A stretch of 64,000 nt of DNA, taken from contig CAJXUC010000001.1 of NCBI GenBank assembly GCA_913061315.1, positions 72,197 to 136,196 of the forward strand. Reading direction: 5' to 3'. This document shows, in pieces, positions 1 through 64,000 of this stretch (positions are counted from its first letter, which is position 1; every line of letters starts with the position of its first letter). The stretch is from an uncultured Gammaproteobacteria bacterium (GTDB taxonomy: Bacteria; Pseudomonadota; Gammaproteobacteria; GCA-001735895). The notes beneath the pieces were generated by a model that saw nothing but the letters and a program-made list of their open reading frames with translations, was not told the origin of the DNA and searched no databases. The translations under genes were made by a program, and so were the position numbers.

Positions 1-165
1 CCTTATTACAAACCAACTCGAAACCAAGTCGATTTCGCCCCTGATTATTATTTGCATGAAACTGAGGCGTGGCTGAAATACCCGCATTCACTCGAAGGAC
101 TGAGCCTAGAAGAGATTGAAACGCATCGTCCAGAACTATTTGCCATTATCAAAGATCATGTTTAA
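1..165 (+). CDS. C-terminal end of an unidentified protein (partial, continues upstream of window)
   Basis: Open frame from position 1 to TAA at 163-165 (…DFAPDYYLHETEAWLKYPHSLEGLSLEEIETHRPELFAIIKDHV*); no family recognised. Confidence 0.35.
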   Translation, partial: PYYKPTRNQVDFAPDYYLHETEAWLKYPHSLEGLSLEEIETHRPELFAIIKDHV

Positions 166-323
166 GGCAGTTGAATGTATTAGATCAATTTAACAACATT
201 TAATTTAAGGGATATTGGCAAACTGTACTTTGAGACAATCTCATTCCTCAGGAAAAAGGTAAATATAGTGTCATAAAAATGCAAATAACGAATAATATCC
301 AATTCTTTTGGGTCTAAAATAAT

Positions 324-905
324 TCAATATCGATTTTTCAATAGAACATAATGTGCAGCAGACGTCACTAGATTTGTTTTTTCTGCTTCAGTCAGTGGGC
401 GTATTTTTTTTGCGGGGCTGCCATAATACAAAAACCCAGATTCAAGGCGTTTACCTGGTGGCACTAGTGAGCCAGCGCCAAGCATGACCTGATCTTCAAT
501 GACCGCATTATCCATAATGATTGAGCCCATACCAATTAAACATTGATTACCGACATGGCAGCCATGTAATAAAACTTTATGGCCAACCGTCACCTCATCA
601 CCTACATGTAATTCTGCACCGGCTGTCAACGGCAGCTTGATGTAAGAAACATGAAGAATTGAACCGTCTTGAATATTGGTATTATTACCAATGCGAATAA
701 TATTCACATCAGCACGGATTACCGTTAGTGGCCAGACGGAGCAATTTTCTCCAATCACAATGTCACCAATTAGGACGGCAGTATCATCAATGAAACTTGT
801 ATCACAAATGGTTGGGGCTTTGGCCTCAAAGTTACTTATCATATCGGTGCCTGACAGTTGGTTATTTGGTCGGTATAGTAGCGAAAAAATGAAAGCCTGA
901 GTCAC
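324..905 (-). CDS. yrdA: gamma-carbonic-anhydrase-like / hexapeptide-repeat (left-handed beta-helix) protein, YrdA family
   Basis: 193 aa. Near-collinear match to E. coli YrdA by recall (…VIGDV.IG…SVWPL.VIRADVN.I.IG..TNIQDGS.LHV…VTVGHKV.LHGC.VGN..L.GMGSI..D.AVIED.VM.GAGSLVP..KRLESG.LY.GSP.K.IRPL…). Confidence 0.85.
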   Translation of the reverse strand: MTQAFIFSLLYRPNNQLSGTDMISNFEAKAPTICDTSFIDDTAVLIGDIVIGENCSVWPLTVIRADVNIIRIGNNTNIQDGSILHVSYIKLPLTAGAELHVGDEVTVGHKVLLHGCHVGNQCLIGMGSIIMDNAVIEDQVMLGAGSLVPPGKRLESGFLYYGSPAKKIRPLTEAEKTNLVTSAAHYVLLKNRY

Positions 906-922
906 TAATTAATACCATTGGA

Positions 923-1792
923 ATGAAAGTAAAAATATTAACCAAACTGCGACTTTATTCTGAGTTGATACGTCTTGAAAAGCCCATTGGTATTTATTTG
1001 CTATTGTGGCCGACGCTATGGGCTTTGACCATCGCTGGTGAAGGTTCTCCAGATGGTTGGATACTGTTTGTTTTTATTTCTGGAGTGTTTTTAATGCGGT
1101 CAGCAGGCTGTGCCATAAATGATTATGCCGACCGCAAAATTGATCTGTATGTAGAACGAACTAAAAATAGGCCGTTGACCAGTGGCAGGATGACGTCTAA
1201 CGAAGCTCTATGGGTATTTGGTGTGCTTTGCTTAATTGCATTCGCACTTGTTCTCAGTCTTAATGCATTCACCATTGCACTATCCATTGGCGGGGTATTG
1301 CTCACCGCCAGCTATCCTTTCATGAAACGGTATCATTACCTGCCGCAAGTTCATCTAGGTGCTGCGTTTGGCTGGGCTGTACCAATGGCCTTCGCGGCGC
1401 AAATTGAAGCCGTGCCCAAACAGGGATGGTTACTTTATGTTGCAACAATAGTTTGGACCACTGCTTATGACACAATGTATGGCATGGCTGACCGCGAAGA
1501 AGATTTAAAGCTCGGGATGAAATCAACCGCTATTTTATTTGGTGAATATGACCGTGCAATTATTGGCTTATTACAAGGCCTGTTTATCCTGACGCTGTGG
1601 CTAGTGGGGATTGACCTGGAATTCTCATCCATTTATTTTTATGCGTTATTACTGGCCGCTACTTTTTTAGCTTACGAGCAGTTGTTGATTGTCTATCGAG
1701 TCCCAGAATATTGCTTTAATGCTTTTTTGCATAACCATTGGGTAGGAGCCATTGTATTTTTTGGAATTATTGGACACTACTACTGGACTTAA
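923..1792 (+). CDS. ubiA: 4-hydroxybenzoate octaprenyltransferase (UbiA prenyltransferase family)
   Basis: 289 aa polytopic membrane protein with the UbiA Asp-rich motif NDYADRKID and a second D-rich region (YDTMYGMADREED). Confidence 0.9.
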   Translation: MKVKILTKLRLYSELIRLEKPIGIYLLLWPTLWALTIAGEGSPDGWILFVFISGVFLMRSAGCAINDYADRKIDLYVERTKNRPLTSGRMTSNEALWVFGVLCLIAFALVLSLNAFTIALSIGGVLLTASYPFMKRYHYLPQVHLGAAFGWAVPMAFAAQIEAVPKQGWLLYVATIVWTTAYDTMYGMADREEDLKLGMKSTAILFGEYDRAIIGLLQGLFILTLWLVGIDLEFSSIYFYALLLAATFLAYEQLLIVYRVPEYCFNAFLHNHWVGAIVFFGIIGHYYWT

Positions 1793-1804
1793 TACGAACA
1801 AATT

Positions 1805-2704
1805 TTAACGTTTTAATGCAGCGGGCTTATTACGCCGTTGATGCTTGATTTCTCGTAATGATATATAGATACCACTCGCACAAATAATCGCAATGCCAAG
1901 CCAGACGATGGCGGTAGGCAGGTAATCAAAAAACACATAACTAAGCATGGTTGCGACGATTATCTCAGTATAGTTAAAGGGTGCGACAAGTGATGCTGGG
2001 GCGTATTGGCAGGATAAAATTACCAAAAAGTGGCCAGTAGCAGCAATCAACCCAATGGATGCAAATAACAAAATGGCTTCGCTATCTGCTGGTACCCAAA
2101 TCATTGGCACCCAGGGTGTTATTGCCACAGTGCCAACAACAGCCGTATAAAAAAGTGTCATCAACGGACTGCTACTGGTTGAAACCTTCCTTGTAACCAA
2201 AATATAGAGAGCATAACTTAGGCCTGCTATTAAAGCGTATAACAGGCTAGGCTGAAATTCTGTGCTATTGGGTTGTAATACGATCAGGACACCAACAAAC
2301 CCAAATAATGTAGCCAGTAAACGCTTCAGTCCAAACTTTTCACCGAGAAAGAAAGGAGAGAGTAGGGTCACGATTAAGGGTGATACAAACAGCAGGGCTA
2401 ATGCATTCGGAATTGGGTTAGTTTTGATGCTCAAAAAGAAAAAGAATGTTGATGATAGAAGGCAGAGACCCCGAAAAATTTGAATCCATGGATGCTTAGG
2501 CATTACCCACCACTTTTCCTTTCGCCAAATTAAAATTGGGATGAGCCAAATCACATTAAATATAAACCTGCCCCAGGTAATTTGGAGCACAGGGTATTGG
2601 GCCGCTAACATTTTGGCAAAGATATCCAATAATGGAATGACCATCATGCCTAGAATCATCAAAAAAATGCCGAGCATTGGGCGATCATGATTTGGTTGAT
2701 TCAT
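1805..2704 (-). CDS. DMT-superfamily (EamA-like) transporter
   Basis: 299 aa with ~10 predicted TM segments and a duplicated EamA-like architecture; convergent with ubiA. Confidence 0.75.
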   Translation of the reverse strand: MNQPNHDRPMLGIFLMILGMMVIPLLDIFAKMLAAQYPVLQITWGRFIFNVIWLIPILIWRKEKWWVMPKHPWIQIFRGLCLLSSTFFFFLSIKTNPIPNALALLFVSPLIVTLLSPFFLGEKFGLKRLLATLFGFVGVLIVLQPNSTEFQPSLLYALIAGLSYALYILVTRKVSTSSSPLMTLFYTAVVGTVAITPWVPMIWVPADSEAILLFASIGLIAATGHFLVILSCQYAPASLVAPFNYTEIIVATMLSYVFFDYLPTAIVWLGIAIICASGIYISLREIKHQRRNKPAALKR

Positions 2705-2752
2705 TACTAATCAGCTATTAACAGCAAGGTAGTTCGACTAAGCGTCCGTTTG

Positions 2753-3520
2753 TTACTTACCTAAACACTTTTGGTAAGCTCGAATTGCATTGGTTAAACC
2801 CATTTCAATGGCGTCGACTGTCATGGCATGCCCAATAGACACTTCAAGCAATTGCGGCAAAGTGGCAAAATGAGTCAGATTATTTAGGTTTAAATCGTGC
2901 CCTGCATTTAAACCAATATTAAGATCAAAAGCCTTTTCAGCTGCCCGATAAAATTGCTCGAATACGGCATCAACATTGTCATTCAAGTCATAGGCTTTCG
3001 CATAGGGTCCGGTATAAAGTTCAATACGATCAGTACCCATTTGTTTCGCCAGTTCGATTTGAACCAGATCTGGGTCCATAAACAAGCTCACCCGAGTTCC
3101 TATGCCCTGAAGTGCCTCAATAATTGGCTTCAAACGATCGCCGTCAACCGTCAAGTCAAAGCCGTGATCTGATGTTAACTGTGAATTATTGTCAGGTACT
3201 AGCGTGCATTGAGCGGGCTTAATTTCTTTTACCAATTCAATAAACCCAGGGTAATCGGTCACACCAGGTCGATCACTTTTCATTGGTGCAGCGAAAGGAT
3301 TGCCTTCCATATTGAATTCAACATCGAGCATTGCAGCCAAATCAAAACAATCGCTGACGCGAATATGACGTTGGTCAGGTCTAGGATGAACAGTTATGCC
3401 ATCGGCACCCGAGTCGATGCAAACTTTGGCGTGATGCGTCACGCTCGGATACTCGGTATCACGAGAATTACGTATCAAAGCAATTTTATTTAGATTAATG
3501 CTAAGGGCTGTTTGAGTCAT
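2753..3520 (-). CDS. pdxJ: pyridoxine 5'-phosphate synthase
   Basis: 255 aa with PdxJ hallmarks: LSINLNKIALIRNSR…GADGITVHPRPDQRHI…NAGHDLNLNNL…NIGHAM. Collinear with E. coli PdxJ by recall. Confidence 0.92.
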   Translation of the reverse strand: MTQTALSINLNKIALIRNSRDTEYPSVTHHAKVCIDSGADGITVHPRPDQRHIRVSDCFDLAAMLDVEFNMEGNPFAAPMKSDRPGVTDYPGFIELVKEIKPAQCTLVPDNNSQLTSDHGFDLTVDGDRLKPIIEALQGIGTRVSLFMDPDLVQIELAKQMGTDRIELYTGPYAKAYDLNDNVDAVFEQFYRAAEKAFDLNIGLNAGHDLNLNNLTHFATLPQLLEVSIGHAMTVDAIEMGLTNAIRAYQKCLGK

Positions 3521-3978
3521 TAGTTTATGCTCGCTAAATCAAATGATGGATGACGACTAAAGCTTGTTATGTATTGGACTGGTTTAATAACGCTCATGTT
3601 ACTGCGGTTTTGATCTTGCATCCATTAGTTACGCACTATCGAATGCCAGAGATTCGCCTTATTAAAATCATTTCATTAGATGTTGTTATAAGGGCTACTC
3701 GAAGAGTTGAAAAGCTGGCAATTAATAGAGCTGTTATTGATGAATATAAAATAACTTTTTGAAGATGGTCAATAAAAATTGTTATAAGTTGTTATAGGTT
3801 TTAGCTTTTAGAAAATATGGTATTACCTATACCCTATTCAGTCCAAATGAGGCACTTGGTAACGGCTTCTTTTGTAAATCTATTACCAACGACAATAATT
3901 TTAACGAATAAAACGAATTGACTAAAGCCTAGATATTGAACATTGGTTGGGTGCTTTGAATCTCGCTAGGTAATTATG

Positions 3979-6900
3979 TTACTTAGTCACAATTAGTTCA
4001 GGCACCCGCCAAGCATCATAAGTCTTCCATTTTGAGATCCATTCAGGAATATCAGCAGATGGCATAGGCCGAGCGATGCAATAACCCTGAGCTAACTTAC
4101 AGCCCAGTTTAAGCAGTGCCTCTCCATGGGCAATGGTTTCTACACCTTCGGCAATCACTTCACGTTGAAATGTCTTAGCTAATCCAATTACCCCTTCCAC
4201 AATCGCTAAATCTTCAGCATCTTCTAACATGTTAAGCACAAAACTCTGGTCGATTTTAATTAAGTAAGCTGGCAGGCGTCTGAGATGAGTGAGTGACGAG
4301 TACCCTGTACCAAAGTCATCTAAGGCAAAACGTATGCCTAACTCATGACAGGTATTCATGGTGTTAAACACTTGGCTAATGTCACTTAATTCGCTGGTTT
4401 CAAGTATTTCTAGTTCTAAATAAGTTGGACTAACATCTGGATAAACTGCCAGCAAGATTGCTAAACGAGAGGGGAAGTTATCTTGTTGTAATTGATAAGC
4501 ACTAATGTTGACACTAATCGCCAACCTTATACCCATGCGATGCCATTGACTTAATTGCTTTAATGCGTTGATTATAACCCATTCACCTACTTCTAGACTA
4601 ATGACATGACCCTCTATTATAGTCAAGAAATCTAAAGGTGGAATCAAACCACGGTCAGGATGCTGCCAACGAATTAGCGCTTCTACACCCATTACTTCAC
4701 TCGTGTTCATGTTCACCTTGGGTTGATAGTGCAGAAAAAATTCATTCAGTTCTAAAGCTGAATGAATATCATCTAATTCCGCTCTTTGAATCTCGATTGC
4801 ATTATTGTGTTCGGTATCAAATAAGTGATAACGATTCTTACCCCCTTGTTTAGCGAGATACATGGCTTGATCAGCGCGTCGCATGAGCTGATCTGGCTCC
4901 ACACCGTCCTGTGGGTATAGGGTGACACCAATACTGGCTGAAACTTGCATCACGTCATCATCCAGGGTAACTGCTTCAGAAGCGGCCATAAGTAGCCGTT
5001 CTAGTACAGGCTTACTCTCTTCAATGTTGTCTAAATCAACTATGACAGCAATAAACTCGTCACCCCCAATGCGGGCCAGCGTATCTCCTTCGCGCAGCGC
5101 CTCTTTCATACGATGTGATAATCTAATAAGTAGTTCATCCCCCACGTTATGGCCATAAGTATCATTAACCTCTTTGAAACTATCGAGATCAAGGAATGCG
5201 ACCGCTAAAGATTGTTTGCGACGATGGCATTGCATTATGGCTTGGCTTATTCGATCTGCGAGTAAGACACGGTTAGGCAGGTTAGTGAGTAAGTCATAAT
5301 GGGCATTGTGTTCGAGCTTTTTTTCAGTGTGTTTACGCTCAGTAATGTCAGTATGAATGCCGATCATTCTTAAGGGCTGCTGTGACGAACTCCATTCGGT
5401 AATTTCACCTAAAGTATTGAACCAGAGCCAGCCGCCTCCTTTCTTACTTCGTCGGTATTCGCTAGAAAATTCAATGCCGTGACTCAGGCAGGTCTGAAAA
5501 GAAGTCATTACGGCATCGTGATCATCTGGATGTAGGCTATCCTCCCAGCCCTGTAAGTCACCATGGAAGTTGACAGGGTTATAACCCAGCTGTTTAGCAT
5601 ACTCTGAACTGGTCAATGCCACCCCTGTTTGGATATTTAAGTCAAACCAAGCTTGCTTCGTGACAGCCAACGCAAGACGTAAACGGTTTTCACTAAACTT
5701 CAGTATTGATTCAGATTGTTTTTTTTCAATGGCAATGCTGGCTAGGTCAGCTGCTTGTTCAAGCGCAGAAATATTAGCGTTTGTCGGGGAATATACTTTG
5801 TGACAATAGATGCCAAAGGTGCCCAACAATTTACCGTTTGTGGCGAAGATTGGTTCTGACCAGCACGATACTAGTTTTGCTTTACTGGCCAGTTCCTTAA
5901 AGTTAGTCCAATAAGGATGGGACTGAATATCCTCAACAATGACGCGCTTATTAATAAAAGCGGCTGTTCCGCAGGAGCCAGCACCCATACTAATTTCTAT
6001 GCCATCAATCGCATCTCTATAAAACTCAGGAAGGCTTGGTGCAGCGCTAACCAATAAATTTTCCCCAAAATCATCTACTAATAAGATGCTACATAGCAAA
6101 GCTGGATTTTCTTCCTCAATGACTCGCACAATGGCTTCCGTTATGACTGCCAAGGTTACGTCACTTGCGATTAGCTCTAAAATATGGGTGCGAGACTTCC
6201 CCCATGATAAGACTTGATTACGCTCTGTAATATCCTGAGCCGTTCCGAATGACTGTGATGGTGTACCATTACTGTTAAACATAAACTCATGACGGGTATG
6301 AAGGTGGCGAGTATCGCCTGAAGGGCTGATAATTCGGTATTCAAGGTTTACCTTGTTGGTTAACCTTTCAGGGTCATTTTTGCTTTGTTTGAAATATTCT
6401 TTATCGTCAGGGTGAACTAAATTGATGACAGCTTCTGAGCTAGTGAAATAATCCAGTGCCTCAGGCACGGTCATGCTAAATAATAGTGCAAACTGAGTAG
6501 AGCAGGCAATTAATCTGTCTTCGACTAAATCCCAGCTCCAGTGGCCCATGTTCCCCATGGATTCTGCCTGACTAAATAATATGTTGCTTTTGCGCAAACT
6601 TTCTTTCGTTAATAAATTCGCAGTGATGTCAGTGGATATTGCACCTAGGCCATGGACATCGCCATCAGCGTTGAATATGGGGAACTTTACTGTTTGTAGT
6701 TTGCGTGGTTGGATATCAATATCAAATTCAATTGTTTGTTCACGTAATTCAGTTTTCCCAGAAGTTAGAACAGATAAATCATGCTCTCGCGAAGAAGCAG
6801 ATAGTTTGGGAGAAAAAATATTATCTGGGAGCAATCCCACTAGGTCATTACTTTTAACGCCACAATTTTTTTCAAATTGTTTATTGACCTTTACATAGCG

Positions 6901-7065
6901 GCCTTCTTTGTCCTTCAAATAAACTTCTAAAGGTGCATTTTCCAATATAGCATCGAGTCGCTGCTTGTGTATTAAGAGGTCATTTTTGGCTTTAGTGAGG
7001 CTATAAAGTTCTTTACGAAGGCGTTCATTTTCCAAAAGCAAGGCGGAAGAGGTCTTCTCATTCAT
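3979..7065 (-). CDS. c-di-GMP signalling protein: coiled-coil / PAS-GAF-PAS / GGDEF / EAL multidomain
   Basis: 1028 aa. Intact GGDEF motif (RIGGDEFIAV) followed by an EAL domain (EALIRWQHP…, DDFGTGYSSL…, QGY). A central GAF-like segment (GSCGTAAF…VIVEDIQSHP) and N-terminal PAS/PAC repeats. Confidence 0.9.
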   Translation of the reverse strand: MNEKTSSALLLENERLRKELYSLTKAKNDLLIHKQRLDAILENAPLEVYLKDKEGRYVKVNKQFEKNCGVKSNDLVGLLPDNIFSPKLSASSREHDLSVLTSGKTELREQTIEFDIDIQPRKLQTVKFPIFNADGDVHGLGAISTDITANLLTKESLRKSNILFSQAESMGNMGHWSWDLVEDRLIACSTQFALLFSMTVPEALDYFTSSEAVINLVHPDDKEYFKQSKNDPERLTNKVNLEYRIISPSGDTRHLHTRHEFMFNSNGTPSQSFGTAQDITERNQVLSWGKSRTHILELIASDVTLAVITEAIVRVIEEENPALLCSILLVDDFGENLLVSAAPSLPEFYRDAIDGIEISMGAGSCGTAAFINKRVIVEDIQSHPYWTNFKELASKAKLVSCWSEPIFATNGKLLGTFGIYCHKVYSPTNANISALEQAADLASIAIEKKQSESILKFSENRLRLALAVTKQAWFDLNIQTGVALTSSEYAKQLGYNPVNFHGDLQGWEDSLHPDDHDAVMTSFQTCLSHGIEFSSEYRRSKKGGGWLWFNTLGEITEWSSSQQPLRMIGIHTDITERKHTEKKLEHNAHYDLLTNLPNRVLLADRISQAIMQCHRRKQSLAVAFLDLDSFKEVNDTYGHNVGDELLIRLSHRMKEALREGDTLARIGGDEFIAVIVDLDNIEESKPVLERLLMAASEAVTLDDDVMQVSASIGVTLYPQDGVEPDQLMRRADQAMYLAKQGGKNRYHLFDTEHNNAIEIQRAELDDIHSALELNEFFLHYQPKVNMNTSEVMGVEALIRWQHPDRGLIPPLDFLTIIEGHVISLEVGEWVIINALKQLSQWHRMGIRLAISVNISAYQLQQDNFPSRLAILLAVYPDVSPTYLELEILETSELSDISQVFNTMNTCHELGIRFALDDFGTGYSSLTHLRRLPAYLIKIDQSFVLNMLEDAEDLAIVEGVIGLAKTFQREVIAEGVETIAHGEALLKLGCKLAQGYCIARPMPSADIPEWISKWKTYDAWRVPELIVTK

Positions 7066-7842
7066 TTAGACGACACCCGATGCCACTTGTCAGTGTTAAT
7101 TGGAATTTGATCATTACCTAAGCTTAGTAGAGGATAAAATTAATGCCAATGGGAATAAATCACTAGGTGGTTACGGTAATTGGATGCAGTGGTTTTTTTA
7201 GCTGAACTTTCAATGAGTTAGATTTCTAACCCTCAATTAAGATTTCTTAAAAAGTAAATTATTAGTTAAATGAAATTTAAAAAGATTAATAAAAAGTAAT
7301 AATTGTATCCGCCAATTAAAATCACTCAACAAGCCTAAGAAAGACTGCTAAAAAATCAAGCCTTCTATATTAAGACGCTGTAATGGAAAGCGGTGTTATA
7401 GAATCACAGATATGCTCAAAACTATTAGTTGCTTTATCACAATATGCCTTGTTTGGAGGTAGTCATGGGTTAGTCTGGGTGCGTTGTGCCACTCAGCATG
7501 GAAATTAAAAAAATTAAGTTTTCTATACAGAGTTTGGCATCATCTTGAGAAGATCTAAAGCCAGCTTGCTAAGGTGAGAAGAAGTGGCGACAGACTGTAT
7601 TTGAGTTAGCCTGTTGATATTGAATGTTGGTATCAATTGAAAGATTTCTGGATACCTCAACCATGGTGTTTATAAACCTCTGAACTTCAAGATCAATTCC
7701 AAAATAGTTCATTAAACTTTAAATATTAGAGTGAATTTTTATTGTTTAATGAGGTATGAAATCGTTTTGAGTATTATAAAAACCCTAATTAAATTAGAAA
7801 TAGGGGCGCAATAAACAACAGTAACATGATAAGTTTACAATA

Positions 7843-8670
7843 TCAGCTATCGTAAAGTGCACTCATTGATGCGGCTGCTCGTTTGAGTGATGGGAGATAC
7901 TGTCTAAGTAAAGCCAGAGATTTTCTAATAGTGGGGGCATGCATTGCAACAGTGAAACAGATTTCGTTTTTGGCATTAAATACGGGCACAGCGAGTGCAA
8001 CCATGCCCGGCAAAAATTCTTCATCATCGATGCCGATACCATCTCGTTTAATCAGTTTTAACTCAGTCTCAAGTTTAACCGGATCTGTTATTGATCGTTC
8101 GGTATATTGTTTCAGTGGTGCTGCGCAGATTAGTTTTTTACGCTGATTTGATGGCATGTGGGCAAGAAATAGTTTGCCGCTGGCGGTACAGTGTAAGGGT
8201 AGGTGAGAGCCAATTTTTAAATCAATTCGATAAGGCCAGTCACCTTCAACACGATCAAAATAAATCGTATGGTCGCCATCTAGCATAGCGCAATTGCAAG
8301 TTTCTTCTATTTCTTCAGACAAGGCCCTCAAGATGGCATGACGAGGTGCAGTTGACGCTCGATTTGTCAGAACGTCAAAACTGACATTTTTAAGTTTTGG
8401 ACCGATGGTTAAACGCTTGTTATTGGGTTCATACTGCAAATAACCTGCCTCTTCTAATTGTGAAGTTATCCGATGAACGGTTGGTTTAGGAATATCTAAT
8501 TCCTCGAGTAGGTCCGAGACTGTTTGCGCACGGGATGATGCGGCTACTTTTTCTAAAATTAACAGGCCTCTTAATAACGGCGAATTATTTTTACCACCTG
8601 AATTATTTTCTGACATTGAAAAACCTATCTTAGAATAAACACCTTTTAAAAAAGTCAAAGGTGTTGCCAT
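7843..8670 (-). CDS. IclR-family transcriptional regulator
   Basis: N-terminal wHTH (SDLLEELDIPKPTVHRITSQLEEAGYL) plus C-terminal IclR effector domain. The true start may be the internal Met at 8616 (MSENN…), which has a weak AGG upstream. Confidence 0.8.
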   Translation of the reverse strand: MATPLTFLKGVYSKIGFSMSENNSGGKNNSPLLRGLLILEKVAASSRAQTVSDLLEELDIPKPTVHRITSQLEEAGYLQYEPNNKRLTIGPKLKNVSFDVLTNRASTAPRHAILRALSEEIEETCNCAMLDGDHTIYFDRVEGDWPYRIDLKIGSHLPLHCTASGKLFLAHMPSNQRKKLICAAPLKQYTERSITDPVKLETELKLIKRDGIGIDDEEFLPGMVALAVPVFNAKNEICFTVAMHAPTIRKSLALLRQYLPSLKRAAASMSALYDS

Positions 8671-8689
8671 TGTTTATATCAACACTGTA

Positions 8690-9743
8690 GGAATTTTTTT
8701 CCCCTTGGTGTGTCTCTTGTTTACAGATAACTATAACCCCAAAACAGCACGAGGTAGGTCGACAATGGAGGCCAAAAGCTTCTAGCACTCAGTCCGCCAT
8801 TAAGGAAAAGAGATAAGGTAACACATGCCTTACGATCTGAAAATATGAGATGTTATAAATGTCACTTGCAACATATGGGCTGAAACCATAGGTTGAGGTT
8901 ATAAAAGCTATCGCATTATCCACCAGAAAAAACCGCAAAGTTAATGGGGTCTACGCCAACAGTATAGGCCATGGACTCTAATATAGGGGTTAAAATTATA
9001 GTGATTGGGAGGCTTTCTAACACTGCACCTGCTTAATGCCAACAGCATACAGGTAATGATGATAAGCATTGGCTCACCTAATGATGAGGTTACATCGTCC
9101 AAAAAAACCAAGTTCCTAGCTCCCAGTAATGAGAGTATCAGTTGCATGACGATAGAAACAGCAACTAATGGTGCTAAAATGTTAGTGATTTGACCTCATT
9201 GCATGAGTATATTAAGCATGCCGCCAATAAATAATTCACTTATCTGATGTTTGGCAAAAAAACATAGAAAATAAAATGATAATGCTAACCATACCACTAG
9301 TTGCTGCTGCAAACTTTTTTATCATAACCACCCTCAACTAGTTGAGGATGCATGATCAAAATAATAGTTGTGGAAGTATCGGAGTTTGACTCAGATATAG
9401 CCGCGAAGATACCTCAGGCTGATACCAATGCCATCCTCAGCCCACCATGAGCAGAAACCAAGCATGGAATAAGCAAAGTCAGAGAGAGGTATTGCAATAC
9501 TGGCGGCATTGATTAAATCACCCGTCATAATAAATAACGGCAATACCAGCAGATCCAAAAACTTAAACCTTCAAATAAAGTTGAGCCAATATTAGCCAGC
9601 ATAAAGTCGATCATTCGACTGATACAAGCGACCCAGAAGCCAAGCAACAAAAAATATAGCCAAACCAAAGATAAACAGGGCCGTGACACCGAGTCAATTA
9701 GAGTGTAATTTAAAAAACTGTTCCTGAATTGTTCCCAGCCCAT
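8690..9743 (-). pseudogene. eroded TRAP transporter large permease (dctM-like), multiple frameshifts
   Basis: Minus-strand translations give a DctM N-terminus (…LLLGFWVACISRMIDFMLANIGSTLFEG…). A fragment PLFIMTGDLINAASIAIPLSDFAYSMLG then shifts frame to HGGLRMALVSA; cf. DctM PFFILAGEIMNAGGIS…LVGH.RGGL…VVAS. In-frame stops and frame changes throughout; no intact ORF over 70 codons. Confidence 0.6.
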
Positions 9744-10000
9744 TCAATAGTGCTTGCATGATAACCGCTTCGCCACACTGACATCGTTGAATATCCTGTA
9801 ACAAACGCTGTATGGCGTGAACGATAATTAGACTCCAGACCACTGGCACCAGATTAAAATGAATTAGGTACATTGCGATACGACTTTACTGAGTTCCAGT
9901 AAAGCTGATTTTCATGCCTGCCAGTTGGTCAATCAATGTAGCCCTTTGCTTGTCTTTCTACTTAAGACCTAATTTCAAACCACGTGATTCACAATAATAA
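9705..10000 (-). pseudogene. remnant of TRAP small permease (dctQ-like), overlapping the dctM remnant start
   Basis: Hydrophobic 59-aa fragment (MYLIHFNLVPVVWSLIIVHAIQRLLQ…) ends with an overlap onto the dctM-like ATG, the usual dctQ/dctM junction geometry. Family assignment rests on position only. Confidence 0.3.
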
Positions 10001-10099
10001 TTATAGGTCATAACGTTTTTTCAATGGTTCCCGCAGCAGCGCTTCACTTTTATGGCTATTCAGGAAATGATATTGAGCTGCACGAGATAGAAGCATATA

Positions 10100-10430
10100 G
10101 GCCTAGTTGAGCACGTTTAAATAAGGGGCGCTGAACGCCTAGTTTTGAATCGAGGCAGAAAAAATATCGACAATGCCCTGCTGTGTTTTCTTAACTGAGC
10201 TGGTTTGACCACAAAAAATTGAGTGACTACCAATAATTTCAACTCGTATTTCACCATTCGTAGGGTCTTCCAAATTTTTAGCAAAAAATAATCCACCCTA
10301 TTTTTGAATATCAAGATTGGTTTCATTCAATCTCGAAGCGCCAAACTTCAATTAGAAATTTGGCCCCATAGCATAGCGTTTTTTGCGTTTCAGAATCACA
10401 GTGAGACTCTCCGTTCGGATTTTTGGACAT
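10100..10430 (-). pseudogene. remnant of TRAP DctP-family substrate-binding protein
   Basis: Minus-strand fragment TNGEIRVEIIGSHSIFCGQTSSVKKTQQGIVDIFSASIQN* resembles the DctP N-terminal region (…nGkikvevfp.gqLG.d.e.leal.lGtvDi…). It is truncated by stops; most of the roughly 1-kb gene is missing. Confidence 0.5.
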
Positions 10431-10782
10431 TGATTCTTTCCCTCAATTTAATTTAATGATCGTACAATGTCATTTGTGCCGTTTTCACCTTTTTATAAGA
10501 AGGTAAAGGCAAGGGTTGCCTCTCTACTATTACGTCGAATTTTCACATTTAGACCCACTCAGAAATTGATGCAGATCTATTTTGTTGATACCATGCGTCT
10601 CAGTTTTATACAAAATATAACTTTGAACCTTATATTATTGTTTGAAAACTAATATGTTTGATTAAATTTAACAGTGCGGTGTAACGAATATAGCAACGAC
10701 AAGAGAATCATCTATTTGCCATGGCTGGTTGTTTCGTAACCCAGGCATTGAATAAAGAGAGCATCTAAGAACGAGCACATAA

Positions 10783-12390
10783 GTGAATCAGTTAAAACAA
10801 ATTTATGATTACATTGTAGTAGGCGCAGGTTCAGCCGGATGCGTGCTAGCCAACCGTCTATCAGCCAATTCAGATAAGAGCGTCCTATTAGTTGAGGCTG
10901 GCGTAAAGGACACTAATCCTTGGATTCACGTCCCTGTTGGCTATTTCAAAACTATGCACAACCCAAAACTTGACTGGTGTTATAAAACTGAGCCAGATAA
11001 AGGCATTAACGGCAGAAGCCTGCAATGGCCACGTGGAAAAGTGCTTGGTGGTTCAAGCTCACTTAACGGATTGTTATACGTTCGAGGTCAACGCGAAGAC
11101 TATGATCGATGGTCGGCGTTGGGCAACAAGGGCTGGTCCTACGACGAAGTATTGCCCTACTTCAAAAAATCGGAGGACCAGGCAAGAGGTGCGGATGAAT
11201 ATCATGGTGTCGGTGGGCCGCTCAAAGTATCTGATTTACGTATTCGTCGACCAATTGCTGATTTTTTTATAAAGGCTGCCACTCAAATAGGCATACCCGA
11301 AAACCCTGACTACAATGGCGAAAAACAGGAAGGCGTCGGCTATTTTCAACAGACTGCACACAAAGGATTTCGATGTAGTACCGCAAAAGGTTTTCTGAGC
11401 CCGGTTCGCAATAGAGCTAACTTAACTATATTAACTAAGGCGCAAACAACACGTATTTTGCTTGAAGGTAAAAAAGCCGTCGGTATCGAATATTTGAAAT
11501 CAGGCCAGCTCCATCAAGCATCAGCCAGCTGCGAGGTCATAATCAGCGCAGGTGCCATCGGCTCGCCACAGCTATTGCAACTTTCAGGTATTGGCCCAGA
11601 AAACGTACTCAATAAGGCAGGTGTGCCAGTCGCTCATCACCTGCCAGGTGTCGGGCAAAACTTGCAAGATCACCTTCAAACTCGACTGGTATACAAAACC
11701 AGACTACGCACCCTGAATGACGAACTCAATAATATCTTCAAACGTGGTTTGGTAGGAATGCAATATTTATTGACTCGCAAGGGTCCGCTAACATTAGCCG
11801 CCAGTCAGGTCACTATTTTCACTAAATCTAACCCCGACGTAGAAAGGCCCGACATACAGTTCCACATGCAACCGCTCAGTGCCGATAAACCAGGTGATGG
11901 TGTTCATGAATTTTCAGCCTTCACACTATCAGTTTGCCAGTTGAGACCCAAAAGCCGTGGATCGGTTGAAATAAAATCGACAGACCCATTGGTATATCCA
12001 GATATTCATCCTGGCTATTTGGCAAACGACCATGACTGCCAGGTTGCCATCGACGGCATTAAAGTGGCCCGACGCATTGCTGACGCACCTGCCTTAAAAC
12101 CGCATATCATTGATGAGCACGTGCCAGGCAGGCAGTTCGAAACCGATGAACAGCTACTCGAGACGGCGCGCCAGTTTAGCCAAACCATCTACCATCCAAC
12201 CAGTACCTGTAAAATGGGATCTGATGATATGGCAGTAGTCGATGAACAGCTTAAAGTTCATGGTATCCACAATCTTAGAGTAGTTGACGCATCGATCATG
12301 CCCGAAATTGTATCAGGCAATACCAATGCCCCAACAATTATGATTGCAGAAAAAGCGGCTGATATGATTATTGATGAAGCTACTTTATAG
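10783..12390 (+). CDS. GMC-family FAD-dependent oxidoreductase (choline/alcohol dehydrogenase-like)
   Basis: 535 aa. N-terminal FAD-binding fingerprint YDYIVVGAGSAGCVLANRLS, GMC signature region, and C-terminal active-site segment …[29 protein letters not shown]. Confidence 0.9.
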   Translation: MNQLKQIYDYIVVGAGSAGCVLANRLSANSDKSVLLVEAGVKDTNPWIHVPVGYFKTMHNPKLDWCYKTEPDKGINGRSLQWPRGKVLGGSSSLNGLLYVRGQREDYDRWSALGNKGWSYDEVLPYFKKSEDQARGADEYHGVGGPLKVSDLRIRRPIADFFIKAATQIGIPENPDYNGEKQEGVGYFQQTAHKGFRCSTAKGFLSPVRNRANLTILTKAQTTRILLEGKKAVGIEYLKSGQLHQASASCEVIISAGAIGSPQLLQLSGIGPENVLNKAGVPVAHHLPGVGQNLQDHLQTRLVYKTRLRTLNDELNNIFKRGLVGMQYLLTRKGPLTLAASQVTIFTKSNPDVERPDIQFHMQPLSADKPGDGVHEFSAFTLSVCQLRPKSRGSVEIKSTDPLVYPDIHPGYLANDHDCQVAIDGIKVARRIADAPALKPHIIDEHVPGRQFETDEQLLETARQFSQTIYHPTSTCKMGSDDMAVVDEQLKVHGIHNLRVVDASIMPEIVSGNTNAPTIMIAEKAADMIIDEATL

Positions 12391-12884
12391 GCTGTAGAGG
12401 CAAAATTTTGGTTATCAATTACCATCTAGAGCACTTTGAATAATCCAGCACGATCTTCCACCCCAAACCCCGTCTAGATCTCTTTTGATATATTCCAGGA
12501 AGAAGGGCTGAAAGTTTGGCCTCGAATCAGTTTTTTTGCGCGAGCCGGAATGCAGTTAACAACATCCTTATATATGTTTAACGGTGCACCGATATGCAGA
12601 TTGCCAAGTGCATAGGAACTAGAATGAATAACTACTGCCATCTTTTTGCATTTGGGGCCGTATAAAAACAGATACAAGCTGGTTGGCTAACCAAGGCGTA
12701 TTCCGTCCGACAGATGTGGACCCCTTTTTTTCTAACTGAGAAATCTAAGGTGGAAACTACCCGTAATCCAATGTTCGTTATATAGTCGATACCGATTTAT
12801 CGCTTATGTCGCAAAGCCAAAAGTTAGCAGGGAAATAATAGGTATACCGTCCCTAGATCCCTGATAAATTCTGAGCTGACTGAC

Positions 12885-13883
12885 CTAACTAAATAAGGAC
12901 TCTCCCGACACGACTTCAAAATAAAGATAACATTGATAGGCCACGAATAAAGCGCATAGTACCGCGCCTTTGGCGCGGCTAATTTGATTGAGTTTTTGAT
13001 TTCTACTGAATGAGAACGCAAATAGCAAAAGAGTAAGGAACACCATTACCGGAAGATCTCGATGCAGTGCTGCTGAATCTATGACAAACCCTTGAATGAG
13101 CGCTGGAATACCTACCACCGCGAGACTATTGAAAAGGTTAGAGCCGATCACGTTACCAATGGCCATATCGGTCATCGACTTTTTCAGACTAGCAATCGAT
13201 GCTGCCAGCTCCGGTAAACTGGTGCCAAACGCGACGATCGTCAAACCAATCACCAAGTCGCTTACACCGAGGCTGTGTGCGATATTCGATGCGCCCCAAA
13301 CTAGCATGTGCGAACTGCTAATCAATAGCACTAGACCGAGCAAAACCCAAAGCCAGGCAGTTTTAATGGACATCGGCTGGTCGTCGCCAACTGCATCTTC
13401 ATCAACTGATACTTCTTTTTTGCCGTTGCGATGGCTATAAATCATATAAGACATGATTCCTATTAGCAGACCAATCAGCAGAAAACCATCGAGACGGTCT
13501 AACTGCAAGTCATAGAGGCACCACACGAGTACGACAGTGGCGCCGGCTAACAGTGGATATTCTGATCGAATCAGGCCGTTTGGTACAGAAATTGGCGCGA
13601 GCAACGCGGTAATGCCGAGGATTAACCCAACATTGGCAATGTTCGAGCCGATTGCATTGCCTACCGCAATACCAGGCACCTCTTCAAGTACCGCAATGAC
13701 CGATACAGCAATTTCTGGCGCCGAAGTGCCGAAACCAACCACGGTAATGCCGATAATTAGATTGGAAACACCCATGTGCTGCGCAATAGCAGCAGCACCG
13801 TCAACGAAACGATCGGCACTCCAGACCAGAATTGCAAGGCCAACTACAATAGCAGCGATAGACAATAACAAATTAGACTCCAC
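12885..13883 (-). CDS. yrbG: CaCA-family Na+/Ca2+ (K+-dependent-type) antiporter, YrbG-like
   Basis: 332 aa. Two internal alpha-repeat halves each carrying GxSxPE (GFGTSAPEIAVSV, AFGTSLPELAASI), about 10 TM segments, and a central acidic loop. Confidence 0.85.
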   Translation of the reverse strand: MESNLLLSIAAIVVGLAILVWSADRFVDGAAAIAQHMGVSNLIIGITVVGFGTSAPEIAVSVIAVLEEVPGIAVGNAIGSNIANVGLILGITALLAPISVPNGLIRSEYPLLAGATVVLVWCLYDLQLDRLDGFLLIGLLIGIMSYMIYSHRNGKKEVSVDEDAVGDDQPMSIKTAWLWVLLGLVLLISSSHMLVWGASNIAHSLGVSDLVIGLTIVAFGTSLPELAASIASLKKSMTDMAIGNVIGSNLFNSLAVVGIPALIQGFVIDSAALHRDLPVMVFLTLLLFAFSFSRNQKLNQISRAKGAVLCALFVAYQCYLYFEVVSGESLFS

Positions 13884-14139
13884 AAAAAAATTTAAACGAT
13901 AAACAATCAGAAAACGCAGATATAAAGTATCGAGGCTTATTTCTGCTTAAATAATAGGTTTGAATCAATCTATCGTTTTACTACTATCACTCAACGCAAT
14001 AGGCAAACAGAGCCACCTGTGACATTTGCTCAGCGGTTGCTGAATTTTCCCAGCTTTTTTCAAACATTGGATAGAATTTTATTTATTATGGTGATACTTA
14101 TAGTCTCATTTTTACAATTTATGAACATTATTGCAACCA

Positions 14140-14254
14140 AATTACCACTTTTCCATGGAATCATGTCGACTGCCTTCTCCACAATCATGATTGTTGGAGC
14201 ATTGGTTTTGCTAGATAGGGTCTTGGGCATGATCGAAGCATCAATATCACGCAA
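14140..14254 (-). pseudogene. fragment of a GMC-oxidoreductase C-terminus (paralogous to 10783-12390)
   Basis: Minus-strand [35 protein letters not shown]… matches the last ~35 residues of GMC enzymes (VDASIMP…[18 protein letters not shown]). No upstream catalytic body; it diverges into nonsense after ~40 codons. Confidence 0.7.
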
Positions 14255-14777
14255 TCCATTATACCCATCTAAAACCCTGATAAGTGGTCTGTTGAAAATA
14301 ACTGCCCAGTATGTTCAGTTAAAGATTAAAAAGTCCAGTTCCAGCCACGACTAATAGTACTTTGTGCGCCAGATTTCCGGACAGCTAATCTGAAGCCAAC
14401 GAAGGTATGGCCAAGTGGATCGATAAACCCCTCACCAACGTATGTTGCCAATCGACAATACGATAAACCCTTCTAAAATGGACTAAAAAGTCTCTTTTAG
14501 TGATGATTTAGGGCCCTTTTAGTTGATTCTAGTTCTGTATAGCGCCATCAAGTTTGGCTTTTGGGATGCCGGACTGAGACAAAACTTATGTGTATTTAGC
14601 CCTGTCACTCAATCGCAAAAAAATGTAAGATTGGGACTGATAGTCTCATTTTAGCTGAATTTTTTCAGTATGTGGCATTCAACTGGGGCGGAACGCCGGC
14701 CCAGCAAGCTCCGAGGCATCGTCTTCAGCCTCGCGAAGCATAAAATAACGAAGGCTTTCTTAATACGAGGAGTAGGT

Positions 14778-15875
14778 ATGATCAAACTAAAAACTATTGC
14801 TGCCAGTACAGCAGCCCTGGCACTCATGGCATCGTCTGCCATGGCGGAAGACAAAGTCTTGCGTATTCAGTCGGTGCTATCCACTTCAGCTGACGAAGTC
14901 GTTATGTTGAGGGAGTTTGGTAAAGATGTCGCAGCGCTGACTAACGGCTCGCTCACCATTGAAGTTCTGCCAGCAGGCGCTGTTGTCGGGCCACGAGACG
15001 TTATGGATGCCGTTGACTCGGGTCTGGTTGAAGGTGGTTTTGCCTGGACACATTATTGGGGTGGCAAACACGTTGCTGCTAACCTGTTCGGCGCACCTAT
15101 AGCGGGTGCCGGTGTAGGACTCGATAATATCGCGTTCCTGAGCTGGTTCCAGTACGGTGGTGGCAAGGAGTTGTACGATCGCCTATGGGGTGAAATGGGC
15201 GTGAACGTCAAAGGATTCATGCTGCAGCCAGTAGGCCCTGAGGCACTTGGTTGGTTCCCAAAACCAATCAAGTCGATGGATGACTTTCGTAAATTACGCT
15301 TCCGTGCGCCTCCGGGCATGGTGGGTGCCGCATACGCTGAAATTGGTGTTCCAGCGGTTGCTATGGGCGGTGGCGATATCCTACCAGCGCTTGAGAAAGG
15401 CACGATCGACGCAGCTGAGTGGTGCTGCCCCAAGCCAGATTCTGTCTTTGGTTTCCAAAAAGTATTAAAGCACTACTATCTCCAGGGTTTGCACCAGGTA
15501 GTCGTGAACGCAGACATGTATGTGAATGGCGATTTTTACAAGTCGCTGAGCGTCGTTGAGAAGAAAGCTTTGGAAGTGGCGGCAAACGCGTCTCTGTCAA
15601 AATCCTTGTCCTACAGAATCTATGAGAACGGTAAGGCACTGAAAGATCTGACGGATAATCACGGTGTTATCCTGGAAGATACACCAGCGGATTACTTCAC
15701 AGAGTACATGGCGGCCGCTAAGAAGTCGCTTCAAGCTGCTGCAGATAAAAACGAGTTTTTTGCAGAAGTGTGGCAGTCACAAAAAGATTTCGCCGACACG
15801 GTAGTTCCCTTCTGGTCTGGTGCTCAAACTTCAAACGCAAGTTTGGGTCGTGCGCACGCAGACACTCTGAAGTAA
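14778..15875 (+). CDS. dctP: TRAP transporter substrate-binding protein (DctP-type, extracytoplasmic solute receptor)
   Basis: Start taken at ATG 14778 (MIKLKT…), which follows GAGGAGTAGG; the six-frame ORF extends spuriously upstream to 14670. Signal peptide AALALMASSAMA. Conserved …GGGDILPALEKGTIDAAEW… motif of the larger TRAP SBP class. Immediately followed by the fused permease. Confidence 0.75.
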   Translation: MIKLKTIAASTAALALMASSAMAEDKVLRIQSVLSTSADEVVMLREFGKDVAALTNGSLTIEVLPAGAVVGPRDVMDAVDSGLVEGGFAWTHYWGGKHVAANLFGAPIAGAGVGLDNIAFLSWFQYGGGKELYDRLWGEMGVNVKGFMLQPVGPEALGWFPKPIKSMDDFRKLRFRAPPGMVGAAYAEIGVPAVAMGGGDILPALEKGTIDAAEWCCPKPDSVFGFQKVLKHYYLQGLHQVVVNADMYVNGDFYKSLSVVEKKALEVAANASLSKSLSYRIYENGKALKDLTDNHGVILEDTPADYFTEYMAAAKKSLQAAADKNEFFAEVWQSQKDFADTVVPFWSGAQTSNASLGRAHADTLK

Positions 15876-16065
15876 AAAAAGACTTCGTTGCGAGTCCCAT
15901 TTAGGGCTCGTTTCGAAGTTTCTGTAAGTAGTACCATCTTGGGTGAGCGTACAGACCACGAACGCTAGTTTGGGTCGTGCACATGCCAATATACTTAAGT
16001 AAAAAACTTCGTTGCGAGGCTCATGAGGGTCTCGCTTCGAAATTTCTGTAAGGGGCTAAGCCCTG
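15833..16065 (+). repeat. tandem ~120-bp duplication of the dctP 3' end plus downstream hairpin
   Basis: Copy 1 (15833-15930) includes the last 14 dctP codons (…SNASLGRAHADTLK*) and hairpin cttcgttgcgagtccc/gggctcgtttcgaag. Copy 2 (15957-16050) is ~80% identical, still reads …TNASLGRAHANILK*, and has its own hairpin (gcgaggctcatgagggtctcgc). A third small GC hairpin (ggggctaagccc) lies at 16051-16064. Confidence 0.7.
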
Positions 16066-16115
16066 TTTAAATAATAATAGCCCGAAATGGGTACAAAATA
16101 CTGGGGAGAAGGATC

Positions 16116-18590
16116 ATGGCTTTAGATGAAGTAAATCCAGAAGATCTTGAAATTGCGGATGAACTAATTGCTGAGCGTCGTACCGAGGCCCCGGGTGAAA
16201 CGCCAGAAGATATGACGTCCTGGCAACGCCCTATTACGGCAGCCATTGATATAATCAATTACCGGGTAGGCCAGATTATTGCCCTGCTCATTGTGCCGCT
16301 CCTTGTTGTAGTGGTTCTAGAAGTTCTTTCACGAAATTCCTTTTCGATTTTGCAAAATGCTGGGTTCGAAGACCTCGCCCGAACCCTTGGACTTGGTCCC
16401 ACGCTCTGGGTGTATGACACCAGCCGTATGATAGCTGGGATACTCTTCATGGCGGCCGCGGGCTATGGTTTGATGCGTGGGGTTCACATCCGGGCCGATT
16501 TCCTCTACCGAAATTGGTCGGCAAAAACACAAGCGACAGTAGATGCAACACTGTATCTGATGTTCTTTATGCCTTCGATGATCTTCTTTACCGTTATCGC
16601 CTCCGACTTCTGGTGGCTCGCCTTTTCAAGGGGCGAAACCATGCAGGTCGACAGTGCTTGGGGACCCCTTTTATGGCCCGCACGCCTGGCGATGCCCGTC
16701 GGTGCCTTCCTTTTGATGCTGCAAGGCCTCCCTGAAATTTTCCGTGCATTTCACAAGATGGGTAAAGAGCGAGAGCGTTGGTTTGTAAGGGCTTTACCTA
16801 TCTATATAATCGTACTGACCTGGCTCGTACTGGCGGTTTTCCATCCGAGTATGATCCCAGGTGGCGAATCGTTTTCTGACCTCATGTCTGCCCGCCCGAA
16901 CATAGACAAAGCTACCATCGGATTGATCATGCTAGGCGCCATGCTCTTCGTGATTTTTATCGGTTTTCCAATTGCCTTCACGTTAATCTTCCTTGCCTTT
17001 GTGTTTGGTATTTGGGGCGCCAACTTCAAGTTAACCACGCTATTGATGACGCTAAATACAAACTCCACCATGTTGAACGATCAGCTCATGGCCGTGCCAC
17101 TCTTCGTACTAATGGGAATCGTGATGGAAGCGGCGGGCTTGATGAACCGGTTGTTTGCATCGATCCAGATGATGATGTCGCGCGTTCGCGGCGCGTTGTT
17201 CATCGCCGTGCTAATCGTATCGACGATTTTTGCAGCAGCCACTGGCATTGTGGGTGCTTCTGTAACCCTACTTGGAATCATGGCGGGTGCGACCATGACC
17301 AGAGCAGGCTATGACGTCAAGCTTGCGGCTGGAACTATCACCGCAGGCGGCACATTGGGCATTCTGATACCACCCTCAATTATGCTGATCGTTATGGGAC
17401 CTGTTCTGGAAGTTTCAACCCTGGATCTTTTCCGTGGTGCCTTTATCCCTGGCGCCATGCTGGCTAGCCTTTACCTGCTCTACACACTGGGACGCTGCTG
17501 GCTGAATCCGGATCTAGGGCCAATTTTGTCAGACGAAGACCAACCACAAACGTCGCCATTTTATGGCGCTGAGGTCGCGCTGATTTGTTTGGGTGTTTTG
17601 ACCGTTTGCCGAGTCTTTGGCCTGGCCATGAGTGGTGCTTTTAGCAGTATGATGCCATTTGGCGGCCTGATCGTTTTGGGCATTACCTGTGCCATCGCTT
17701 ATGCCGCATACCGTCGCTTGAATCTACTCAAGATTGTGCTTCCGTTGACGCTTATTTTCCACATCTATATGATCTTTGCGACAATGGGCGAGGACGGTAG
17801 CCTAACGATCTGGTCGATAACTCTTGGTTCATTCACCCTGCTTTTGGGATATTTGGGACGACCGATTTATAACGCTGCGTCAGACAATGGGTTCTACTTC
17901 TCGGATCTATGGGATGAGTTCTTTGCCGGGCTCATGCCGCCCACGATCTTAATTTCTTTTGCTTTGGGGTCGATTCTTCTTGGCCTGGCAACACCTGCTG
18001 AAGCCGCAGCGATGGGCGCCTTTGGTGCCATCTTGTTAGCTATCGGTTACGGTAAATTTAACTTCCCTAGTTTCTTTGACAGTCTGGTCAAAGCCCTGGA
18101 GATCACAGTTCTGATCATGTTTTTGGTTGCCGCATCGAACTTCTTTGGCGCCGAATTCAGTTATTTGGGTACGCCAAAGATGATGACTGAGCTGCTACTT
18201 GACCTCGACATGTCGCCATACCTCATTCTGATCGTCATTATGGCACTGATCTTCCTTCTAGGATGGCCACTAGAGTGGGTGCCTATTGTTCTGATCGTTG
18301 TGCCAATTTTGTTACCAACAGTCGAGGCGCTGGACATCCACGGGCTGGATCGCTACGACCTCATGGTCTGGTTTGGGATTTTAGTCGCGGTGAATCTGCA
18401 GACCGCTTGGCTATCCCCACCTGTGGCCTTATCAGCTTACTTTTTGAAGGGAGTCGTGCCGGATTGGGATCTCAAGGACATCTATCTGGGTATGATGCAG
18501 TTCATGGGGATTCAACTCATCGGTCTTATCTTACTGTTTATCTTCCCGCAACTGGTGCTTTGGTTACCCAGAGTGATGTCTGGTGGGTAA
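16116..18590 (+). CDS. dctQM: TRAP transporter fused small+large permease (DctQ-DctM fusion) with N-terminal cytoplasmic extension
   Basis: 824 aa and highly hydrophobic. After a ~45-aa acidic N-terminus comes a 4-TM DctQ-like module, then a ~12-TM DctM-like module. Operonic with the DctP gene. Confidence 0.8.
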   Translation: MALDEVNPEDLEIADELIAERRTEAPGETPEDMTSWQRPITAAIDIINYRVGQIIALLIVPLLVVVVLEVLSRNSFSILQNAGFEDLARTLGLGPTLWVYDTSRMIAGILFMAAAGYGLMRGVHIRADFLYRNWSAKTQATVDATLYLMFFMPSMIFFTVIASDFWWLAFSRGETMQVDSAWGPLLWPARLAMPVGAFLLMLQGLPEIFRAFHKMGKERERWFVRALPIYIIVLTWLVLAVFHPSMIPGGESFSDLMSARPNIDKATIGLIMLGAMLFVIFIGFPIAFTLIFLAFVFGIWGANFKLTTLLMTLNTNSTMLNDQLMAVPLFVLMGIVMEAAGLMNRLFASIQMMMSRVRGALFIAVLIVSTIFAAATGIVGASVTLLGIMAGATMTRAGYDVKLAAGTITAGGTLGILIPPSIMLIVMGPVLEVSTLDLFRGAFIPGAMLASLYLLYTLGRCWLNPDLGPILSDEDQPQTSPFYGAEVALICLGVLTVCRVFGLAMSGAFSSMMPFGGLIVLGITCAIAYAAYRRLNLLKIVLPLTLIFHIYMIFATMGEDGSLTIWSITLGSFTLLLGYLGRPIYNAASDNGFYFSDLWDEFFAGLMPPTILISFALGSILLGLATPAEAAAMGAFGAILLAIGYGKFNFPSFFDSLVKALEITVLIMFLVAASNFFGAEFSYLGTPKMMTELLLDLDMSPYLILIVIMALIFLLGWPLEWVPIVLIVVPILLPTVEALDIHGLDRYDLMVWFGILVAVNLQTAWLSPPVALSAYFLKGVVPDWDLKDIYLGMMQFMGIQLIGLILLFIFPQLVLWLPRVMSGG

Positions 18591-18636
18591 ATCATGAAGG
18601 GTAAATTATGGTGCATCTCATTCAATTTAACTTGCG

Positions 18637-18822
18637 TTGAGCAGCGCCCGACAGGATGATATGGCACTAATCGATGAACGACTTAAGTTACTCGGCATTC
18701 AAAACTTAGATGTGATCGATACATCGATCATGCCGAAGATTGTGTCAGGTAATACCAATCCATCGACGATCATGATTGCGGAAAAAGCGGTCAATATGAT
18801 TATTGAATATAGCGCTCATTAA
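18637..18822 (+). pseudogene. second GMC-oxidoreductase C-terminal fragment (about 61 codons only)
   Basis: …LLGIQNLDVIDTSIMPKIVSGNTNPSTIMIAEKAVNMIIE… is collinear with the C-terminus of the intact GMC enzyme at 12210-12390 (…[40 protein letters not shown]…). Nucleotide identity over the segment is only moderate, so this is a paralog rather than a recent copy. It sits 47 bp after the dctQM stop. Confidence 0.75.
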
Positions 18823-18877
18823 AATTGCCAGATAAACATGTGATTTCATAAAAAGGGCCGAACTTTAAAGGACTGGA

Positions 18878-20071
18878 CTAGATCGTGTCACCAGGGACGC
18901 GAACTAAACCTTCCATCAAAACCCTGGCGCTACGACTCATTGTCGCTTTATTAACAGTCCATACGCCTTCGCACTGACTGACTTGCGCGCCTACTCGTAA
19001 CGTGCCAGACGGATGGCCGAAGCAAACGCTTTGGCGTTCACCACCACCGGCAGCCTGATTAACTATAGTACCGGGAATAGCGGCAGCGGTTGCAATCGCA
19101 ACGGCAGCGGTGCCCATCATCGCATGGTGTAATTTACCCATTGATAACGCCCTAACGTTCAAATCGATATCTAAAGCTGAAATGGGCTTAGTGCTTGAAG
19201 CTATATAATCAATCGGGTTGGCCACGATGGCCACTTTGGGTGTGTGCTGACGTTGTGACGCTTGTTCAATTGTATTAACCAAACCCATAGCCACCGCACC
19301 CTTTACTCGTATGATTTCAAATAGAGCGAGTGCTTTAGCATCGCTATTAATATCGTCCTGTAATTCGGTGCCGTTATACCCGAGATCCTGCGCCTTAATG
19401 AAAATAGTGGGAATGCCAGCATTAATCAGGGTCACCTTAATGGGTCCAACGTCGGGCACTTCAAGTTCGTCAATCAAATTTCCAGTTGGGAACATGGCAC
19501 CCCCAGCATCTGCTGGGTTGACAAACTCAACTTCTATTTCAGCTGCAGGAAAAGTGACACCATCGAGTTCGAAGTCACCGGTTTCCTGAACCTCATGGTC
19601 CGTGATTGGCACCTGTGCAATAATTGTTTTTTGAATATTGGCCTGCCAGATGCGAACTGTAGCTATGCCATTATCTGGCACAAGGCTCGGATCAACCAGC
19701 CCGTTACTAATTGCAAATGGACCAACAGCCGCACTTAAATTGCCACAGTTGCCACTCCAATCAACAACCGGCTTGTCGATAGAAACCTGACCAAACAAAT
19801 AGTCAACATCATGGTTGGGTTGGTTACTTTTTGACAAGATAACGACTTTACTGGTGCTCGAGGTTGCACCCCCCATGCCATCCGTTTGCTTACCATACGG
19901 GTCAGGGCTTCCGACAACACGTAGTAGCAGGGCATCGCGTGCTGCGCCGGGTTTTTTTGCCGCTTCAGGCAGGTTATCTTGTTTAAAAAAAACGCCTTTA
20001 CTGGTGCCACCACGCATATAGGTGGCGGCGATTTTGATTTGAGGAGGCGCTGTTTGATCGTTAAGTTTCAT
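18878..20071 (-). CDS. prpF: 2-methylaconitate isomerase PrpF (AcnD accessory protein)
   Basis: 397 aa PrpF/diaminopimelate-epimerase-fold family (…ATYMRGGTSKGVFF…). Directly downstream of acnD, as in known acnD-prpF pairs. Confidence 0.88.
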   Translation of the reverse strand: MKLNDQTAPPQIKIAATYMRGGTSKGVFFKQDNLPEAAKKPGAARDALLLRVVGSPDPYGKQTDGMGGATSSTSKVVILSKSNQPNHDVDYLFGQVSIDKPVVDWSGNCGNLSAAVGPFAISNGLVDPSLVPDNGIATVRIWQANIQKTIIAQVPITDHEVQETGDFELDGVTFPAAEIEVEFVNPADAGGAMFPTGNLIDELEVPDVGPIKVTLINAGIPTIFIKAQDLGYNGTELQDDINSDAKALALFEIIRVKGAVAMGLVNTIEQASQRQHTPKVAIVANPIDYIASSTKPISALDIDLNVRALSMGKLHHAMMGTAAVAIATAAAIPGTIVNQAAGGGERQSVCFGHPSGTLRVGAQVSQCEGVWTVNKATMSRSARVLMEGLVRVPGDTI

Positions 20072-20076
20072 TGTCG

Positions 20077-22671
20077 CTACGCTACGTTTGACGATTCAAG
20101 AAAGTCTTGTGCAAAACGTTGCAACACACCGCCAGCCTCGTAAACCGACACTTCTTCAGCGGTATCAATCCGGCAGATTACGGGTACTTTCAAGCTCTCT
20201 CCGCTACTACGATTAATTATCAGGGTCAATGTTGCTAGCGCTGTGATTTCTCCCGTTACATCAAATGTCTCAGTACCGTCAATATTATATGTTGCTCTAG
20301 TCTCACCGGCTTTAAATTCAATCGGCAATATACCCATACCTACCAGATTAGTTCGGTGAATACGCTCAAAACCTTCAGCCACAATGACCTCTACGCCGGC
20401 GAGTCGAACACCTTTGGCAGCCCAGTCGCGTGAAGAGCCCTGGCCATAGTCAGCCCCCGCAACAATGATTAATGGTTGCTTGCGTTGCATATAGGCTTCA
20501 ATGGCTTCCCACATTCGAGTAACTTTTCCCTCTGGCTCAATACGAGCCAGAGAGCCCTGTTGAGTTTCACCGTCCTTGGTTACCATTTCATTTAATAATT
20601 TTGGATTGGCAAAGGTCGCTCTTTGTGCAGTAAGATGGTCGCCACGATGGGTTGCATAAGAATTAAAGTCTACTTCTGGTAGGCCCATTTTAGTCAGATA
20701 CTCACCAGCAGCACTAGACGCCAATATGGCGTTTGAGGGTGATAAGTGATCTGTTGTAATATTGTCACCAAGCACTGCTAAAGGGCGCATGCCCTTTAAA
20801 TTGCGCTCACCCGCCAAGGCACCTTCCCAATAGGGTGGACGACGAATATAGGTAGTTTGAGGCCGCCAGTCATACAGTGGGTTAACGGATTCGGTGGCAC
20901 TATCAGATCCAGCAAACATAGGAATATAAACTTGCTGATACTGCTCAGGTTTAACGCTAGCCTTGACGACCGCATCAATTTCATCATCATCTGGCCAGAT
21001 ATCTTTCAGTGTGACAGGCTGGTCCTTTTGATCAAAGCCAAGTACATCTTTTTCTATATCAAAGCGAATAGTTCCGGCAATCGCATAGGCGACAACTAGC
21101 GGTGGTGAAGCTAGAAACGCTTGCTTTGCATAGGGATGGATTCGGCCATCAAAATTTCTATTACCGGATAAAACGGCAGTTGCATAGAGGTCTCTATCGA
21201 CTATTTCCTTCTGAATTACAGGATCAAGAGCACCACTCATGCCATTACAAGTAGTACAGGCAAATCCAACAATACCAAATCCAAGTTGTTCTAGTTCTGA
21301 AAGCAAGTTAGCTTCTTGTAAATAAAGTTGAACTGTTTTTGAACCTGGGGCGAGTGACGTCTTGACCCAGGGCTTTCTTAGCAGGCCAAGCTCATTGGCT
21401 TTACGCGCTATCAAACCAGCAGCGATCATATTGCGAGGATTACTGGTATTGGTGCAGCTGGTGATGGCGGCAATGATCACTGCACCATCTGGCATTAAAC
21501 CGGCTTTATTTTCAACTTTACCGGCAATACCGCGGGCAGCAAGTTCAGATGTTGGCACCCTTTTGTGGGGGCTGGATGGCCCAGCGATGTTACGAACTAC
21601 TGAAGATAAATCAAAGGTTAATACACGCTCATACACTGCGTTTTGGAGGTCGTCGGCCCATAAACCACATTGTTTAGCGTAGATCTCTACTAGTTTAACC
21701 TGTTCTGGTTCACGGCCAGTAAGTTTTAAGTAGTCAATGGTTTGCTGGTCTATATAAAACATCCCCGCTGACGCGCCAAATTCTGGGGTCATATTGGATA
21801 TTGTCGCTCGATCACCCAAAGTCAATGCAGCTGCTCCTTCCCCATAAAATTCGAGATAAGTGGATACAACTTTTTGATCTCGTAGAAATTCAGTAATAGC
21901 TAGAACAATATCAGTGGCAGTAATGCCAGGTTGACGTTTACCGGCCAAGTTAACACCGACGATATGTGGCAAACGCATGTGGGAGGCTCGGCCCAGCATA
22001 ACATTCTCTGCTTCAAGTCCACCGACACCAATGGCGAGAACCCCTAAAGCATCAACGTGAGGCGTATGACTATCAGTCCCAACTAAAGTATCAGGGAAGG
22101 CTAAGCCATCTTGTAATTGAATGACAGGAGACATTTTCTCTAAATTAATCTGATGCATGATGCCGTTACCGGGCTGAATGACATCAACATTCTTAAATGC
22201 TTTTTTGGTCCAATTAATGAAGTGAAATCGGTCGTCATTGCGGCGATCTTCAATTGCTCGATTTTTTTCGAATGCATCAGCTTCAAATCCACCATGTTCC
22301 ACAGCCAGTGAGTGATCAACAATTAACTGTGTTGGCACCACGGGATTAACTTGTGACGGGTCACCTCCTTGTTCGGCAATAGCATCACGCAAACCAGCGA
22401 GATCAACCAGTGCTGTTTGACCCAAAATATCATGACACACTACCCGCGCGGGATACCAAGGGAAGTCTAAATCCCGCTTACGGTAAATGAGTTGCCCTAG
22501 CGAGGCATTTAGCAAAGCTGGATCGCACCGTCGTACCAAGTTTTCGGCCAACACTTTTGAGGTATAAGGCAGGTGCTCATAAGCCCCGGGCTCAATAGCA
22601 TTGATGGCTAAACGTGCATCGAAATAATCAAATTGTGTGCCCACTAATGGTTTGCGAAAATCTGTATTCAT
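20077..22671 (-). CDS. acnD: Fe-S 2-methylcitrate dehydratase AcnD (aconitase A family)
   Basis: 864 aa aconitase-family protein with Fe-S ligand region (…CTNTSNP…, …GFACTTCNGMSG…) and swivel domain. Operon position between prpC and prpF. Confidence 0.9.
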   Translation of the reverse strand: MNTDFRKPLVGTQFDYFDARLAINAIEPGAYEHLPYTSKVLAENLVRRCDPALLNASLGQLIYRKRDLDFPWYPARVVCHDILGQTALVDLAGLRDAIAEQGGDPSQVNPVVPTQLIVDHSLAVEHGGFEADAFEKNRAIEDRRNDDRFHFINWTKKAFKNVDVIQPGNGIMHQINLEKMSPVIQLQDGLAFPDTLVGTDSHTPHVDALGVLAIGVGGLEAENVMLGRASHMRLPHIVGVNLAGKRQPGITATDIVLAITEFLRDQKVVSTYLEFYGEGAAALTLGDRATISNMTPEFGASAGMFYIDQQTIDYLKLTGREPEQVKLVEIYAKQCGLWADDLQNAVYERVLTFDLSSVVRNIAGPSSPHKRVPTSELAARGIAGKVENKAGLMPDGAVIIAAITSCTNTSNPRNMIAAGLIARKANELGLLRKPWVKTSLAPGSKTVQLYLQEANLLSELEQLGFGIVGFACTTCNGMSGALDPVIQKEIVDRDLYATAVLSGNRNFDGRIHPYAKQAFLASPPLVVAYAIAGTIRFDIEKDVLGFDQKDQPVTLKDIWPDDDEIDAVVKASVKPEQYQQVYIPMFAGSDSATESVNPLYDWRPQTTYIRRPPYWEGALAGERNLKGMRPLAVLGDNITTDHLSPSNAILASSAAGEYLTKMGLPEVDFNSYATHRGDHLTAQRATFANPKLLNEMVTKDGETQQGSLARIEPEGKVTRMWEAIEAYMQRKQPLIIVAGADYGQGSSRDWAAKGVRLAGVEVIVAEGFERIHRTNLVGMGILPIEFKAGETRATYNIDGTETFDVTGEITALATLTLIINRSSGESLKVPVICRIDTAEEVSVYEAGGVLQRFAQDFLESSNVA

Positions 22672-22690
22672 GTCATGCCCCTATAGCCAT

Positions 22691-23839
22691 TTAGGTTCGA
22701 TCTTTTATTGCTAAAAAATCTAAATTTTCTGGCCCAGTATAGTTTGCAGATGGACGGATGATTTTGCCATCTTGCCGCTGTTCGATGACATGTGCACCCC
22801 AGCCCGAAGTTCGAGCAATGACAAACAGTGGTGTAAACATATCAATAGGAATCCCCATCTGGTCATAAGATACTGCAGAAAACCAGTCCAGGTTGGGAAA
22901 CATTTTTTTCATTTCCCACATAGTACTTTCAAGCCTCTCAGCGACGTCGTACATCAATATAGAGTCATTTTCTGTCGAAAGTTTTTTGGCTACCTTTTTA
23001 ATCACTTCGTTGCGTGGATCACTCACGGTGTAAACCGGATGACCAAAGCCAATAACAATTTCTTTTTTGGCAACCCGCTCACGAATATCGGTTTCTGCTT
23101 CATCGGCTGAGCTATACCTCGATTGAATTTCAAACGCAACTTCGTTTGCACCACCATGTTTAGGCCCGCGCAAAGCCCCAATACCACCCGTAATGGCAGA
23201 ATACATATCTGAGCCGGTACCAGCGATGACACGGCTGGCAAAAGTGGAGGCGTTGAACTCGTGCTCTGCATATAAAATGAGTGAAATATGCATGGCCTTG
23301 ACCCAAGACTCTGGTGCTGGTTTGCCGTGCAGCAAGTGTAGGAAATGACCACCGATTGAATCATCATCAGTATTCAAGTCGATACGTTTTTTGTTATTGG
23401 AAAAGTGATACCAATAAACCAACATCGAACCAAAGCACGCCATTAGACGATCGATAATATCTCGTGCTGCGGCTTCGTTCTGATTGGACGACTCAGGAGC
23501 TTGACAACCCAGTGCAGAACAACCGGTTCGCATTACATCCATTGGGTGCGTGCTGGCAGGTAATTGTTCGAGAACAGTTTTCACCGATTGTGGTAGATCG
23601 CGCAACAATTTCAGCTTGACTTTGTAGGATGCTAGTTCAGATTGGGTCGGTAATTTTTCATGTACGATTAAATGGGCGACTTCTTCAAACTCACATGTTT
23701 CAGCAATATCGAGTATGTCAAAGCCACGGTAGTGCAAATCATTGCCGGTCCGACCCACGGTACAAATTGCTGTATTACCAGCAACTGTGCCAGATAGCGC
23801 TACCGATTTTTTAGGTTTAAATCCGGGTGCATTACTCAT
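22691..23839 (-). CDS. prpC: 2-methylcitrate synthase
   Basis: 382 aa citrate-synthase family with the short PrpC-type N-terminus (…[33 protein letters not shown]…) and catalytic H/H/D region (GFGHPVYT). Confidence 0.9.
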
Positions 23840-23876
23840 AATTTCTCCTTGTTGATTCCCTATATAAAATATTATT

Positions 23877-24785
23877 TTAGTCAGAAAAAAGCTGATCTAA
23901 AGTTTTTTCATACTGGTGATAGTCAAGAAAATCGTATAACTCCATACGGGTTTGCATGCTATCAACTACGTTTTGTTGGCTACCATCAGCCAGTATGCTT
24001 TGGTATACCTTCAGAGCAGCTAGGCTCATTGCTCGAAAGGCACTCAGTGGATAAAGCGATAATTTGACACCCACTGATGCCAACTGTTCACTGTCAAAAA
24101 GTGGCGTTGCACCAAATTCAGTAATATTGGCTAAAACGGGCACACTCACCATTTGGGTCACCTGCTGGTATTGTTCTAGCTCGTTAATCGCTTCAGGGAA
24201 TATCATGTCGGCACCAGCCTCAACACAGGCCGCAATTCTATCCAACGCCGAGTTCATGCCTTCAACGGCGAGTGCATCAGTTCGAGCCATGATAACAAAG
24301 CTATCATCAGTTCTAGCATCAACTGCAGCCTTCACTCTATCAACCATTTCAGCTTGCGTGACAATGGCTTTATTGGGTCGGTGACCACAGCGTTTTTGCA
24401 TGATTTGATCTTCAATATGAATGCCAGCTACGTTGACACGAGTCATTTCACGAACACAGCGTGCAATGTTAAAAGCGCCTCCCCAGCCGGTATCTGCATC
24501 GACTAATAACGGTAACGAACTTGCATCAGTAATTCGACGAGCGTCTTCAAGGACATCGTGAAGTGCCGAAATACCCAGATCAGGTGTGCCAAGTGAGCTA
24601 GCAGCAACCCCACCACCTGACAAATAAATAGCTTTATGCCCGCATTTTTCAGCCATGATCGCGCTATAGGCATTGACCGTTCCAACCACCTGGAGCGGAC
24701 TGTTTTGTTCGACTGCCAGGCGAAGTTTATCGCCAGATGAGGCGTGTGTGTTTGATATCGTTTGATTCGTAGTAGGACTAGTCAT
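23877..24785 (-). CDS. prpB: 2-methylisocitrate lyase
   Basis: ICL/PEP-mutase family (…KIAAAGFDA-type fold; DADTGWGGA; KRCGH). Start placed at Met 24785 (MTSPTT…), preceded by GGAG. The longer ORF to 24824 would overlap prpR by 47 nt. Confidence 0.85.
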
Positions 24786-25476
24786 TTTGTAACTCCAGTA
24801 TTGTCTTAACAATTTTCCATGCACCGCTTATATGGCGACGCATTAATAATTCAGCAAGTTCTTCGTCACGCTGTTCGATTGCAAAGGCAATTTGACGGTG
24901 TTGTGCAAGTGCCTTTGCAGGTCGAGTCGGTTGTTGACCTGACTGATAACGACACATGCGAATGAGTTGATAGAGCTCACCGTTTAAATTTTCCAAAATC
25001 CACTGATTTTGACTGGCACTGGCAATGCGGTGATGAAAGTCAATATTACCCTCTTCCTGAAGATAGGTTTTACCGTCAGATTCTGAAATAACTTGCTCAT
25101 GCGTGTCGAGAAGATTTTGCAGTGACACAATGGCCTCGTCACTCATATGCCTCGCAGCTAACCGAGCGGCCATACCTTCAAGCGCTTCACGTGCGGTGTA
25201 AATGTCATGCATGGTTTTGATGTCGAGCGTTACAACTCTTGATCCAGCATGAGGGACGCGTAGAATCAGTTTCATTTGCTCAAGGCGGTGGATCGCTTCG
25301 CGTAAAGGACCCCGACTAATACCATATTTGAATGCCAGTTCTGATTCTACTATTTTGCTACCTTGACTCAGTTCTCCCCGGATAATTTCCGCTTTAATGG
25401 ACTCATAGACCTTACCAGCCAAGGTTTTTGTCTGTGTCAGAGTGCCCTCGAGTTCTTTTTGACTGACTTCATTCAT
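24778..25476 (-). CDS. prpR: GntR-family (FadR/FCD subfamily) transcriptional regulator, likely methylcitrate-operon regulator
   Basis: 232 aa. N-terminal GntR wHTH (…[23 protein letters not shown]…) plus C-terminal all-helical FCD domain. First gene of the prp operon, with its stop overlapping the prpB start. Confidence 0.8.
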
Positions 25477-25479
25477 ATA

Positions 25480-25560
25480 ATTGTTAACAATAAAGGGAAA
25501 AATAGTAAATTTTTCGGGCTATTCTGCTCTGATAACCCAATAATTGTCAACAATAAAGAA
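25480..25560. promoter_or_regulatory. two copies of a 16-bp element ATTGTyAACAATAAAG, the first a perfect 12-bp palindrome, in the prpR/gltA divergent region
   Basis: ATTGTTAACAAT at 25480-25491 is a perfect palindrome 4 nt upstream of the prpR ATG. ATTGTCAACAAT at 25545-25556 is a one-off variant. Both are followed by AAAG. The t.GT…AC.a core fits FadR/GntR-type operators. Confidence 0.45.
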
Positions 25561-25819
25561 TTTGAGATTATTGTATCCCATATCCTATAGTCAATGGGTA
25601 AGGCGTCAATGCCAATCTGCAGGGTTTAATCCTGAGGATTGCATTATTTAATACTAGTCGTGATAACTACGTAAGGAATCAGATAATAAGGTATATTGCC
25701 GCTCTGCCATAAAATAGTAGGGTAAACACCCAGATCTTATATTCAAATCAATAGTCAGATACTAAGCCAATTTTCACAATATAGATTTTATCACTATCCG
25801 GACCAGAGAGAAGATATTC

Positions 25820-27121
25820 ATGTCAACCGTAACTATCATCGACGACGAAACCGGCAAAAAAGTACAAATGCCATTGTTAACTCCCACCAGTGGTCCAAAA
25901 ACAATCGACATCAGCATGCTATACAAAGAGTTAGGTTATTTCACTTACGATCCTGGGTTCATGTCGACCGCTAGTTGCTCAAGTGCTATTACCTTTCTTG
26001 ATGGTGAACAAGGCATTCTGCAATATCGTGGATATCCAATTGAGCAATTGGCAGAACATAGCAATTATTTAGAGGTTTGTTATTTACTATTGAATAACAA
26101 GCTACCAAATCGCTTAGAACTGACAGAGTTTGAAGTCGACATCACCAACCATACGATGCTCCATGAAGCATTAAAGAGCTTTTTTAGTGGTTTTCGTCGA
26201 GACGCCCATCCGATGGCTATTATGGTCGGTGTTGTAGGCGCATTAGCTGCTTTTTATCACGACCACATGGACATCAAAAATCCTGAGCATCGTAAGATTA
26301 CTGCTCACCGCTTGCTGGCAAAAATGCCAACCATTGCTGCTTGGAGTTATCGTTTTGCGACGGGTAAGCCTTTTGTTTATCCTCGCAACGATCTGAACTA
26401 TACCGAGAACTTCTTGCATATGATGTTCTCTATGCCAAGCAACGATTACAAACCAAGCTCGCTATTAGCTAAAGCGCTTGATTTAATCCTTATTCTGCAT
26501 GCCGATCATGAGCAAAATGCATCGACGTCTACTGTCCGTTTAGCTGGCAGCTCTGATGCCAATCCATTTGCAGCCGTTGCTGCGGGTGTTGCCACCCTTT
26601 GGGGTCCTGCGCATGGTGGTGCAAACGAAGCAGTAATTCGGATGTTAATTGATATTAATGAATCAGGTAAGCCTTTGCAGTTATTCATTGATCGTGCAAA
26701 AGATAAGAACGATGATTTTCGACTGATGGGTTTTGGTCATCGTGTTTACAAAAATCACGATCCGCGCGCCACCCTTATCCGTGAGATCTGTCACAAATTG
26801 CTCAACGAAATGGAAACAACCGGTGAACAGCAAAAAATGCTTGAAACCGCAATGGCTTTAGAAAAGGTAGCCTTAGAGGACGAATATTTCATCACCCGTA
26901 ACCTCTATCCAAATGTTGATTTTTATTCGGGTATTATTTTCCTTGCGATGGGTATCCCAATGAACATGTTCACAGTTATGTTTGCAATGGCCCGAACGGT
27001 GGGCTGGGTTGCGCAATGGAACGAAATGATATCTGAGCCAGGTTATAAAATTGGTCGACCAAGACAGCTTTATACCGGTCCAATTGATCTAAAATACGAT
27101 TCTATTGATAAACGCAGTTAA
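25820..27121 (+). CDS. gltA: citrate synthase (type II, hexameric type)
   Basis: 433 aa. Collinear with E. coli GltA by recall (…[20 protein letters not shown]…[14 protein letters not shown]…). Confidence 0.92.
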
Positions 27122-27198
27122 GCCCTAAGCTATTCATAAGTGATTTATACGTCCGATTGCTAAACCCAATAGGCCGCCTACACAGTAGAGAAAAAATT

Positions 27199-29778
27199 AT
27201 GTTACAGATATACCGAGACCACACCGCTGAGCGCGCTTTAGAGGGTATTCCTCCGAAGCCCCTAAGTGCACAACAAACAGCTGATTTAATAGAGCTCTTT
27301 AAAGCACCCGCTGCCGGTGAAGAAAACTATATGCTGGAATTGTTAACCCAGCATGTGCCGGCAGGTGTTGATGAAGCTGCTTATGTTAAAGCAGGCTTCC
27401 TAGCTGCAATTAGTTCAGGTGAGACGACTTCACCATTAATTGATCCTGTAAAAGCAATCGAAATCTTAGGCTCTATGTTAGGTGGCTACAATATCCAGCC
27501 ACTGATTGCTGGTCTAGATAATGAAGCAACAGGCGTCGCAGCTGTAAAGGCGCTTTCACATACACTGCTTATGTTTGATGCCTTCTATGATGTAAAGGAA
27601 AAAGCAGATGCTGGAAATACTTACGCGAAGCAAGCTGTCGAGTCTTGGGCCAACGCCGAGTGGTTCACCAGCAAGCCATCACTAGAGAACAAGGTAACCG
27701 TCACAATATTTAAGGTACCGGGCGAAACCAATACCGATGACTTATCCCCCGCACAAGATGCTTGGTCGCGTCCAGATATTCCGTTACACGGCAATGCCAT
27801 GTTAAAAATTGTCCGTGAAGGTGTCGCTGAAAACCCATTAGAGACAATCAAAAAATTAAAGGAAAAAGGTTTTCCAGTCGCTTATGTTGGTGACGTTGTT
27901 GGCACTGGTTCTTCGCGTAAATCAGCCACTAACTCAGTACTTTGGCACATGGGCCAAGATATCCCTTTTATTCCTAATAAGCGCAACGGTGGTTATTGTT
28001 TCGGTACTAAAATTGCACCTATTTTCTTCAATACAATGGAGGACGCCGGCGCATTACCGATCGAAATGGACGTTTCAGAAATGGAAACTGGCGATATTAT
28101 CGACGTCTATCCTTTTGCCGGAAAAGCCACCAAACATGGTAGCGAGGAAGTCATCGCAACTTTTGAACTCAGCACCAACGTTTTAAAAGACGAAGTTCAA
28201 GCCAATGGTCGTATTCCTCTGATTATTGGTCGTGGTCTCACTGGTCGAGCGCGCGAATCTCTAGGCTTACCTGTCAGTGATGTATTTGAAGTGCCTGAAG
28301 CCAAAGAAGACAGTGGCAAGGGGTTTACTCTTGCTCAAAAAATGGTGGGTAAAGCGTGTGGCGTTACGGGTGTTCGTCCCAACATGTATTGTGAACCCAA
28401 GATGACTACGGTTGGCTCACAAGACACAACGGGGCCGATGACGCGAGACGAGCTGAAAGATCTAGCCTGCCTAGGTTTCTCTGCCGACCTAGTGATGCAG
28501 TCTTTTTGTCATACAGCCCCTTATCCTAAACCCGTTGATGTGATTACCCATCACACGTTGCCAGATTTTATCCAGACTCGTGGTGGCGTGTCGCTGCGGC
28601 CGGGAGACGGCGTCATTCACTCGTGGATGAATCGCATGTTACTCCCCGATACGGTCGGTACTGGAGGTGATTCACACACCCGTTTCCCAATCGGTATTTC
28701 TTTCCCTGCGGGTTCTGGTTTAGTAGCATTCGCTGCTGCAACCGGTGTTATGCCACTGGATATGCCTGAATCAGTTTTAGTTCGTTTTAAAGGCGAAATG
28801 CAGCCAGGTATTACATTACGTGACTTGGTAAACGCGATTCCATACTCAGCCATTCAACGTGGACTGTTAACGGTCGAAAAGAAAGGTAAAAAGAATGTTT
28901 TCTCTGGTCGTGTCCTCGAAATTGAAGGCTTACCCAAGCTCAAAGTTGAGCAAGCATTTGAGCTATCAGACGCCTCTGCAGAGCGATCAGCCTCGGGTTG
29001 TAGCGTTAAACTAGATAAAGAGCCCATCATCGAATATATGAACTCAAACATCACCATGTTTAAGTGGATGATTTATGAAGGTTATGGTGACGTGCGTACC
29101 ATCAAGCGCCGCATTGAAGAAATGGAAGCCTGGTTGGCAAATCCGATATTAATGGAAGCTGACAGTGATGCTGAATATGCTGAAATTATTGAGATTGATC
29201 TCAACGAAATCAAGGAGCCTTTGCTGGCTTGTCCGAACGATCCTGATGATGTTAAGACTCTGTCGGACGTTGCGGGGACTAAAATAGATGAAGTCTTTAT
29301 TGGTTCTTGCATGACTAATATTGGTCATTTTCGCGCAGCGGGTAAATTGCTCGAGAAATTAGAAGGCCCGGTGGCAACTCGACTCTGGATTGCACCACCT
29401 ACCAAAATGGACGAAGCGCAGTTAACTGCTGAAGGTTATTATAATATCTTTGGTCGCACTGGAGCTCGTACTGAAATGCCCGGCTGTTCACTGTGTATGG
29501 GTAATCAGGCTCGAGTTGCAGCCAACAGCACAGTGGTTTCGACTTCAACTCGAAATTTTCCCAATCGCTTGGGCGCTGGAGCTGATGTCTACTTGGCGTC
29601 AGCAGAGTTGTCGGCTGTTGCGTCCATTATGGGCAAAATTCCAACCATGGAAGAGTATATGGTTTACGCAAATGATATTAATACGATGGCTGAAGACGTT
29701 TATCGTTATCTCAACTTTAACGAAATGGACAGTTACATGACGGCAGCAGAAAGTGCTTTTCCAGTGGCCGTTGTTTAG
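27199..29778 (+). CDS. acnB: aconitate hydratase B / 2-methylisocitrate dehydratase
   Basis: Start taken at [22 protein letters not shown]…, matching the AcnB N-terminus by recall (MLEEYRKHVAERAAEGI.PKPL); the six-frame ORF begins 14 codons earlier. HEAT-like N-domain plus aconitase catalytic domains with Cys ligands. Confidence 0.9.
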
Positions 29779-29806
29779 ACGTCAAGTTTAAATGGTTAAA
29801 AACGAA

Positions 29807-29834
29807 AGGCGTTCATTGAGCGCCTTTTGTTTAA
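29807..29834 (+). terminator. rho-independent terminator after acnB
   Basis: aaaggcgttca…tgagcgccttt stem followed by TTTTGTTT, about 30 nt after the acnB stop. A second weaker GC hairpin plus T-run lies at ~29896-29925. Confidence 0.6.
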
Positions 29835-30575
29835 CGGCAGTTAAAACAATAAATCAAGATCGTTACTGATGGTAAAGCAGGTTGGAAGGGCGCATCGGTG
29901 ACATGGCGCCTCTTTTAACCAATCCTTCAGAAAAGTCTTTAATGATGCACAAACTGGTACGCATGATTTGTAAGCTATATCCGCTAAAGAATAAAAACGG
30001 AAAGAAGTCTGGATGTAATTAACCATCGAATATGTATGTTTTCATTTTAGTGATTAAACTTTCTACACCTGAATTAGTTGGCCAACCTATATAATCAAAT
30101 CAATTTTAAATTCAGTTAAGCCAATTCAATTCGACCTAGCATTTCTACTGAAAATTTTATTCTAAGGCTAGACTCAGTGATTTTAACTTTTACTTAAAAT
30201 CGGTTAAATTAAAACAACACTCAGTCACATAACGAAACCTTCGAACTAGGCGTGCAACATAGTGCTGAGGGAACAAAAGGGTAGTCGTTTGTATCGCTAA
30301 TGAAACCATTGATGCCATTACACCTATTATCTGGTCGTAGAACATTATTTAAGTCATAGGTACAGCTGATGAAGTAACAGTGGGAAAGATTAATATAAAA
30401 GATGAAACTAATGATGGGCCTCAATTCTCAATAGGCAGTTTCAAATAATTTGGTTATGATTGAAAGTAGTCTTAAAGGTAAACACTGTTTCATACAGGCT
30501 AAATTGGTTTTATATTTGACCAATCAAAGCTGAAGGTAGATGTTTCCTTACTATCAGGTGGATAATATTCATTTT

Positions 30576-31613
30576 ATGACAAAACCCGCTCGCTCAAAGC
30601 TGACCCTCCGTGGAGAAAGAGTCACCATTGACTCAAATGAAGCCATTGATATAGTCAGTGCTATCTTTGAGAAAATTGGTTGCAATAAAAGAACGGCTCG
30701 TACCGTAGCTGAGCATCTGGCTGATACCAGCCTATGTGGGATGGAAAGCCATGGGCTGATGCGTACTCTTCAATACACTGAACAATTTCAGAACGGTTAT
30801 ATGGATCCATTTGCAGTACCCCGTATTGTCACGACACTGAGGGGTGCGCAAGAGGTTGATGGTTTTGGTGGCATCGGTATTCCAGCCATGAGTCTGGCCT
30901 ACCGACATGGCATGAAGATTGCCAAAAAAGCTGGAATATCTGCATTGGCGGTACGTAACGTTGGTCATACTGGTCGGCATGGTGCCTTTGCTGATGAAGC
31001 TGCAGAAGAGGGATTTTTAACCTTGTGTACTGGCGGAGGAAATCGAGAGATCTGGCGACAGGTTGCACCTCATGGTGGCGCAAAAGCCCTCCTGCCAACA
31101 AATCCCTGGTGTGCTGGTATTCCAGGAGGTGAGCAGGGTTCAGTGGTAATGGATTTTGCCACATCGAAAATCGCCGGAGGTTGGATTTATGCGGCACAAA
31201 GTGCTAACGCACTGTTACCGGAGGATTGTATCATTGATGCTAAAGGTAACCCCACACGAGAACCTGCGGACTATTTTAATGGAGGGGCGATTCTGCCTGC
31301 CGGTGAGCACAAAGGTTACGCACTGGCACTAATGGGTGAGTTAATCGGTGAAGCTATGCTTGGCCCATCAACAACAGAATGCAATTGGATATTGATTACA
31401 ATTGATACCAAGCGCTTTCGAGAACCCTCTGCGATGCGTTGCGTTGCTGAGGGATTGCTTGAAGAGTTACGCCAGTGTCCACCAGCATCAGGCTTTGAAC
31501 GAGTTGAAATCCCGGGAGAACGTGAGCGTGAATATCGAACCCAATCCAACGGAGCCATCTCCATACCAGAAGATACTTGGCAGCAGATTCTGGCGCTGCA
31601 GACAGCCCTGTAG
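30576..31613 (+). CDS. Ldh_2-family (malate/L-lactate/ureidoglycolate/sulfolactate dehydrogenase-type) NAD(P)-dependent oxidoreductase
   Basis: Start placed at MTKPARSKLTLRGERV…; the ORF extends to 30540. Family pattern: …AEHLADTSLCGMESHGLMR…, …VRNVGHTGRHGAFA…, …GGAKALLPTNPW…. Confidence 0.75.
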   Translation: MTKPARSKLTLRGERVTIDSNEAIDIVSAIFEKIGCNKRTARTVAEHLADTSLCGMESHGLMRTLQYTEQFQNGYMDPFAVPRIVTTLRGAQEVDGFGGIGIPAMSLAYRHGMKIAKKAGISALAVRNVGHTGRHGAFADEAAEEGFLTLCTGGGNREIWRQVAPHGGAKALLPTNPWCAGIPGGEQGSVVMDFATSKIAGGWIYAAQSANALLPEDCIIDAKGNPTREPADYFNGGAILPAGEHKGYALALMGELIGEAMLGPSTTECNWILITIDTKRFREPSAMRCVAEGLLEELRQCPPASGFERVEIPGEREREYRTQSNGAISIPEDTWQQILALQTAL

Positions 31614-31772
31614 CAAAACAAGGTGGGGTAATGGAGTCGCTATATTGCAAATAGCGATTAACAAATGGCTGAAAGTCAGGTTAACAGCGTGTGAAAGATT
31701 TTTTTAATGAGTTTATGTCTAAAAAAGTGAAGCAATTCTCGGTGCTGAAATTGCTGTTGGCCGATTAGGTTT

Positions 31773-33158
31773 CTAGCCTGAAAGCTTTTGGTGAACTGTA
31801 TCCAGTGCTAACTGATAGCGGTCAAACATGTCGTTAATCTGCGTTTCAGTTATTATCAGTGGTGGGCAAACACCCACACCATCACCCGGTAACGCACGCG
31901 TAATAAGGCCATGCTGACGCGCGGCAGCCATTACTTGTGCAGCAACTTTGTCACTGGGTGGGAATTGCTCCTTAGTCGATTTATCTTTGACGAGTTCGAA
32001 AGCACCAATTAAACCAATGCCTCGCGCATCACCAACTAAAGGATGCGATCCGAATTCGCCAATACGTTTCATGAACGTTTTAGAAACAGTTCGGACGTGT
32101 TCTAGCATATTGTCATCACGATAGATATTCAAGGTTTCTAGGGCTACCGCAGAGGCTACCGGGTGGCCGCCATAAGTATTGCCGGTCCCAAATACGCCAT
32201 GTGTGTTACTGCCACTAACAAAGGCATCGTACATTCTCTCACTGATCAGAACAGCACCAATAGGTTGATAAGCGGATGATAATTGTTTGGCGCAGGTAAT
32301 CATGTCTGGCTTGATGTTGTAGGTATCACAGCCCCACATGTTTCCAGTCCGGCCAAAACCACAAATGACTTCGTCAGCAACAAACAGGATGTTATGTTTT
32401 TTTAACACGGCCTGTACTTTTTCAAAATAATGGGCGGGTGGAATAAGAACGCCACCAGCACCCATAACCGGTTCAGCGAAAAACGCACCGATCGTATCTG
32501 GATCAGCATCAAGAATTTGCTGCTCAAGCTCATTCACGATGCGGTCGGTAAACTCGGCTTCACTTTCTCCATCCCGACCATTTCGATAATAATGGGGTGT
32601 TTCGCAATGCATCACGTCTATTGCGGGTAAATCAAATCCATTCTGTGCGTAAGGCAATCCAGTTAAGCTACCAGCGGCAACGGTAACACCATGATAAGAG
32701 CGTTTTCGAGCAATCAGGCGCTTCTTTTTGGGTAGTCCCAATGCGTTAAAATAATACCAGACCATCTTGATTGCAGAATCAACGGCTTCCGAACCAGAGT
32801 TAACTAAAAATGCACGGCTAATGCCTTCAGGTGCAATTTCCACCAATCGCTCACTGAGTTCAATGGCGGGTTGGGTCGAACGATGACTGAAAAGATGTGA
32901 ATAAGGTAATTTTTTAAATTGAGCCATTGCTGCATCAACCAAGCGGGATTCACTAAAACCCAACGAGGTACACCAAAGTCCAGACATGGCTTCGACTAGA
33001 CGATTGCCTTTATCATCATCAACATAGATACCCTCACCACCCACGATGGTGAAAGGTCCAAGGTCTTCGTGCCCACTGAGGTTGGTAAAAGGATGAAGAA
33101 CGTACTTCCTATCAGTATCTGCTGAGGTATTAGCTGAATTTGGGGCAGAATTATTCAC
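31773..33158 (-). CDS. class-III (omega-amino-acid:pyruvate-type) PLP aminotransferase
   Basis: Close collinearity with Vibrio-type omega-transaminases by recall (…NSGSEA.D…KMVW…; …FFAEPVMGAGGV…; …DEVICGFGRTGN.WGC…; PLP-lysine context TCAK). The six-frame ORF begins with TTG at 33188; a GTG at 33158 preceded by GGAG is the more likely start. Confidence 0.85.
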   Translation of the reverse strand: MNNSAPNSANTSADTDRKYVLHPFTNLSGHEDLGPFTIVGGEGIYVDDDKGNRLVEAMSGLWCTSLGFSESRLVDAAMAQFKKLPYSHLFSHRSTQPAIELSERLVEIAPEGISRAFLVNSGSEAVDSAIKMVWYYFNALGLPKKKRLIARKRSYHGVTVAAGSLTGLPYAQNGFDLPAIDVMHCETPHYYRNGRDGESEAEFTDRIVNELEQQILDADPDTIGAFFAEPVMGAGGVLIPPAHYFEKVQAVLKKHNILFVADEVICGFGRTGNMWGCDTYNIKPDMITCAKQLSSAYQPIGAVLISERMYDAFVSGSNTHGVFGTGNTYGGHPVASAVALETLNIYRDDNMLEHVRTVSKTFMKRIGEFGSHPLVGDARGIGLIGAFELVKDKSTKEQFPPSDKVAAQVMAAARQHGLITRALPGDGVGVCPPLIITETQINDMFDRYQLALDTVHQKLSG

Positions 33159-33432
33159 GATCAATCTCCGGTTAGTGCAACGAATCAATTTGATCCATCT
33201 GTTGGTAAAATGCGTCAGTTAAATAGACGCCTACTTTACCAGCAGTAAAATTAGCAGGCGGTTTCTGCAAAAGAGACTGCAAGACTTAGAGTATAAAACT
33301 TAAAGGCCCCTTATTCAAAGAATTATAAAAGGCCTGTTTACTAATACCAAATGGGTCAACTCAATGCATATTGGCAAACTGAGTTGAAAGCTATTGAATT
33401 CAATTGACGACTGATTTAGGTAAAAATTATCC

Positions 33433-34641
33433 TCATTTCCAAGGTTCTGGGCCCTCTGGTATAACTGTATTTTTACCACGAACAATATCACCCTGTTGAT
33501 CATACATTGGCAGTGAACATAGTTTTGCTCTATGAACCTCACCGTCAATGCACATCACATTAAGATCCGTGTCGGTAAATGTTCCATTATCGTCTAAACG
33601 GACAATTGCAACACCACATTGTTGAAAAGGAGACCAAGAAGAAGAAGTAACCATACCGATATTATTACCGTTAAATGTTAAGCTACGGCCTCGCTCAGCT
33701 ATGCTATCGTGAACTCGCATGCCGTAAGTTCGGTTTTTTTTATTCGATTTTTCCAAGGCTACACGTCCAATAAAATCAGCTTTTTCCATATTAATGAAAT
33801 GGCCTAGCCCCGCTTCAAAAGGTGTCGTCATCTCTCCAAAATCGGTATGGCTGAGTAATCCGGCTTCAATTCGGCGGGCACGGAATACCGGAGTACCTGT
33901 CAGCATCATTTGGTATTTCTGACCCAATTCCCAAATACGATTACCGATGGCCTCTGCGTCATTTTCGGGACGAAGGTAAAACTCCCAACCAAGTTCATTC
34001 GAAAAACCAGTCCGTGTAATAATAACGGGCTGGCCAGCAATGCTCACTTCAGCAATATCGAAGTAACGCCAAGGGTCGGGGAAATCATCATCAATCACAT
34101 CTTTTAATAAATCCATGGCTCGTGGACCTTGTACCTGACTAACCCAAACGTTGGGATCAGAAATAGTGACATCCAGATCACCTATATGAGCCATGTACCA
34201 CTTGGTCAGTTCACCATCGGCCTGGGCCATCCAGAACTTGTCTTCAGCCAGCCTTAACAAAACGCCATCATTAATCATACAACCATTATGATATAGCGCA
34301 AAATTATAGGAGCACCGACCCACTTTTACGCCACTGACGTCTCTTGCAAAGACACGGTCAGAAAATTTTTCAGCATCCGGTCCACTGATTTGAACGGGGA
34401 ATTCACCCGTATTCCGAAGGATTACTTTTTGACGAACGGCCCAGTATTGTTCGTCATCAGTCACATTGTTTAAATGCTCTGGCGTCATGCGGTTATTATA
34501 AAGCTGATATTCTGGATCAAAGGGTAACTCCAAATAAGATAAAGGATGCACCTTCATACCTGAGGCCAAATGATGAGGACGTGCCCCTTTGGCTGGCAAC
34601 GCTTTTATTGCGTAGCGTGATTTTACAATGTCATCATGCAT
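33433..34641 (-). CDS. GcvT/aminomethyltransferase-family folate-dependent protein (demethylase-like; DmdA-like hypothesis)
   Basis: 402 aa. Aligns block-for-block with GcvT (…ISGPDAEKF…VGRCSYNFALYHNGCMINDGVLLRLAEDKFW… vs GcvT …L.G…FL…DV.KL..GKA.YS.MLN..GGVIDDLIVYY..ED.F…; …TRTGFSNELGWEFYL vs TTGYTGEAGYEIAL; …RIEAGLLSHTDFGE vs RLEAGMNLYGQEMDE). No P/H/L glycine-cleavage partners nearby. Confidence 0.8.
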   Translation of the reverse strand: MHDDIVKSRYAIKALPAKGARPHHLASGMKVHPLSYLELPFDPEYQLYNNRMTPEHLNNVTDDEQYWAVRQKVILRNTGEFPVQISGPDAEKFSDRVFARDVSGVKVGRCSYNFALYHNGCMINDGVLLRLAEDKFWMAQADGELTKWYMAHIGDLDVTISDPNVWVSQVQGPRAMDLLKDVIDDDFPDPWRYFDIAEVSIAGQPVIITRTGFSNELGWEFYLRPENDAEAIGNRIWELGQKYQMMLTGTPVFRARRIEAGLLSHTDFGEMTTPFEAGLGHFINMEKADFIGRVALEKSNKKNRTYGMRVHDSIAERGRSLTFNGNNIGMVTSSSWSPFQQCGVAIVRLDDNGTFTDTDLNVMCIDGEVHRAKLCSLPMYDQQGDIVRGKNTVIPEGPEPWK

Positions 34642-34767
34642 AGTAAGGGACCGTCAATATTTAATTAGTGTGTTAATAAATTGAGCTGGCGTAATACTAG
34701 TTATGCCAGTAGCTTGAGTTGGAAAAGCAAGTGGTTGGCCAAATTAATCTTAATATCAGTCATTTAC

Positions 34768-35853
34768 TCACTCGTTGATTAATGGTTTAAAAGAAGTATT
34801 GATGCGATTGATAATTGTCCAGATAAAGTTGGCTCTAGCCCCGCCAAGAAGGTCTTTAGCTTTGTTGCGCTGCTTTGCTTCGCGTAATTCATAGTCAATA
34901 GCACGGTTAAGATCATGGCCTATATTCAATGCAATCTGACCAGGTCAATATAATCGCAGTTGCGCCATAGTTTTAGACAGTGTGTCGTCATACTAACCGT
35001 GACCCGATTACAAATTTCAAGCAGGCACGGATTTTTACAAGCTGCATCAGAAAAGGTCTCTTCTCGTCTGGTGTCATATCCTGCCAGAACCATCTTGTGC
35101 TTCACGGAGGGCCTCAAGCATGGCGTGCTTGCCATGGCAGCTTGTGTGAAATTTATGTTGTACTGATTCAAAAATATAGTCTGAACTGGGTTCATACCAC
35201 ATTGCCGGTTTATGAGCCTCACTGGCATGCGTTGTAGAAAAGCCCTGAAGCGTATTAATGGTATCTGGGTTGGTGAAAAAACCATCTGCGGTTAGGATGG
35301 CTACCTCAATCCCATTTGAAGCTGCCATATCTGCAGGATAGGGTTTACCCATTGTGCCAAATTGGGCCTCGATGCCTGGATTACGGGTCGCACAAAGTCC
35401 AAGGGCGTGAGTTGTCTGCTCAACACTCAATTCCAGAATTCGACAGGCTACTTCAGAGTCAATCAAACCAGCATCAATAAAATTATCGATCGAATTAAGG
35501 CCTATTTTTTCAGCCGTCGCCATTACAGCTGGTATGACAGCAACGCTCGGATGGCCAAAATTAAGAAAGTGTGTATCGTCGTAATGGAATGGGTGAGAGA
35601 TTGCGCCGTTATAAAGAGCTGCAGCACGTGCAGATAACGTCACCCGACTGCCAATAATACTGGCCTGCGGTGAACCGCCTTCGTCAAGTAGCATTTGGAG
35701 AACGATTCGGCTGACTGGCTCATCACGCCCAACGATAACAACTGTAATCCAGTCTCTTAAAGATAATTCCGCTATCTTACGAGCGCTTTTCGGGGTCAAC
35801 GTGCGTTTAGTGTTAATCGCAAAAGTAGCAATTTTCTGGCTAATACCCATCAA
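34768..35853 (-). pseudogene. MmgE/PrpD-family (2-methylcitrate dehydratase-like) gene interrupted by at least two frameshifts
   Basis: ORF 35074-35853 carries the MmgE/PrpD N-domain (…LSLRDWITVVIVGRDEP…GHPSVAVIPAVMATAEKIG…HKFHTSCHGKHAMLEALREA) and stops. The reading continues in a second frame (ORF 34926-35285) and then a third frame (…IGHDLNRAIDYELREAKQRNKAKDLLGG…* ending ~34768). Confidence 0.55.
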
Positions 35854-35877
35854 GCGTAGACTATTCAGTGAGGCTAT

Positions 35878-37035
35878 TTAATAAGATCGCGGCATGCCCA
35901 GCACATGTTCGGCAAGGTAGCTGAGTATCATATTGGTCGAAATCGGAGCAACTTGATATAAGCGCGCCTCACGAAATTTGCGTTCAATATCGTATTCCAC
36001 CGCAAAACCAAAACCACCGTGAGTCTGCACACAAGCTTCAGCTGCCGCCCAAGAAGCATCAGCCGCTAACATTTTAGCCATGTTAGCTTCCTCACCTGGA
36101 TTACCACCAGACTCATAGAGGCGAATGGCTTCTCTTAATACCAATTCTGCTGCACGCATTTCTGCATAAGCTTTTGCAATTGGAAACTGCACACCTTGGT
36201 TCTGACCAATTGGCCTGCCAAAAACCGTGCGTTCACTGGCGTAACGGCTGGAGGTATCAGTGAACCATTTGGCATCACCAATACACTCAGCGGCAATAAG
36301 AATACGTTCGGCATTCATGCCAGAAAGAATATAACGAAAGCCCTTACCCTCTTCACCAATAAGGTTCTCAGCTGGCACCCTCACATCGTCAAGAAATACT
36401 TCAGTGGTGGAGTGGTTCATCATGGTTTTTATTGGACGAATGGTAAGTGAATTTTCATCGCAATCGCGCATATCAACGAGTAGCACAGACAGGCCATCTG
36501 TTTTTTTCGCAACTTGATCTAGGGGTGTAGTTCGGCACAATAACAACATTAAGTCTGAATGTTCCGCACGCGAGGTCCAAATTTTCTGACCGTTAACAAT
36601 ATAGTCATCACCGTCTCGTCGAGCCGTAGTGCGCAGTGCAGTGGTATCGGTGCCACTACTGGGTTCAGTTACGCCAAAGGCTTGAAGTCGCAAGCTACCA
36701 TCGGCGATACCGGGCAAAAAGCGTTGTTTTTGTTCTTCTGACCCATGACGTAATAAAGTACCCATAGTATACATCTGTGCGTGGCAGGCGGCTGCATTGC
36801 AACCCTCGTGATGAATAGTCTCGAGGATCGCAGAAGCTGCCGAAATAGGTAATTCTGATCCGCCATAAGTTTCAGGTATTAACGCCGCTAAATAGCCTGA
36901 TTCTGTAAGTGCTTGCACGAATTCGATTGGATAGGCTTGTGTTTGATCTTTTTTGCGCCAATAAGCGCCATCGAAGTCTTTGCATAGCCGGCGCAATCCT
37001 TCTCTAATTTCTTCATGGTCAAGTTCATATTTCAT
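35878..37035 (-). CDS. acyl-CoA dehydrogenase family protein
   Basis: 385 aa ACAD fold (…LRLQAFGVTEPSSGTD…, …GEEGKGF…, C-terminal four-helix bundle with catalytic Glu region …YQVAPISTNMI…). Its ATG overlaps the stop of the upstream CoA-transferase by 1 nt. Confidence 0.88.
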   Translation of the reverse strand: MKYELDHEEIREGLRRLCKDFDGAYWRKKDQTQAYPIEFVQALTESGYLAALIPETYGGSELPISAASAILETIHHEGCNAAACHAQMYTMGTLLRHGSEEQKQRFLPGIADGSLRLQAFGVTEPSSGTDTTALRTTARRDGDDYIVNGQKIWTSRAEHSDLMLLLCRTTPLDQVAKKTDGLSVLLVDMRDCDENSLTIRPIKTMMNHSTTEVFLDDVRVPAENLIGEEGKGFRYILSGMNAERILIAAECIGDAKWFTDTSSRYASERTVFGRPIGQNQGVQFPIAKAYAEMRAAELVLREAIRLYESGGNPGEEANMAKMLAADASWAAAEACVQTHGGFGFAVEYDIERKFREARLYQVAPISTNMILSYLAEHVLGMPRSY

Positions 37036-38195
37036 TATTTGGTACCTAATGGGCTGAATTCAGTTCTAAGTGAATCACCCTGTTGATTTAACAAGGGCAC
37101 AATTTTAGGACGTGCCACATCGGTTTTCACGGGCAGATCCGCCATTTTAATGGTGACTGCACCAAACTGTGCTTCAAACTCACGTAAAAATTCATGTTCA
37201 GACAAGTCATCGACACTGCTCAATTGACCGCAAGCAATTTTATTCAGGTTAAGTAATTCGATCAGCTCAACTCGGGTCTTTTGAGAAAATAGAGCGTCGA
37301 TCGTTTGGTGTACCTCATCGCGATTAGCGACACGGTCCGTGTTGTCTTTAAATCGCGGGTCATCAGCCAGCTCAGGTTGGCAAAGCACCGTTTCGCAAAA
37401 AACTCGCCATTCCCGATTACTCTGAATCGCGATCAAAACTTGAGCCTCATCTCGACTAGTGAAAGCACCATAAGGTGCAATTAATGCATGCGTCAGGCCG
37501 AGTCGCTTCGGAGCACCACCAAAATAACGTTGTGCCATCAGCGGCATGTTCATCCAGTCTGCCATTACATCAAACATCGAAATTGATAAGTCAATGCCTT
37601 CACCAGTTCGACTGCGTTGTAATAAGGCACGTAAAATCGCCGAAAATGCGGTTAAACCTGTACCGATGTCACAGATTGATATGCCAACGCGTGTCTCATC
37701 TTCGGCCGTGCCCGTTACCGAACAAATGCCGCTCTCGGCTTGCACTAAAAAGTCATAAGCTTTTTTATTGGCTGCAGCACCAGAGTTACCATAGCCATTA
37801 ATTTCACAACAAATTAATTTCGGGTTTTGCTGACGTAGGGTGTCACCATTGAACCCACGCCGTGCTAAAGCACCGGGTGCAAGATTGTGTAAAAAAACAT
37901 CGGCCTCACGCAGCATATTAAGCAACAAGTCAACATCCTCCGTCTGGTTAAGGTCGATACAAATCGATTCCTTACCACGGTTAAGCCAAGCGAATATACT
38001 GCTATTACCATCGGCACCGCGGTCATAGGCTCGCGCAAAATCGCCTTCTTTTCGTTCGACTTTAAGCACTCTGGCACCCGCATCCGCCAGCAGCAAACCA
38101 CAATAAGGTGCCGAGACAGCTTGCTCGATAGAAACCACTAAAAAGCCATCAAGTTCGCGATTAAGTCCCATACATTTCCCCATTAGACAGAACAT
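37035..38195 (-). CDS. family-III CoA-transferase (CaiB/BaiF/Frc/itaconate-CoA-transferase type)
   Basis: CoA-transferase III signature N-terminus (…LDGFLVVSIEQAVSAPYCGLLLADAGARVLKVERKEGDFAR…) and interlocked-dimer fold length. The start may be the internal MGLNREL (38171). Confidence 0.85.
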   Translation of the reverse strand: MFCLMGKCMGLNRELDGFLVVSIEQAVSAPYCGLLLADAGARVLKVERKEGDFARAYDRGADGNSSIFAWLNRGKESICIDLNQTEDVDLLLNMLREADVFLHNLAPGALARRGFNGDTLRQQNPKLICCEINGYGNSGAAANKKAYDFLVQAESGICSVTGTAEDETRVGISICDIGTGLTAFSAILRALLQRSRTGEGIDLSISMFDVMADWMNMPLMAQRYFGGAPKRLGLTHALIAPYGAFTSRDEAQVLIAIQSNREWRVFCETVLCQPELADDPRFKDNTDRVANRDEVHQTIDALFSQKTRVELIELLNLNKIACGQLSSVDDLSEHEFLREFEAQFGAVTIKMADLPVKTDVARPKIVPLLNQQGDSLRTEFSPLGTK

Positions 38196-38288
38196 AAAGA
38201 CTATGCGTGATTGGGATCAATATAAATATTAGAAACTATAGATAGGTGCGATAACATTTGATGATACCAAGATTGACGATTAAACTCA

Positions 38289-39218
38289 GTGGTTATGGAT
38301 CTTAAACAAATTAAAACATTTATTTGCGTCGCAGAGTCAGGCTCCTTAAGCAGGGCATCAGACCGGCTACACACAGTTCAGCCAGCGTTATCGCGCCAAA
38401 TTAAACTGCTTGAACATGAAATTGGAGTCGACTTGTTTACCCGCCATGTGCGCGGTATGGAATTGACGGAAGCAGGACAGGCATTTTTCGATAGAATGAC
38501 GGGACTTGTACGTCAAATTGAAACCTCAGTGCATGACATTCAATCCATGCGAGGGAAAATAAAAGGGCACGTGGCACTTGGCATTATGCCAACTATTAGC
38601 ACCGTATTGTCGGTCAGACTAATGCGGCGAGTAAAAGAAGAGTTCCCTGATATAGAGTTACGTATTGTAGAAGGTTACTCAGTCCATCTGCTCGAATGGC
38701 TTCAGCGTGGTGATATCGATGTAACGTTTCAGTATGGTTCCTCAAGTGATTATCATTTGCGCAGCGAAGACATGTTGTTCGAAGACATCGTGCTAATCAG
38801 TGCACCCAATTCACTACCTGAGATATCAGCTGAAGTCAGCCTCGAAGCCGCCTCAAAATTGCCCTTGGCGTTACCCAGTGAATCTTTTGGTTTACGACGC
38901 GTGCTCGAATCAGCCGGCGCCGCCAACGGTGTCTCAATTACACCAAGCTATCAAGTCGACTCATTTTGGGTGATAAAGTCACTGGTAGAGTCAGGTATAT
39001 GTCATTCACTCATGCCGGTTTCATCAGTTTTAGAGCAGGTCGAGGCAGGTTTAATTGAGACCCGACAGATCACACCACCAATCCAACGCCAGATTGTTTT
39101 ACTGACACCGAATGACCGTGTCAATACTCGGGCGACGGATGCCGTCATAGGTTTGTTAAAAAAAGAAGTGGATGAGATGATAGCTTGTGGAGAATGGCCT
39201 GCGGTCGCTATTTCATAG
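38289..39218 (+). CDS. LysR-family transcriptional regulator (divergent from the CoA-transferase operon)
   Basis: 309 aa. N-terminal LysR wHTH (…LKQIKTFICVAESGSLSRASDRLHTVQPALSRQIKLLE…) plus LysR substrate-binding domain. Confidence 0.88.
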   Translation: MVMDLKQIKTFICVAESGSLSRASDRLHTVQPALSRQIKLLEHEIGVDLFTRHVRGMELTEAGQAFFDRMTGLVRQIETSVHDIQSMRGKIKGHVALGIMPTISTVLSVRLMRRVKEEFPDIELRIVEGYSVHLLEWLQRGDIDVTFQYGSSSDYHLRSEDMLFEDIVLISAPNSLPEISAEVSLEAASKLPLALPSESFGLRRVLESAGAANGVSITPSYQVDSFWVIKSLVESGICHSLMPVSSVLEQVEAGLIETRQITPPIQRQIVLLTPNDRVNTRATDAVIGLLKKEVDEMIACGEWPAVAIS

Positions 39219-39355
39219 TTTGAAGTAAAGTCTGTTAAAAACGTAGGGTTCTATTATCAAATAATGGCATAGTGAGGTTAACCCCATTCTATTTGTATTA
39301 TGTTAATTTGTGCTCATAATCCTAACACTTGATAATTTACTCTCGGTGCACACTG

Positions 39356-40222
39356 ATGAATGTCGAACAACGCCCGGTTAAATCACGCAGAAGCTTTATT
39401 TTTTCACCGGGACTTAAGCCAGAAATGTTTCCTAAAGCACTCGCTTCAGGTACCGATATTGTTTGTGTAGAACTAGAAGATGGCATCGCGCCCAAAGACA
39501 AATCAGAAGCTCGCCTTAAAGCATTGCAACTATTCGAAACCCCTCAAGCAGATGACGGTGTTGAGCGAATTGTGCGCATTAACAGCATGCGAGAATCATT
39601 TGGTATTGCGGATGTGCAAGCGATTCTGGCCACTAAGACACCACCGCCTGCTCTGATGATGCCCAAGGTTAAAAATTCAGATGAAGTTATTATGTTGGAT
39701 AATTTGCTAACCGAGGCTGGACATGACACGCGACTACATATCATCATCGAAACCAATGCTGGGCTAGAAGCCTGCTTTGACATTGCCCATTGCAGCCCTC
39801 GAATCGACGCGTTATTTTTTGGTGGTGTCGATATGGCTGCCGAATTGAGATGTGAAAACGCTTGGCAACCATTGCTTTACGCGCGCTCGCGGGTTGTTCA
39901 TGCCGCTGCTTCCGCGGGGCTTGATGTGGTCGATGTTCCCTTTCTGGACTTAAACGATCCTGAAGGTATGGTTTTAGAAGCGCAACAAGCAAAATCGTTG
40001 GGTTTTTCTGGAAAAGGGTCGATTCACCCAAAACAAATTGCCGAACTGAATGCTGTTTTCACCCCAACGGATGAATCAATAGCCCGTGCGAAACGAATTA
40101 TTGAAACCTTTGAAGAAGCCGACACGGGGTTGGTTGTGATCGATGGTAAACTCATTGAGAAACCAGTATTAAGGGACATGTACCGCATACTTGCTATTGC
40201 TGCCGCAGCCCAAAAAAGCTAA
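39356..40222 (+). CDS. CitE-like / HpcH-HpaI-family acyl-CoA lyase (citrate-lyase beta, malyl-/citramalyl-CoA lyase-like)
   Basis: Start at MNVEQRPVKSRRS…; the ORF extends to 39329. CitE-like pattern: …SFIFSPG…, …DIVCVELEDGIAP.DK…, …HIIIETN.GL…, …FGG.DMAAEL…. Confidence 0.78.
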   Translation: MNVEQRPVKSRRSFIFSPGLKPEMFPKALASGTDIVCVELEDGIAPKDKSEARLKALQLFETPQADDGVERIVRINSMRESFGIADVQAILATKTPPPALMMPKVKNSDEVIMLDNLLTEAGHDTRLHIIIETNAGLEACFDIAHCSPRIDALFFGGVDMAAELRCENAWQPLLYARSRVVHAAASAGLDVVDVPFLDLNDPEGMVLEAQQAKSLGFSGKGSIHPKQIAELNAVFTPTDESIARAKRIIETFEEADTGLVVIDGKLIEKPVLRDMYRILAIAAAAQKS

Positions 40223-40289
40223 AAATCAAAGCTTAAAAAGCTAAACTAAAAATCAAACCATTAAAACCTGTACCTAGAAGGAGTAACCA

Positions 40290-41093
40290 GTGTCATTACC
40301 CTCCAAACATTACGAAACACTGTTAGTAACTGCTGCAGCAGAACACGTATTGCAAATCACCTTAAATCGGCCTGAATCATCGAACGCGTTTAATACACAC
40401 ATGGCACGTGAGATGATCGAGCTAATTGAAGGGCTTTCACTCGACCCTGAAGACAACCGCTGTATTTTACTCACAGGGGCTGGTGAGCGCGCTTTTTGTG
40501 CCGGTGGTGACTTGAAGGAACGTAAAGGCATGACCGATCAAGACTGGGGCAAACAGCATTTGACATTCGAACGCATGGTGCGCGCCATAATCAATAGCCC
40601 GACCCCGATTATTGCCGTGATTAACGGCGCAGCCTACGGTGGTGGATGCGAACTAGCAGGTGCGGTTGATTTTGCATACGCGTCTGACAATGCACGTTTT
40701 GCACTAACCGAAACCTCATTGGGAATTATTCCAGGCGCTGGAGGTACCCAAACACTGGCAAGAGCAATGGGCGAGCGACGTTGCAAGGAGTTAATCCTTA
40801 GCGCAAAACCATTCAGCGCCACCGAGGCATTGCAATGGGGTCTTCTCAATGCAGTCTACCCACTCGCTGATCTATTACCCGCAGCACTTGGTGCCGCAAA
40901 ACGAATTGCTGCCAACGCGCCCATTGCGGTAAGGCAAGCAAAACAATCGATTCATCGGGGTCTGCAAATGTCTTTAGCCGATGGTCTGGCATTCGAAATA
41001 GAAGCTTATAATCGTACCGTTCCAACTGATGATCGCTATGAAGGTGTGCTGGCCTTCAACGAAAAACGTAAACCACAATTTAAGGGGCGTTAA
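40290..41093 (+). CDS. enoyl-CoA hydratase/isomerase (crotonase superfamily)
   Basis: 267 aa. Crotonase oxyanion-hole segments (…LLTGAGERAFCAGGDLKE…, …IAVINGAAYGGGCELAGAVDFAYAS…) and catalytic Glu context (…TETSLGIIPGAGGTQ…). Confidence 0.88.
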   Translation: MSLPSKHYETLLVTAAAEHVLQITLNRPESSNAFNTHMAREMIELIEGLSLDPEDNRCILLTGAGERAFCAGGDLKERKGMTDQDWGKQHLTFERMVRAIINSPTPIIAVINGAAYGGGCELAGAVDFAYASDNARFALTETSLGIIPGAGGTQTLARAMGERRCKELILSAKPFSATEALQWGLLNAVYPLADLLPAALGAAKRIAANAPIAVRQAKQSIHRGLQMSLADGLAFEIEAYNRTVPTDDRYEGVLAFNEKRKPQFKGR

Positions 41094-41098
41094 TTAAA

Positions 41099-42016
41099 AT
41101 GACGGATCTAGCAACGGTAAGGGAAGTTGGCCTGCGTGATGGACTGCAATTAGTTAAACGCACATTGCCAACTGATATAAAAATTGAATGGTGCCAAACA
41201 CAGGCAGCCTGTGGCTTTAGAGAAATGGAGGTGACCTCTTTCGTGCCACCTAAAGTCATTCCACAATTTGCCGACGCTGAGTCTGTTTTAAAAGCCGCTC
41301 AATCTATCAGCAATATGCGCGCAGCGGTATTAGTACCCAACCTGAAATGGGGGTTACAGGCACTGGATCATGGCGCTAAAAAGATTACCTTTGTATTGTC
41401 AGTCAGTGAAGCCCACAACATGGCTAATGTTAGACGCACTACCGACACGTCGATTGCCGAGTTTTCCGAATTGATTGCTGAACGTAATTGCAGAGGACTG
41501 CAAGACAGCGTGATGATGTCCGTGGCATTGGCCACGACCTTCGGTTGTAGTTTACAGGGTGAAGTAGCCGAACCGCGTGTCTACAATGTTGCCGAGCAAG
41601 TGCTCATGGCTGGCGCGCAGGAGCTCAATATGGCAGACACCGTGGGTTATGGTAACCCTATACAGGTTAAACGAATATTTACTGAAATCTTGCAATTGGC
41701 GGATAAAGTGCAGGTAGCAGCTCATTTTCATGATACCCGAGGCATGGGCCTTGCCAACGCAGTCGCAGCGCTTGAAGCCGGTGTGCGCGAATTTGATGCG
41801 TCGCTTGGCGGTCTTGGGGGCTGTCCGTTTGCGAAAGGAGCCTCTGGCAATATCGCCACGGAAGATTGTGTTTATCTGTTGGAAAGTCTTGGTTTTGCAA
41901 CCGGTATTAATATTCTAGCAATGCTTGAAGTACGCAAAAATCTGAAGGACTGGTTACCCGACGAGCCACTAGAAGGCAAGTTATTAAAGGCAGGTTTAGC
42001 GGCCACGTTTGAATGA
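41099..42016 (+). CDS. HMG-CoA-lyase-like (DRE-TIM metallolyase) acyl-CoA lyase
   Basis: 305 aa. HMGL family (…VREVGLRDGLQ…, …HFHDTRGMGLANAVAALEAG…, …GGLGGCPFAKGASGNIATED…). Starts 6 nt after the crotonase gene. Confidence 0.85.
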   Translation: MTDLATVREVGLRDGLQLVKRTLPTDIKIEWCQTQAACGFREMEVTSFVPPKVIPQFADAESVLKAAQSISNMRAAVLVPNLKWGLQALDHGAKKITFVLSVSEAHNMANVRRTTDTSIAEFSELIAERNCRGLQDSVMMSVALATTFGCSLQGEVAEPRVYNVAEQVLMAGAQELNMADTVGYGNPIQVKRIFTEILQLADKVQVAAHFHDTRGMGLANAVAALEAGVREFDASLGGLGGCPFAKGASGNIATEDCVYLLESLGFATGINILAMLEVRKNLKDWLPDEPLEGKLLKAGLAATFE

Positions 42017-42607
42017 TTTTTAAAACAATTTAGGCGATAAAGATTTTATTTTTTTCTCAAATGCGATGAATTTATCGCAAGAATAATGTCGATGGCTTTA
42101 ATTTTCCAGCGGTGTCGTAAAGTATCAAAAAAATGATTAGCGTGATTATTAATTTTGCAAAATTACTATTTAATTTAGACTAAAAGTGGTTGTTTAGTTT
42201 TTACTCAATCAACCTAACCCAAACATATAAACATGACAAAATTGAATAATACAAAGATTAGATATTCTCATAAAATAGGCTGTCAGTAATAAGGCTATAA
42301 TCTAAGGTTTACTGGGCGGGTAGTTGAGACGTACCCTTTATTTTAGTAATCAGTATAGCCTTCATCTTGACTGCATCCACGCCGTTACGATGCGCTTCTT
42401 TATCTACAGATTGAGAACCCCTCTGTTGGACTCTAAACCATAGTTCTAAAAAACTAGCCCTATTAAATATTAAGCTCAAACCCACGCCTATTAGTGTTGT
42501 GCAATTTGGGTTATAAACTACTCACCATTACACGATAAGGCTTGGAAAATGATTCTTAGCTAAACTAATATTTAATAATTTTCTCTATTGAGTTAGGCAA
42601 TAATTGA

Positions 42608-43150
42608 TGCAGAGGGCAATATCTTTTGACTGGTGGCATTGAACCTTACAAACACATGCGGCCTCCATTAATGGGCAGGATTGCGAGTGAAGATTTTTAT
42701 ATGTTTACTGCAGCAGGCCTTGCTAGTGGCACAGCTACGATAATTGATTTCATTATCCTTGGATCAGAACAATCTTTGATAGATGTCTATCATCAATGGA
42801 TGGACAGGGTAGAAAAGTCGGTCTCAGATTATAGCTTTCATGTTGTGGTAACTTGGTAGAATGATGGTTTTTATGAAGGTATGGGTAAATTCGTCCGTAA
42901 ACATAACTTTAATAGTTTTTAGCATTTTATGGCTTATCAGAATGTTAATATTGCAACTGATGAAACGATGGTGAACAGCTATAGCAGGTCGTTAGAGCTT
43001 GGTGCCTTAATGACAGCTTATGCTGGAAACGGCAAACTTGTGTTCCAGCTACAAAAGAAGGTGTTAGAAATGGACATTACAGGTGCAGAGGGTTATCTAA
43101 TGTCACATAATCCCGAGGTTGAAGGCGAAGTTGCAAAATGTGCCATATGA
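42608..43150 (+). pseudogene. hydantoinase/dihydropyrimidinase pseudogene (N- and C-terminally truncated, frameshifted, catalytic His motif mutated)
   Basis: Two fragments, 42626-42859 and 42929-43150. TGGIEPYKHMRPPLMGR…GTATIIDF…SDYSFHVVVTW aligns with PGGIDPHTHLEMPFMGT…GGTTMIIDF…CDYSLHVAVTW, so PHTH has become PYKH. …LGALMTAYAGNGKLVFQLQKKVLEMDITGAEGYLMSHNPEVEGEVA aligns with …GALVTVHAENGD.I..LQ.KLL..GITGPEGHALSRPPEVEAEA. There is an in-frame stop at 42605, no ATG, and no C-terminal half. Confidence 0.8.
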
Positions 43151-43243
43151 ATTGCATAGACGCTTGATGTAGTTATTTATCTAGCACACGTTTGAACTCA
43201 AGCAGCGTTTGAATCTATAGATAAAAAAATCGGAGAAATCAAA

Positions 43244-44524
43244 GTGAACAAAAATACACTTAATGTTCCAAAAGACGATGTAAATAGGATGTTAAAACCT
43301 GCGATCAATGGTGATCGTCTCTGGGACAGTTTAATGGAAATGGCTAAGATTGGTGCTACTGAAAAAGGTGGCTGCTGCAGATTGGCACTAACTGACCTCG
43401 ACAAGCAGGGTAGAGATTTATTTGTGCAATGGTGCGAACAAGCAGGCTGCACCGTTAAGGTGGATAAAATGGGCAATATCTTCGCACGCCGCGAAGGCAC
43501 CGATTCAAACCTACCTGCCGTATTAACGGGTAGTCATTTGGACACTCAGCCAACAGGTGGCCGCTTTGATGGTGTTTATGGCGTCCTAACGGGACTGGAA
43601 GTCATTCGTTCTTTAAATGACATGGGAATACAAACTCGTCATTCCATTGAAGCCTGTGTCTGGACCAATGAAGAGGGCTCTCGATTTCCACCAGCAATGG
43701 TTGCATCCGGTATTTTTGGGGGCGTATTCGACCTTGATTATGGACTCAATCGAGCCGATCAAAATGGCCTCACTATGGGCCAGGAACTTCAACGCATTGG
43801 TTATGCGGGTGAAGAAGACGTTGGTGGGCGCGAGGTGCACGCTTATTTTGAAGCGCATATCGAACAAGGGCCTATTCTCGAAGTCGAGGACAAGACCATT
43901 GGTATTGTCACCGATGCGCAGGGTCAGCGGTGGTACGAAGTCACGCTCATAGGCGTAGAGTCACACGCTGGACCAACGCCTATGAGTCAGCGCAAAGATG
44001 CCTTGTTAGGTGCAGCAAAAATCGTACAGCTGGTTAATCAAGTGGGGCTGGCTCATGCCCCTCTGGCTTGTGCTACAGTCGGTATGCTCGATGTCTACCC
44101 TAATTCTCGTAATGTCATCCCAGGCCGCGTGGCTTTTACTATTGACTTTCGTCATCCTGACGATGCTATTTTGGAAAAAATGGACCGTCTTTTGCGTGAA
44201 GGAGTTGACAAGGTTGTTTCCGATATTGGGCTCGAATGTGAGTTAGAGCAAATTTTTTATTATGCCCCAATCGCTTTTGACAAGAGCTGTATCGATGCGG
44301 TACGCATAGGTACTGAAGCGTATGGCTATTCATCCCGCGACATCGTGTCGGGTGCAGGACATGACGCTTGCTATCTTGCAAGGGTCGCACCTACCTCAAT
44401 GGTATTTATTCCCTGTATCGATGGCATTAGCCATAATGAAATAGAAGATGTTAAGCCTGAATGGATTACGGCTGGGGCAAATGTTGTCTTGTCAGCGATG
44501 TTGAATAAAGCAGGTATAGCTTAA
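43244..44524 (+). CDS. M20-family amidohydrolase: N-carbamoyl-amino-acid amidohydrolase / beta-ureidopropionase / allantoate amidohydrolase type
   Basis: 426 aa. …INGDRLWDSLMEMAKIGATEKGG…, …GSHLDTQPTGGRFDGVYGVLTGLEVIRSL…, …ACVWTNEEGSRF… is typical of AmaB/AllC-type carbamoylases. GTG start at 43244 with GGAG upstream; alternative ATG at 43289. Confidence 0.82.
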   Translation: MNKNTLNVPKDDVNRMLKPAINGDRLWDSLMEMAKIGATEKGGCCRLALTDLDKQGRDLFVQWCEQAGCTVKVDKMGNIFARREGTDSNLPAVLTGSHLDTQPTGGRFDGVYGVLTGLEVIRSLNDMGIQTRHSIEACVWTNEEGSRFPPAMVASGIFGGVFDLDYGLNRADQNGLTMGQELQRIGYAGEEDVGGREVHAYFEAHIEQGPILEVEDKTIGIVTDAQGQRWYEVTLIGVESHAGPTPMSQRKDALLGAAKIVQLVNQVGLAHAPLACATVGMLDVYPNSRNVIPGRVAFTIDFRHPDDAILEKMDRLLREGVDKVVSDIGLECELEQIFYYAPIAFDKSCIDAVRIGTEAYGYSSRDIVSGAGHDACYLARVAPTSMVFIPCIDGISHNEIEDVKPEWITAGANVVLSAMLNKAGIA

Positions 44525-44605
44525 CTAAAAACTGAGTTTATGAGCATGAGTCAAATACAACTGACGGCGGACATTTAAACGACGCGTCTTAATGCCGACG
44601 AATAT

Positions 44606-44870
44606 ATGAAGGACTTTAGTGACATTCATCTTCCACTTAGTCCAATGGCAGCGCTGATAGAAGCGGGCCGCTGCAATTTTTGTCATGACGCACCTTGCAC
44701 CACTAATTGCCTTACTGGGATCGATGTTGCTGGCTTGATTCGGATGATAAGTACCGAAAACAATATCGGGACGGCCCGTTTGATTTTAGAGGTCAATATT
44801 CTTGGCGGTAGTTGTGCCTGAGTTTGCCCAACAGAAAAACTGTTTGAACAGGCTTGCGTGCGCAATGATT
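44606..44870 (+). pseudogene. N-terminal fragment of a PreT/GltD-like NAD(P)H-dependent dihydropyrimidine-dehydrogenase/glutamate-synthase small subunit
   Basis: …EAGRCNFCHDAPCTTNCLTGIDVAGLIRMI…, then after a stop/frameshift …VCPTEKLFEQACV… gives the Fe-S cysteine cluster pattern of PreT/GltD N-termini. Only about 90 codons; no FAD/NAD domains follow. Confidence 0.5.
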
Positions 44871-45068
44871 AGGATCATCGGCCTGTGAGCCTTGGTTTAC
44901 AACAGTGCCGTGCGGTCGATATAGTGAAGTTGATGCCCGCACCGGGAGAGTTGTAACTAGGAAATATTCCAAATTGTACGACACATGAAAATAATACTAT
45001 GAGAGTGAGTTAACTTTTGATACAACAGCTAGGTAAAAGATAATAGTTATAAAAATTAAGATAGAGAG

Positions 45069-45588
45069 TATGTCTAGCAGTAACAAGATAGTCGAAGTTG
45101 ATGAGTTTATTGAGTTAGATGCTGGAGAAGATGTTACTTCCAGTCGGAGATACGACGTTGATATAGCACCTAAATCCATTACTCAAACTAGAGGTGTAAT
45201 GATAACTGTCTTTTTTAGTGTGGTGTTAATGAGCTGGAAGTTACTTTAAAAGCTAGTGTTAATTGTGTCAGATGTGAATGTCGAAAGGCTTTATTCCAAT
45301 TGGTTGTTAGGTCTATTTGAGTTTATTAGGTCCATCGCTAGGATCATGATTGTTAATTACTTTTCAATTCTTCGTCAGGCGCTTGATTGGACCGCTTTAT
45401 TCAAAGATAAAAGCCTCAGTCCCGTTTGGAACTTGAACGACTTTGTCGCATTTCTGTTTCCAGTTGCGATGACTTTTATCGCGGTAAACACTGGCGCCCT
45501 TAGTCAATTTTACAGTTATGGTTGGTTTACTGGGTTAATACTTGGTGGTTTGATTTACTACGCTATGAATATGAAGGCAAAAATTTAA
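45069..45588 (+). pseudogene. remnant of an NCS1-family (hydantoin/allantoin/cytosine-type) permease with large internal deletion
   Basis: A 59-codon N-terminal piece (MSSSNKIVEVDEFIELDAGED…) and a 110-codon C-terminal piece (…FPVAMTFIAVNTGALSQFYSYGWFTGLILGGLIYYAM…) resemble NCS1 termini. About 300 codons of TM core are missing. Confidence 0.45.
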
Positions 45589-45623
45589 TGGACAATATGG
45601 CAATATTAGATAAGTACACTTAA

Positions 45624-46085
45624 ATGGTATCTTCAATAGCCATTATATTTATAGTGTTTGCGGTGACTGCTGGGGCCATGTTGCCAGTTCAAGGCGTAAT
45701 TAACAGTCAGCTTGGTAAAAGCCTCGATAATGTCATACTAGCAACGTTAATTTCGTTTGTTGTAGGTGGGATAACATTACTAGTTGTGTTTCTTTATCGG
45801 AGTAGTGGATCGTTAGGCATCAGCTTACTGGGCTTAAAAGAAGTACCGCCTATGTTGTACATAGGTGGTGTACTAGGTGCAATTTACGTCACGGCAGTAG
45901 CCGTACTGATCCCAAAAGTAGGTGTTGCAAACACCATGATAGCAGTAATATTTGGACAGGTTCTATTGTCATTATTACTTGATCATTACGGCATTTTAGG
46001 GGTCGAAGTTAGAGAGATTGGTTGGTTTAGAATTTTGGGGGCTAGTTTGGTCTTATTGGGCCTAGTGCTGGTAGTCAAATACTAA
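45624..46085 (+). CDS. small DMT-superfamily membrane protein (YdcZ/DUF606-like, 5 TM)
   Basis: 153 aa with five hydrophobic spans; N-terminal pattern …TAGAMLPVQGVINSQLGK… is typical of the DUF606/YdcZ half-transporter family. Confidence 0.6.
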   Translation: MVSSIAIIFIVFAVTAGAMLPVQGVINSQLGKSLDNVILATLISFVVGGITLLVVFLYRSSGSLGISLLGLKEVPPMLYIGGVLGAIYVTAVAVLIPKVGVANTMIAVIFGQVLLSLLLDHYGILGVEVREIGWFRILGASLVLLGLVLVVKY

Positions 46086-46160
46086 TGGGCTTGCTCAATG
46101 TATGTTGGGAAGGGTTCTAACTATTTAATTTAAATTAAAACAACAAAAGTGGAGAAAAGA

Positions 46161-47168
46161 ATGTCATCAAAAATATCACGTCGTTCATTTACCAAGTTAT
46201 CTGCGGCCTGTGTTGGTGTGCTCGGATTTGGCATGTTTCCGGCACTTGCCAATAATTTTAAAGTAGCGGGGATTTACACCCAGCCTATTCAACAAAAATG
46301 GGATGCTCGATTGCATCAGGCGCTTTTAGCGGCTGAATCAAAGGGTGGCATTGAGTATGTATTTTCTGAAAAGGTAGCCAACACTGACTATATTCGCGTA
46401 CTGCGTGAATATTGCGAAAGTGGTGTCAAACTAATTGTTGGAGAAGCTTTTGGCATTTCAAAAGAAGCGCGTAAGGTTGCGGATGAATACCCAGAAGTTT
46501 CGTTCTTAATGGGCGACCCGTTTGAAGCCCATGGCTCTAACTTTTCGGTATTCGATAATTATATCCATGAACCTTGCTATTTAATGGGTATTATTGCTGG
46601 GTCTATGACCAAAACTAATAAGCTTGGCATGGTGGGTGGTTACCCAATAGGCGAAGTAAATCGTCTTTTCCATGCGTTTATCAATGGCGCTAAATCGGTT
46701 AACTCAAAAATTGAAGTCAAAGTGACTTTTATTGGTTCCTGGTATGATCCACCGAAAGCAAAAGAAGCTGCGTTTGCTCAAATAGAATCGGGTGTCGATA
46801 TTTTGTATGCGGAACGAGCAGGTGTTGTCGATGCTGCAAGAGACAAAGGTATTCTTGCTTTTGGTAATGTGAACGACATGAACAAGGAAGAAAATGGCAA
46901 AGACGTGGTCGTTACATCGGCTTTATGGCATATGGAATCAGCGGTTGCTCACGCTATTTCACGGGTTAAAGCAGGTACATTCTCAGCTGAAAACTATCGC
47001 GACTGGACAATGATGCCAAAAGGTGGCGCAAGCCTCGCGCCATACCATGAATTTGAAAACCGAATTCCAGCGAAAGCCAAGGCAACGGTCGAAAAGCTAA
47101 CGGCTCAAATCCTGACTGGTTCATTTACCGTTGATATAATTGACACAGAGCCTAAGTCATCCTTTTAG
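46161..47168 (+). CDS. BMP-family (PnrA/Med-like) ABC-transporter substrate-binding protein with Tat/Sec signal
   Basis: Start at ATG 46161 (GGAG 9 nt upstream). SRRSFTKLSAACVGVLGF signal. BMP family body (…KVAGIYTQPI…, …GYPIGEVNRLFHAFINGAK…, …DILYAERAGVVDAA…). Confidence 0.8.
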   Translation: MSSKISRRSFTKLSAACVGVLGFGMFPALANNFKVAGIYTQPIQQKWDARLHQALLAAESKGGIEYVFSEKVANTDYIRVLREYCESGVKLIVGEAFGISKEARKVADEYPEVSFLMGDPFEAHGSNFSVFDNYIHEPCYLMGIIAGSMTKTNKLGMVGGYPIGEVNRLFHAFINGAKSVNSKIEVKVTFIGSWYDPPKAKEAAFAQIESGVDILYAERAGVVDAARDKGILAFGNVNDMNKEENGKDVVVTSALWHMESAVAHAISRVKAGTFSAENYRDWTMMPKGGASLAPYHEFENRIPAKAKATVEKLTAQILTGSFTVDIIDTEPKSSF

Positions 47169-47195
47169 TATAGAAATGGACCTACTGTAAAAACC

Positions 47196-48770
47196 ATGTC
47201 GACATTATCTTTTAATCAGATAACTAAACGATTTGGCTCGCTTACCGCTAATGACAGCATTACGCTGTCATTAGGGGATAGTGAGATTATGGCTTTGCTG
47301 GGCGAAAATGGCGCAGGTAAAACCACATTGATGAATATCCTGTTTGGTCATTATGTGGCTGATGAAGGATCGATCGAAATCGATGGCCAAATGTTGCCTC
47401 CCGGTTCTACCGAAGCTGCTATTAAAGCGGGTGTTGGAATGGTTCATCAGCATTTCACTTTGGCTGACAACCTCACTGTCATCGAAAATATTGTATTGGG
47501 TACTGAAAGCTTATGGAACTGGCGGCAGGATATGACAGCAGCCCGGCGTAAATTGGTCGACATGTCTGAAGCCTATTCACTTGTCATCAATCCAGATGCC
47601 TTGGTTGCTGATCTGTCAGTGGGTGAACGCCAGCGAGTCGAAATCATGAAGGCGCTTTACCGTGATGCGAGAATCTTGATACTTGATGAGCCTACGGCAG
47701 TTCTAACACCGCAAGAAACAGAAAATCTTTTTATTACACTAAGGTCTCTGACAGACAAGGGGCTATCAGTTATTTTTATTTCTCATAAGCTGCATGAAAT
47801 TCTCGCTATCAGCGACCATGTGGCTGTTTTACGCCGTGGCAAAATTGTAGGCACCATTCAAACGGTTGATGCTGATCGCAATGGTCTAGCTGAAATGATG
47901 GTTGGTAAAGCTGTCATAAGGCCGCAGCTTGAATCTATGGAGCCAGGTGCTCCAATATTAACTATCAGCGGACTGAGTGCTACTAGCCACGATAAACTGC
48001 CATTGCTGAAGAGTATCGACCTGATTATTCATGCGCATGAAATTATTGGTATTGCCGGTGTTGCTGGTAACGGCCAAGTGGCTCTAGCTGACGTATTGTC
48101 TGGCTTGAACCAGCAGTATTCAGGTGCACTTGAGCTCCATAATGAAACGCTCACTGATGCGGGTCCTTCAGAATTTGTAGCGCGTGGTATCGGACGGATC
48201 CCAGAAGATCGTCATGCGCGTGGCATGATTGGTGATATGGATATTTGGGAAAATTTAATTAGCGAAGATTTACGTTCAAAGCAAGTGTCAAGATGGAAAA
48301 CTATAATCAATAAAAAAGTGGCTATTGACCGGGCCGAACGATTAATAGACAGCTATGACGTCCGTTGTAAAGGGCCGTTAGCACAGACCAAATTATTATC
48401 GGGTGGCAATATCCAAAAACTTATTTTAGCCCGAGCACTCTCTCCTAAACCAGATTTTATATTGGCCAACCAGCCAGTCAGAGGGCTTGACGAAGGTGCT
48501 ATCGCTTACGTGCATGAGCAGTTGTTTGCTGCGCGCAAAAGAGGCGCTGCTATTTTGCTCATTTCTGAAGATTTAGATGAGCTGTTGTCTTTATGTGACC
48601 GTATTGCAGTTATTTATCAGGGGGAATTAAGTCCGGCCCTGCCAGCCTCATCACGAACAGTGACTGAACTAGGTTTAATGATGGCAGGACAAGCAGTGCA
48701 ACCGACACCTAAAAATGAGGAGCTATACAGTTCAGTAAAATTTTCAGCTGGAGGCACTAATGCAAATTGA
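47196..48770 (+). CDS. ABC-transporter ATP-binding protein with duplicated ATPase domains (BMP/nucleoside-sugar type)
   Basis: 524 aa. Walker A GENGAGKTT, signature LSVGERQRVEI, Walker B ILILDEPT, and a second degenerate NBD (…LSGGNIQKLILARAL…). Confidence 0.9.
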   Translation: MSTLSFNQITKRFGSLTANDSITLSLGDSEIMALLGENGAGKTTLMNILFGHYVADEGSIEIDGQMLPPGSTEAAIKAGVGMVHQHFTLADNLTVIENIVLGTESLWNWRQDMTAARRKLVDMSEAYSLVINPDALVADLSVGERQRVEIMKALYRDARILILDEPTAVLTPQETENLFITLRSLTDKGLSVIFISHKLHEILAISDHVAVLRRGKIVGTIQTVDADRNGLAEMMVGKAVIRPQLESMEPGAPILTISGLSATSHDKLPLLKSIDLIIHAHEIIGIAGVAGNGQVALADVLSGLNQQYSGALELHNETLTDAGPSEFVARGIGRIPEDRHARGMIGDMDIWENLISEDLRSKQVSRWKTIINKKVAIDRAERLIDSYDVRCKGPLAQTKLLSGGNIQKLILARALSPKPDFILANQPVRGLDEGAIAYVHEQLFAARKRGAAILLISEDLDELLSLCDRIAVIYQGELSPALPASSRTVTELGLMMAGQAVQPTPKNEELYSSVKFSAGGTNAN

Positions 48771-49812
48771 ACTCCGCGACCACACATCGTTATTGCGAGC
48801 TGGAATGGCACCAATAGCTGCAGTTTTTGCCACTCTAGTCATTTGTTCTGCGTTAATACTCTGGGCTGATGTTCCTGTACTGGAAGCCTATGCTCTTTTG
48901 TTTAAAGGTGCCTTTGGTTCTTCTTTTGCACTTAAAGAAACATTTACTCGTTCGATACCGCTTATGCTCACTGGATTAGCGGTTGCCGTTGCCTTCCGTT
49001 CGAAGTTTTATAACATTGGTGCCGAAGGCCAGCTTTATGCGGGTGCGCTGGCTTCGGTCTACTTTGGTACAGGGTTGATCGATCTACCAGTGTTTATAAT
49101 GGTGCCGTTCTTACTGTTAGTGGGCGCACTGGCTGGAGGTGCGTTGTTGTTGGTGCCGGTATTGCTTAAAACAAAATTAAAAGTAGACGAAGTAGTCACC
49201 ACGTTATTACTCAACTTCGTCATGTTGTTAATGGTGAGTTACTTAATAGAGGGTCCTTGGCGTGATCCAATGGCAATGGGCTGGCCACAAACAGCGTCGA
49301 TAGTGGATAACGGTGTACTACCGGCTTTGCTAACAAAAGGGAGGCTGCACGCGGGACTGATTGTTGCGCTGCTGGCGGCAGTTTTAGTCTGGGCAGTCAT
49401 GCGTTTTACGGTGTTGGGTTATGAAATAAAAGCCGTTGGTTTTAATGCTAAAGCGGCTGAGTTTTCGGGTATCAATGTGAATAAAACAGTAGTCTATACA
49501 GCTTTGATATCAGGTGGTCTAGCGGGTATTGCTGGTGTCAGTGAAGTTGCGGGGTTAAAAGGCTATTTAACACTCGACCTGTCTCCTGGATTTGGTTACA
49601 CCGGTGTTGCAGTTGCGATGCTAGCAAGATTACATCCTCTGTCAGTCGTGCCTGCCGCATTATTCTTATCGTCTATTTATGTTGGGGCCGACTCGATGAG
49701 TCGCGCTGTTAATATTCCTACCTATATTGCGGACGTTTTGGTAGGTGTTTCGGTACTCGCCATTCTTGTCTGTGTTATGTTGACTCAATATAAAATTAGG
49801 TTTCGTCAATGA
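48760..49812 (+). CDS. ABC-transporter permease (BMP-type, first)
   Basis: 350 aa polytopic; its start overlaps the ATPase stop. Confidence 0.85.
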   Translation: MQIELRDHTSLLRAGMAPIAAVFATLVICSALILWADVPVLEAYALLFKGAFGSSFALKETFTRSIPLMLTGLAVAVAFRSKFYNIGAEGQLYAGALASVYFGTGLIDLPVFIMVPFLLLVGALAGGALLLVPVLLKTKLKVDEVVTTLLLNFVMLLMVSYLIEGPWRDPMAMGWPQTASIVDNGVLPALLTKGRLHAGLIVALLAAVLVWAVMRFTVLGYEIKAVGFNAKAAEFSGINVNKTVVYTALISGGLAGIAGVSEVAGLKGYLTLDLSPGFGYTGVAVAMLARLHPLSVVPAALFLSSIYVGADSMSRAVNIPTYIADVLVGVSVLAILVCVMLTQYKIRFRQ

Positions 49813-50756
49813 GTGAACTAATTGATATCTTGCTTACCACGGGCTTTTGGGCAGCAACGATCCGCATTGTTAGTCCACTTATTTTTGGTACTTTGGGAGA
49901 ACTTATTTGCGAGCGTGCTGGCGTTCTCAACCTAGGTATTGAAGGCATTATGACCGTTGGTGCGATGTCTGGCTGGATGTGGGTTTATCAAGGCGGTGAT
50001 CTTTGGGGTGGCGTTTTATTTGCCGCCAGCATGGGTGCACTGTTTGGCTTGCTTCACGCAACCTTCACGGTTCACTTGTGTTTGTCGCAGCATGTTACGG
50101 GCATAGGGATTACATTGTTTGCTTCATCGTTGAGCTATTTCGTTTACCGCATGTTGTTACCATCGGCGACCACACCACCTAAAATTGAGCCATTTCAAAA
50201 TTATCCAATACCACTCTTGTCTGATATTCCAATGGTAGGTGAAGCCCTATTTAATCAATCACCACTCACCTACCTTGCGCTACTTTGTGTCCCAATTGTT
50301 TGGTATATGCTTCACCGAACCCCTATCGGCTTAGCCGTTCGCATGGCAGGTGAAAATCCTGTCGCGGTCGAGGCTCAGGGCATTAACGTACTAGCAGTTC
50401 GTACCGGTGCCGTAATGGTTGGCAGTGCATTGATGGCAGTTGGTGGTGCCTTTATAACCATGTCGTGGTTTGATGCCTTTTATTTTGGGATGGTCAATGG
50501 GCGCGGCTGGATATGTGTGGCTCTGGTTATTTTTGCTTCTTGGAAACCCGGCAAAGCATTACTTGGTGCATTACTATTTGCCGGATTAGAAGCCATGCAA
50601 GTACGCGCTCAATTGTCTTCTGGGACAGTCATTCCCTATCAGTTTTTTCTCATGCTGCCCTATGTCATGTCGATTCTAGCAATGATCGTAATGGCCAGAA
50701 AAGCCAAATATCCACAGGCGTTGTTAGTACCGTTTAGACGTGGTGAAAGAGTTTAG
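49809..50756 (+). CDS. ABC-transporter permease (BMP-type, second)
   Basis: 315 aa polytopic; 4-nt overlap with the first permease. Confidence 0.85.
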   Translation: MSELIDILLTTGFWAATIRIVSPLIFGTLGELICERAGVLNLGIEGIMTVGAMSGWMWVYQGGDLWGGVLFAASMGALFGLLHATFTVHLCLSQHVTGIGITLFASSLSYFVYRMLLPSATTPPKIEPFQNYPIPLLSDIPMVGEALFNQSPLTYLALLCVPIVWYMLHRTPIGLAVRMAGENPVAVEAQGINVLAVRTGAVMVGSALMAVGGAFITMSWFDAFYFGMVNGRGWICVALVIFASWKPGKALLGALLFAGLEAMQVRAQLSSGTVIPYQFFLMLPYVMSILAMIVMARKAKYPQALLVPFRRGERV

Positions 50757-50766
50757 GAGTTTTCAA

Positions 50767-51216
50767 ATGTTAGATGAGAAGGACCAAAGATTTTTACGTG
50801 TCGCTTATGACGAAGCCAAAGCTGGGTTTGATGAAGGCGGTTGTCCGATTGGCAGTTCATTGGCTAAAGATGGCCAATTAATCGCTCAGGGGCGCAATCA
50901 GCGAGTGCAAGCTGGAGATCCAATTGCTCATGGTGAAATGGATTGCTTACGAAAAGCCGGCCGCCAGAAAAGTTATAAGGGTATGACGTTATATACTTCA
51001 TTGTCTCCGTGCATGATGTGTTCTGGTACAATTGTACAGTTTGGTATCCAACGAATAGTGGTGGGTGAAAATAAGAACTTTGGTGGCAATGAAGCATTTC
51101 TACGTAGTCGAGGAGTTGAAGTCATCCTAGCGGACGATAAAGATTGCGAAGACTTAATGCAACGTTTTATCACTGAAAAACCAGAATTGTGGGCAGAGGA
51201 TATTGCTGAAGATTAA
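50767..51216 (+). CDS. CDA-fold cytosine deaminase (yeast Fcy1-type) / nucleoside deaminase
   Basis: Start at ATG 50767 (AGGAG 8 nt upstream). Zinc motifs HGEMDCL and SPCMMCSGTIV. Near-collinear with S. cerevisiae Fcy1 by recall (…GGCPIGSSL…GRNQR…HGE…TLYTSLSPCMMCSGTIVQFGIQRIVVGEN.NF…LRSRGVEV…). Confidence 0.78.
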   Translation: MLDEKDQRFLRVAYDEAKAGFDEGGCPIGSSLAKDGQLIAQGRNQRVQAGDPIAHGEMDCLRKAGRQKSYKGMTLYTSLSPCMMCSGTIVQFGIQRIVVGENKNFGGNEAFLRSRGVEVILADDKDCEDLMQRFITEKPELWAEDIAED

Positions 51217-52113
51217 TCGCTATGTTTTAAAAAGCCTCTGAAAATAATGCAAGAGGAGATAGTGACGCGCATTGAATCGATTAAAAGCGGTAAGTTTTGT
51301 TAGAAATTAAAGATGCGACGCTCTAATAAAGCAGAAAAAAAGTAGCCGTTAAACTTCATCGAATAAATGGGTTCGGTTATGAGTTATGCTCACTTTATTC
51401 GTACAACAAGCCTTTCAAAACAACATCAATTAGAGTTTTTTTGCTTCTTCAATAAGCCTTATCTGACAAGGGCTGACCATTATTAAGCACATTGTTCGGC
51501 GTACTTAAATCTGCGTAGTGCTGGGTTGAGGCCCAGATCATATAAAGAAGATAACGCGGATGTACCGGCCGCAACATACCTCAGTCGATCCAGCTTTGAA
51601 TCTGTTTTTCACGAGATTGGCACCATTCAAGCAGGTGACTTTCCATGTAGTCACGCATCGTGACTGATTTCGTTGGCCCAAACTTTCCACCCGTTTGGAC
51701 GACTGCGTGATAACGCCATTTTAGCGCTAATAAAAGCGTTGAGGGCTTCTTGAGGATCATCATGGTCATCAAATTGATCGGCGGCTTTTAATCATACGAG
51801 GAATACGTCATCTTAGCGCCCTGAAAACCACAAGTAGCAAAGACGAATTCAGCAACCCAAAGAATAAATTTTTCACCTCGCCTTCGTCGCTTTGCATTGC
51901 TCGTTGGAGAGATTTCTTCAGATTGAGTACGTTTAACATCCAAGGCGATTATCCTCGCTGGTTATCTATACTTAACTTTAATAGAGATGGGGATATTGAC
52001 AGTAGAGAGACTATAATAAGGTGTTTAAATTCAAGTGATCAGTCTGACAAATTCATTTCATATAGATTAGAATTTGTATCACGAAGTGAAAAACTAAAAC
52101 CTGAGAGACATTT

Positions 52114-52767
52114 ATGAGCCACAAAGTCCATCTGATAGACCACCCTTTGATCCAACATAAACTAACCCTAATGCGTCAAAAAAATACGGCTGCCGCAGAG
52201 TTCAGAAGGCTTTTAAAGGAAATTAGCTTATTGGTTGGATACGAAGCCACGCGCGATTTAGCAATGACAACCAAGGTAATTGACACGCCACTTGAAGCAA
52301 TGGAAGCCCCTATTTTGGCGGGCAAAAAAATGTGCTTCTTTTCAATTTTGCGGGCAGGAGAAGGGCTTTTATCTGGATTAGAAGAGTTAGTACCTTCTGC
52401 CAGAATTGGCCATGTTGGGCTCTATCGTGACCCCGTAACATTAGAGGCCATTGAGTATTACTTTAAAGCCCCTGCAGATCTTGAGCAACGGCTTTGCATC
52501 GTGGTAGACCCAATGTTAGCGACCGGACATTCGGCGTCCGCTGCTCTGACTAGAATTAAAGGTGCAGGTGCTAAAAACATTCGTTTTATTTGTCTATTGG
52601 CTGCTCCTGATGGTATTCAAACACTCAAGGAAGACCATCCAGATGTGCCTATATACACGGCTTCTTTGGATCGAGAGTGCAATGAGAAAGGTTATATTTT
52701 GCCCGGCTTAGGTGATGCTGGAGATCGATTGTTTGGAACTCGTTCAGGCAGTATAAAAAAGAAATAG
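52114..52767 (+). CDS. upp: uracil phosphoribosyltransferase
   Basis: 217 aa. Collinear with E. coli Upp by recall (…HPL..HKL.LMR…, ILRAG…, PRPP motif [13 protein letters not shown], …YTASLD…[12 protein letters not shown]…FGT). Confidence 0.92.
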
Positions 52768-52871
52768 TTAAAAACTTATTGTAGTGGAGGGTAGGTGTAA
52801 AACGTCGAAGTCAGAGACACAAGCCAAGCAATAATATTGCTTTATGCAGGCAGAAATATAGTTTCTAAATA

Positions 52872-52927
52872 TTGCCGCTACTGATTCAGATTATTTTTGA
52901 TCAGAATCAGTAACGGCAACTTTTTTA
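52872..52927. terminator. bidirectional rho-independent terminator between convergent upp and dcyD-like gene
   Basis: A 16-bp stem ttgccgctactgattc / gaatcagtaacggcaa with one mismatch and a 16-nt loop, followed by cTTTTTT. Confidence 0.6.
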
Positions 52928-52940
52928 AGTATTACGGGGT

Positions 52941-53966
52941 TTAGATGTATCCGGGTAGGTTGAATACGTCTGGATAGCCGCATAATGAAACACTGCCGCC
53001 CGTGTGTAAGAAAACAACATTCTCACCCTTTTTGAAGTGACCTTTTCGGATCAGGTCGACTAGCCCTGAGAAGCCTTTGCCAGAATAAACAGGATCAAGC
53101 AAAATACCTTCATATTGAGCCATTAACTTAACCGCCTCAACCATTGCTTCTGTTGGCAAACCATAGCCATCACCCACATAATCGCTGTTGGCCACAACAC
53201 GCTCACGTTTTACAACGTCTGGATCCATACCCATGAAGTCAGCCGTTCGCTGCGCTAGGCTAAATACCATTTCTTCCTGCTTCTGTTTTGGGGCACGAAC
53301 ACCCACGCCATAAACAGGAATGCCTGAGTTCATGCCTTCCATTCCCAGTACAAGACCAGCTTGTGTGCCTGAACTGCCGGTAGCATGCACTAGGTGATCA
53401 ATTTGTAATGAACGATCATTAGCCTGAGTAATTAACTCAACTGCTGCATTAACGTAACCAAGTGCGCCAATCTCGTTAGAGCCACCACCGGGAATAATGT
53501 ATGGGTTACGGCCATCGTCACGAAGTTTCTGTGCGATGACTTCCATCTCTGCGTTCATGTCGGTATTAGCGGCGCGTTTAGCGATTGTTGCACCATGTAA
53601 TTGGTTGAACAAAACATTGCCGTTGAGAACATAAGCATCATCTTCATAGCCGGTTCTATCTTCTAACAAAATATGGCATTCAAGCCCCATTTTAGCGGCT
53701 ATCGCAGTCGTTTGACGTGCATGGTTTGATTGTGTGGCACCCTGTGTAATGATCACATCCGCCTTCTTTAGTTGAGCGTCAGCCATTAAGAACTCAAGCT
53801 TACGAGTTTTGTTACCACCAGATGATAGGCCGGTACAATCATCGCGTTTAATCCATAAATTTGGGCCACCCAATGCTTCTGATAAGCGTGGCATTGGTTC
53901 GAGTGCAGTTGGTAGATGGGCGAAATGTAAGCGAGGAAATTTTGAAAGATGCATTTTAGTCTCCAA
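52941..53966 (-). CDS. dcyD: PLP-dependent D-cysteine desulfhydrase / ACC-deaminase family enzyme
   Basis: 341 aa. …[28 protein letters not shown]… with PLP-lysine in GGNKTRKL; tryptophan-synthase-beta fold II. Confidence 0.8.
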
Positions 53967-54080
53967 AGTTAATTTAATGCATAGTTACACAAATAAAAAC
54001 GAAGAAACAATGCTTATTTCTTTGCTTAAAGTTATTATTTGTTATATTAGGTTTTGAGACTATTAACAATAGTAATCATT

Positions 54081-54977
54081 ATGGATCTTAAAGGTTTAGA
54101 AGATTTACTTGCACTATTAGAAGAGCAATCCTTCACCCGTGCAGCGAAGCGAAGACACGTCACTCAGCCTGCTTTTTCACGGCGGATACGCCTACTCGAA
54201 GATTGGTTAGGCGTGGATATTGTTGATAGACGAACCAAGCCTGTTAGTATTTTGCCTGCTGGAAGAGAGTTAGAAGAGGGTTTTAGGGACTTAATCACAC
54301 GCTTATATGCATTGCGTAGCCGTATACAGGCAAAATCTAAAAATCAGGATAGAATCAGTTTTGTTGCTCAGCACACGTTAGCAATGTCTAGGTTTCCACG
54401 GCTCATTAAAGCGATCAAAAGACAATTGCCTGATACCGCCTATCGAGTGACACCGGTGAATAATCATGAGTGTGAATCGCAATTTAGGAAAGAAGGTCAA
54501 TTTTTACTCTGTTATGAGGCATCGCACTTTGAGTTTGATTTCACCTATTCTTCAGTAAAGAGAATTTTTCTCAATAAGGAATCACTTATTCCGGTTATCA
54601 GTCGTGATGCCTTGCATCAGTTCAACAATATTCAGTCATTGCTGACAGGTAATATTCCGATGTTAATGTATCAGGAAGGTGGATTTATGGCCGATGTAAT
54701 TGCTAGAACCTGTTTACCTCAAGTCATGCGGGACTATAAAATAGATGTTATCTGTGAATCTGCTTTTTCAGCCAGCTTAAAAGAAATGGCCTTGGCAGAT
54801 ATGGGTGTTGCCTGGTTAGCTGAAGGAATTATTGAAAAAGAGCTTAGTACTGGCACATTAATATCGCTCGACAGTTACTTTGGCAGCACTGAGCTTGATA
54901 TTGTTTTGTATTATAGAGAAGACAATCAATCCGAACAGGCTAAGCGTGTTTTCGAATACTTGCATTCAGAGTTTTAA
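54081..54977 (+). CDS. LysR-family transcriptional regulator (divergent from dcyD-like gene)
   Basis: Start at MDLKGLEDLLALLEEQSFTRAAKRRHVTQPAFSRRIRLLE… (the ORF extends to 54054). wHTH plus LysR substrate-binding domain. Confidence 0.85.
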   Translation: MDLKGLEDLLALLEEQSFTRAAKRRHVTQPAFSRRIRLLEDWLGVDIVDRRTKPVSILPAGRELEEGFRDLITRLYALRSRIQAKSKNQDRISFVAQHTLAMSRFPRLIKAIKRQLPDTAYRVTPVNNHECESQFRKEGQFLLCYEASHFEFDFTYSSVKRIFLNKESLIPVISRDALHQFNNIQSLLTGNIPMLMYQEGGFMADVIARTCLPQVMRDYKIDVICESAFSASLKEMALADMGVAWLAEGIIEKELSTGTLISLDSYFGSTELDIVLYYREDNQSEQAKRVFEYLHSEF

Positions 54978-55167
54978 ACGGAAATTAGTTTGTTCAGAGA
55001 AAGAGCCTTAATGGGGTATCAAAGCATGCCATATTGGATTGATTTATTTAGCCCTAGATTTTTATAAGAGAACTTTATTTTATTAGAATGTAGGGATAGC
55101 TAAAGAGGCACTTCATAAACCATTGTAAGACTTAATATTGAATCAGGATTAATCTAAAAGTAACTGA

Positions 55168-55650
55168 ATGAAGATTAGAACCGCCAACACAAATGATTTT
55201 AATCAAATCTGGCCTATATTTCACGAAATAGTAAAGGCGGGTGATACTTATGCTCTTTCTCCTGAAACAAGCCAACTTGAGGCGAAGGAAATCTGGTTAG
55301 AACAGCCAAGGAAAACTTTCATAGTAGAAGAAAAGGGCAAAGTATTGGGCACCTATATCATTAAGACTAATCAAGCTGGCCCGGGAGAGCATGTCTGTAA
55401 TTGTGCATATATGGTGTCATCAATAGCCCGAGGCCAGGGGCTTGCAACAATGATGTGCGAACATTCACAGGTAATCGCACGTGGTATGGGTTACAAAGGC
55501 ATGCAATTCAACTTTGTTGCCGGTAACAATATAATTGCCATTAAGCTTTGGCAAAAGCTCGGTTTTGACACAGTTGGAAATTTACCTAAAGCTTTTAATC
55601 ATCCCAAGGTAGGGTTCATCGATGCACTCGTGATGTACAAATGGCTCTGA
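55168..55650 (+). CDS. GNAT-family N-acetyltransferase
   Basis: 160 aa with acetyl-CoA binding motif A region (…IARGQGLATMM…) and GNAT fold length. Confidence 0.75.
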   Translation: MKIRTANTNDFNQIWPIFHEIVKAGDTYALSPETSQLEAKEIWLEQPRKTFIVEEKGKVLGTYIIKTNQAGPGEHVCNCAYMVSSIARGQGLATMMCEHSQVIARGMGYKGMQFNFVAGNNIIAIKLWQKLGFDTVGNLPKAFNHPKVGFIDALVMYKWL

Positions 55651-58004
55651 CCGCTAGTTTTCTGTTGACAAGACAGTGGCGTGATACACCAACAGGAATT
55701 TGTCTCGACTTTTGGTTGGTGAGCAAAAAAGGGCCGATTCATGTTTCTATTCCGAATCAAAAAGCTATTTTTTTCATCCGCACCACAGACTGTGACCAAG
55801 TAGCGACAGCCCTGAAACGTATAGGTTCTATGGTAATCAAGCCGTTAGATTTAAAATCATTCCGTTTTGAATCGATGAGTGGTGTTTACTTTGATTCACA
55901 ACAAAAACTGTATCAAGCACGTGAGCTGCTGAAACATCAAAACATACCTTGTTATGAGTCAGATATTCGACCAGCAGATCGTTATTTGATGGAGCGCTTT
56001 ATAACAGCACCTGTGTCGATTGAATTTGACGATTATCAAAATCTAATCGAACCGGCTCGACTCAAGCCGACTAGTTACACACCAACGTTTGAGGTGATGT
56101 CATTTGATATTGAAACAGATTACGCCACAAACGAATTATTCTCGATTGCTTTTGCTTCCAATGATTGCCAAAAAGTTTTAATGATTGGTAATCATAAAAA
56201 TACTAGTCTAATTGAATATGTCAACGATGAAAGAATGCTTCTGAGGCGTTGGATCGAGACTGTGATTGATATAGATCCAGATATATTTATCGGTTGGAAT
56301 GTTGTCAATTTTGATTTAAAAGTGTTACAGGAAAGGTCTAAAAAGTTAGGTGTTCCATTGCGAATAGGTCGTGGTAAAACGATAGCGCATTGGCGTAAAG
56401 CTCAGACAGAAACTGACCATTACTTCATATCAATTCCTGGAAGAGTCGTGCTATGTGGTATAGATACCCTGAAAAGTGCCACTTATAACTTCCCAAGCTT
56501 CTCACTCGAAGTGGTTGGACAGACATTACTGGGTCGGGGTAAATTAATTCATGACAGTCAGTCGTTGCATGACCCATTATTTAAAGCAAAGGAAATTCAA
56601 CGTCAGTTCCATGAAGACAAGCCAAAACTAGCCGCTTATAACTTAGAAGATTGCCAGCTGGTACGCGACATTTTTGACAAGGCTGATCTAATCAATTTTA
56701 CGATCGAACGGGCACGACTTACAGGGCTTGAGATGGACAAAGTGGGTGGTTCGGTCGCTGCATTTGATAATCTCTATTTACCAAGACTGCATCGCAAAGG
56801 ATTTGTTGCGCCTAATATTGGTGACTACCAAGGCAAGCTTAGCGCGCCTGGGGGTTATGTAATGGACTCAAAGCCAGGCATGCATCAAAGTGTCCTAGTA
56901 CTCGACTACAAAAGTCTTTACCCTAGTATTATTCGTACATTTAAAGTTGATCCCTATGCACGAATTGTGGCTAAAAAAATGGAGCCAAACGATGTTATCG
57001 ACGGATTTGATGGTGCTAGCTTTAGTAAGGAGGACAATATACTGCCTGACATTATAGCCACACTCTGGCAGGCTCGTGATGTCGCTAAGCAAGGTAACAA
57101 CCCCGCCTTATCCCAGGCGATTAAAATTATTATGAATTCGTTTTATGGTGTTCTGGGAACGCCAGGCTGTCGGGTGCACGATTCTCGTTTAACGAGTTCG
57201 ATTACTAAACGGAGTCATGCCATCATTTTGCAAACAGTCAAAATAATTGAAGCTGAAGGCTATGAAGTAATTTATGGCGATACAGATTCAGTTTTTGTTT
57301 CATTACAAAAAGCTTGTGACAACCAACAGGCAAAAGAAATTGGCGATCAGCTGACGAAGCTAGTTAATCAATACTGGGAACTGATATTAGAGCAGGATTA
57401 TGGCTTACCTTCATATTTAGAAATGGAATTTGAAACCCATTTTAAACAGTTCTTTATGCCGACAGTCAGAGGGTCTGATCAAGGCAGTAAAAAACGATAT
57501 GCAGGATTAATTGAGGATGATCAGGGTAATAGGGTCATACACTATAAGGGGCTAGAAACAGTTCGTACTGATTGGACTGAACTCGCCAAGGTTTTCCAGC
57601 AAAAGTTATATCAATTAGTTTTTGATGGAGAGGCGTACGAAGCCTATATTTTGTTAACGATTAGATTGTTACTGAAGGGGAAATATGACAACCAACTGAA
57701 ATATCGAAAGCGTCTACGAAAGCCATTAGAAAATTATATAAAGAATATTCCACCTCATGCTCAAGCTGCAATCAAAGCTGAGTTATTATTTAAAAAAATG
57801 AATCAACCTTCACGCTATCGAAATAAAATATGGATAGAATATGTGATCACGCTAAGCGGGGCTGAGACTTTGGAATGTCAGAAGTCAAAACTTGATTATG
57901 AACATTACATCGAAAGGCAATTGACCCCCATCGCCGACACAATTTTGACTGCTGTAAATAGTTCTATGGAGGCGGTTACCGGACAACAGCAAAATTTATT
58001 TTGA
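55641..58004 (+). CDS. polB: DNA polymerase II (family B)
   Basis: 787 aa. N-terminus collinear with E. coli PolB by recall (MA.AGFILTRHWRDTP.G….FWL). ExoI DIETD (SFDIETD), polymerase motif A (LDYKSLYPSII), motif C YGDTDS, and KKRYA. Confidence 0.93.
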   Translation: MALTASFLLTRQWRDTPTGICLDFWLVSKKGPIHVSIPNQKAIFFIRTTDCDQVATALKRIGSMVIKPLDLKSFRFESMSGVYFDSQQKLYQARELLKHQNIPCYESDIRPADRYLMERFITAPVSIEFDDYQNLIEPARLKPTSYTPTFEVMSFDIETDYATNELFSIAFASNDCQKVLMIGNHKNTSLIEYVNDERMLLRRWIETVIDIDPDIFIGWNVVNFDLKVLQERSKKLGVPLRIGRGKTIAHWRKAQTETDHYFISIPGRVVLCGIDTLKSATYNFPSFSLEVVGQTLLGRGKLIHDSQSLHDPLFKAKEIQRQFHEDKPKLAAYNLEDCQLVRDIFDKADLINFTIERARLTGLEMDKVGGSVAAFDNLYLPRLHRKGFVAPNIGDYQGKLSAPGGYVMDSKPGMHQSVLVLDYKSLYPSIIRTFKVDPYARIVAKKMEPNDVIDGFDGASFSKEDNILPDIIATLWQARDVAKQGNNPALSQAIKIIMNSFYGVLGTPGCRVHDSRLTSSITKRSHAIILQTVKIIEAEGYEVIYGDTDSVFVSLQKACDNQQAKEIGDQLTKLVNQYWELILEQDYGLPSYLEMEFETHFKQFFMPTVRGSDQGSKKRYAGLIEDDQGNRVIHYKGLETVRTDWTELAKVFQQKLYQLVFDGEAYEAYILLTIRLLLKGKYDNQLKYRKRLRKPLENYIKNIPPHAQAAIKAELLFKKMNQPSRYRNKIWIEYVITLSGAETLECQKSKLDYEHYIERQLTPIADTILTAVNSSMEAVTGQQQNLF

Positions 58005-58038
58005 TTGCAGTAGGTTAAGTACGAACTACTGCAATCAA
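58001..58038. terminator. perfect 13-bp-stem hairpin between convergent polB and deaD (bidirectional terminator-like)
   Basis: ttgattgcagtag – 12 nt – ctactgcaatcaa; overlaps the polB stop and ends 3 nt before the deaD stop. A/T-rich flanks but no long T-run. Confidence 0.5.
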
Positions 58039-58041
58039 CGT

Positions 58042-60027
58042 TTAGTCACTTTGTTTTTTTAGGCCTAACTTTTTTAACGGTTCTTGGCCTGCTGAGTTGC
58101 TGTCACTAGTGCTTTTAACAATCTTCCTTTTTGGCTTTCCTTTGTCCTTCGTATCACGTTTTCTAATTTTTTCTCTTGGCTTATCTTCGACCTTTGGCGG
58201 TCTCTTGTCTCGCTTTTTACCGGTCGACTCTGGCTTACTATCATTCCCTTGGTTGCGATCTCTACCCTGACTTCTGTCTGAGCTTTGACCCCGATCTCTA
58301 TCTCTGCCTGAACCTGCATCCGCTCGCTGTGCAATATCTTCTTTGCTAGCCACAGAAATATCCAGAGGATAGGTACCAATACGGACACGCTTTAAACTTT
58401 CAAATAATTCATTAGGCATACCATCGGGCATGTCCACTAAGCTGTGTCCTTCAAATATCTTAATTCGACCTATATTTTTACTGTCGATATTGGCCTCATT
58501 GGCAATAGCACCAACAATATTACCGGGCATAATTTTATGTTCATGCCCAACTTCTAGGCGATAAGTCTTCATGCCTTCTTCTGGACCGGCATTGGCATCA
58601 CGCCGTGATGAGCGTTCCTTGCGTGGTGGGCGGTCATCTCTATTGCTAACGCGGCTACCACGGTCATCCCCTTTCTTCCAGTCATTATCGGCTTGGCGAT
58701 TGGGTTTATTTTGTAATAGGAAAGGTGTGTCACCTTGTAACATCTGCGCTAATGCACCTGCGATAGCTAAAGGTGTCGCGTCAGTTTCGATTTGATATTG
58801 CTCGACCATTTGATAAAACATTTTAGACTTATCGCTTGCGATGGCATCGGTAATACGCTGTTTGAATCTCTCAATCCGTTTATCATTAATAAGTTCAGTT
58901 GAGGGTAACTCCATCATTTCAATTTCTTTTCGAGTTGCCTTCTCAATAGCGCCTAGCAAACGTCTTTCGCGTGGTGCTACAAATAGAATTGCATCACCCT
59001 GACGTCCGGCCCGACCTGTTCGACCAATCCGGTGGATATAAGCTTCTGCGTCATAGGGGATATCATAGTTTATAACATGGCTAATTCGTTCCACATCAAG
59101 ACCGCGTGCGGCAACGTCCGTTGCAACTAAAATATCGAGCTTACCTTTTTTTAAGTTATCAATGGCACGTTCACGCTGATTTTGGGGAATGTCACCATTC
59201 AGTGGCGTTGAGGCATAACCTCGAGCTTCTAACTTTTCAGACAATTCAACCGTGGCTGTTTTTGTCCTTACGAAGACAATCATAGCGTCAAACTTTTCAG
59301 CTTCGAGTATTCGTGTCAGAGCATCGAGTTTGTGAATGCCGCTAACAGGCCAAAAACGTTGGCGAATAGTGTCCGCTGTAGCCGTCTTTAACTTAATCGT
59401 TACTTCAACAGGATTGTTAAGGTGGCTAGCTGCAATTCGTCGTATTTGGGTGGGCATGGTGGCAGAGAATAAAGCGATTTGACGAGTGTCGGGTGTTTGC
59501 TCCAGTACCCATTCGACATCATCGATAAATCCCATGCGGAGCATTTCGTCTGCTTCGTCTAGTACCAATACCTTAAGATTATTTAATTTGAGGTTTCCTC
59601 GACGCATATGGTCCATGACGCGACCCGGTGTGCCAACAACAACGTGAACGCCACGCTCAAGTGCTCGGATTTGGGTGCGAAATTCTTGCCCACCATAAAC
59701 CGGCAAAACATGGAATCCCTTCATATGCTTGGCATATTTCTGAAATGCTTCAGCAACTTGCAAAGCAAGTTCGCGAGTAGGTGCCAAAACTAATACTTGA
59801 GGATCTTTTTGTTTAAGATCAAGATTAGTCAGTATAGGCAGTGCAAAAGCTGCGGTCTTGCCGGTACCTGTTTGCGCTTGACCGACCACATCTCGTCCTT
59901 CGAGTAACAATGGTATGGTTTGTGCTTGAATTGGAGATGGAGTTTCATATCCAACTTCGTCGAGTATTTTAAAAATAGGTTGAGAAAGCGCCAGTTGATC
60001 GAACGCAGTTACCGAATCGGTGGTCAT
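58042..60027 (-). CDS. deaD: DEAD-box ATP-dependent RNA helicase DeaD/CsdA with C-terminal DbpA-like and RG-rich tail
   Basis: 661 aa. Q-motif (…FDQLALSQPI…PSPIQ), AQTGTGKT, DEAD (VLDEADEML), SAT, HRIGRTGRAG. C-terminal Arg/Asp/Gly/Ser/Lys-rich low-complexity extension. Long (~240 nt) 5' leader. Confidence 0.92.
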   Translation of the reverse strand: MTTDSVTAFDQLALSQPIFKILDEVGYETPSPIQAQTIPLLLEGRDVVGQAQTGTGKTAAFALPILTNLDLKQKDPQVLVLAPTRELALQVAEAFQKYAKHMKGFHVLPVYGGQEFRTQIRALERGVHVVVGTPGRVMDHMRRGNLKLNNLKVLVLDEADEMLRMGFIDDVEWVLEQTPDTRQIALFSATMPTQIRRIAASHLNNPVEVTIKLKTATADTIRQRFWPVSGIHKLDALTRILEAEKFDAMIVFVRTKTATVELSEKLEARGYASTPLNGDIPQNQRERAIDNLKKGKLDILVATDVAARGLDVERISHVINYDIPYDAEAYIHRIGRTGRAGRQGDAILFVAPRERRLLGAIEKATRKEIEMMELPSTELINDKRIERFKQRITDAIASDKSKMFYQMVEQYQIETDATPLAIAGALAQMLQGDTPFLLQNKPNRQADNDWKKGDDRGSRVSNRDDRPPRKERSSRRDANAGPEEGMKTYRLEVGHEHKIMPGNIVGAIANEANIDSKNIGRIKIFEGHSLVDMPDGMPNELFESLKRVRIGTYPLDISVASKEDIAQRADAGSGRDRDRGQSSDRSQGRDRNQGNDSKPESTGKKRDKRPPKVEDKPREKIRKRDTKDKGKPKRKIVKSTSDSNSAGQEPLKKLGLKKQSD

Positions 60028-60282
60028 GAGTAGAGCCTGAGAAAATATAGAATGCCTGAACGCGTAAGCTTGATGGGCAAAGGCCAGAAGGGGGTCGCAT
60101 ATTACAGGCTTTAATGGACGTTTGCACCATAAATCATTGCTCTAATCAATTACTTATTGGCTTAATTGCCATAATTCGCATCAAAAATAGAAATATCGAC
60201 CGAAACTATCTCTTTTGTAATCAGTCCACAAAGCGTAATTAAACTTTGCGTTTTAACCAGCACTCTTATTTTGGTCCTAACT

Positions 60283-61131
60283 ATGCTTCATTTTAAAGCC
60301 GGCTCTTCACTTATAATCGCGCTATTGGTTTTGTTTTTTTCGAGTCTGGTATCGGCAGCACCCGCATCTGAGTTGTGGGGCAAATGGGCATCGTATGATA
60401 TTAACTCAAACCTAACTATCGACCATAGCGAATGGAATGACTTAACTCATCGATTTGTTACGCCTTCCAAAGATGGTATCAATCGATTGGCCTATTCAAA
60501 GTTTCAACAGGGTGAAAAAAAACAGTTGCAAGCCTATATTTTGAGCTTATCGAAAACCCCAATCAGACAATATAATCGAGACGAACAAAAGTCATATTGG
60601 ATCAATTTATACAACGCCGTCACGATCAACTTAATACTGGACAACTATCCCATTGCAAGCATTAGGGAAATTGAATCAGGGTTCTTTAGTTTTGGCCCTT
60701 GGGATAAAGAACTCATTATGGTTGAAGGTGAAAAAATAAGCTTGAATGATATTGAACATCGAATATTACGGCCTATTTGGAAAGATCCTCGAATTCACTA
60801 CGCCGTCAACTGTGCTTCAATCGGATGTCCAAACCTACAATCAAAAGCATTTACGGCAGAGAATGCTGAAGCATTGTTAAATTTAGCGGCGGTTGAGTTC
60901 ATTAATCACGCTCGTGCGGTCAAAGTAAAAAACAACAAACTCCGAGTATCTAGTATTTATAACTGGTACAAAGTTGATTTTGGCGGTACTGATGTAAGCA
61001 TCATCAATCATCTGCGCCAATATGCCAAACCTGAACTTGCCGAGCAACTCAGTAATATAGGGTCGATTGATAATGATGATCATTACAACTGGAGTATTAA
61101 CAGCCTGAGCTCAGAGAAACTCTTCAACTGA
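60283..61131 (+). CDS. secreted DUF547-like protein
   Basis: Signal peptide LIIALLVLFFSSLVSAAPAS. Conserved-looking …YWINLYNAVTINLIL… and …HYAVNCASIGCPNL… resemble the DUF547 pattern as recalled. Function unknown. Confidence 0.45.
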   Translation: MLHFKAGSSLIIALLVLFFSSLVSAAPASELWGKWASYDINSNLTIDHSEWNDLTHRFVTPSKDGINRLAYSKFQQGEKKQLQAYILSLSKTPIRQYNRDEQKSYWINLYNAVTINLILDNYPIASIREIESGFFSFGPWDKELIMVEGEKISLNDIEHRILRPIWKDPRIHYAVNCASIGCPNLQSKAFTAENAEALLNLAAVEFINHARAVKVKNNKLRVSSIYNWYKVDFGGTDVSIINHLRQYAKPELAEQLSNIGSIDNDDHYNWSINSLSSEKLFN

Positions 61132-61180
61132 CCCAGCAGGACTGATACTATTTAATTATTATTTCTCTGGACGCCTAGAC

Positions 61181-62245
61181 ATGTCTGTTCGTTACTCTCA
61201 TAGCTCACTGATACAGTTTTCTACAGAATTATTTACTGCGGTTGGTTTGTCTCTCGAGCGGGCAAGTGTTCTGGCAACTGTTTTTGTTGAAGCTGATTTA
61301 CTTGGTTTTACAACTCACGGTATGAACCGAATATCGAGTAACCTCGACTGGTTGTCAAGGGGTGAAACGCGCATTAATGGTGAGTCTAAAGTAATAGTTG
61401 ACCGGGGCAACGTGTTTAATTGGGACGCTAATTTTTTGCCCGGTCCCTGGGTAATGTCACAAGCAATTGATGAATGCATCGAACGGGTTGCAACACGTGG
61501 TATCGTCACTGCCACAATACGTAAAAGCCAGCACATTGCTTGCCTCGGGGCTTATTGCCCAAAAATTGTTGAGGCTGGGTATGTTGCATTGATTACTTGC
61601 TCAACACCTAACGAGCATTCTGTGTGTGCACATGGTGGTATTGACCCTATATTTTCAGCCAACCCGATTGCTTTTGTAGCCCCTGCCGATGACTATCCTA
61701 TTTTGTTCGACATCAGTATGTGTATTACTGCTGGTGGCTATGTAAGCCGTGCACAACGTGCAGGTGAAAAAATGGCAGGTAAATACCTCAAGGATAATAA
61801 AGGCGTAGTAACAGATGATCCCGCTACATTTTTTTCTGATCCACCGGGTAGTATTCTTCCCATCGGTGGCATATCACATGGTTACAAAGGCTATGCGTTA
61901 TCCATGTTAACAGAATTGCTAAGCATGGCCTTAGGTGGGTATGGCCGTGCAGATGACAGTAGTGATGACGGTGAAGCTAACTCTGTATTCATACAAATAA
62001 TAGATCCACAAGCTTTTGGCTCATTAGAGGATTTCAAAAAACAAACTAACGCAATTAAATCGCTTTGTGAAAATAGCCGAAGTCAGGATGGGGAGTCATC
62101 AGTTCGAGTACCAGGACAACGGGCCTGGCACTATAGAAAGCAGCAACTTAAAGATGGGATTGAACTCTATCCGACCATTATGCAAGACCTTGCAATTTGG
62201 GCTGACAAGCTCAGTGTAAAACTCCCCACTCCAGCAGTATCTTGA
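61181..62245 (+). CDS. Ldh_2-family oxidoreductase (second paralog in window)
   Basis: 354 aa. Same family pattern as 30576-31613 (…GFTTHGMNRISS…, …SQHIACLGAY…, …GGIDPIFSANPIAF…) but clearly divergent in sequence. Confidence 0.75.
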   Translation: MSVRYSHSSLIQFSTELFTAVGLSLERASVLATVFVEADLLGFTTHGMNRISSNLDWLSRGETRINGESKVIVDRGNVFNWDANFLPGPWVMSQAIDECIERVATRGIVTATIRKSQHIACLGAYCPKIVEAGYVALITCSTPNEHSVCAHGGIDPIFSANPIAFVAPADDYPILFDISMCITAGGYVSRAQRAGEKMAGKYLKDNKGVVTDDPATFFSDPPGSILPIGGISHGYKGYALSMLTELLSMALGGYGRADDSSDDGEANSVFIQIIDPQAFGSLEDFKKQTNAIKSLCENSRSQDGESSVRVPGQRAWHYRKQQLKDGIELYPTIMQDLAIWADKLSVKLPTPAVS

Positions 62246-62366
62246 TGGAGTCATACTTGATTCTAATTACTTGACTAACGCATAAATTGCTATCTAGGTC
62301 ATAAAGGTTGTTGAGCATTTAATTTTTTAAGGTCGCTATTCGATTATGACTCCTGATTGATAAGCA

Positions 62367-63299
62367 CTAACGTAGAAAAATTAGCCAGAGGCTTAAGGTC
62401 AGAACTGACAGGGTTGTGGCTAGAATGACAGAGCTTGCAGCAATAGCTTCCCCGCGCTTGTACATAGTGGTAAATAAATACGCATTTAAACCTGGGGCCA
62501 TCGCCGCCATTAGTACAATTGAACGTATGACGTCCTCTGTAAGCTCGAACCACCAACAGACCAATAGCGAAATAATCGGATGTACTATTAGAGTCAAGGC
62601 GGCAATGACAGAAGCTTCCCAGCTGGTCTTTTTCACAGAATATCGGGTTAGTACTCCACCTAAGCCAAAAAGAGCAACAGGAATGGCTGAACGAGCCAAC
62701 AATTCAATTGATGCATAAACGGGTTCAGGCACTTGAAATCCACTGATATTAACCAACAACCCGAGACCTATTCCGATCATTAAACTGTTCTTAAACATTG
62801 CTCGAACCACAACAACAGCGGTATCACGTCCATTCCTGCCATCAGCACGGGTAAACTCCATAACAGTAATGCCAATGAAGTAACAAATTGGGGCGTTAAC
62901 AGCAAGCAATGCAAAATTGGGTGCCATAAATTCAAGACCCCAGGCACGCTCAGAAATTGGCAAGCCAAGCATCACCAAGTTAGAGAAAAGAGCCGCAAAA
63001 GCGATTCCAACTGACTCACCGGGTCTTTTTTTGAATCCAAACTGAAAAATAAGCATTGCGATAATAAAACAACTGACTGCACCGCTGTAATAGGCAATTA
63101 AAGGTCGCCATTCAAAAGCAGCATTTAAATCTAACGAATAGGTTGCCCGGAATAACAGGCATGGGATTGCAATTAATACGCCAAAACGCATTAATCCATC
63201 AATTACCGGTCCGGTTATTAATCCCATTTTTACAAATGCATAGCCAACAACGACCAGCACAAAAACGGGAATAATAATATTAAATATCTCAAAAAACAC
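62367..63299 (-). CDS. AEC-family (auxin-efflux-carrier / MdcF-like) membrane transporter
   Basis: 310 aa with about 10 TM segments. Two-repeat AEC architecture; N-terminal MFFEIFNIIIPVFVLVVVGY typical of the family. Confidence 0.78.
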   Translation of the reverse strand: MFFEIFNIIIPVFVLVVVGYAFVKMGLITGPVIDGLMRFGVLIAIPCLLFRATYSLDLNAAFEWRPLIAYYSGAVSCFIIAMLIFQFGFKKRPGESVGIAFAALFSNLVMLGLPISERAWGLEFMAPNFALLAVNAPICYFIGITVMEFTRADGRNGRDTAVVVVRAMFKNSLMIGIGLGLLVNISGFQVPEPVYASIELLARSAIPVALFGLGGVLTRYSVKKTSWEASVIAALTLIVHPIISLLVCWWFELTEDVIRSIVLMAAMAPGLNAYLFTTMYKRGEAIAASSVILATTLSVLTLSLWLIFLR

Positions 63300-63549
63300 G
63301 GTAGTTTTAGCTGCTCCTTTTGGAAAAAGCGTGGAATAAAGTTTTTAAGTTTTTTGCTAGTTATCTAATTTAGCCGTTTAGAAGGGGTGGTCCAGCAGGT
63401 CATTAAGGCCAATATTTATAATGCTAGCGAAGGTATATAGAGAGAAGGAGGTTACTATAAATTGATACCTCAAGTAATCAAAATTTACTAACCATTGTCT
63501 TATTTGACAACTGCCTATGAACAATGGAAACCGAGAAAAACCAATAACA

Positions 63550-64000
63550 CTATTCCCAAGAGGCACTTCTCCACAAGTCCATGCTTTTCAGCGCAGTAAG
63601 ATGGGCGTTCCGATCTTTAAGCATAAAAGCATCGAAATCTGAGTAGAATTTTTCCATGGACATACCAAATAAATCTTCAAAACTATCTTTCCATCCTTGG
63701 CCTGGGTTTAGTTTGTCTTTTTCAGCATAGTTTATGTAGTAATCGACTATTAATTTTTTATAGTTAGCGTCATCAAGAGACCACAGGTAGACATGTGCCA
63801 TAAAGCCACCAGTATAGGCATATGCAAACTCTCTCGCTTCTCCATTGTTTGGGTTGTTTGATGATTCATAGAGCCCACCTTTATATTCATAATCTTTTAA
63901 AGAGACGGTGTCTCCCTTTCCAGCTGCCGTGTTAATAACGCTTCGTGCTTCGTCCATATGAGCAATCATTCCAGTCCTTTGATCAACGGTTTTGTCAAAC
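63550..64000 (-). CDS. unidentified protein, 3' portion (continues beyond window end)
   Basis: The minus-strand ORF stays open to the window edge (…FDKTVDQRTGMIAHMDEARSV…YYINYAEKDKLNPGQGWKD…). No family recognised. Confidence 0.4.
   Translation of the reverse strand, partial: FDKTVDQRTGMIAHMDEARSVINTAAGKGDTVSLKDYEYKGGLYESSNNPNNGEAREFAYAYTGGFMAHVYLWSLDDANYKKLIVDYYINYAEKDKLNPGQGWKDSFEDLFGMSMEKFYSDFDAFMLKDRNAHLTALKSMDLWRSASWE

Follow-up and report, generated by a model that had tools for sequence, protein, structure and literature searches.

The window analysed here is a stretch of DNA of 64,000 nucleotides, and positions 42017-45590 within it hold the wreck of a reductive pyrimidine-catabolism operon (Table 1). 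In two close relatives, L007 and L091, this operon is intact and is bordered by the same genes as in the window, its order being CN-hydrolase, dihydropyrimidinase, M20 carbamoylase, PreT, PreA and NCS1 permease. Because an intact cluster lies between the same flanks in these relatives, the fragments in the window are remnants of a lost pathway. All the elements named in the original prediction, which had been made from the sequence of the window, were found where it had placed them. That prediction did not include the deletion of the CN-hydrolase and the operon promoter, the PreA remnant or the RutR-like pseudogene. Searches for rRNA, tRNA and Rfam families gave no matches within the window.

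Table 1. Features of the decayed operon and of the region around it (positions in the window).
Feature	Position	Strand	Description
Upstream long-spacer remnant	42017..42603	+	homologous to L091 6638-6987 and 7170-7464, 69-74% identity
Dihydropyrimidinase pseudogene fragment	42614..43237	+	residues 48-255 of 479; single frame, no frameshift
M20 ribosome-binding site GGAG	43232..43235	+	8 nt upstream of start; spared by deletion D2
M20 N-carbamoyl-amino-acid amidohydrolase	43244..44524	+	426 aa, uninterrupted; family profiles, structure matches
PreT N-terminal stub (NAD-dependent dihydropyrimidine dehydrogenase subunit)	44546..44920	+	residues 1-125 of 447
PreA C-terminal remnant	44921..45013	+	final ~28 codons, native stop; in-frame fusion to PreT stub
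NCS1 permease remnant	45070..45588	+	residues 1-39 and 345-485 of 486, one frame
YdcZ-family membrane protein	45624..46085	+	intact in window; frameshifted or absent in some relatives
Bmp/PnrA-type ABC transporter	46149..50756	+	intact; binding protein, ATPase, two permeases
CMP/dCMP-type zinc deaminase	50767..51216	+	intact, 149 aa
RutR-like TetR-family regulator pseudogene	51398..51958	-	frameshift, stops, part of helix-turn-helix region deleted
Uracil phosphoribosyltransferase (upp)	52114..52767	+	intact; 268 bits against a cut-off of 114; pyrimidine salvage

The locus had been described as a hydantoin / reductive-pyrimidine utilisation locus. The reductive pyrimidine (PreT/PreA) part of this description holds and the hydantoin part does not, since nothing specific to hyu clusters was found: the intact relatives carry PreT and PreA, a racemase or HyuAB is absent from the cluster, and their dihydropyrimidinase scores 594 bits against the TIGR02033 equivalog. 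Comparison with the relatives shows that the ancestor had a RutR-type-regulated operon, promoter first, for the catabolism of uracil and thymine by the reductive route, and that this operon adjoined a nucleoside/nucleobase salvage block made up of the Bmp-type ABC transporter, the deaminase and upp. The transporter lies downstream of the operon in all relatives (dN/dS 0.02-0.10), and a protein identical to the deaminase is recorded in 243 blocks of the assembly collection. In its gene content the ancestral operon resembles the bacterial reductive pyrimidine clusters of Paraburkholderia, Azospirillum, Halomonas and Thalassospira, whose M20 gene falls in the same orthologue group (65-77% identity, linked in at least dozens of genomes). 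The window differs from these clusters in that only M20 is predicted still to work, and the operon of the marine relatives has a second, AguB-like CN-hydrolase that Paraburkholderia-type clusters lack.

The operon lost ~5 kb, including the promoter, the entire CN-hydrolase and almost all of PreA, in four deletions whose junctions carry short direct repeats. The founding deletion (D1, 1.19 kb, between short repeats) took the promoter, the CN-hydrolase and codons 1-47 of the dihydropyrimidinase. The dihydropyrimidinase fragments of the original prediction align with positions 46-250 of 454 of TIGR02033 (E = 1.4e-41) and with the 479-aa L007 orthologue at 63% identity (E = 2.5e-84), and contain five in-frame stops (42857, 42920, 43148, 43157 and 43193); a Pfam search of the fragment gave no match. 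Reading of the metal-binding motif, GGIEPYKHM in the window versus GGIDPHTHM in the intact relatives, confirmed the reported change of HxH to YxH. The Fe-S stub was correctly recognised as PreT-like, with a significant match to Fer4_20 (E = 1.8e-21) and stops at 44576, 44819 and 44870. A 2.2-kb deletion (D3) fused this stub to the end of PreA, for which blastn pairs window positions 44916-45170 with L091 13873-14124 and the translation ending in CTTHENNTMRVS and a stop agrees with the PreA C-terminus. Both ends of an NCS1-type permease are also present as described; residues 40-344 were lost when 0.93 kb was deleted (D4) between two copies of the repeat ATAGCGCC, and an internal stop lies at 45247. 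Thus, among the parts of a functional operon, the window lacks a working PreT, PreA, HxH-bearing dihydropyrimidinase, promoter, regulator and permease. It retains a decarbamoylase, the beta-ureidopropionase of the pathway, in the form of the intact M20; the second candidate for this step, the CN-hydrolase, has been deleted.

The intact loci share a conserved promoter (TTGACC-18-TAGTAT, L091 7468-7497) that begins just inside D1 and is therefore absent from the window. The RutR-like pseudogene lies 6 kb downstream of the operon; one part of its TetR_C_3 domain is read in one frame (E = 2.5e-19) and the other in a second frame (E = 1.9e-10). It was aligned to an intact orthologue in L190, for which RutR (TIGR03613) is the highest-scoring family. 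L091 has a copy called as intact, and L003 and L097 each carry a pseudogene as well. The likeness of the intact orthologue to E. coli RutR (YcdC, a uracil-responsive TetR-family protein) lies in the TetR_C_3 domain and in this best match, but the score of 170 bits is below the family cut-off of 368 and the regulator gene adjoins a reductive (Pyd) rather than a Rut operon. Matches to the E. coli RutR box occurred at chance level only. On the + strand, no sigma-70-like site was found upstream of M20, and no convincing terminator was found between the upstream operon and M20. Transcription of M20 may now depend on read-through from this HpcH/ECH/HMGL-like operon or on a cryptic promoter within the A+T-rich remnant.

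M20 itself bears out the prediction of an intact 426-aa carbamoylase with start signals: the frame is uninterrupted, it opens with GTG, and GGAG stands 8 nt upstream, the nearest deletion (D2) ending ~25 nt short of the start codon. Among six orthologues compared, five share the GTG start and one has ATG. The protein exceeds the curated thresholds of NF006769 (681 bits; cut-off 452) and TIGR01879 (422 bits; cut-off 204) and matches PF01546 (E = 2.3e-26) and, weakly, PF07687; it has the Peptidase_M20 catalytic domain, into which a dimerisation domain is inserted. It retains every one of the 152 columns with at least 98% conservation among 274 homologues, as well as the motifs GSHLDT, NEEG, HIEQG, NSRN, GAGHD and ISHNE. 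The metal, catalytic and carboxylate-binding residues are kept (H98, D109, E143-E144, H205/Q208, R289, H373 and H397, read directly), and residues were equated with Glu131, Gln196, Arg291 and His385 of the structure 8c46 by motif matching. Among the family-conserved columns, there were no active-site changes pointing to a new specificity. The best identity in species-representative genomes was 83%. A metagenome scan, whose listed matches were mostly distant relatives, was used only for the usual gene neighbourhood; among the matches listed, members of the orthologue group usually have genes for dihydropyrimidinase, PreT and PreA as their neighbours.

In family and length M20 agrees with 5thw (E = 1e-203) and 8c46 (E = 5e-152), the solved structures nearest to it. 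The characterised Rhizobium radiobacter enzyme (PDB 8c46) prefers N-carbamoyl-beta-alanine but also takes various linear N-carbamoyl-L-amino acids (PMC10952681). From its resemblance to this enzyme, M20 is a putative hydrolase of N-carbamoyl-beta-alanine or N-carbamoyl-L-amino acids; it differs from 8c46 in that its pathway partners are gone. The beta-alanine synthase of Saccharomyces kluyveri (PDB 1r3n, E = 1e-85) is likewise an M20-type third enzyme of pyrimidine degradation, but it is a distant eukaryotic relative and works inside a complete pathway.

After D1, the remaining catabolic genes and the regulator decayed neutrally through A+T-biased substitutions, stops and further deletions, and the salvage block remained intact. 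In the dihydropyrimidinase remnant, allele-private changes are spread 16:18:10 over the three codon positions, compared with 8:1:56 between two intact orthologues, and 73 substitutions run from G/C to A/T versus 27 in reverse. The GC content of this remnant is 0.40, compared with 0.47-0.49 in the intact orthologues; for the remnants as a group it is 0.33-0.40, compared with 0.46-0.51 for M20. Neutrality is qualified by the Nei-Gojobori estimate, which puts dN/dS for the remnant at 0.42 and not at 1. The remnants combine homology to intact genes, disabling lesions and a neutral substitution pattern, as pseudogenes do.

A second decayed allele, L003, has a founding-deletion junction identical to that of the window and later lesions that are different. 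The two alleles are ~14% diverged in the remnant, and the majority of remnant substitutions are older than their split. The original prediction had spoken of a snapshot of pathway loss; the loss is real, but the shared founding deletion and the substitutions that predate the split show that it is not fresh. The loss allele is old and is fixed in an abundant population. The window's architecture recurs in all eight long contigs that encode an identical M20 protein and in all ten contigs, each from a different sample, picked via the neighbouring deaminase gene. Since the same lesions are thus shared by 18 long contigs that were assembled independently and come from many samples, and the remnants differ from the intact genes at 25% of bases in addition to kilobase deletions, an assembly or sequencing artefact hiding truly intact genes is almost certainly not the explanation. 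The window's flanks are 95-99% identical to those of L091, which has the intact operon. We infer that, within one species-level population, the loss allele exists alongside the intact operon and recombines with it.

The carbamoylase gene shows a pattern unlike that of the DNA around it. Between the window and L003, M20 has 55 synonymous and 27 non-synonymous differences (dN/dS = 0.127; Fisher p = 4e-19 against neutrality), distributed 13:11:58 by codon position versus 16:18:10 in the adjacent remnant (p = 2.7e-7). If stops were as dense in M20 as in the remnant, 10 would be expected there, and the probability of finding none is 3.6e-5. In a population sample of 11 sequences, chosen via the deaminase gene without reference to M20, 8 sites segregate within the gene, affecting 6 codons synonymously and 2 non-synonymously, and there are no indels. 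The density of segregating sites in M20, 0.62%, is below the 1.78% of the remnants (p = 0.002) and does not differ significantly from the 0.42% of the other intact genes (p = 0.36). Thus, M20 stayed under purifying selection in the middle of the wreck, and the claim that one enzyme was retained can be made more specific: dN/dS, codon positions, the stop expectation and polymorphism all point to retention by selection and not by chance.

One alternative is a time lag, in which M20 is on its way to becoming a pseudogene and has simply escaped damage so far. Such a lag is plausible for L097 and L098, which represent a second, independent decay (pseudogene dN/dS 0.08-0.15) and in which the chance of M20 escaping the ~7-10 lesions is 0.2-0.3. 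Because this decay is too recent, the survival of M20 there is consistent with retention but not significant, and we rejected it as independent proof. For the window allele, a lag is contradicted by the expected stops, the codon-position distribution and the dN/dS of 0.13, and we regard it as highly improbable. An HTH-to-HKH change occurs both in L097 and in the window and L003; a shared recombination tract was considered as its source, but only 1 of 10 L097-private changes is shared, and the parallel change is therefore a coincidence.

Recombination could also bear on the state of M20 itself. The gene is a mosaic: at its ends it groups with L003, a loss allele, and in its middle with the intact-operon L091, so its good condition could partly come from recombination with pathway-competent strains. 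In the extreme form of this idea, M20 would be unselected in cells with the loss allele and would be overwritten repeatedly by homologous recombination with co-occurring intact-operon strains, as the mosaic and the near-identity of the flanks to L091 might suggest. However, overwriting without selection cannot keep M20 free of stops and indels in 11 of 11 genomes while 2.3 kb of adjacent DNA accumulates both, and deletions that arose independently in the window and in L003 cut back the DNA on either side of M20 yet left the gene and its ribosome-binding site untouched. We therefore consider this source of M20's integrity quite improbable. No locus lacking M20 was found in a small sample of three lineages, identified through the Bmp binding protein and all carrying the full operon, and the ten contigs identified through the deaminase. 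An apparent counter-example, L187, in which M20 seemed truncated and the other genes intact, proved to be a 100-N scaffold gap.

On balance, we think it likely that the pathway decayed from an old founding deletion while M20, under selection, persists as a stand-alone decarbamoylase. Because the operon decayed and M20 is under purifying selection, M20 probably has a use that is independent of the rest of the pathway. A different reading is that only a redundant copy was lost, another PreTA/dihydropyrimidinase (or hydantoinase) set without a decarbamoylase being present elsewhere in the genome, with M20 serving as its third step. The 64 kb visible here would allow for such a set, M20 gives no indication of an altered specificity, and M20 orthologues also stand alone in other genomes, with pathway genes perhaps located at another site. 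However, the RutR-like regulator and the dedicated permease are dead too, as is the CN-hydrolase, the alternative decarbamoylase, so that a whole function, and not one copy of it, appears to have been lost. There is no second copy within the window. We regard redundancy as unlikely.

Under the stand-alone reading, M20 would act on N-carbamoyl (ureido) amino acids that do not come from the cell's own PreTA and dihydropyrimidinase. Candidate substrates are imported N-carbamoyl-beta-alanine or N-carbamoyl-L-amino acids, which would yield the amino acid, NH3 and CO2. The enzyme may be re-used for another ureido substrate, as the original prediction suggested. Possible roles include obtaining nitrogen from dissolved N-carbamoyl (ureido) amino acids given off by other plankton or clearing carbamoylated amino acids. 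The death of the dedicated NCS1 permease was counted against a stand-alone role, and the literature yielded nothing usable on free ureidopropionate in seawater. A fuller proposal combines a fitness role for the M20 enzyme of this widespread marine gammaproteobacterial group without dihydropyrimidine dehydrogenase and dihydropyrimidinase, rewiring of the gene into the upstream acyl-CoA/organic-acid operon once its promoter and uracil-responsive regulator had been lost, and persistence of the loss allele as a long-lived polymorphism beside the intact operon; we put this forward tentatively, as somewhat more likely to be wrong than right.

Free-living bacterioplankton lose dispensable functions adaptively or neutrally, and in reductive genome evolution genes decay as pseudogenes. 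The locus is a well-documented case of this known kind of event, with its short-repeat deletions, A+T-biased decay and coexisting strains with and without the pathway; it differs in that one gene of the operon was selectively spared after the promoter and regulator were lost. Annotation pipelines would count the organism as partly pyrimidine-degrading because a '3.5.1.6/3.5.1.87' gene is present, although the pathway is dead. The in vivo function of L-carbamoylases is debated, and the selective survival of M20 is natural-experiment evidence for a physiological role of the M20 family outside pyrimidine catabolism. That strains with and without uracil catabolism appear to coexist and recombine in one abundant marine population bears on niche partitioning of dissolved organic nitrogen, and the window-type and L091-type loci offer matched natural alleles as test material.

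The 426-aa M20 peptidase-family gene, encoding the N-carbamoyl-amino-acid amidohydrolase (carbamoylase), is the sole long plus-strand open reading frame between the HMGL-like and YdcZ-family genes, and has a G+C content of 46-51%, compared with 33-40% in the DNA flanking it. Translation of the flanks gave a stop-interrupted dihydropyrimidinase in one frame, the N-terminus of PreT in another and both ends of an NCS1 permease in another, as the original prediction had described, and profile searches agreed: the dihydropyrimidinase remnant matched TIGR02033 (positions 46-250 of 454, E 1.4e-41), the PreT stub Fer4_20 (E 1.8e-21) and the NCS1 remnant the Transp_cyt_pur and allantoin-permease models (E 1e-5 to 2e-9). 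The predicted change of the metal-binding HxH motif to YxH can be read in the remnant (GGIEPYKHM), and the uninterrupted M20 exceeds the curated cut-offs of both NF006769 and TIGR01879.

Genes, remnants and other features of the decayed region and of the surrounding window
Feature	Position	Strand	State
Omega-aminotransferase	31773-33188	-	intact; ~10 kb upstream
MmgE/PrpD-family gene	34642-35853	-	truncated
HMGL-like gene	ends 42016	+	left border of decayed region
Spacer	42312-42603		contains 58-aa minus-strand ORF
Dihydropyrimidinase remnant	42614-43237	+	premature stops at 42857, 42920, 43148, 43157, 43193
M20 gene	43244-44524	+	intact
PreT stub			premature stops at 44576, 44819, 44870
NCS1 permease remnant			premature stop at 45247
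YdcZ-family gene	45624-46085	+	intact; right border of decayed region
RutR-like TetR-family regulator pseudogene	51398-51958	-	in ORF-free stretch 51217-52113, 6 kb downstream

Close relatives of this M20 are numerous in marine and saline metagenomes, and the comparison called for by the original prediction identified two loci, L007 and L091 (M20 91% and 94% identical to that of the window), with an intact operon inside the same flanking genes. It encodes, in order, an AguB-like CN-hydrolase (288 aa), dihydropyrimidinase (479 aa), M20 (426 aa), PreT (447 aa), PreA (434 aa) and an NCS1 permease (486 aa). Downstream of it come YdcZ, a Bmp-type ABC transporter and a small deaminase, and beyond them, on the opposite strand, a TetR/RutR-like regulator. 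Because dihydropyrimidinase, PreT and PreA are usually linked to this M20 orthologue group (~170 loci listed, in many Proteobacteria), and because the characterised N-carbamoyl-beta-alanine amidohydrolase 8c46 is among the nearest solved relatives of M20, the ancestral function was reductive pyrimidine catabolism and not a hydantoin-specific system; only the pyrimidine half of the function first proposed for the locus is thus retained.

Deletions in the window were mapped relative to L091. D1 (1.19 kb, junction repeat ATAA), with which the loss allele originated, removed the promoter, the entire CN-hydrolase and dihydropyrimidinase codons 1-47; D2 (0.71 kb, no junction repeat evident) removed the C-terminal half of dihydropyrimidinase and stops ~25 nt short of the M20 start, leaving GGAG in place; D3 (2.2 kb, junction repeat TCGA) joined PreT codon 125 in frame to the last ~28 PreA codons; D4 (0.93 kb, junction repeat ATAGCGCC) removed NCS1 residues 40-344; and a 0.18 kb deletion removed part of the upstream spacer. 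In intact operons a sigma-70-like promoter, TTGACC-18-TAGTAT, lies ~120 nt 5′ of CN-hydrolase (7468-7497 in L091); it is kept in seven diverged intact loci (L091, L007, L092, L095, L097, L189 and L190), where a scan found it to be the sole promoter-like site, and since it starts 4 nt within D1 it is absent from the window. The RutR-like regulator carries a frameshift and stops, has its TetR_C_3 domain spread over two frames and has lost part of the helix-turn-helix region. L003, a second decayed allele, and L097 likewise have only a dead copy of it; L091 and L190 each have an intact one. Decay extends to the promoter, CN-hydrolase and PreA, and to this regulator, which lies beyond the region originally delimited. 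The catabolic pathway, permease, promoter and regulator are dead and the salvage genes are alive, with the Bmp ABC transporter, deaminase and upp all intact. The spacer is 74% conserved between the loss allele and intact L091 (7170-7464), and its small ORF, called by gene callers in many contigs, had no match in family or Rfam searches.

One explanation for such a region is artefact. However, the assembly collection has a protein identical to the window M20 (P0130) in 117 blocks, and all eight long contigs shown that carry it have the decayed architecture, as do 10 of 10 further contigs from ten samples, each with the 426-aa M20, that were picked solely by an identical deaminase without reference to M20. 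We conclude that the architecture and its lesions are real and fixed in the population.

The M20 of L003 is 94% identical to that of the window, and this allele has the same D1 junction followed by different later lesions: it has frameshifts in place of the window nonsense codons, the C-terminal half of dihydropyrimidinase is retained, and 1.1 kb of A+T-rich DNA (11473-12566, 36% G+C), which resembles nothing in the cluster, stands in for the whole region between PreT codon ~54 and the Bmp gene. When remnant substitutions were polarised against two intact orthologues, 89 were common to both loss alleles and ~20-24 private to each, with G/C-to-A/T changes outnumbering the reverse (73 vs 27). 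Private changes were spread evenly over codon positions (16:18:10), consistent with neutral evolution; the two intact orthologues differ by 8:1:56. These shared and private counts, with the neutral private pattern, indicate that dihydropyrimidinase died before the two alleles split, and that by then it had been dead for about twice as long as the time since the split. Outside 40400-43300 the window flanks are 95-99% identical to intact-operon L091 (AcnB, 99%), which argues that loss and intact alleles coexist in one recombining, species-level population. The dihydropyrimidinase remnant is approximately equidistant from all intact orthologues (73-75% nucleotide identity, dS 0.9-1.3), whereas the dS of the adjacent M20 to L091 is only 0.25. 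Remnant and M20, though neighbours, differ in history, and an old allele whose functional neighbours were homogenised by recombination would explain the discrepancy. The locus had been described as a snapshot of pathway loss; the loss is borne out by the remnants and intact relatives, but it is not fresh, the allele being old and fixed.

M20 differs between the two loss alleles at 55 synonymous and 27 non-synonymous positions (dS 0.218, dN 0.028, dN/dS 0.127; Fisher test of equal rates, p = 4e-19), and since intact neighbour genes have similar ratios between these two alleles (0.02-0.12), it is not noticeably relaxed. Its differences fall 13:11:58 by codon position (p = 2.7e-7 vs the remnant). 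None of the 152 columns conserved at ≥98% among 274 homologues is changed in the M20 proteins of the window, L003 or L097, and the metal and substrate motifs are all there. In a population sample picked without M20, the gene was free of indels and segregated at 8 sites, with 6 codons changed synonymously and 2 non-synonymously. This density of segregating sites (0.62%) is lower than in three remnant stretches (1.78%, p = 0.002) and not different from other intact genes (0.42%, p = 0.36). The Nei-Gojobori dN/dS of the remnant was 0.42, not 1, which we attribute to the method ignoring transition bias and base-composition drift. By these sequence measures M20 is shown to be constrained and, at conserved sites, biochemically unchanged, supporting its selective retention amid pathway loss.

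A second decay, in L097/L098 (M20 87% identical to the window; nearest intact relative L095), is young and independent. CN-hydrolase is frameshifted, dihydropyrimidinase is cut short by a stop at codon 18 and reads HKH in place of HTH, PreT has a frameshift and a deletion fusing it to PreA, NCS1 has start and C-terminal lesions, and the RutR-like gene has two stops and one frameshift; M20 is intact. The Thr-to-Lys change in the HxH motif (HTH to xKH) is found both in the window (42644-42652) and in L097 (~8677-8685). A shared tract was rejected because just 1 of 10 nearby L097-private changes is in common with the old allele, and it is therefore a parallel mutation.

A pathway-independent role is the probable reading: M20 would work by itself on N-carbamoyl (ureido) amino acids not supplied by the cell's own pathway, in keeping with the 8c46 enzyme, which accepts several linear N-carbamoyl-L-amino acids (PMC10952681). 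Its transcripts would start at a cryptic promoter or be read-through products of the upstream HpcH/ECH/HMGL-like operon; a plus-strand scan of 42017-43244 found neither a sigma-70-like site nor a convincing terminator. That CN-hydrolase decayed both times and M20 neither time hints, from two events only, that CN-hydrolase is the pathway-dedicated decarbamoylase and M20 has a wider role. Alternatively, M20 decay may simply be still to come. In L097/L098, where the pseudogenes are hardly relaxed (dN/dS 0.08-0.15 vs 0.07 for M20), M20 could have escaped by chance (P ~0.2-0.3), so that this locus fits selective retention without proving it; in the window allele, however, 10 stops would be expected in the 426 codons at remnant stop density, and none is present (P(0) = 3.6e-5). 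Recombination alone might also maintain M20. The gene is a mosaic, with codons ~72-284 grouping with L091 and both ends with L003, so exchange with intact-operon strains has a share in its condition. Redundancy is a further rival, in which M20 would serve a second, unseen copy of the pathway. Pathway decay with differential gene retention is a known process, of which this is a well-documented example; its useful implication would be the pathway-independent role of the carbamoylase.

Several other features of these loci were observed. Beta-alanine, the M20 product, is a conceivable substrate of the omega-aminotransferase (PRK06105 type, 663 bits). Only part of the N-terminal domain of the MmgE/PrpD-family protein is left (259 aa vs 440 aa in L007); this gene is shorter yet in L003, where a GcvT-family gene is truncated too, suggesting wider gene decay in the lineage. 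The 2.1 kb at 8671-10782 contain no ORF >72 aa and may be another decayed gene, with a faint, sub-threshold match to the TRAP DctM permease C-terminus (E 0.009); further ORF-poor stretches lie at 7066-7842, 13884-14669 and 29779-30539. The YdcZ-family gene seems dispensable and independently lost, because it is frameshifted in intact-operon L091 (15520-15967) and missing from L003 and L092. M20 orthologues of ~70% identity in Motiliproteus, Balneatrix, Marinobacterium, Halopseudomonas and MAGs (L033, L049, L058, L063, L072, L124, L133) lie directly 3′ of a luciferase-like oxidoreductase, with apparent coenzyme F420 biosynthesis genes, not pyrimidine genes, ~5 kb upstream (resembling CofC/CofD/CofE, FbiC and Npd, as judged by eye), and in a second group (L071, L111, L139, L141) M20 adjoins an EamA-type transporter.
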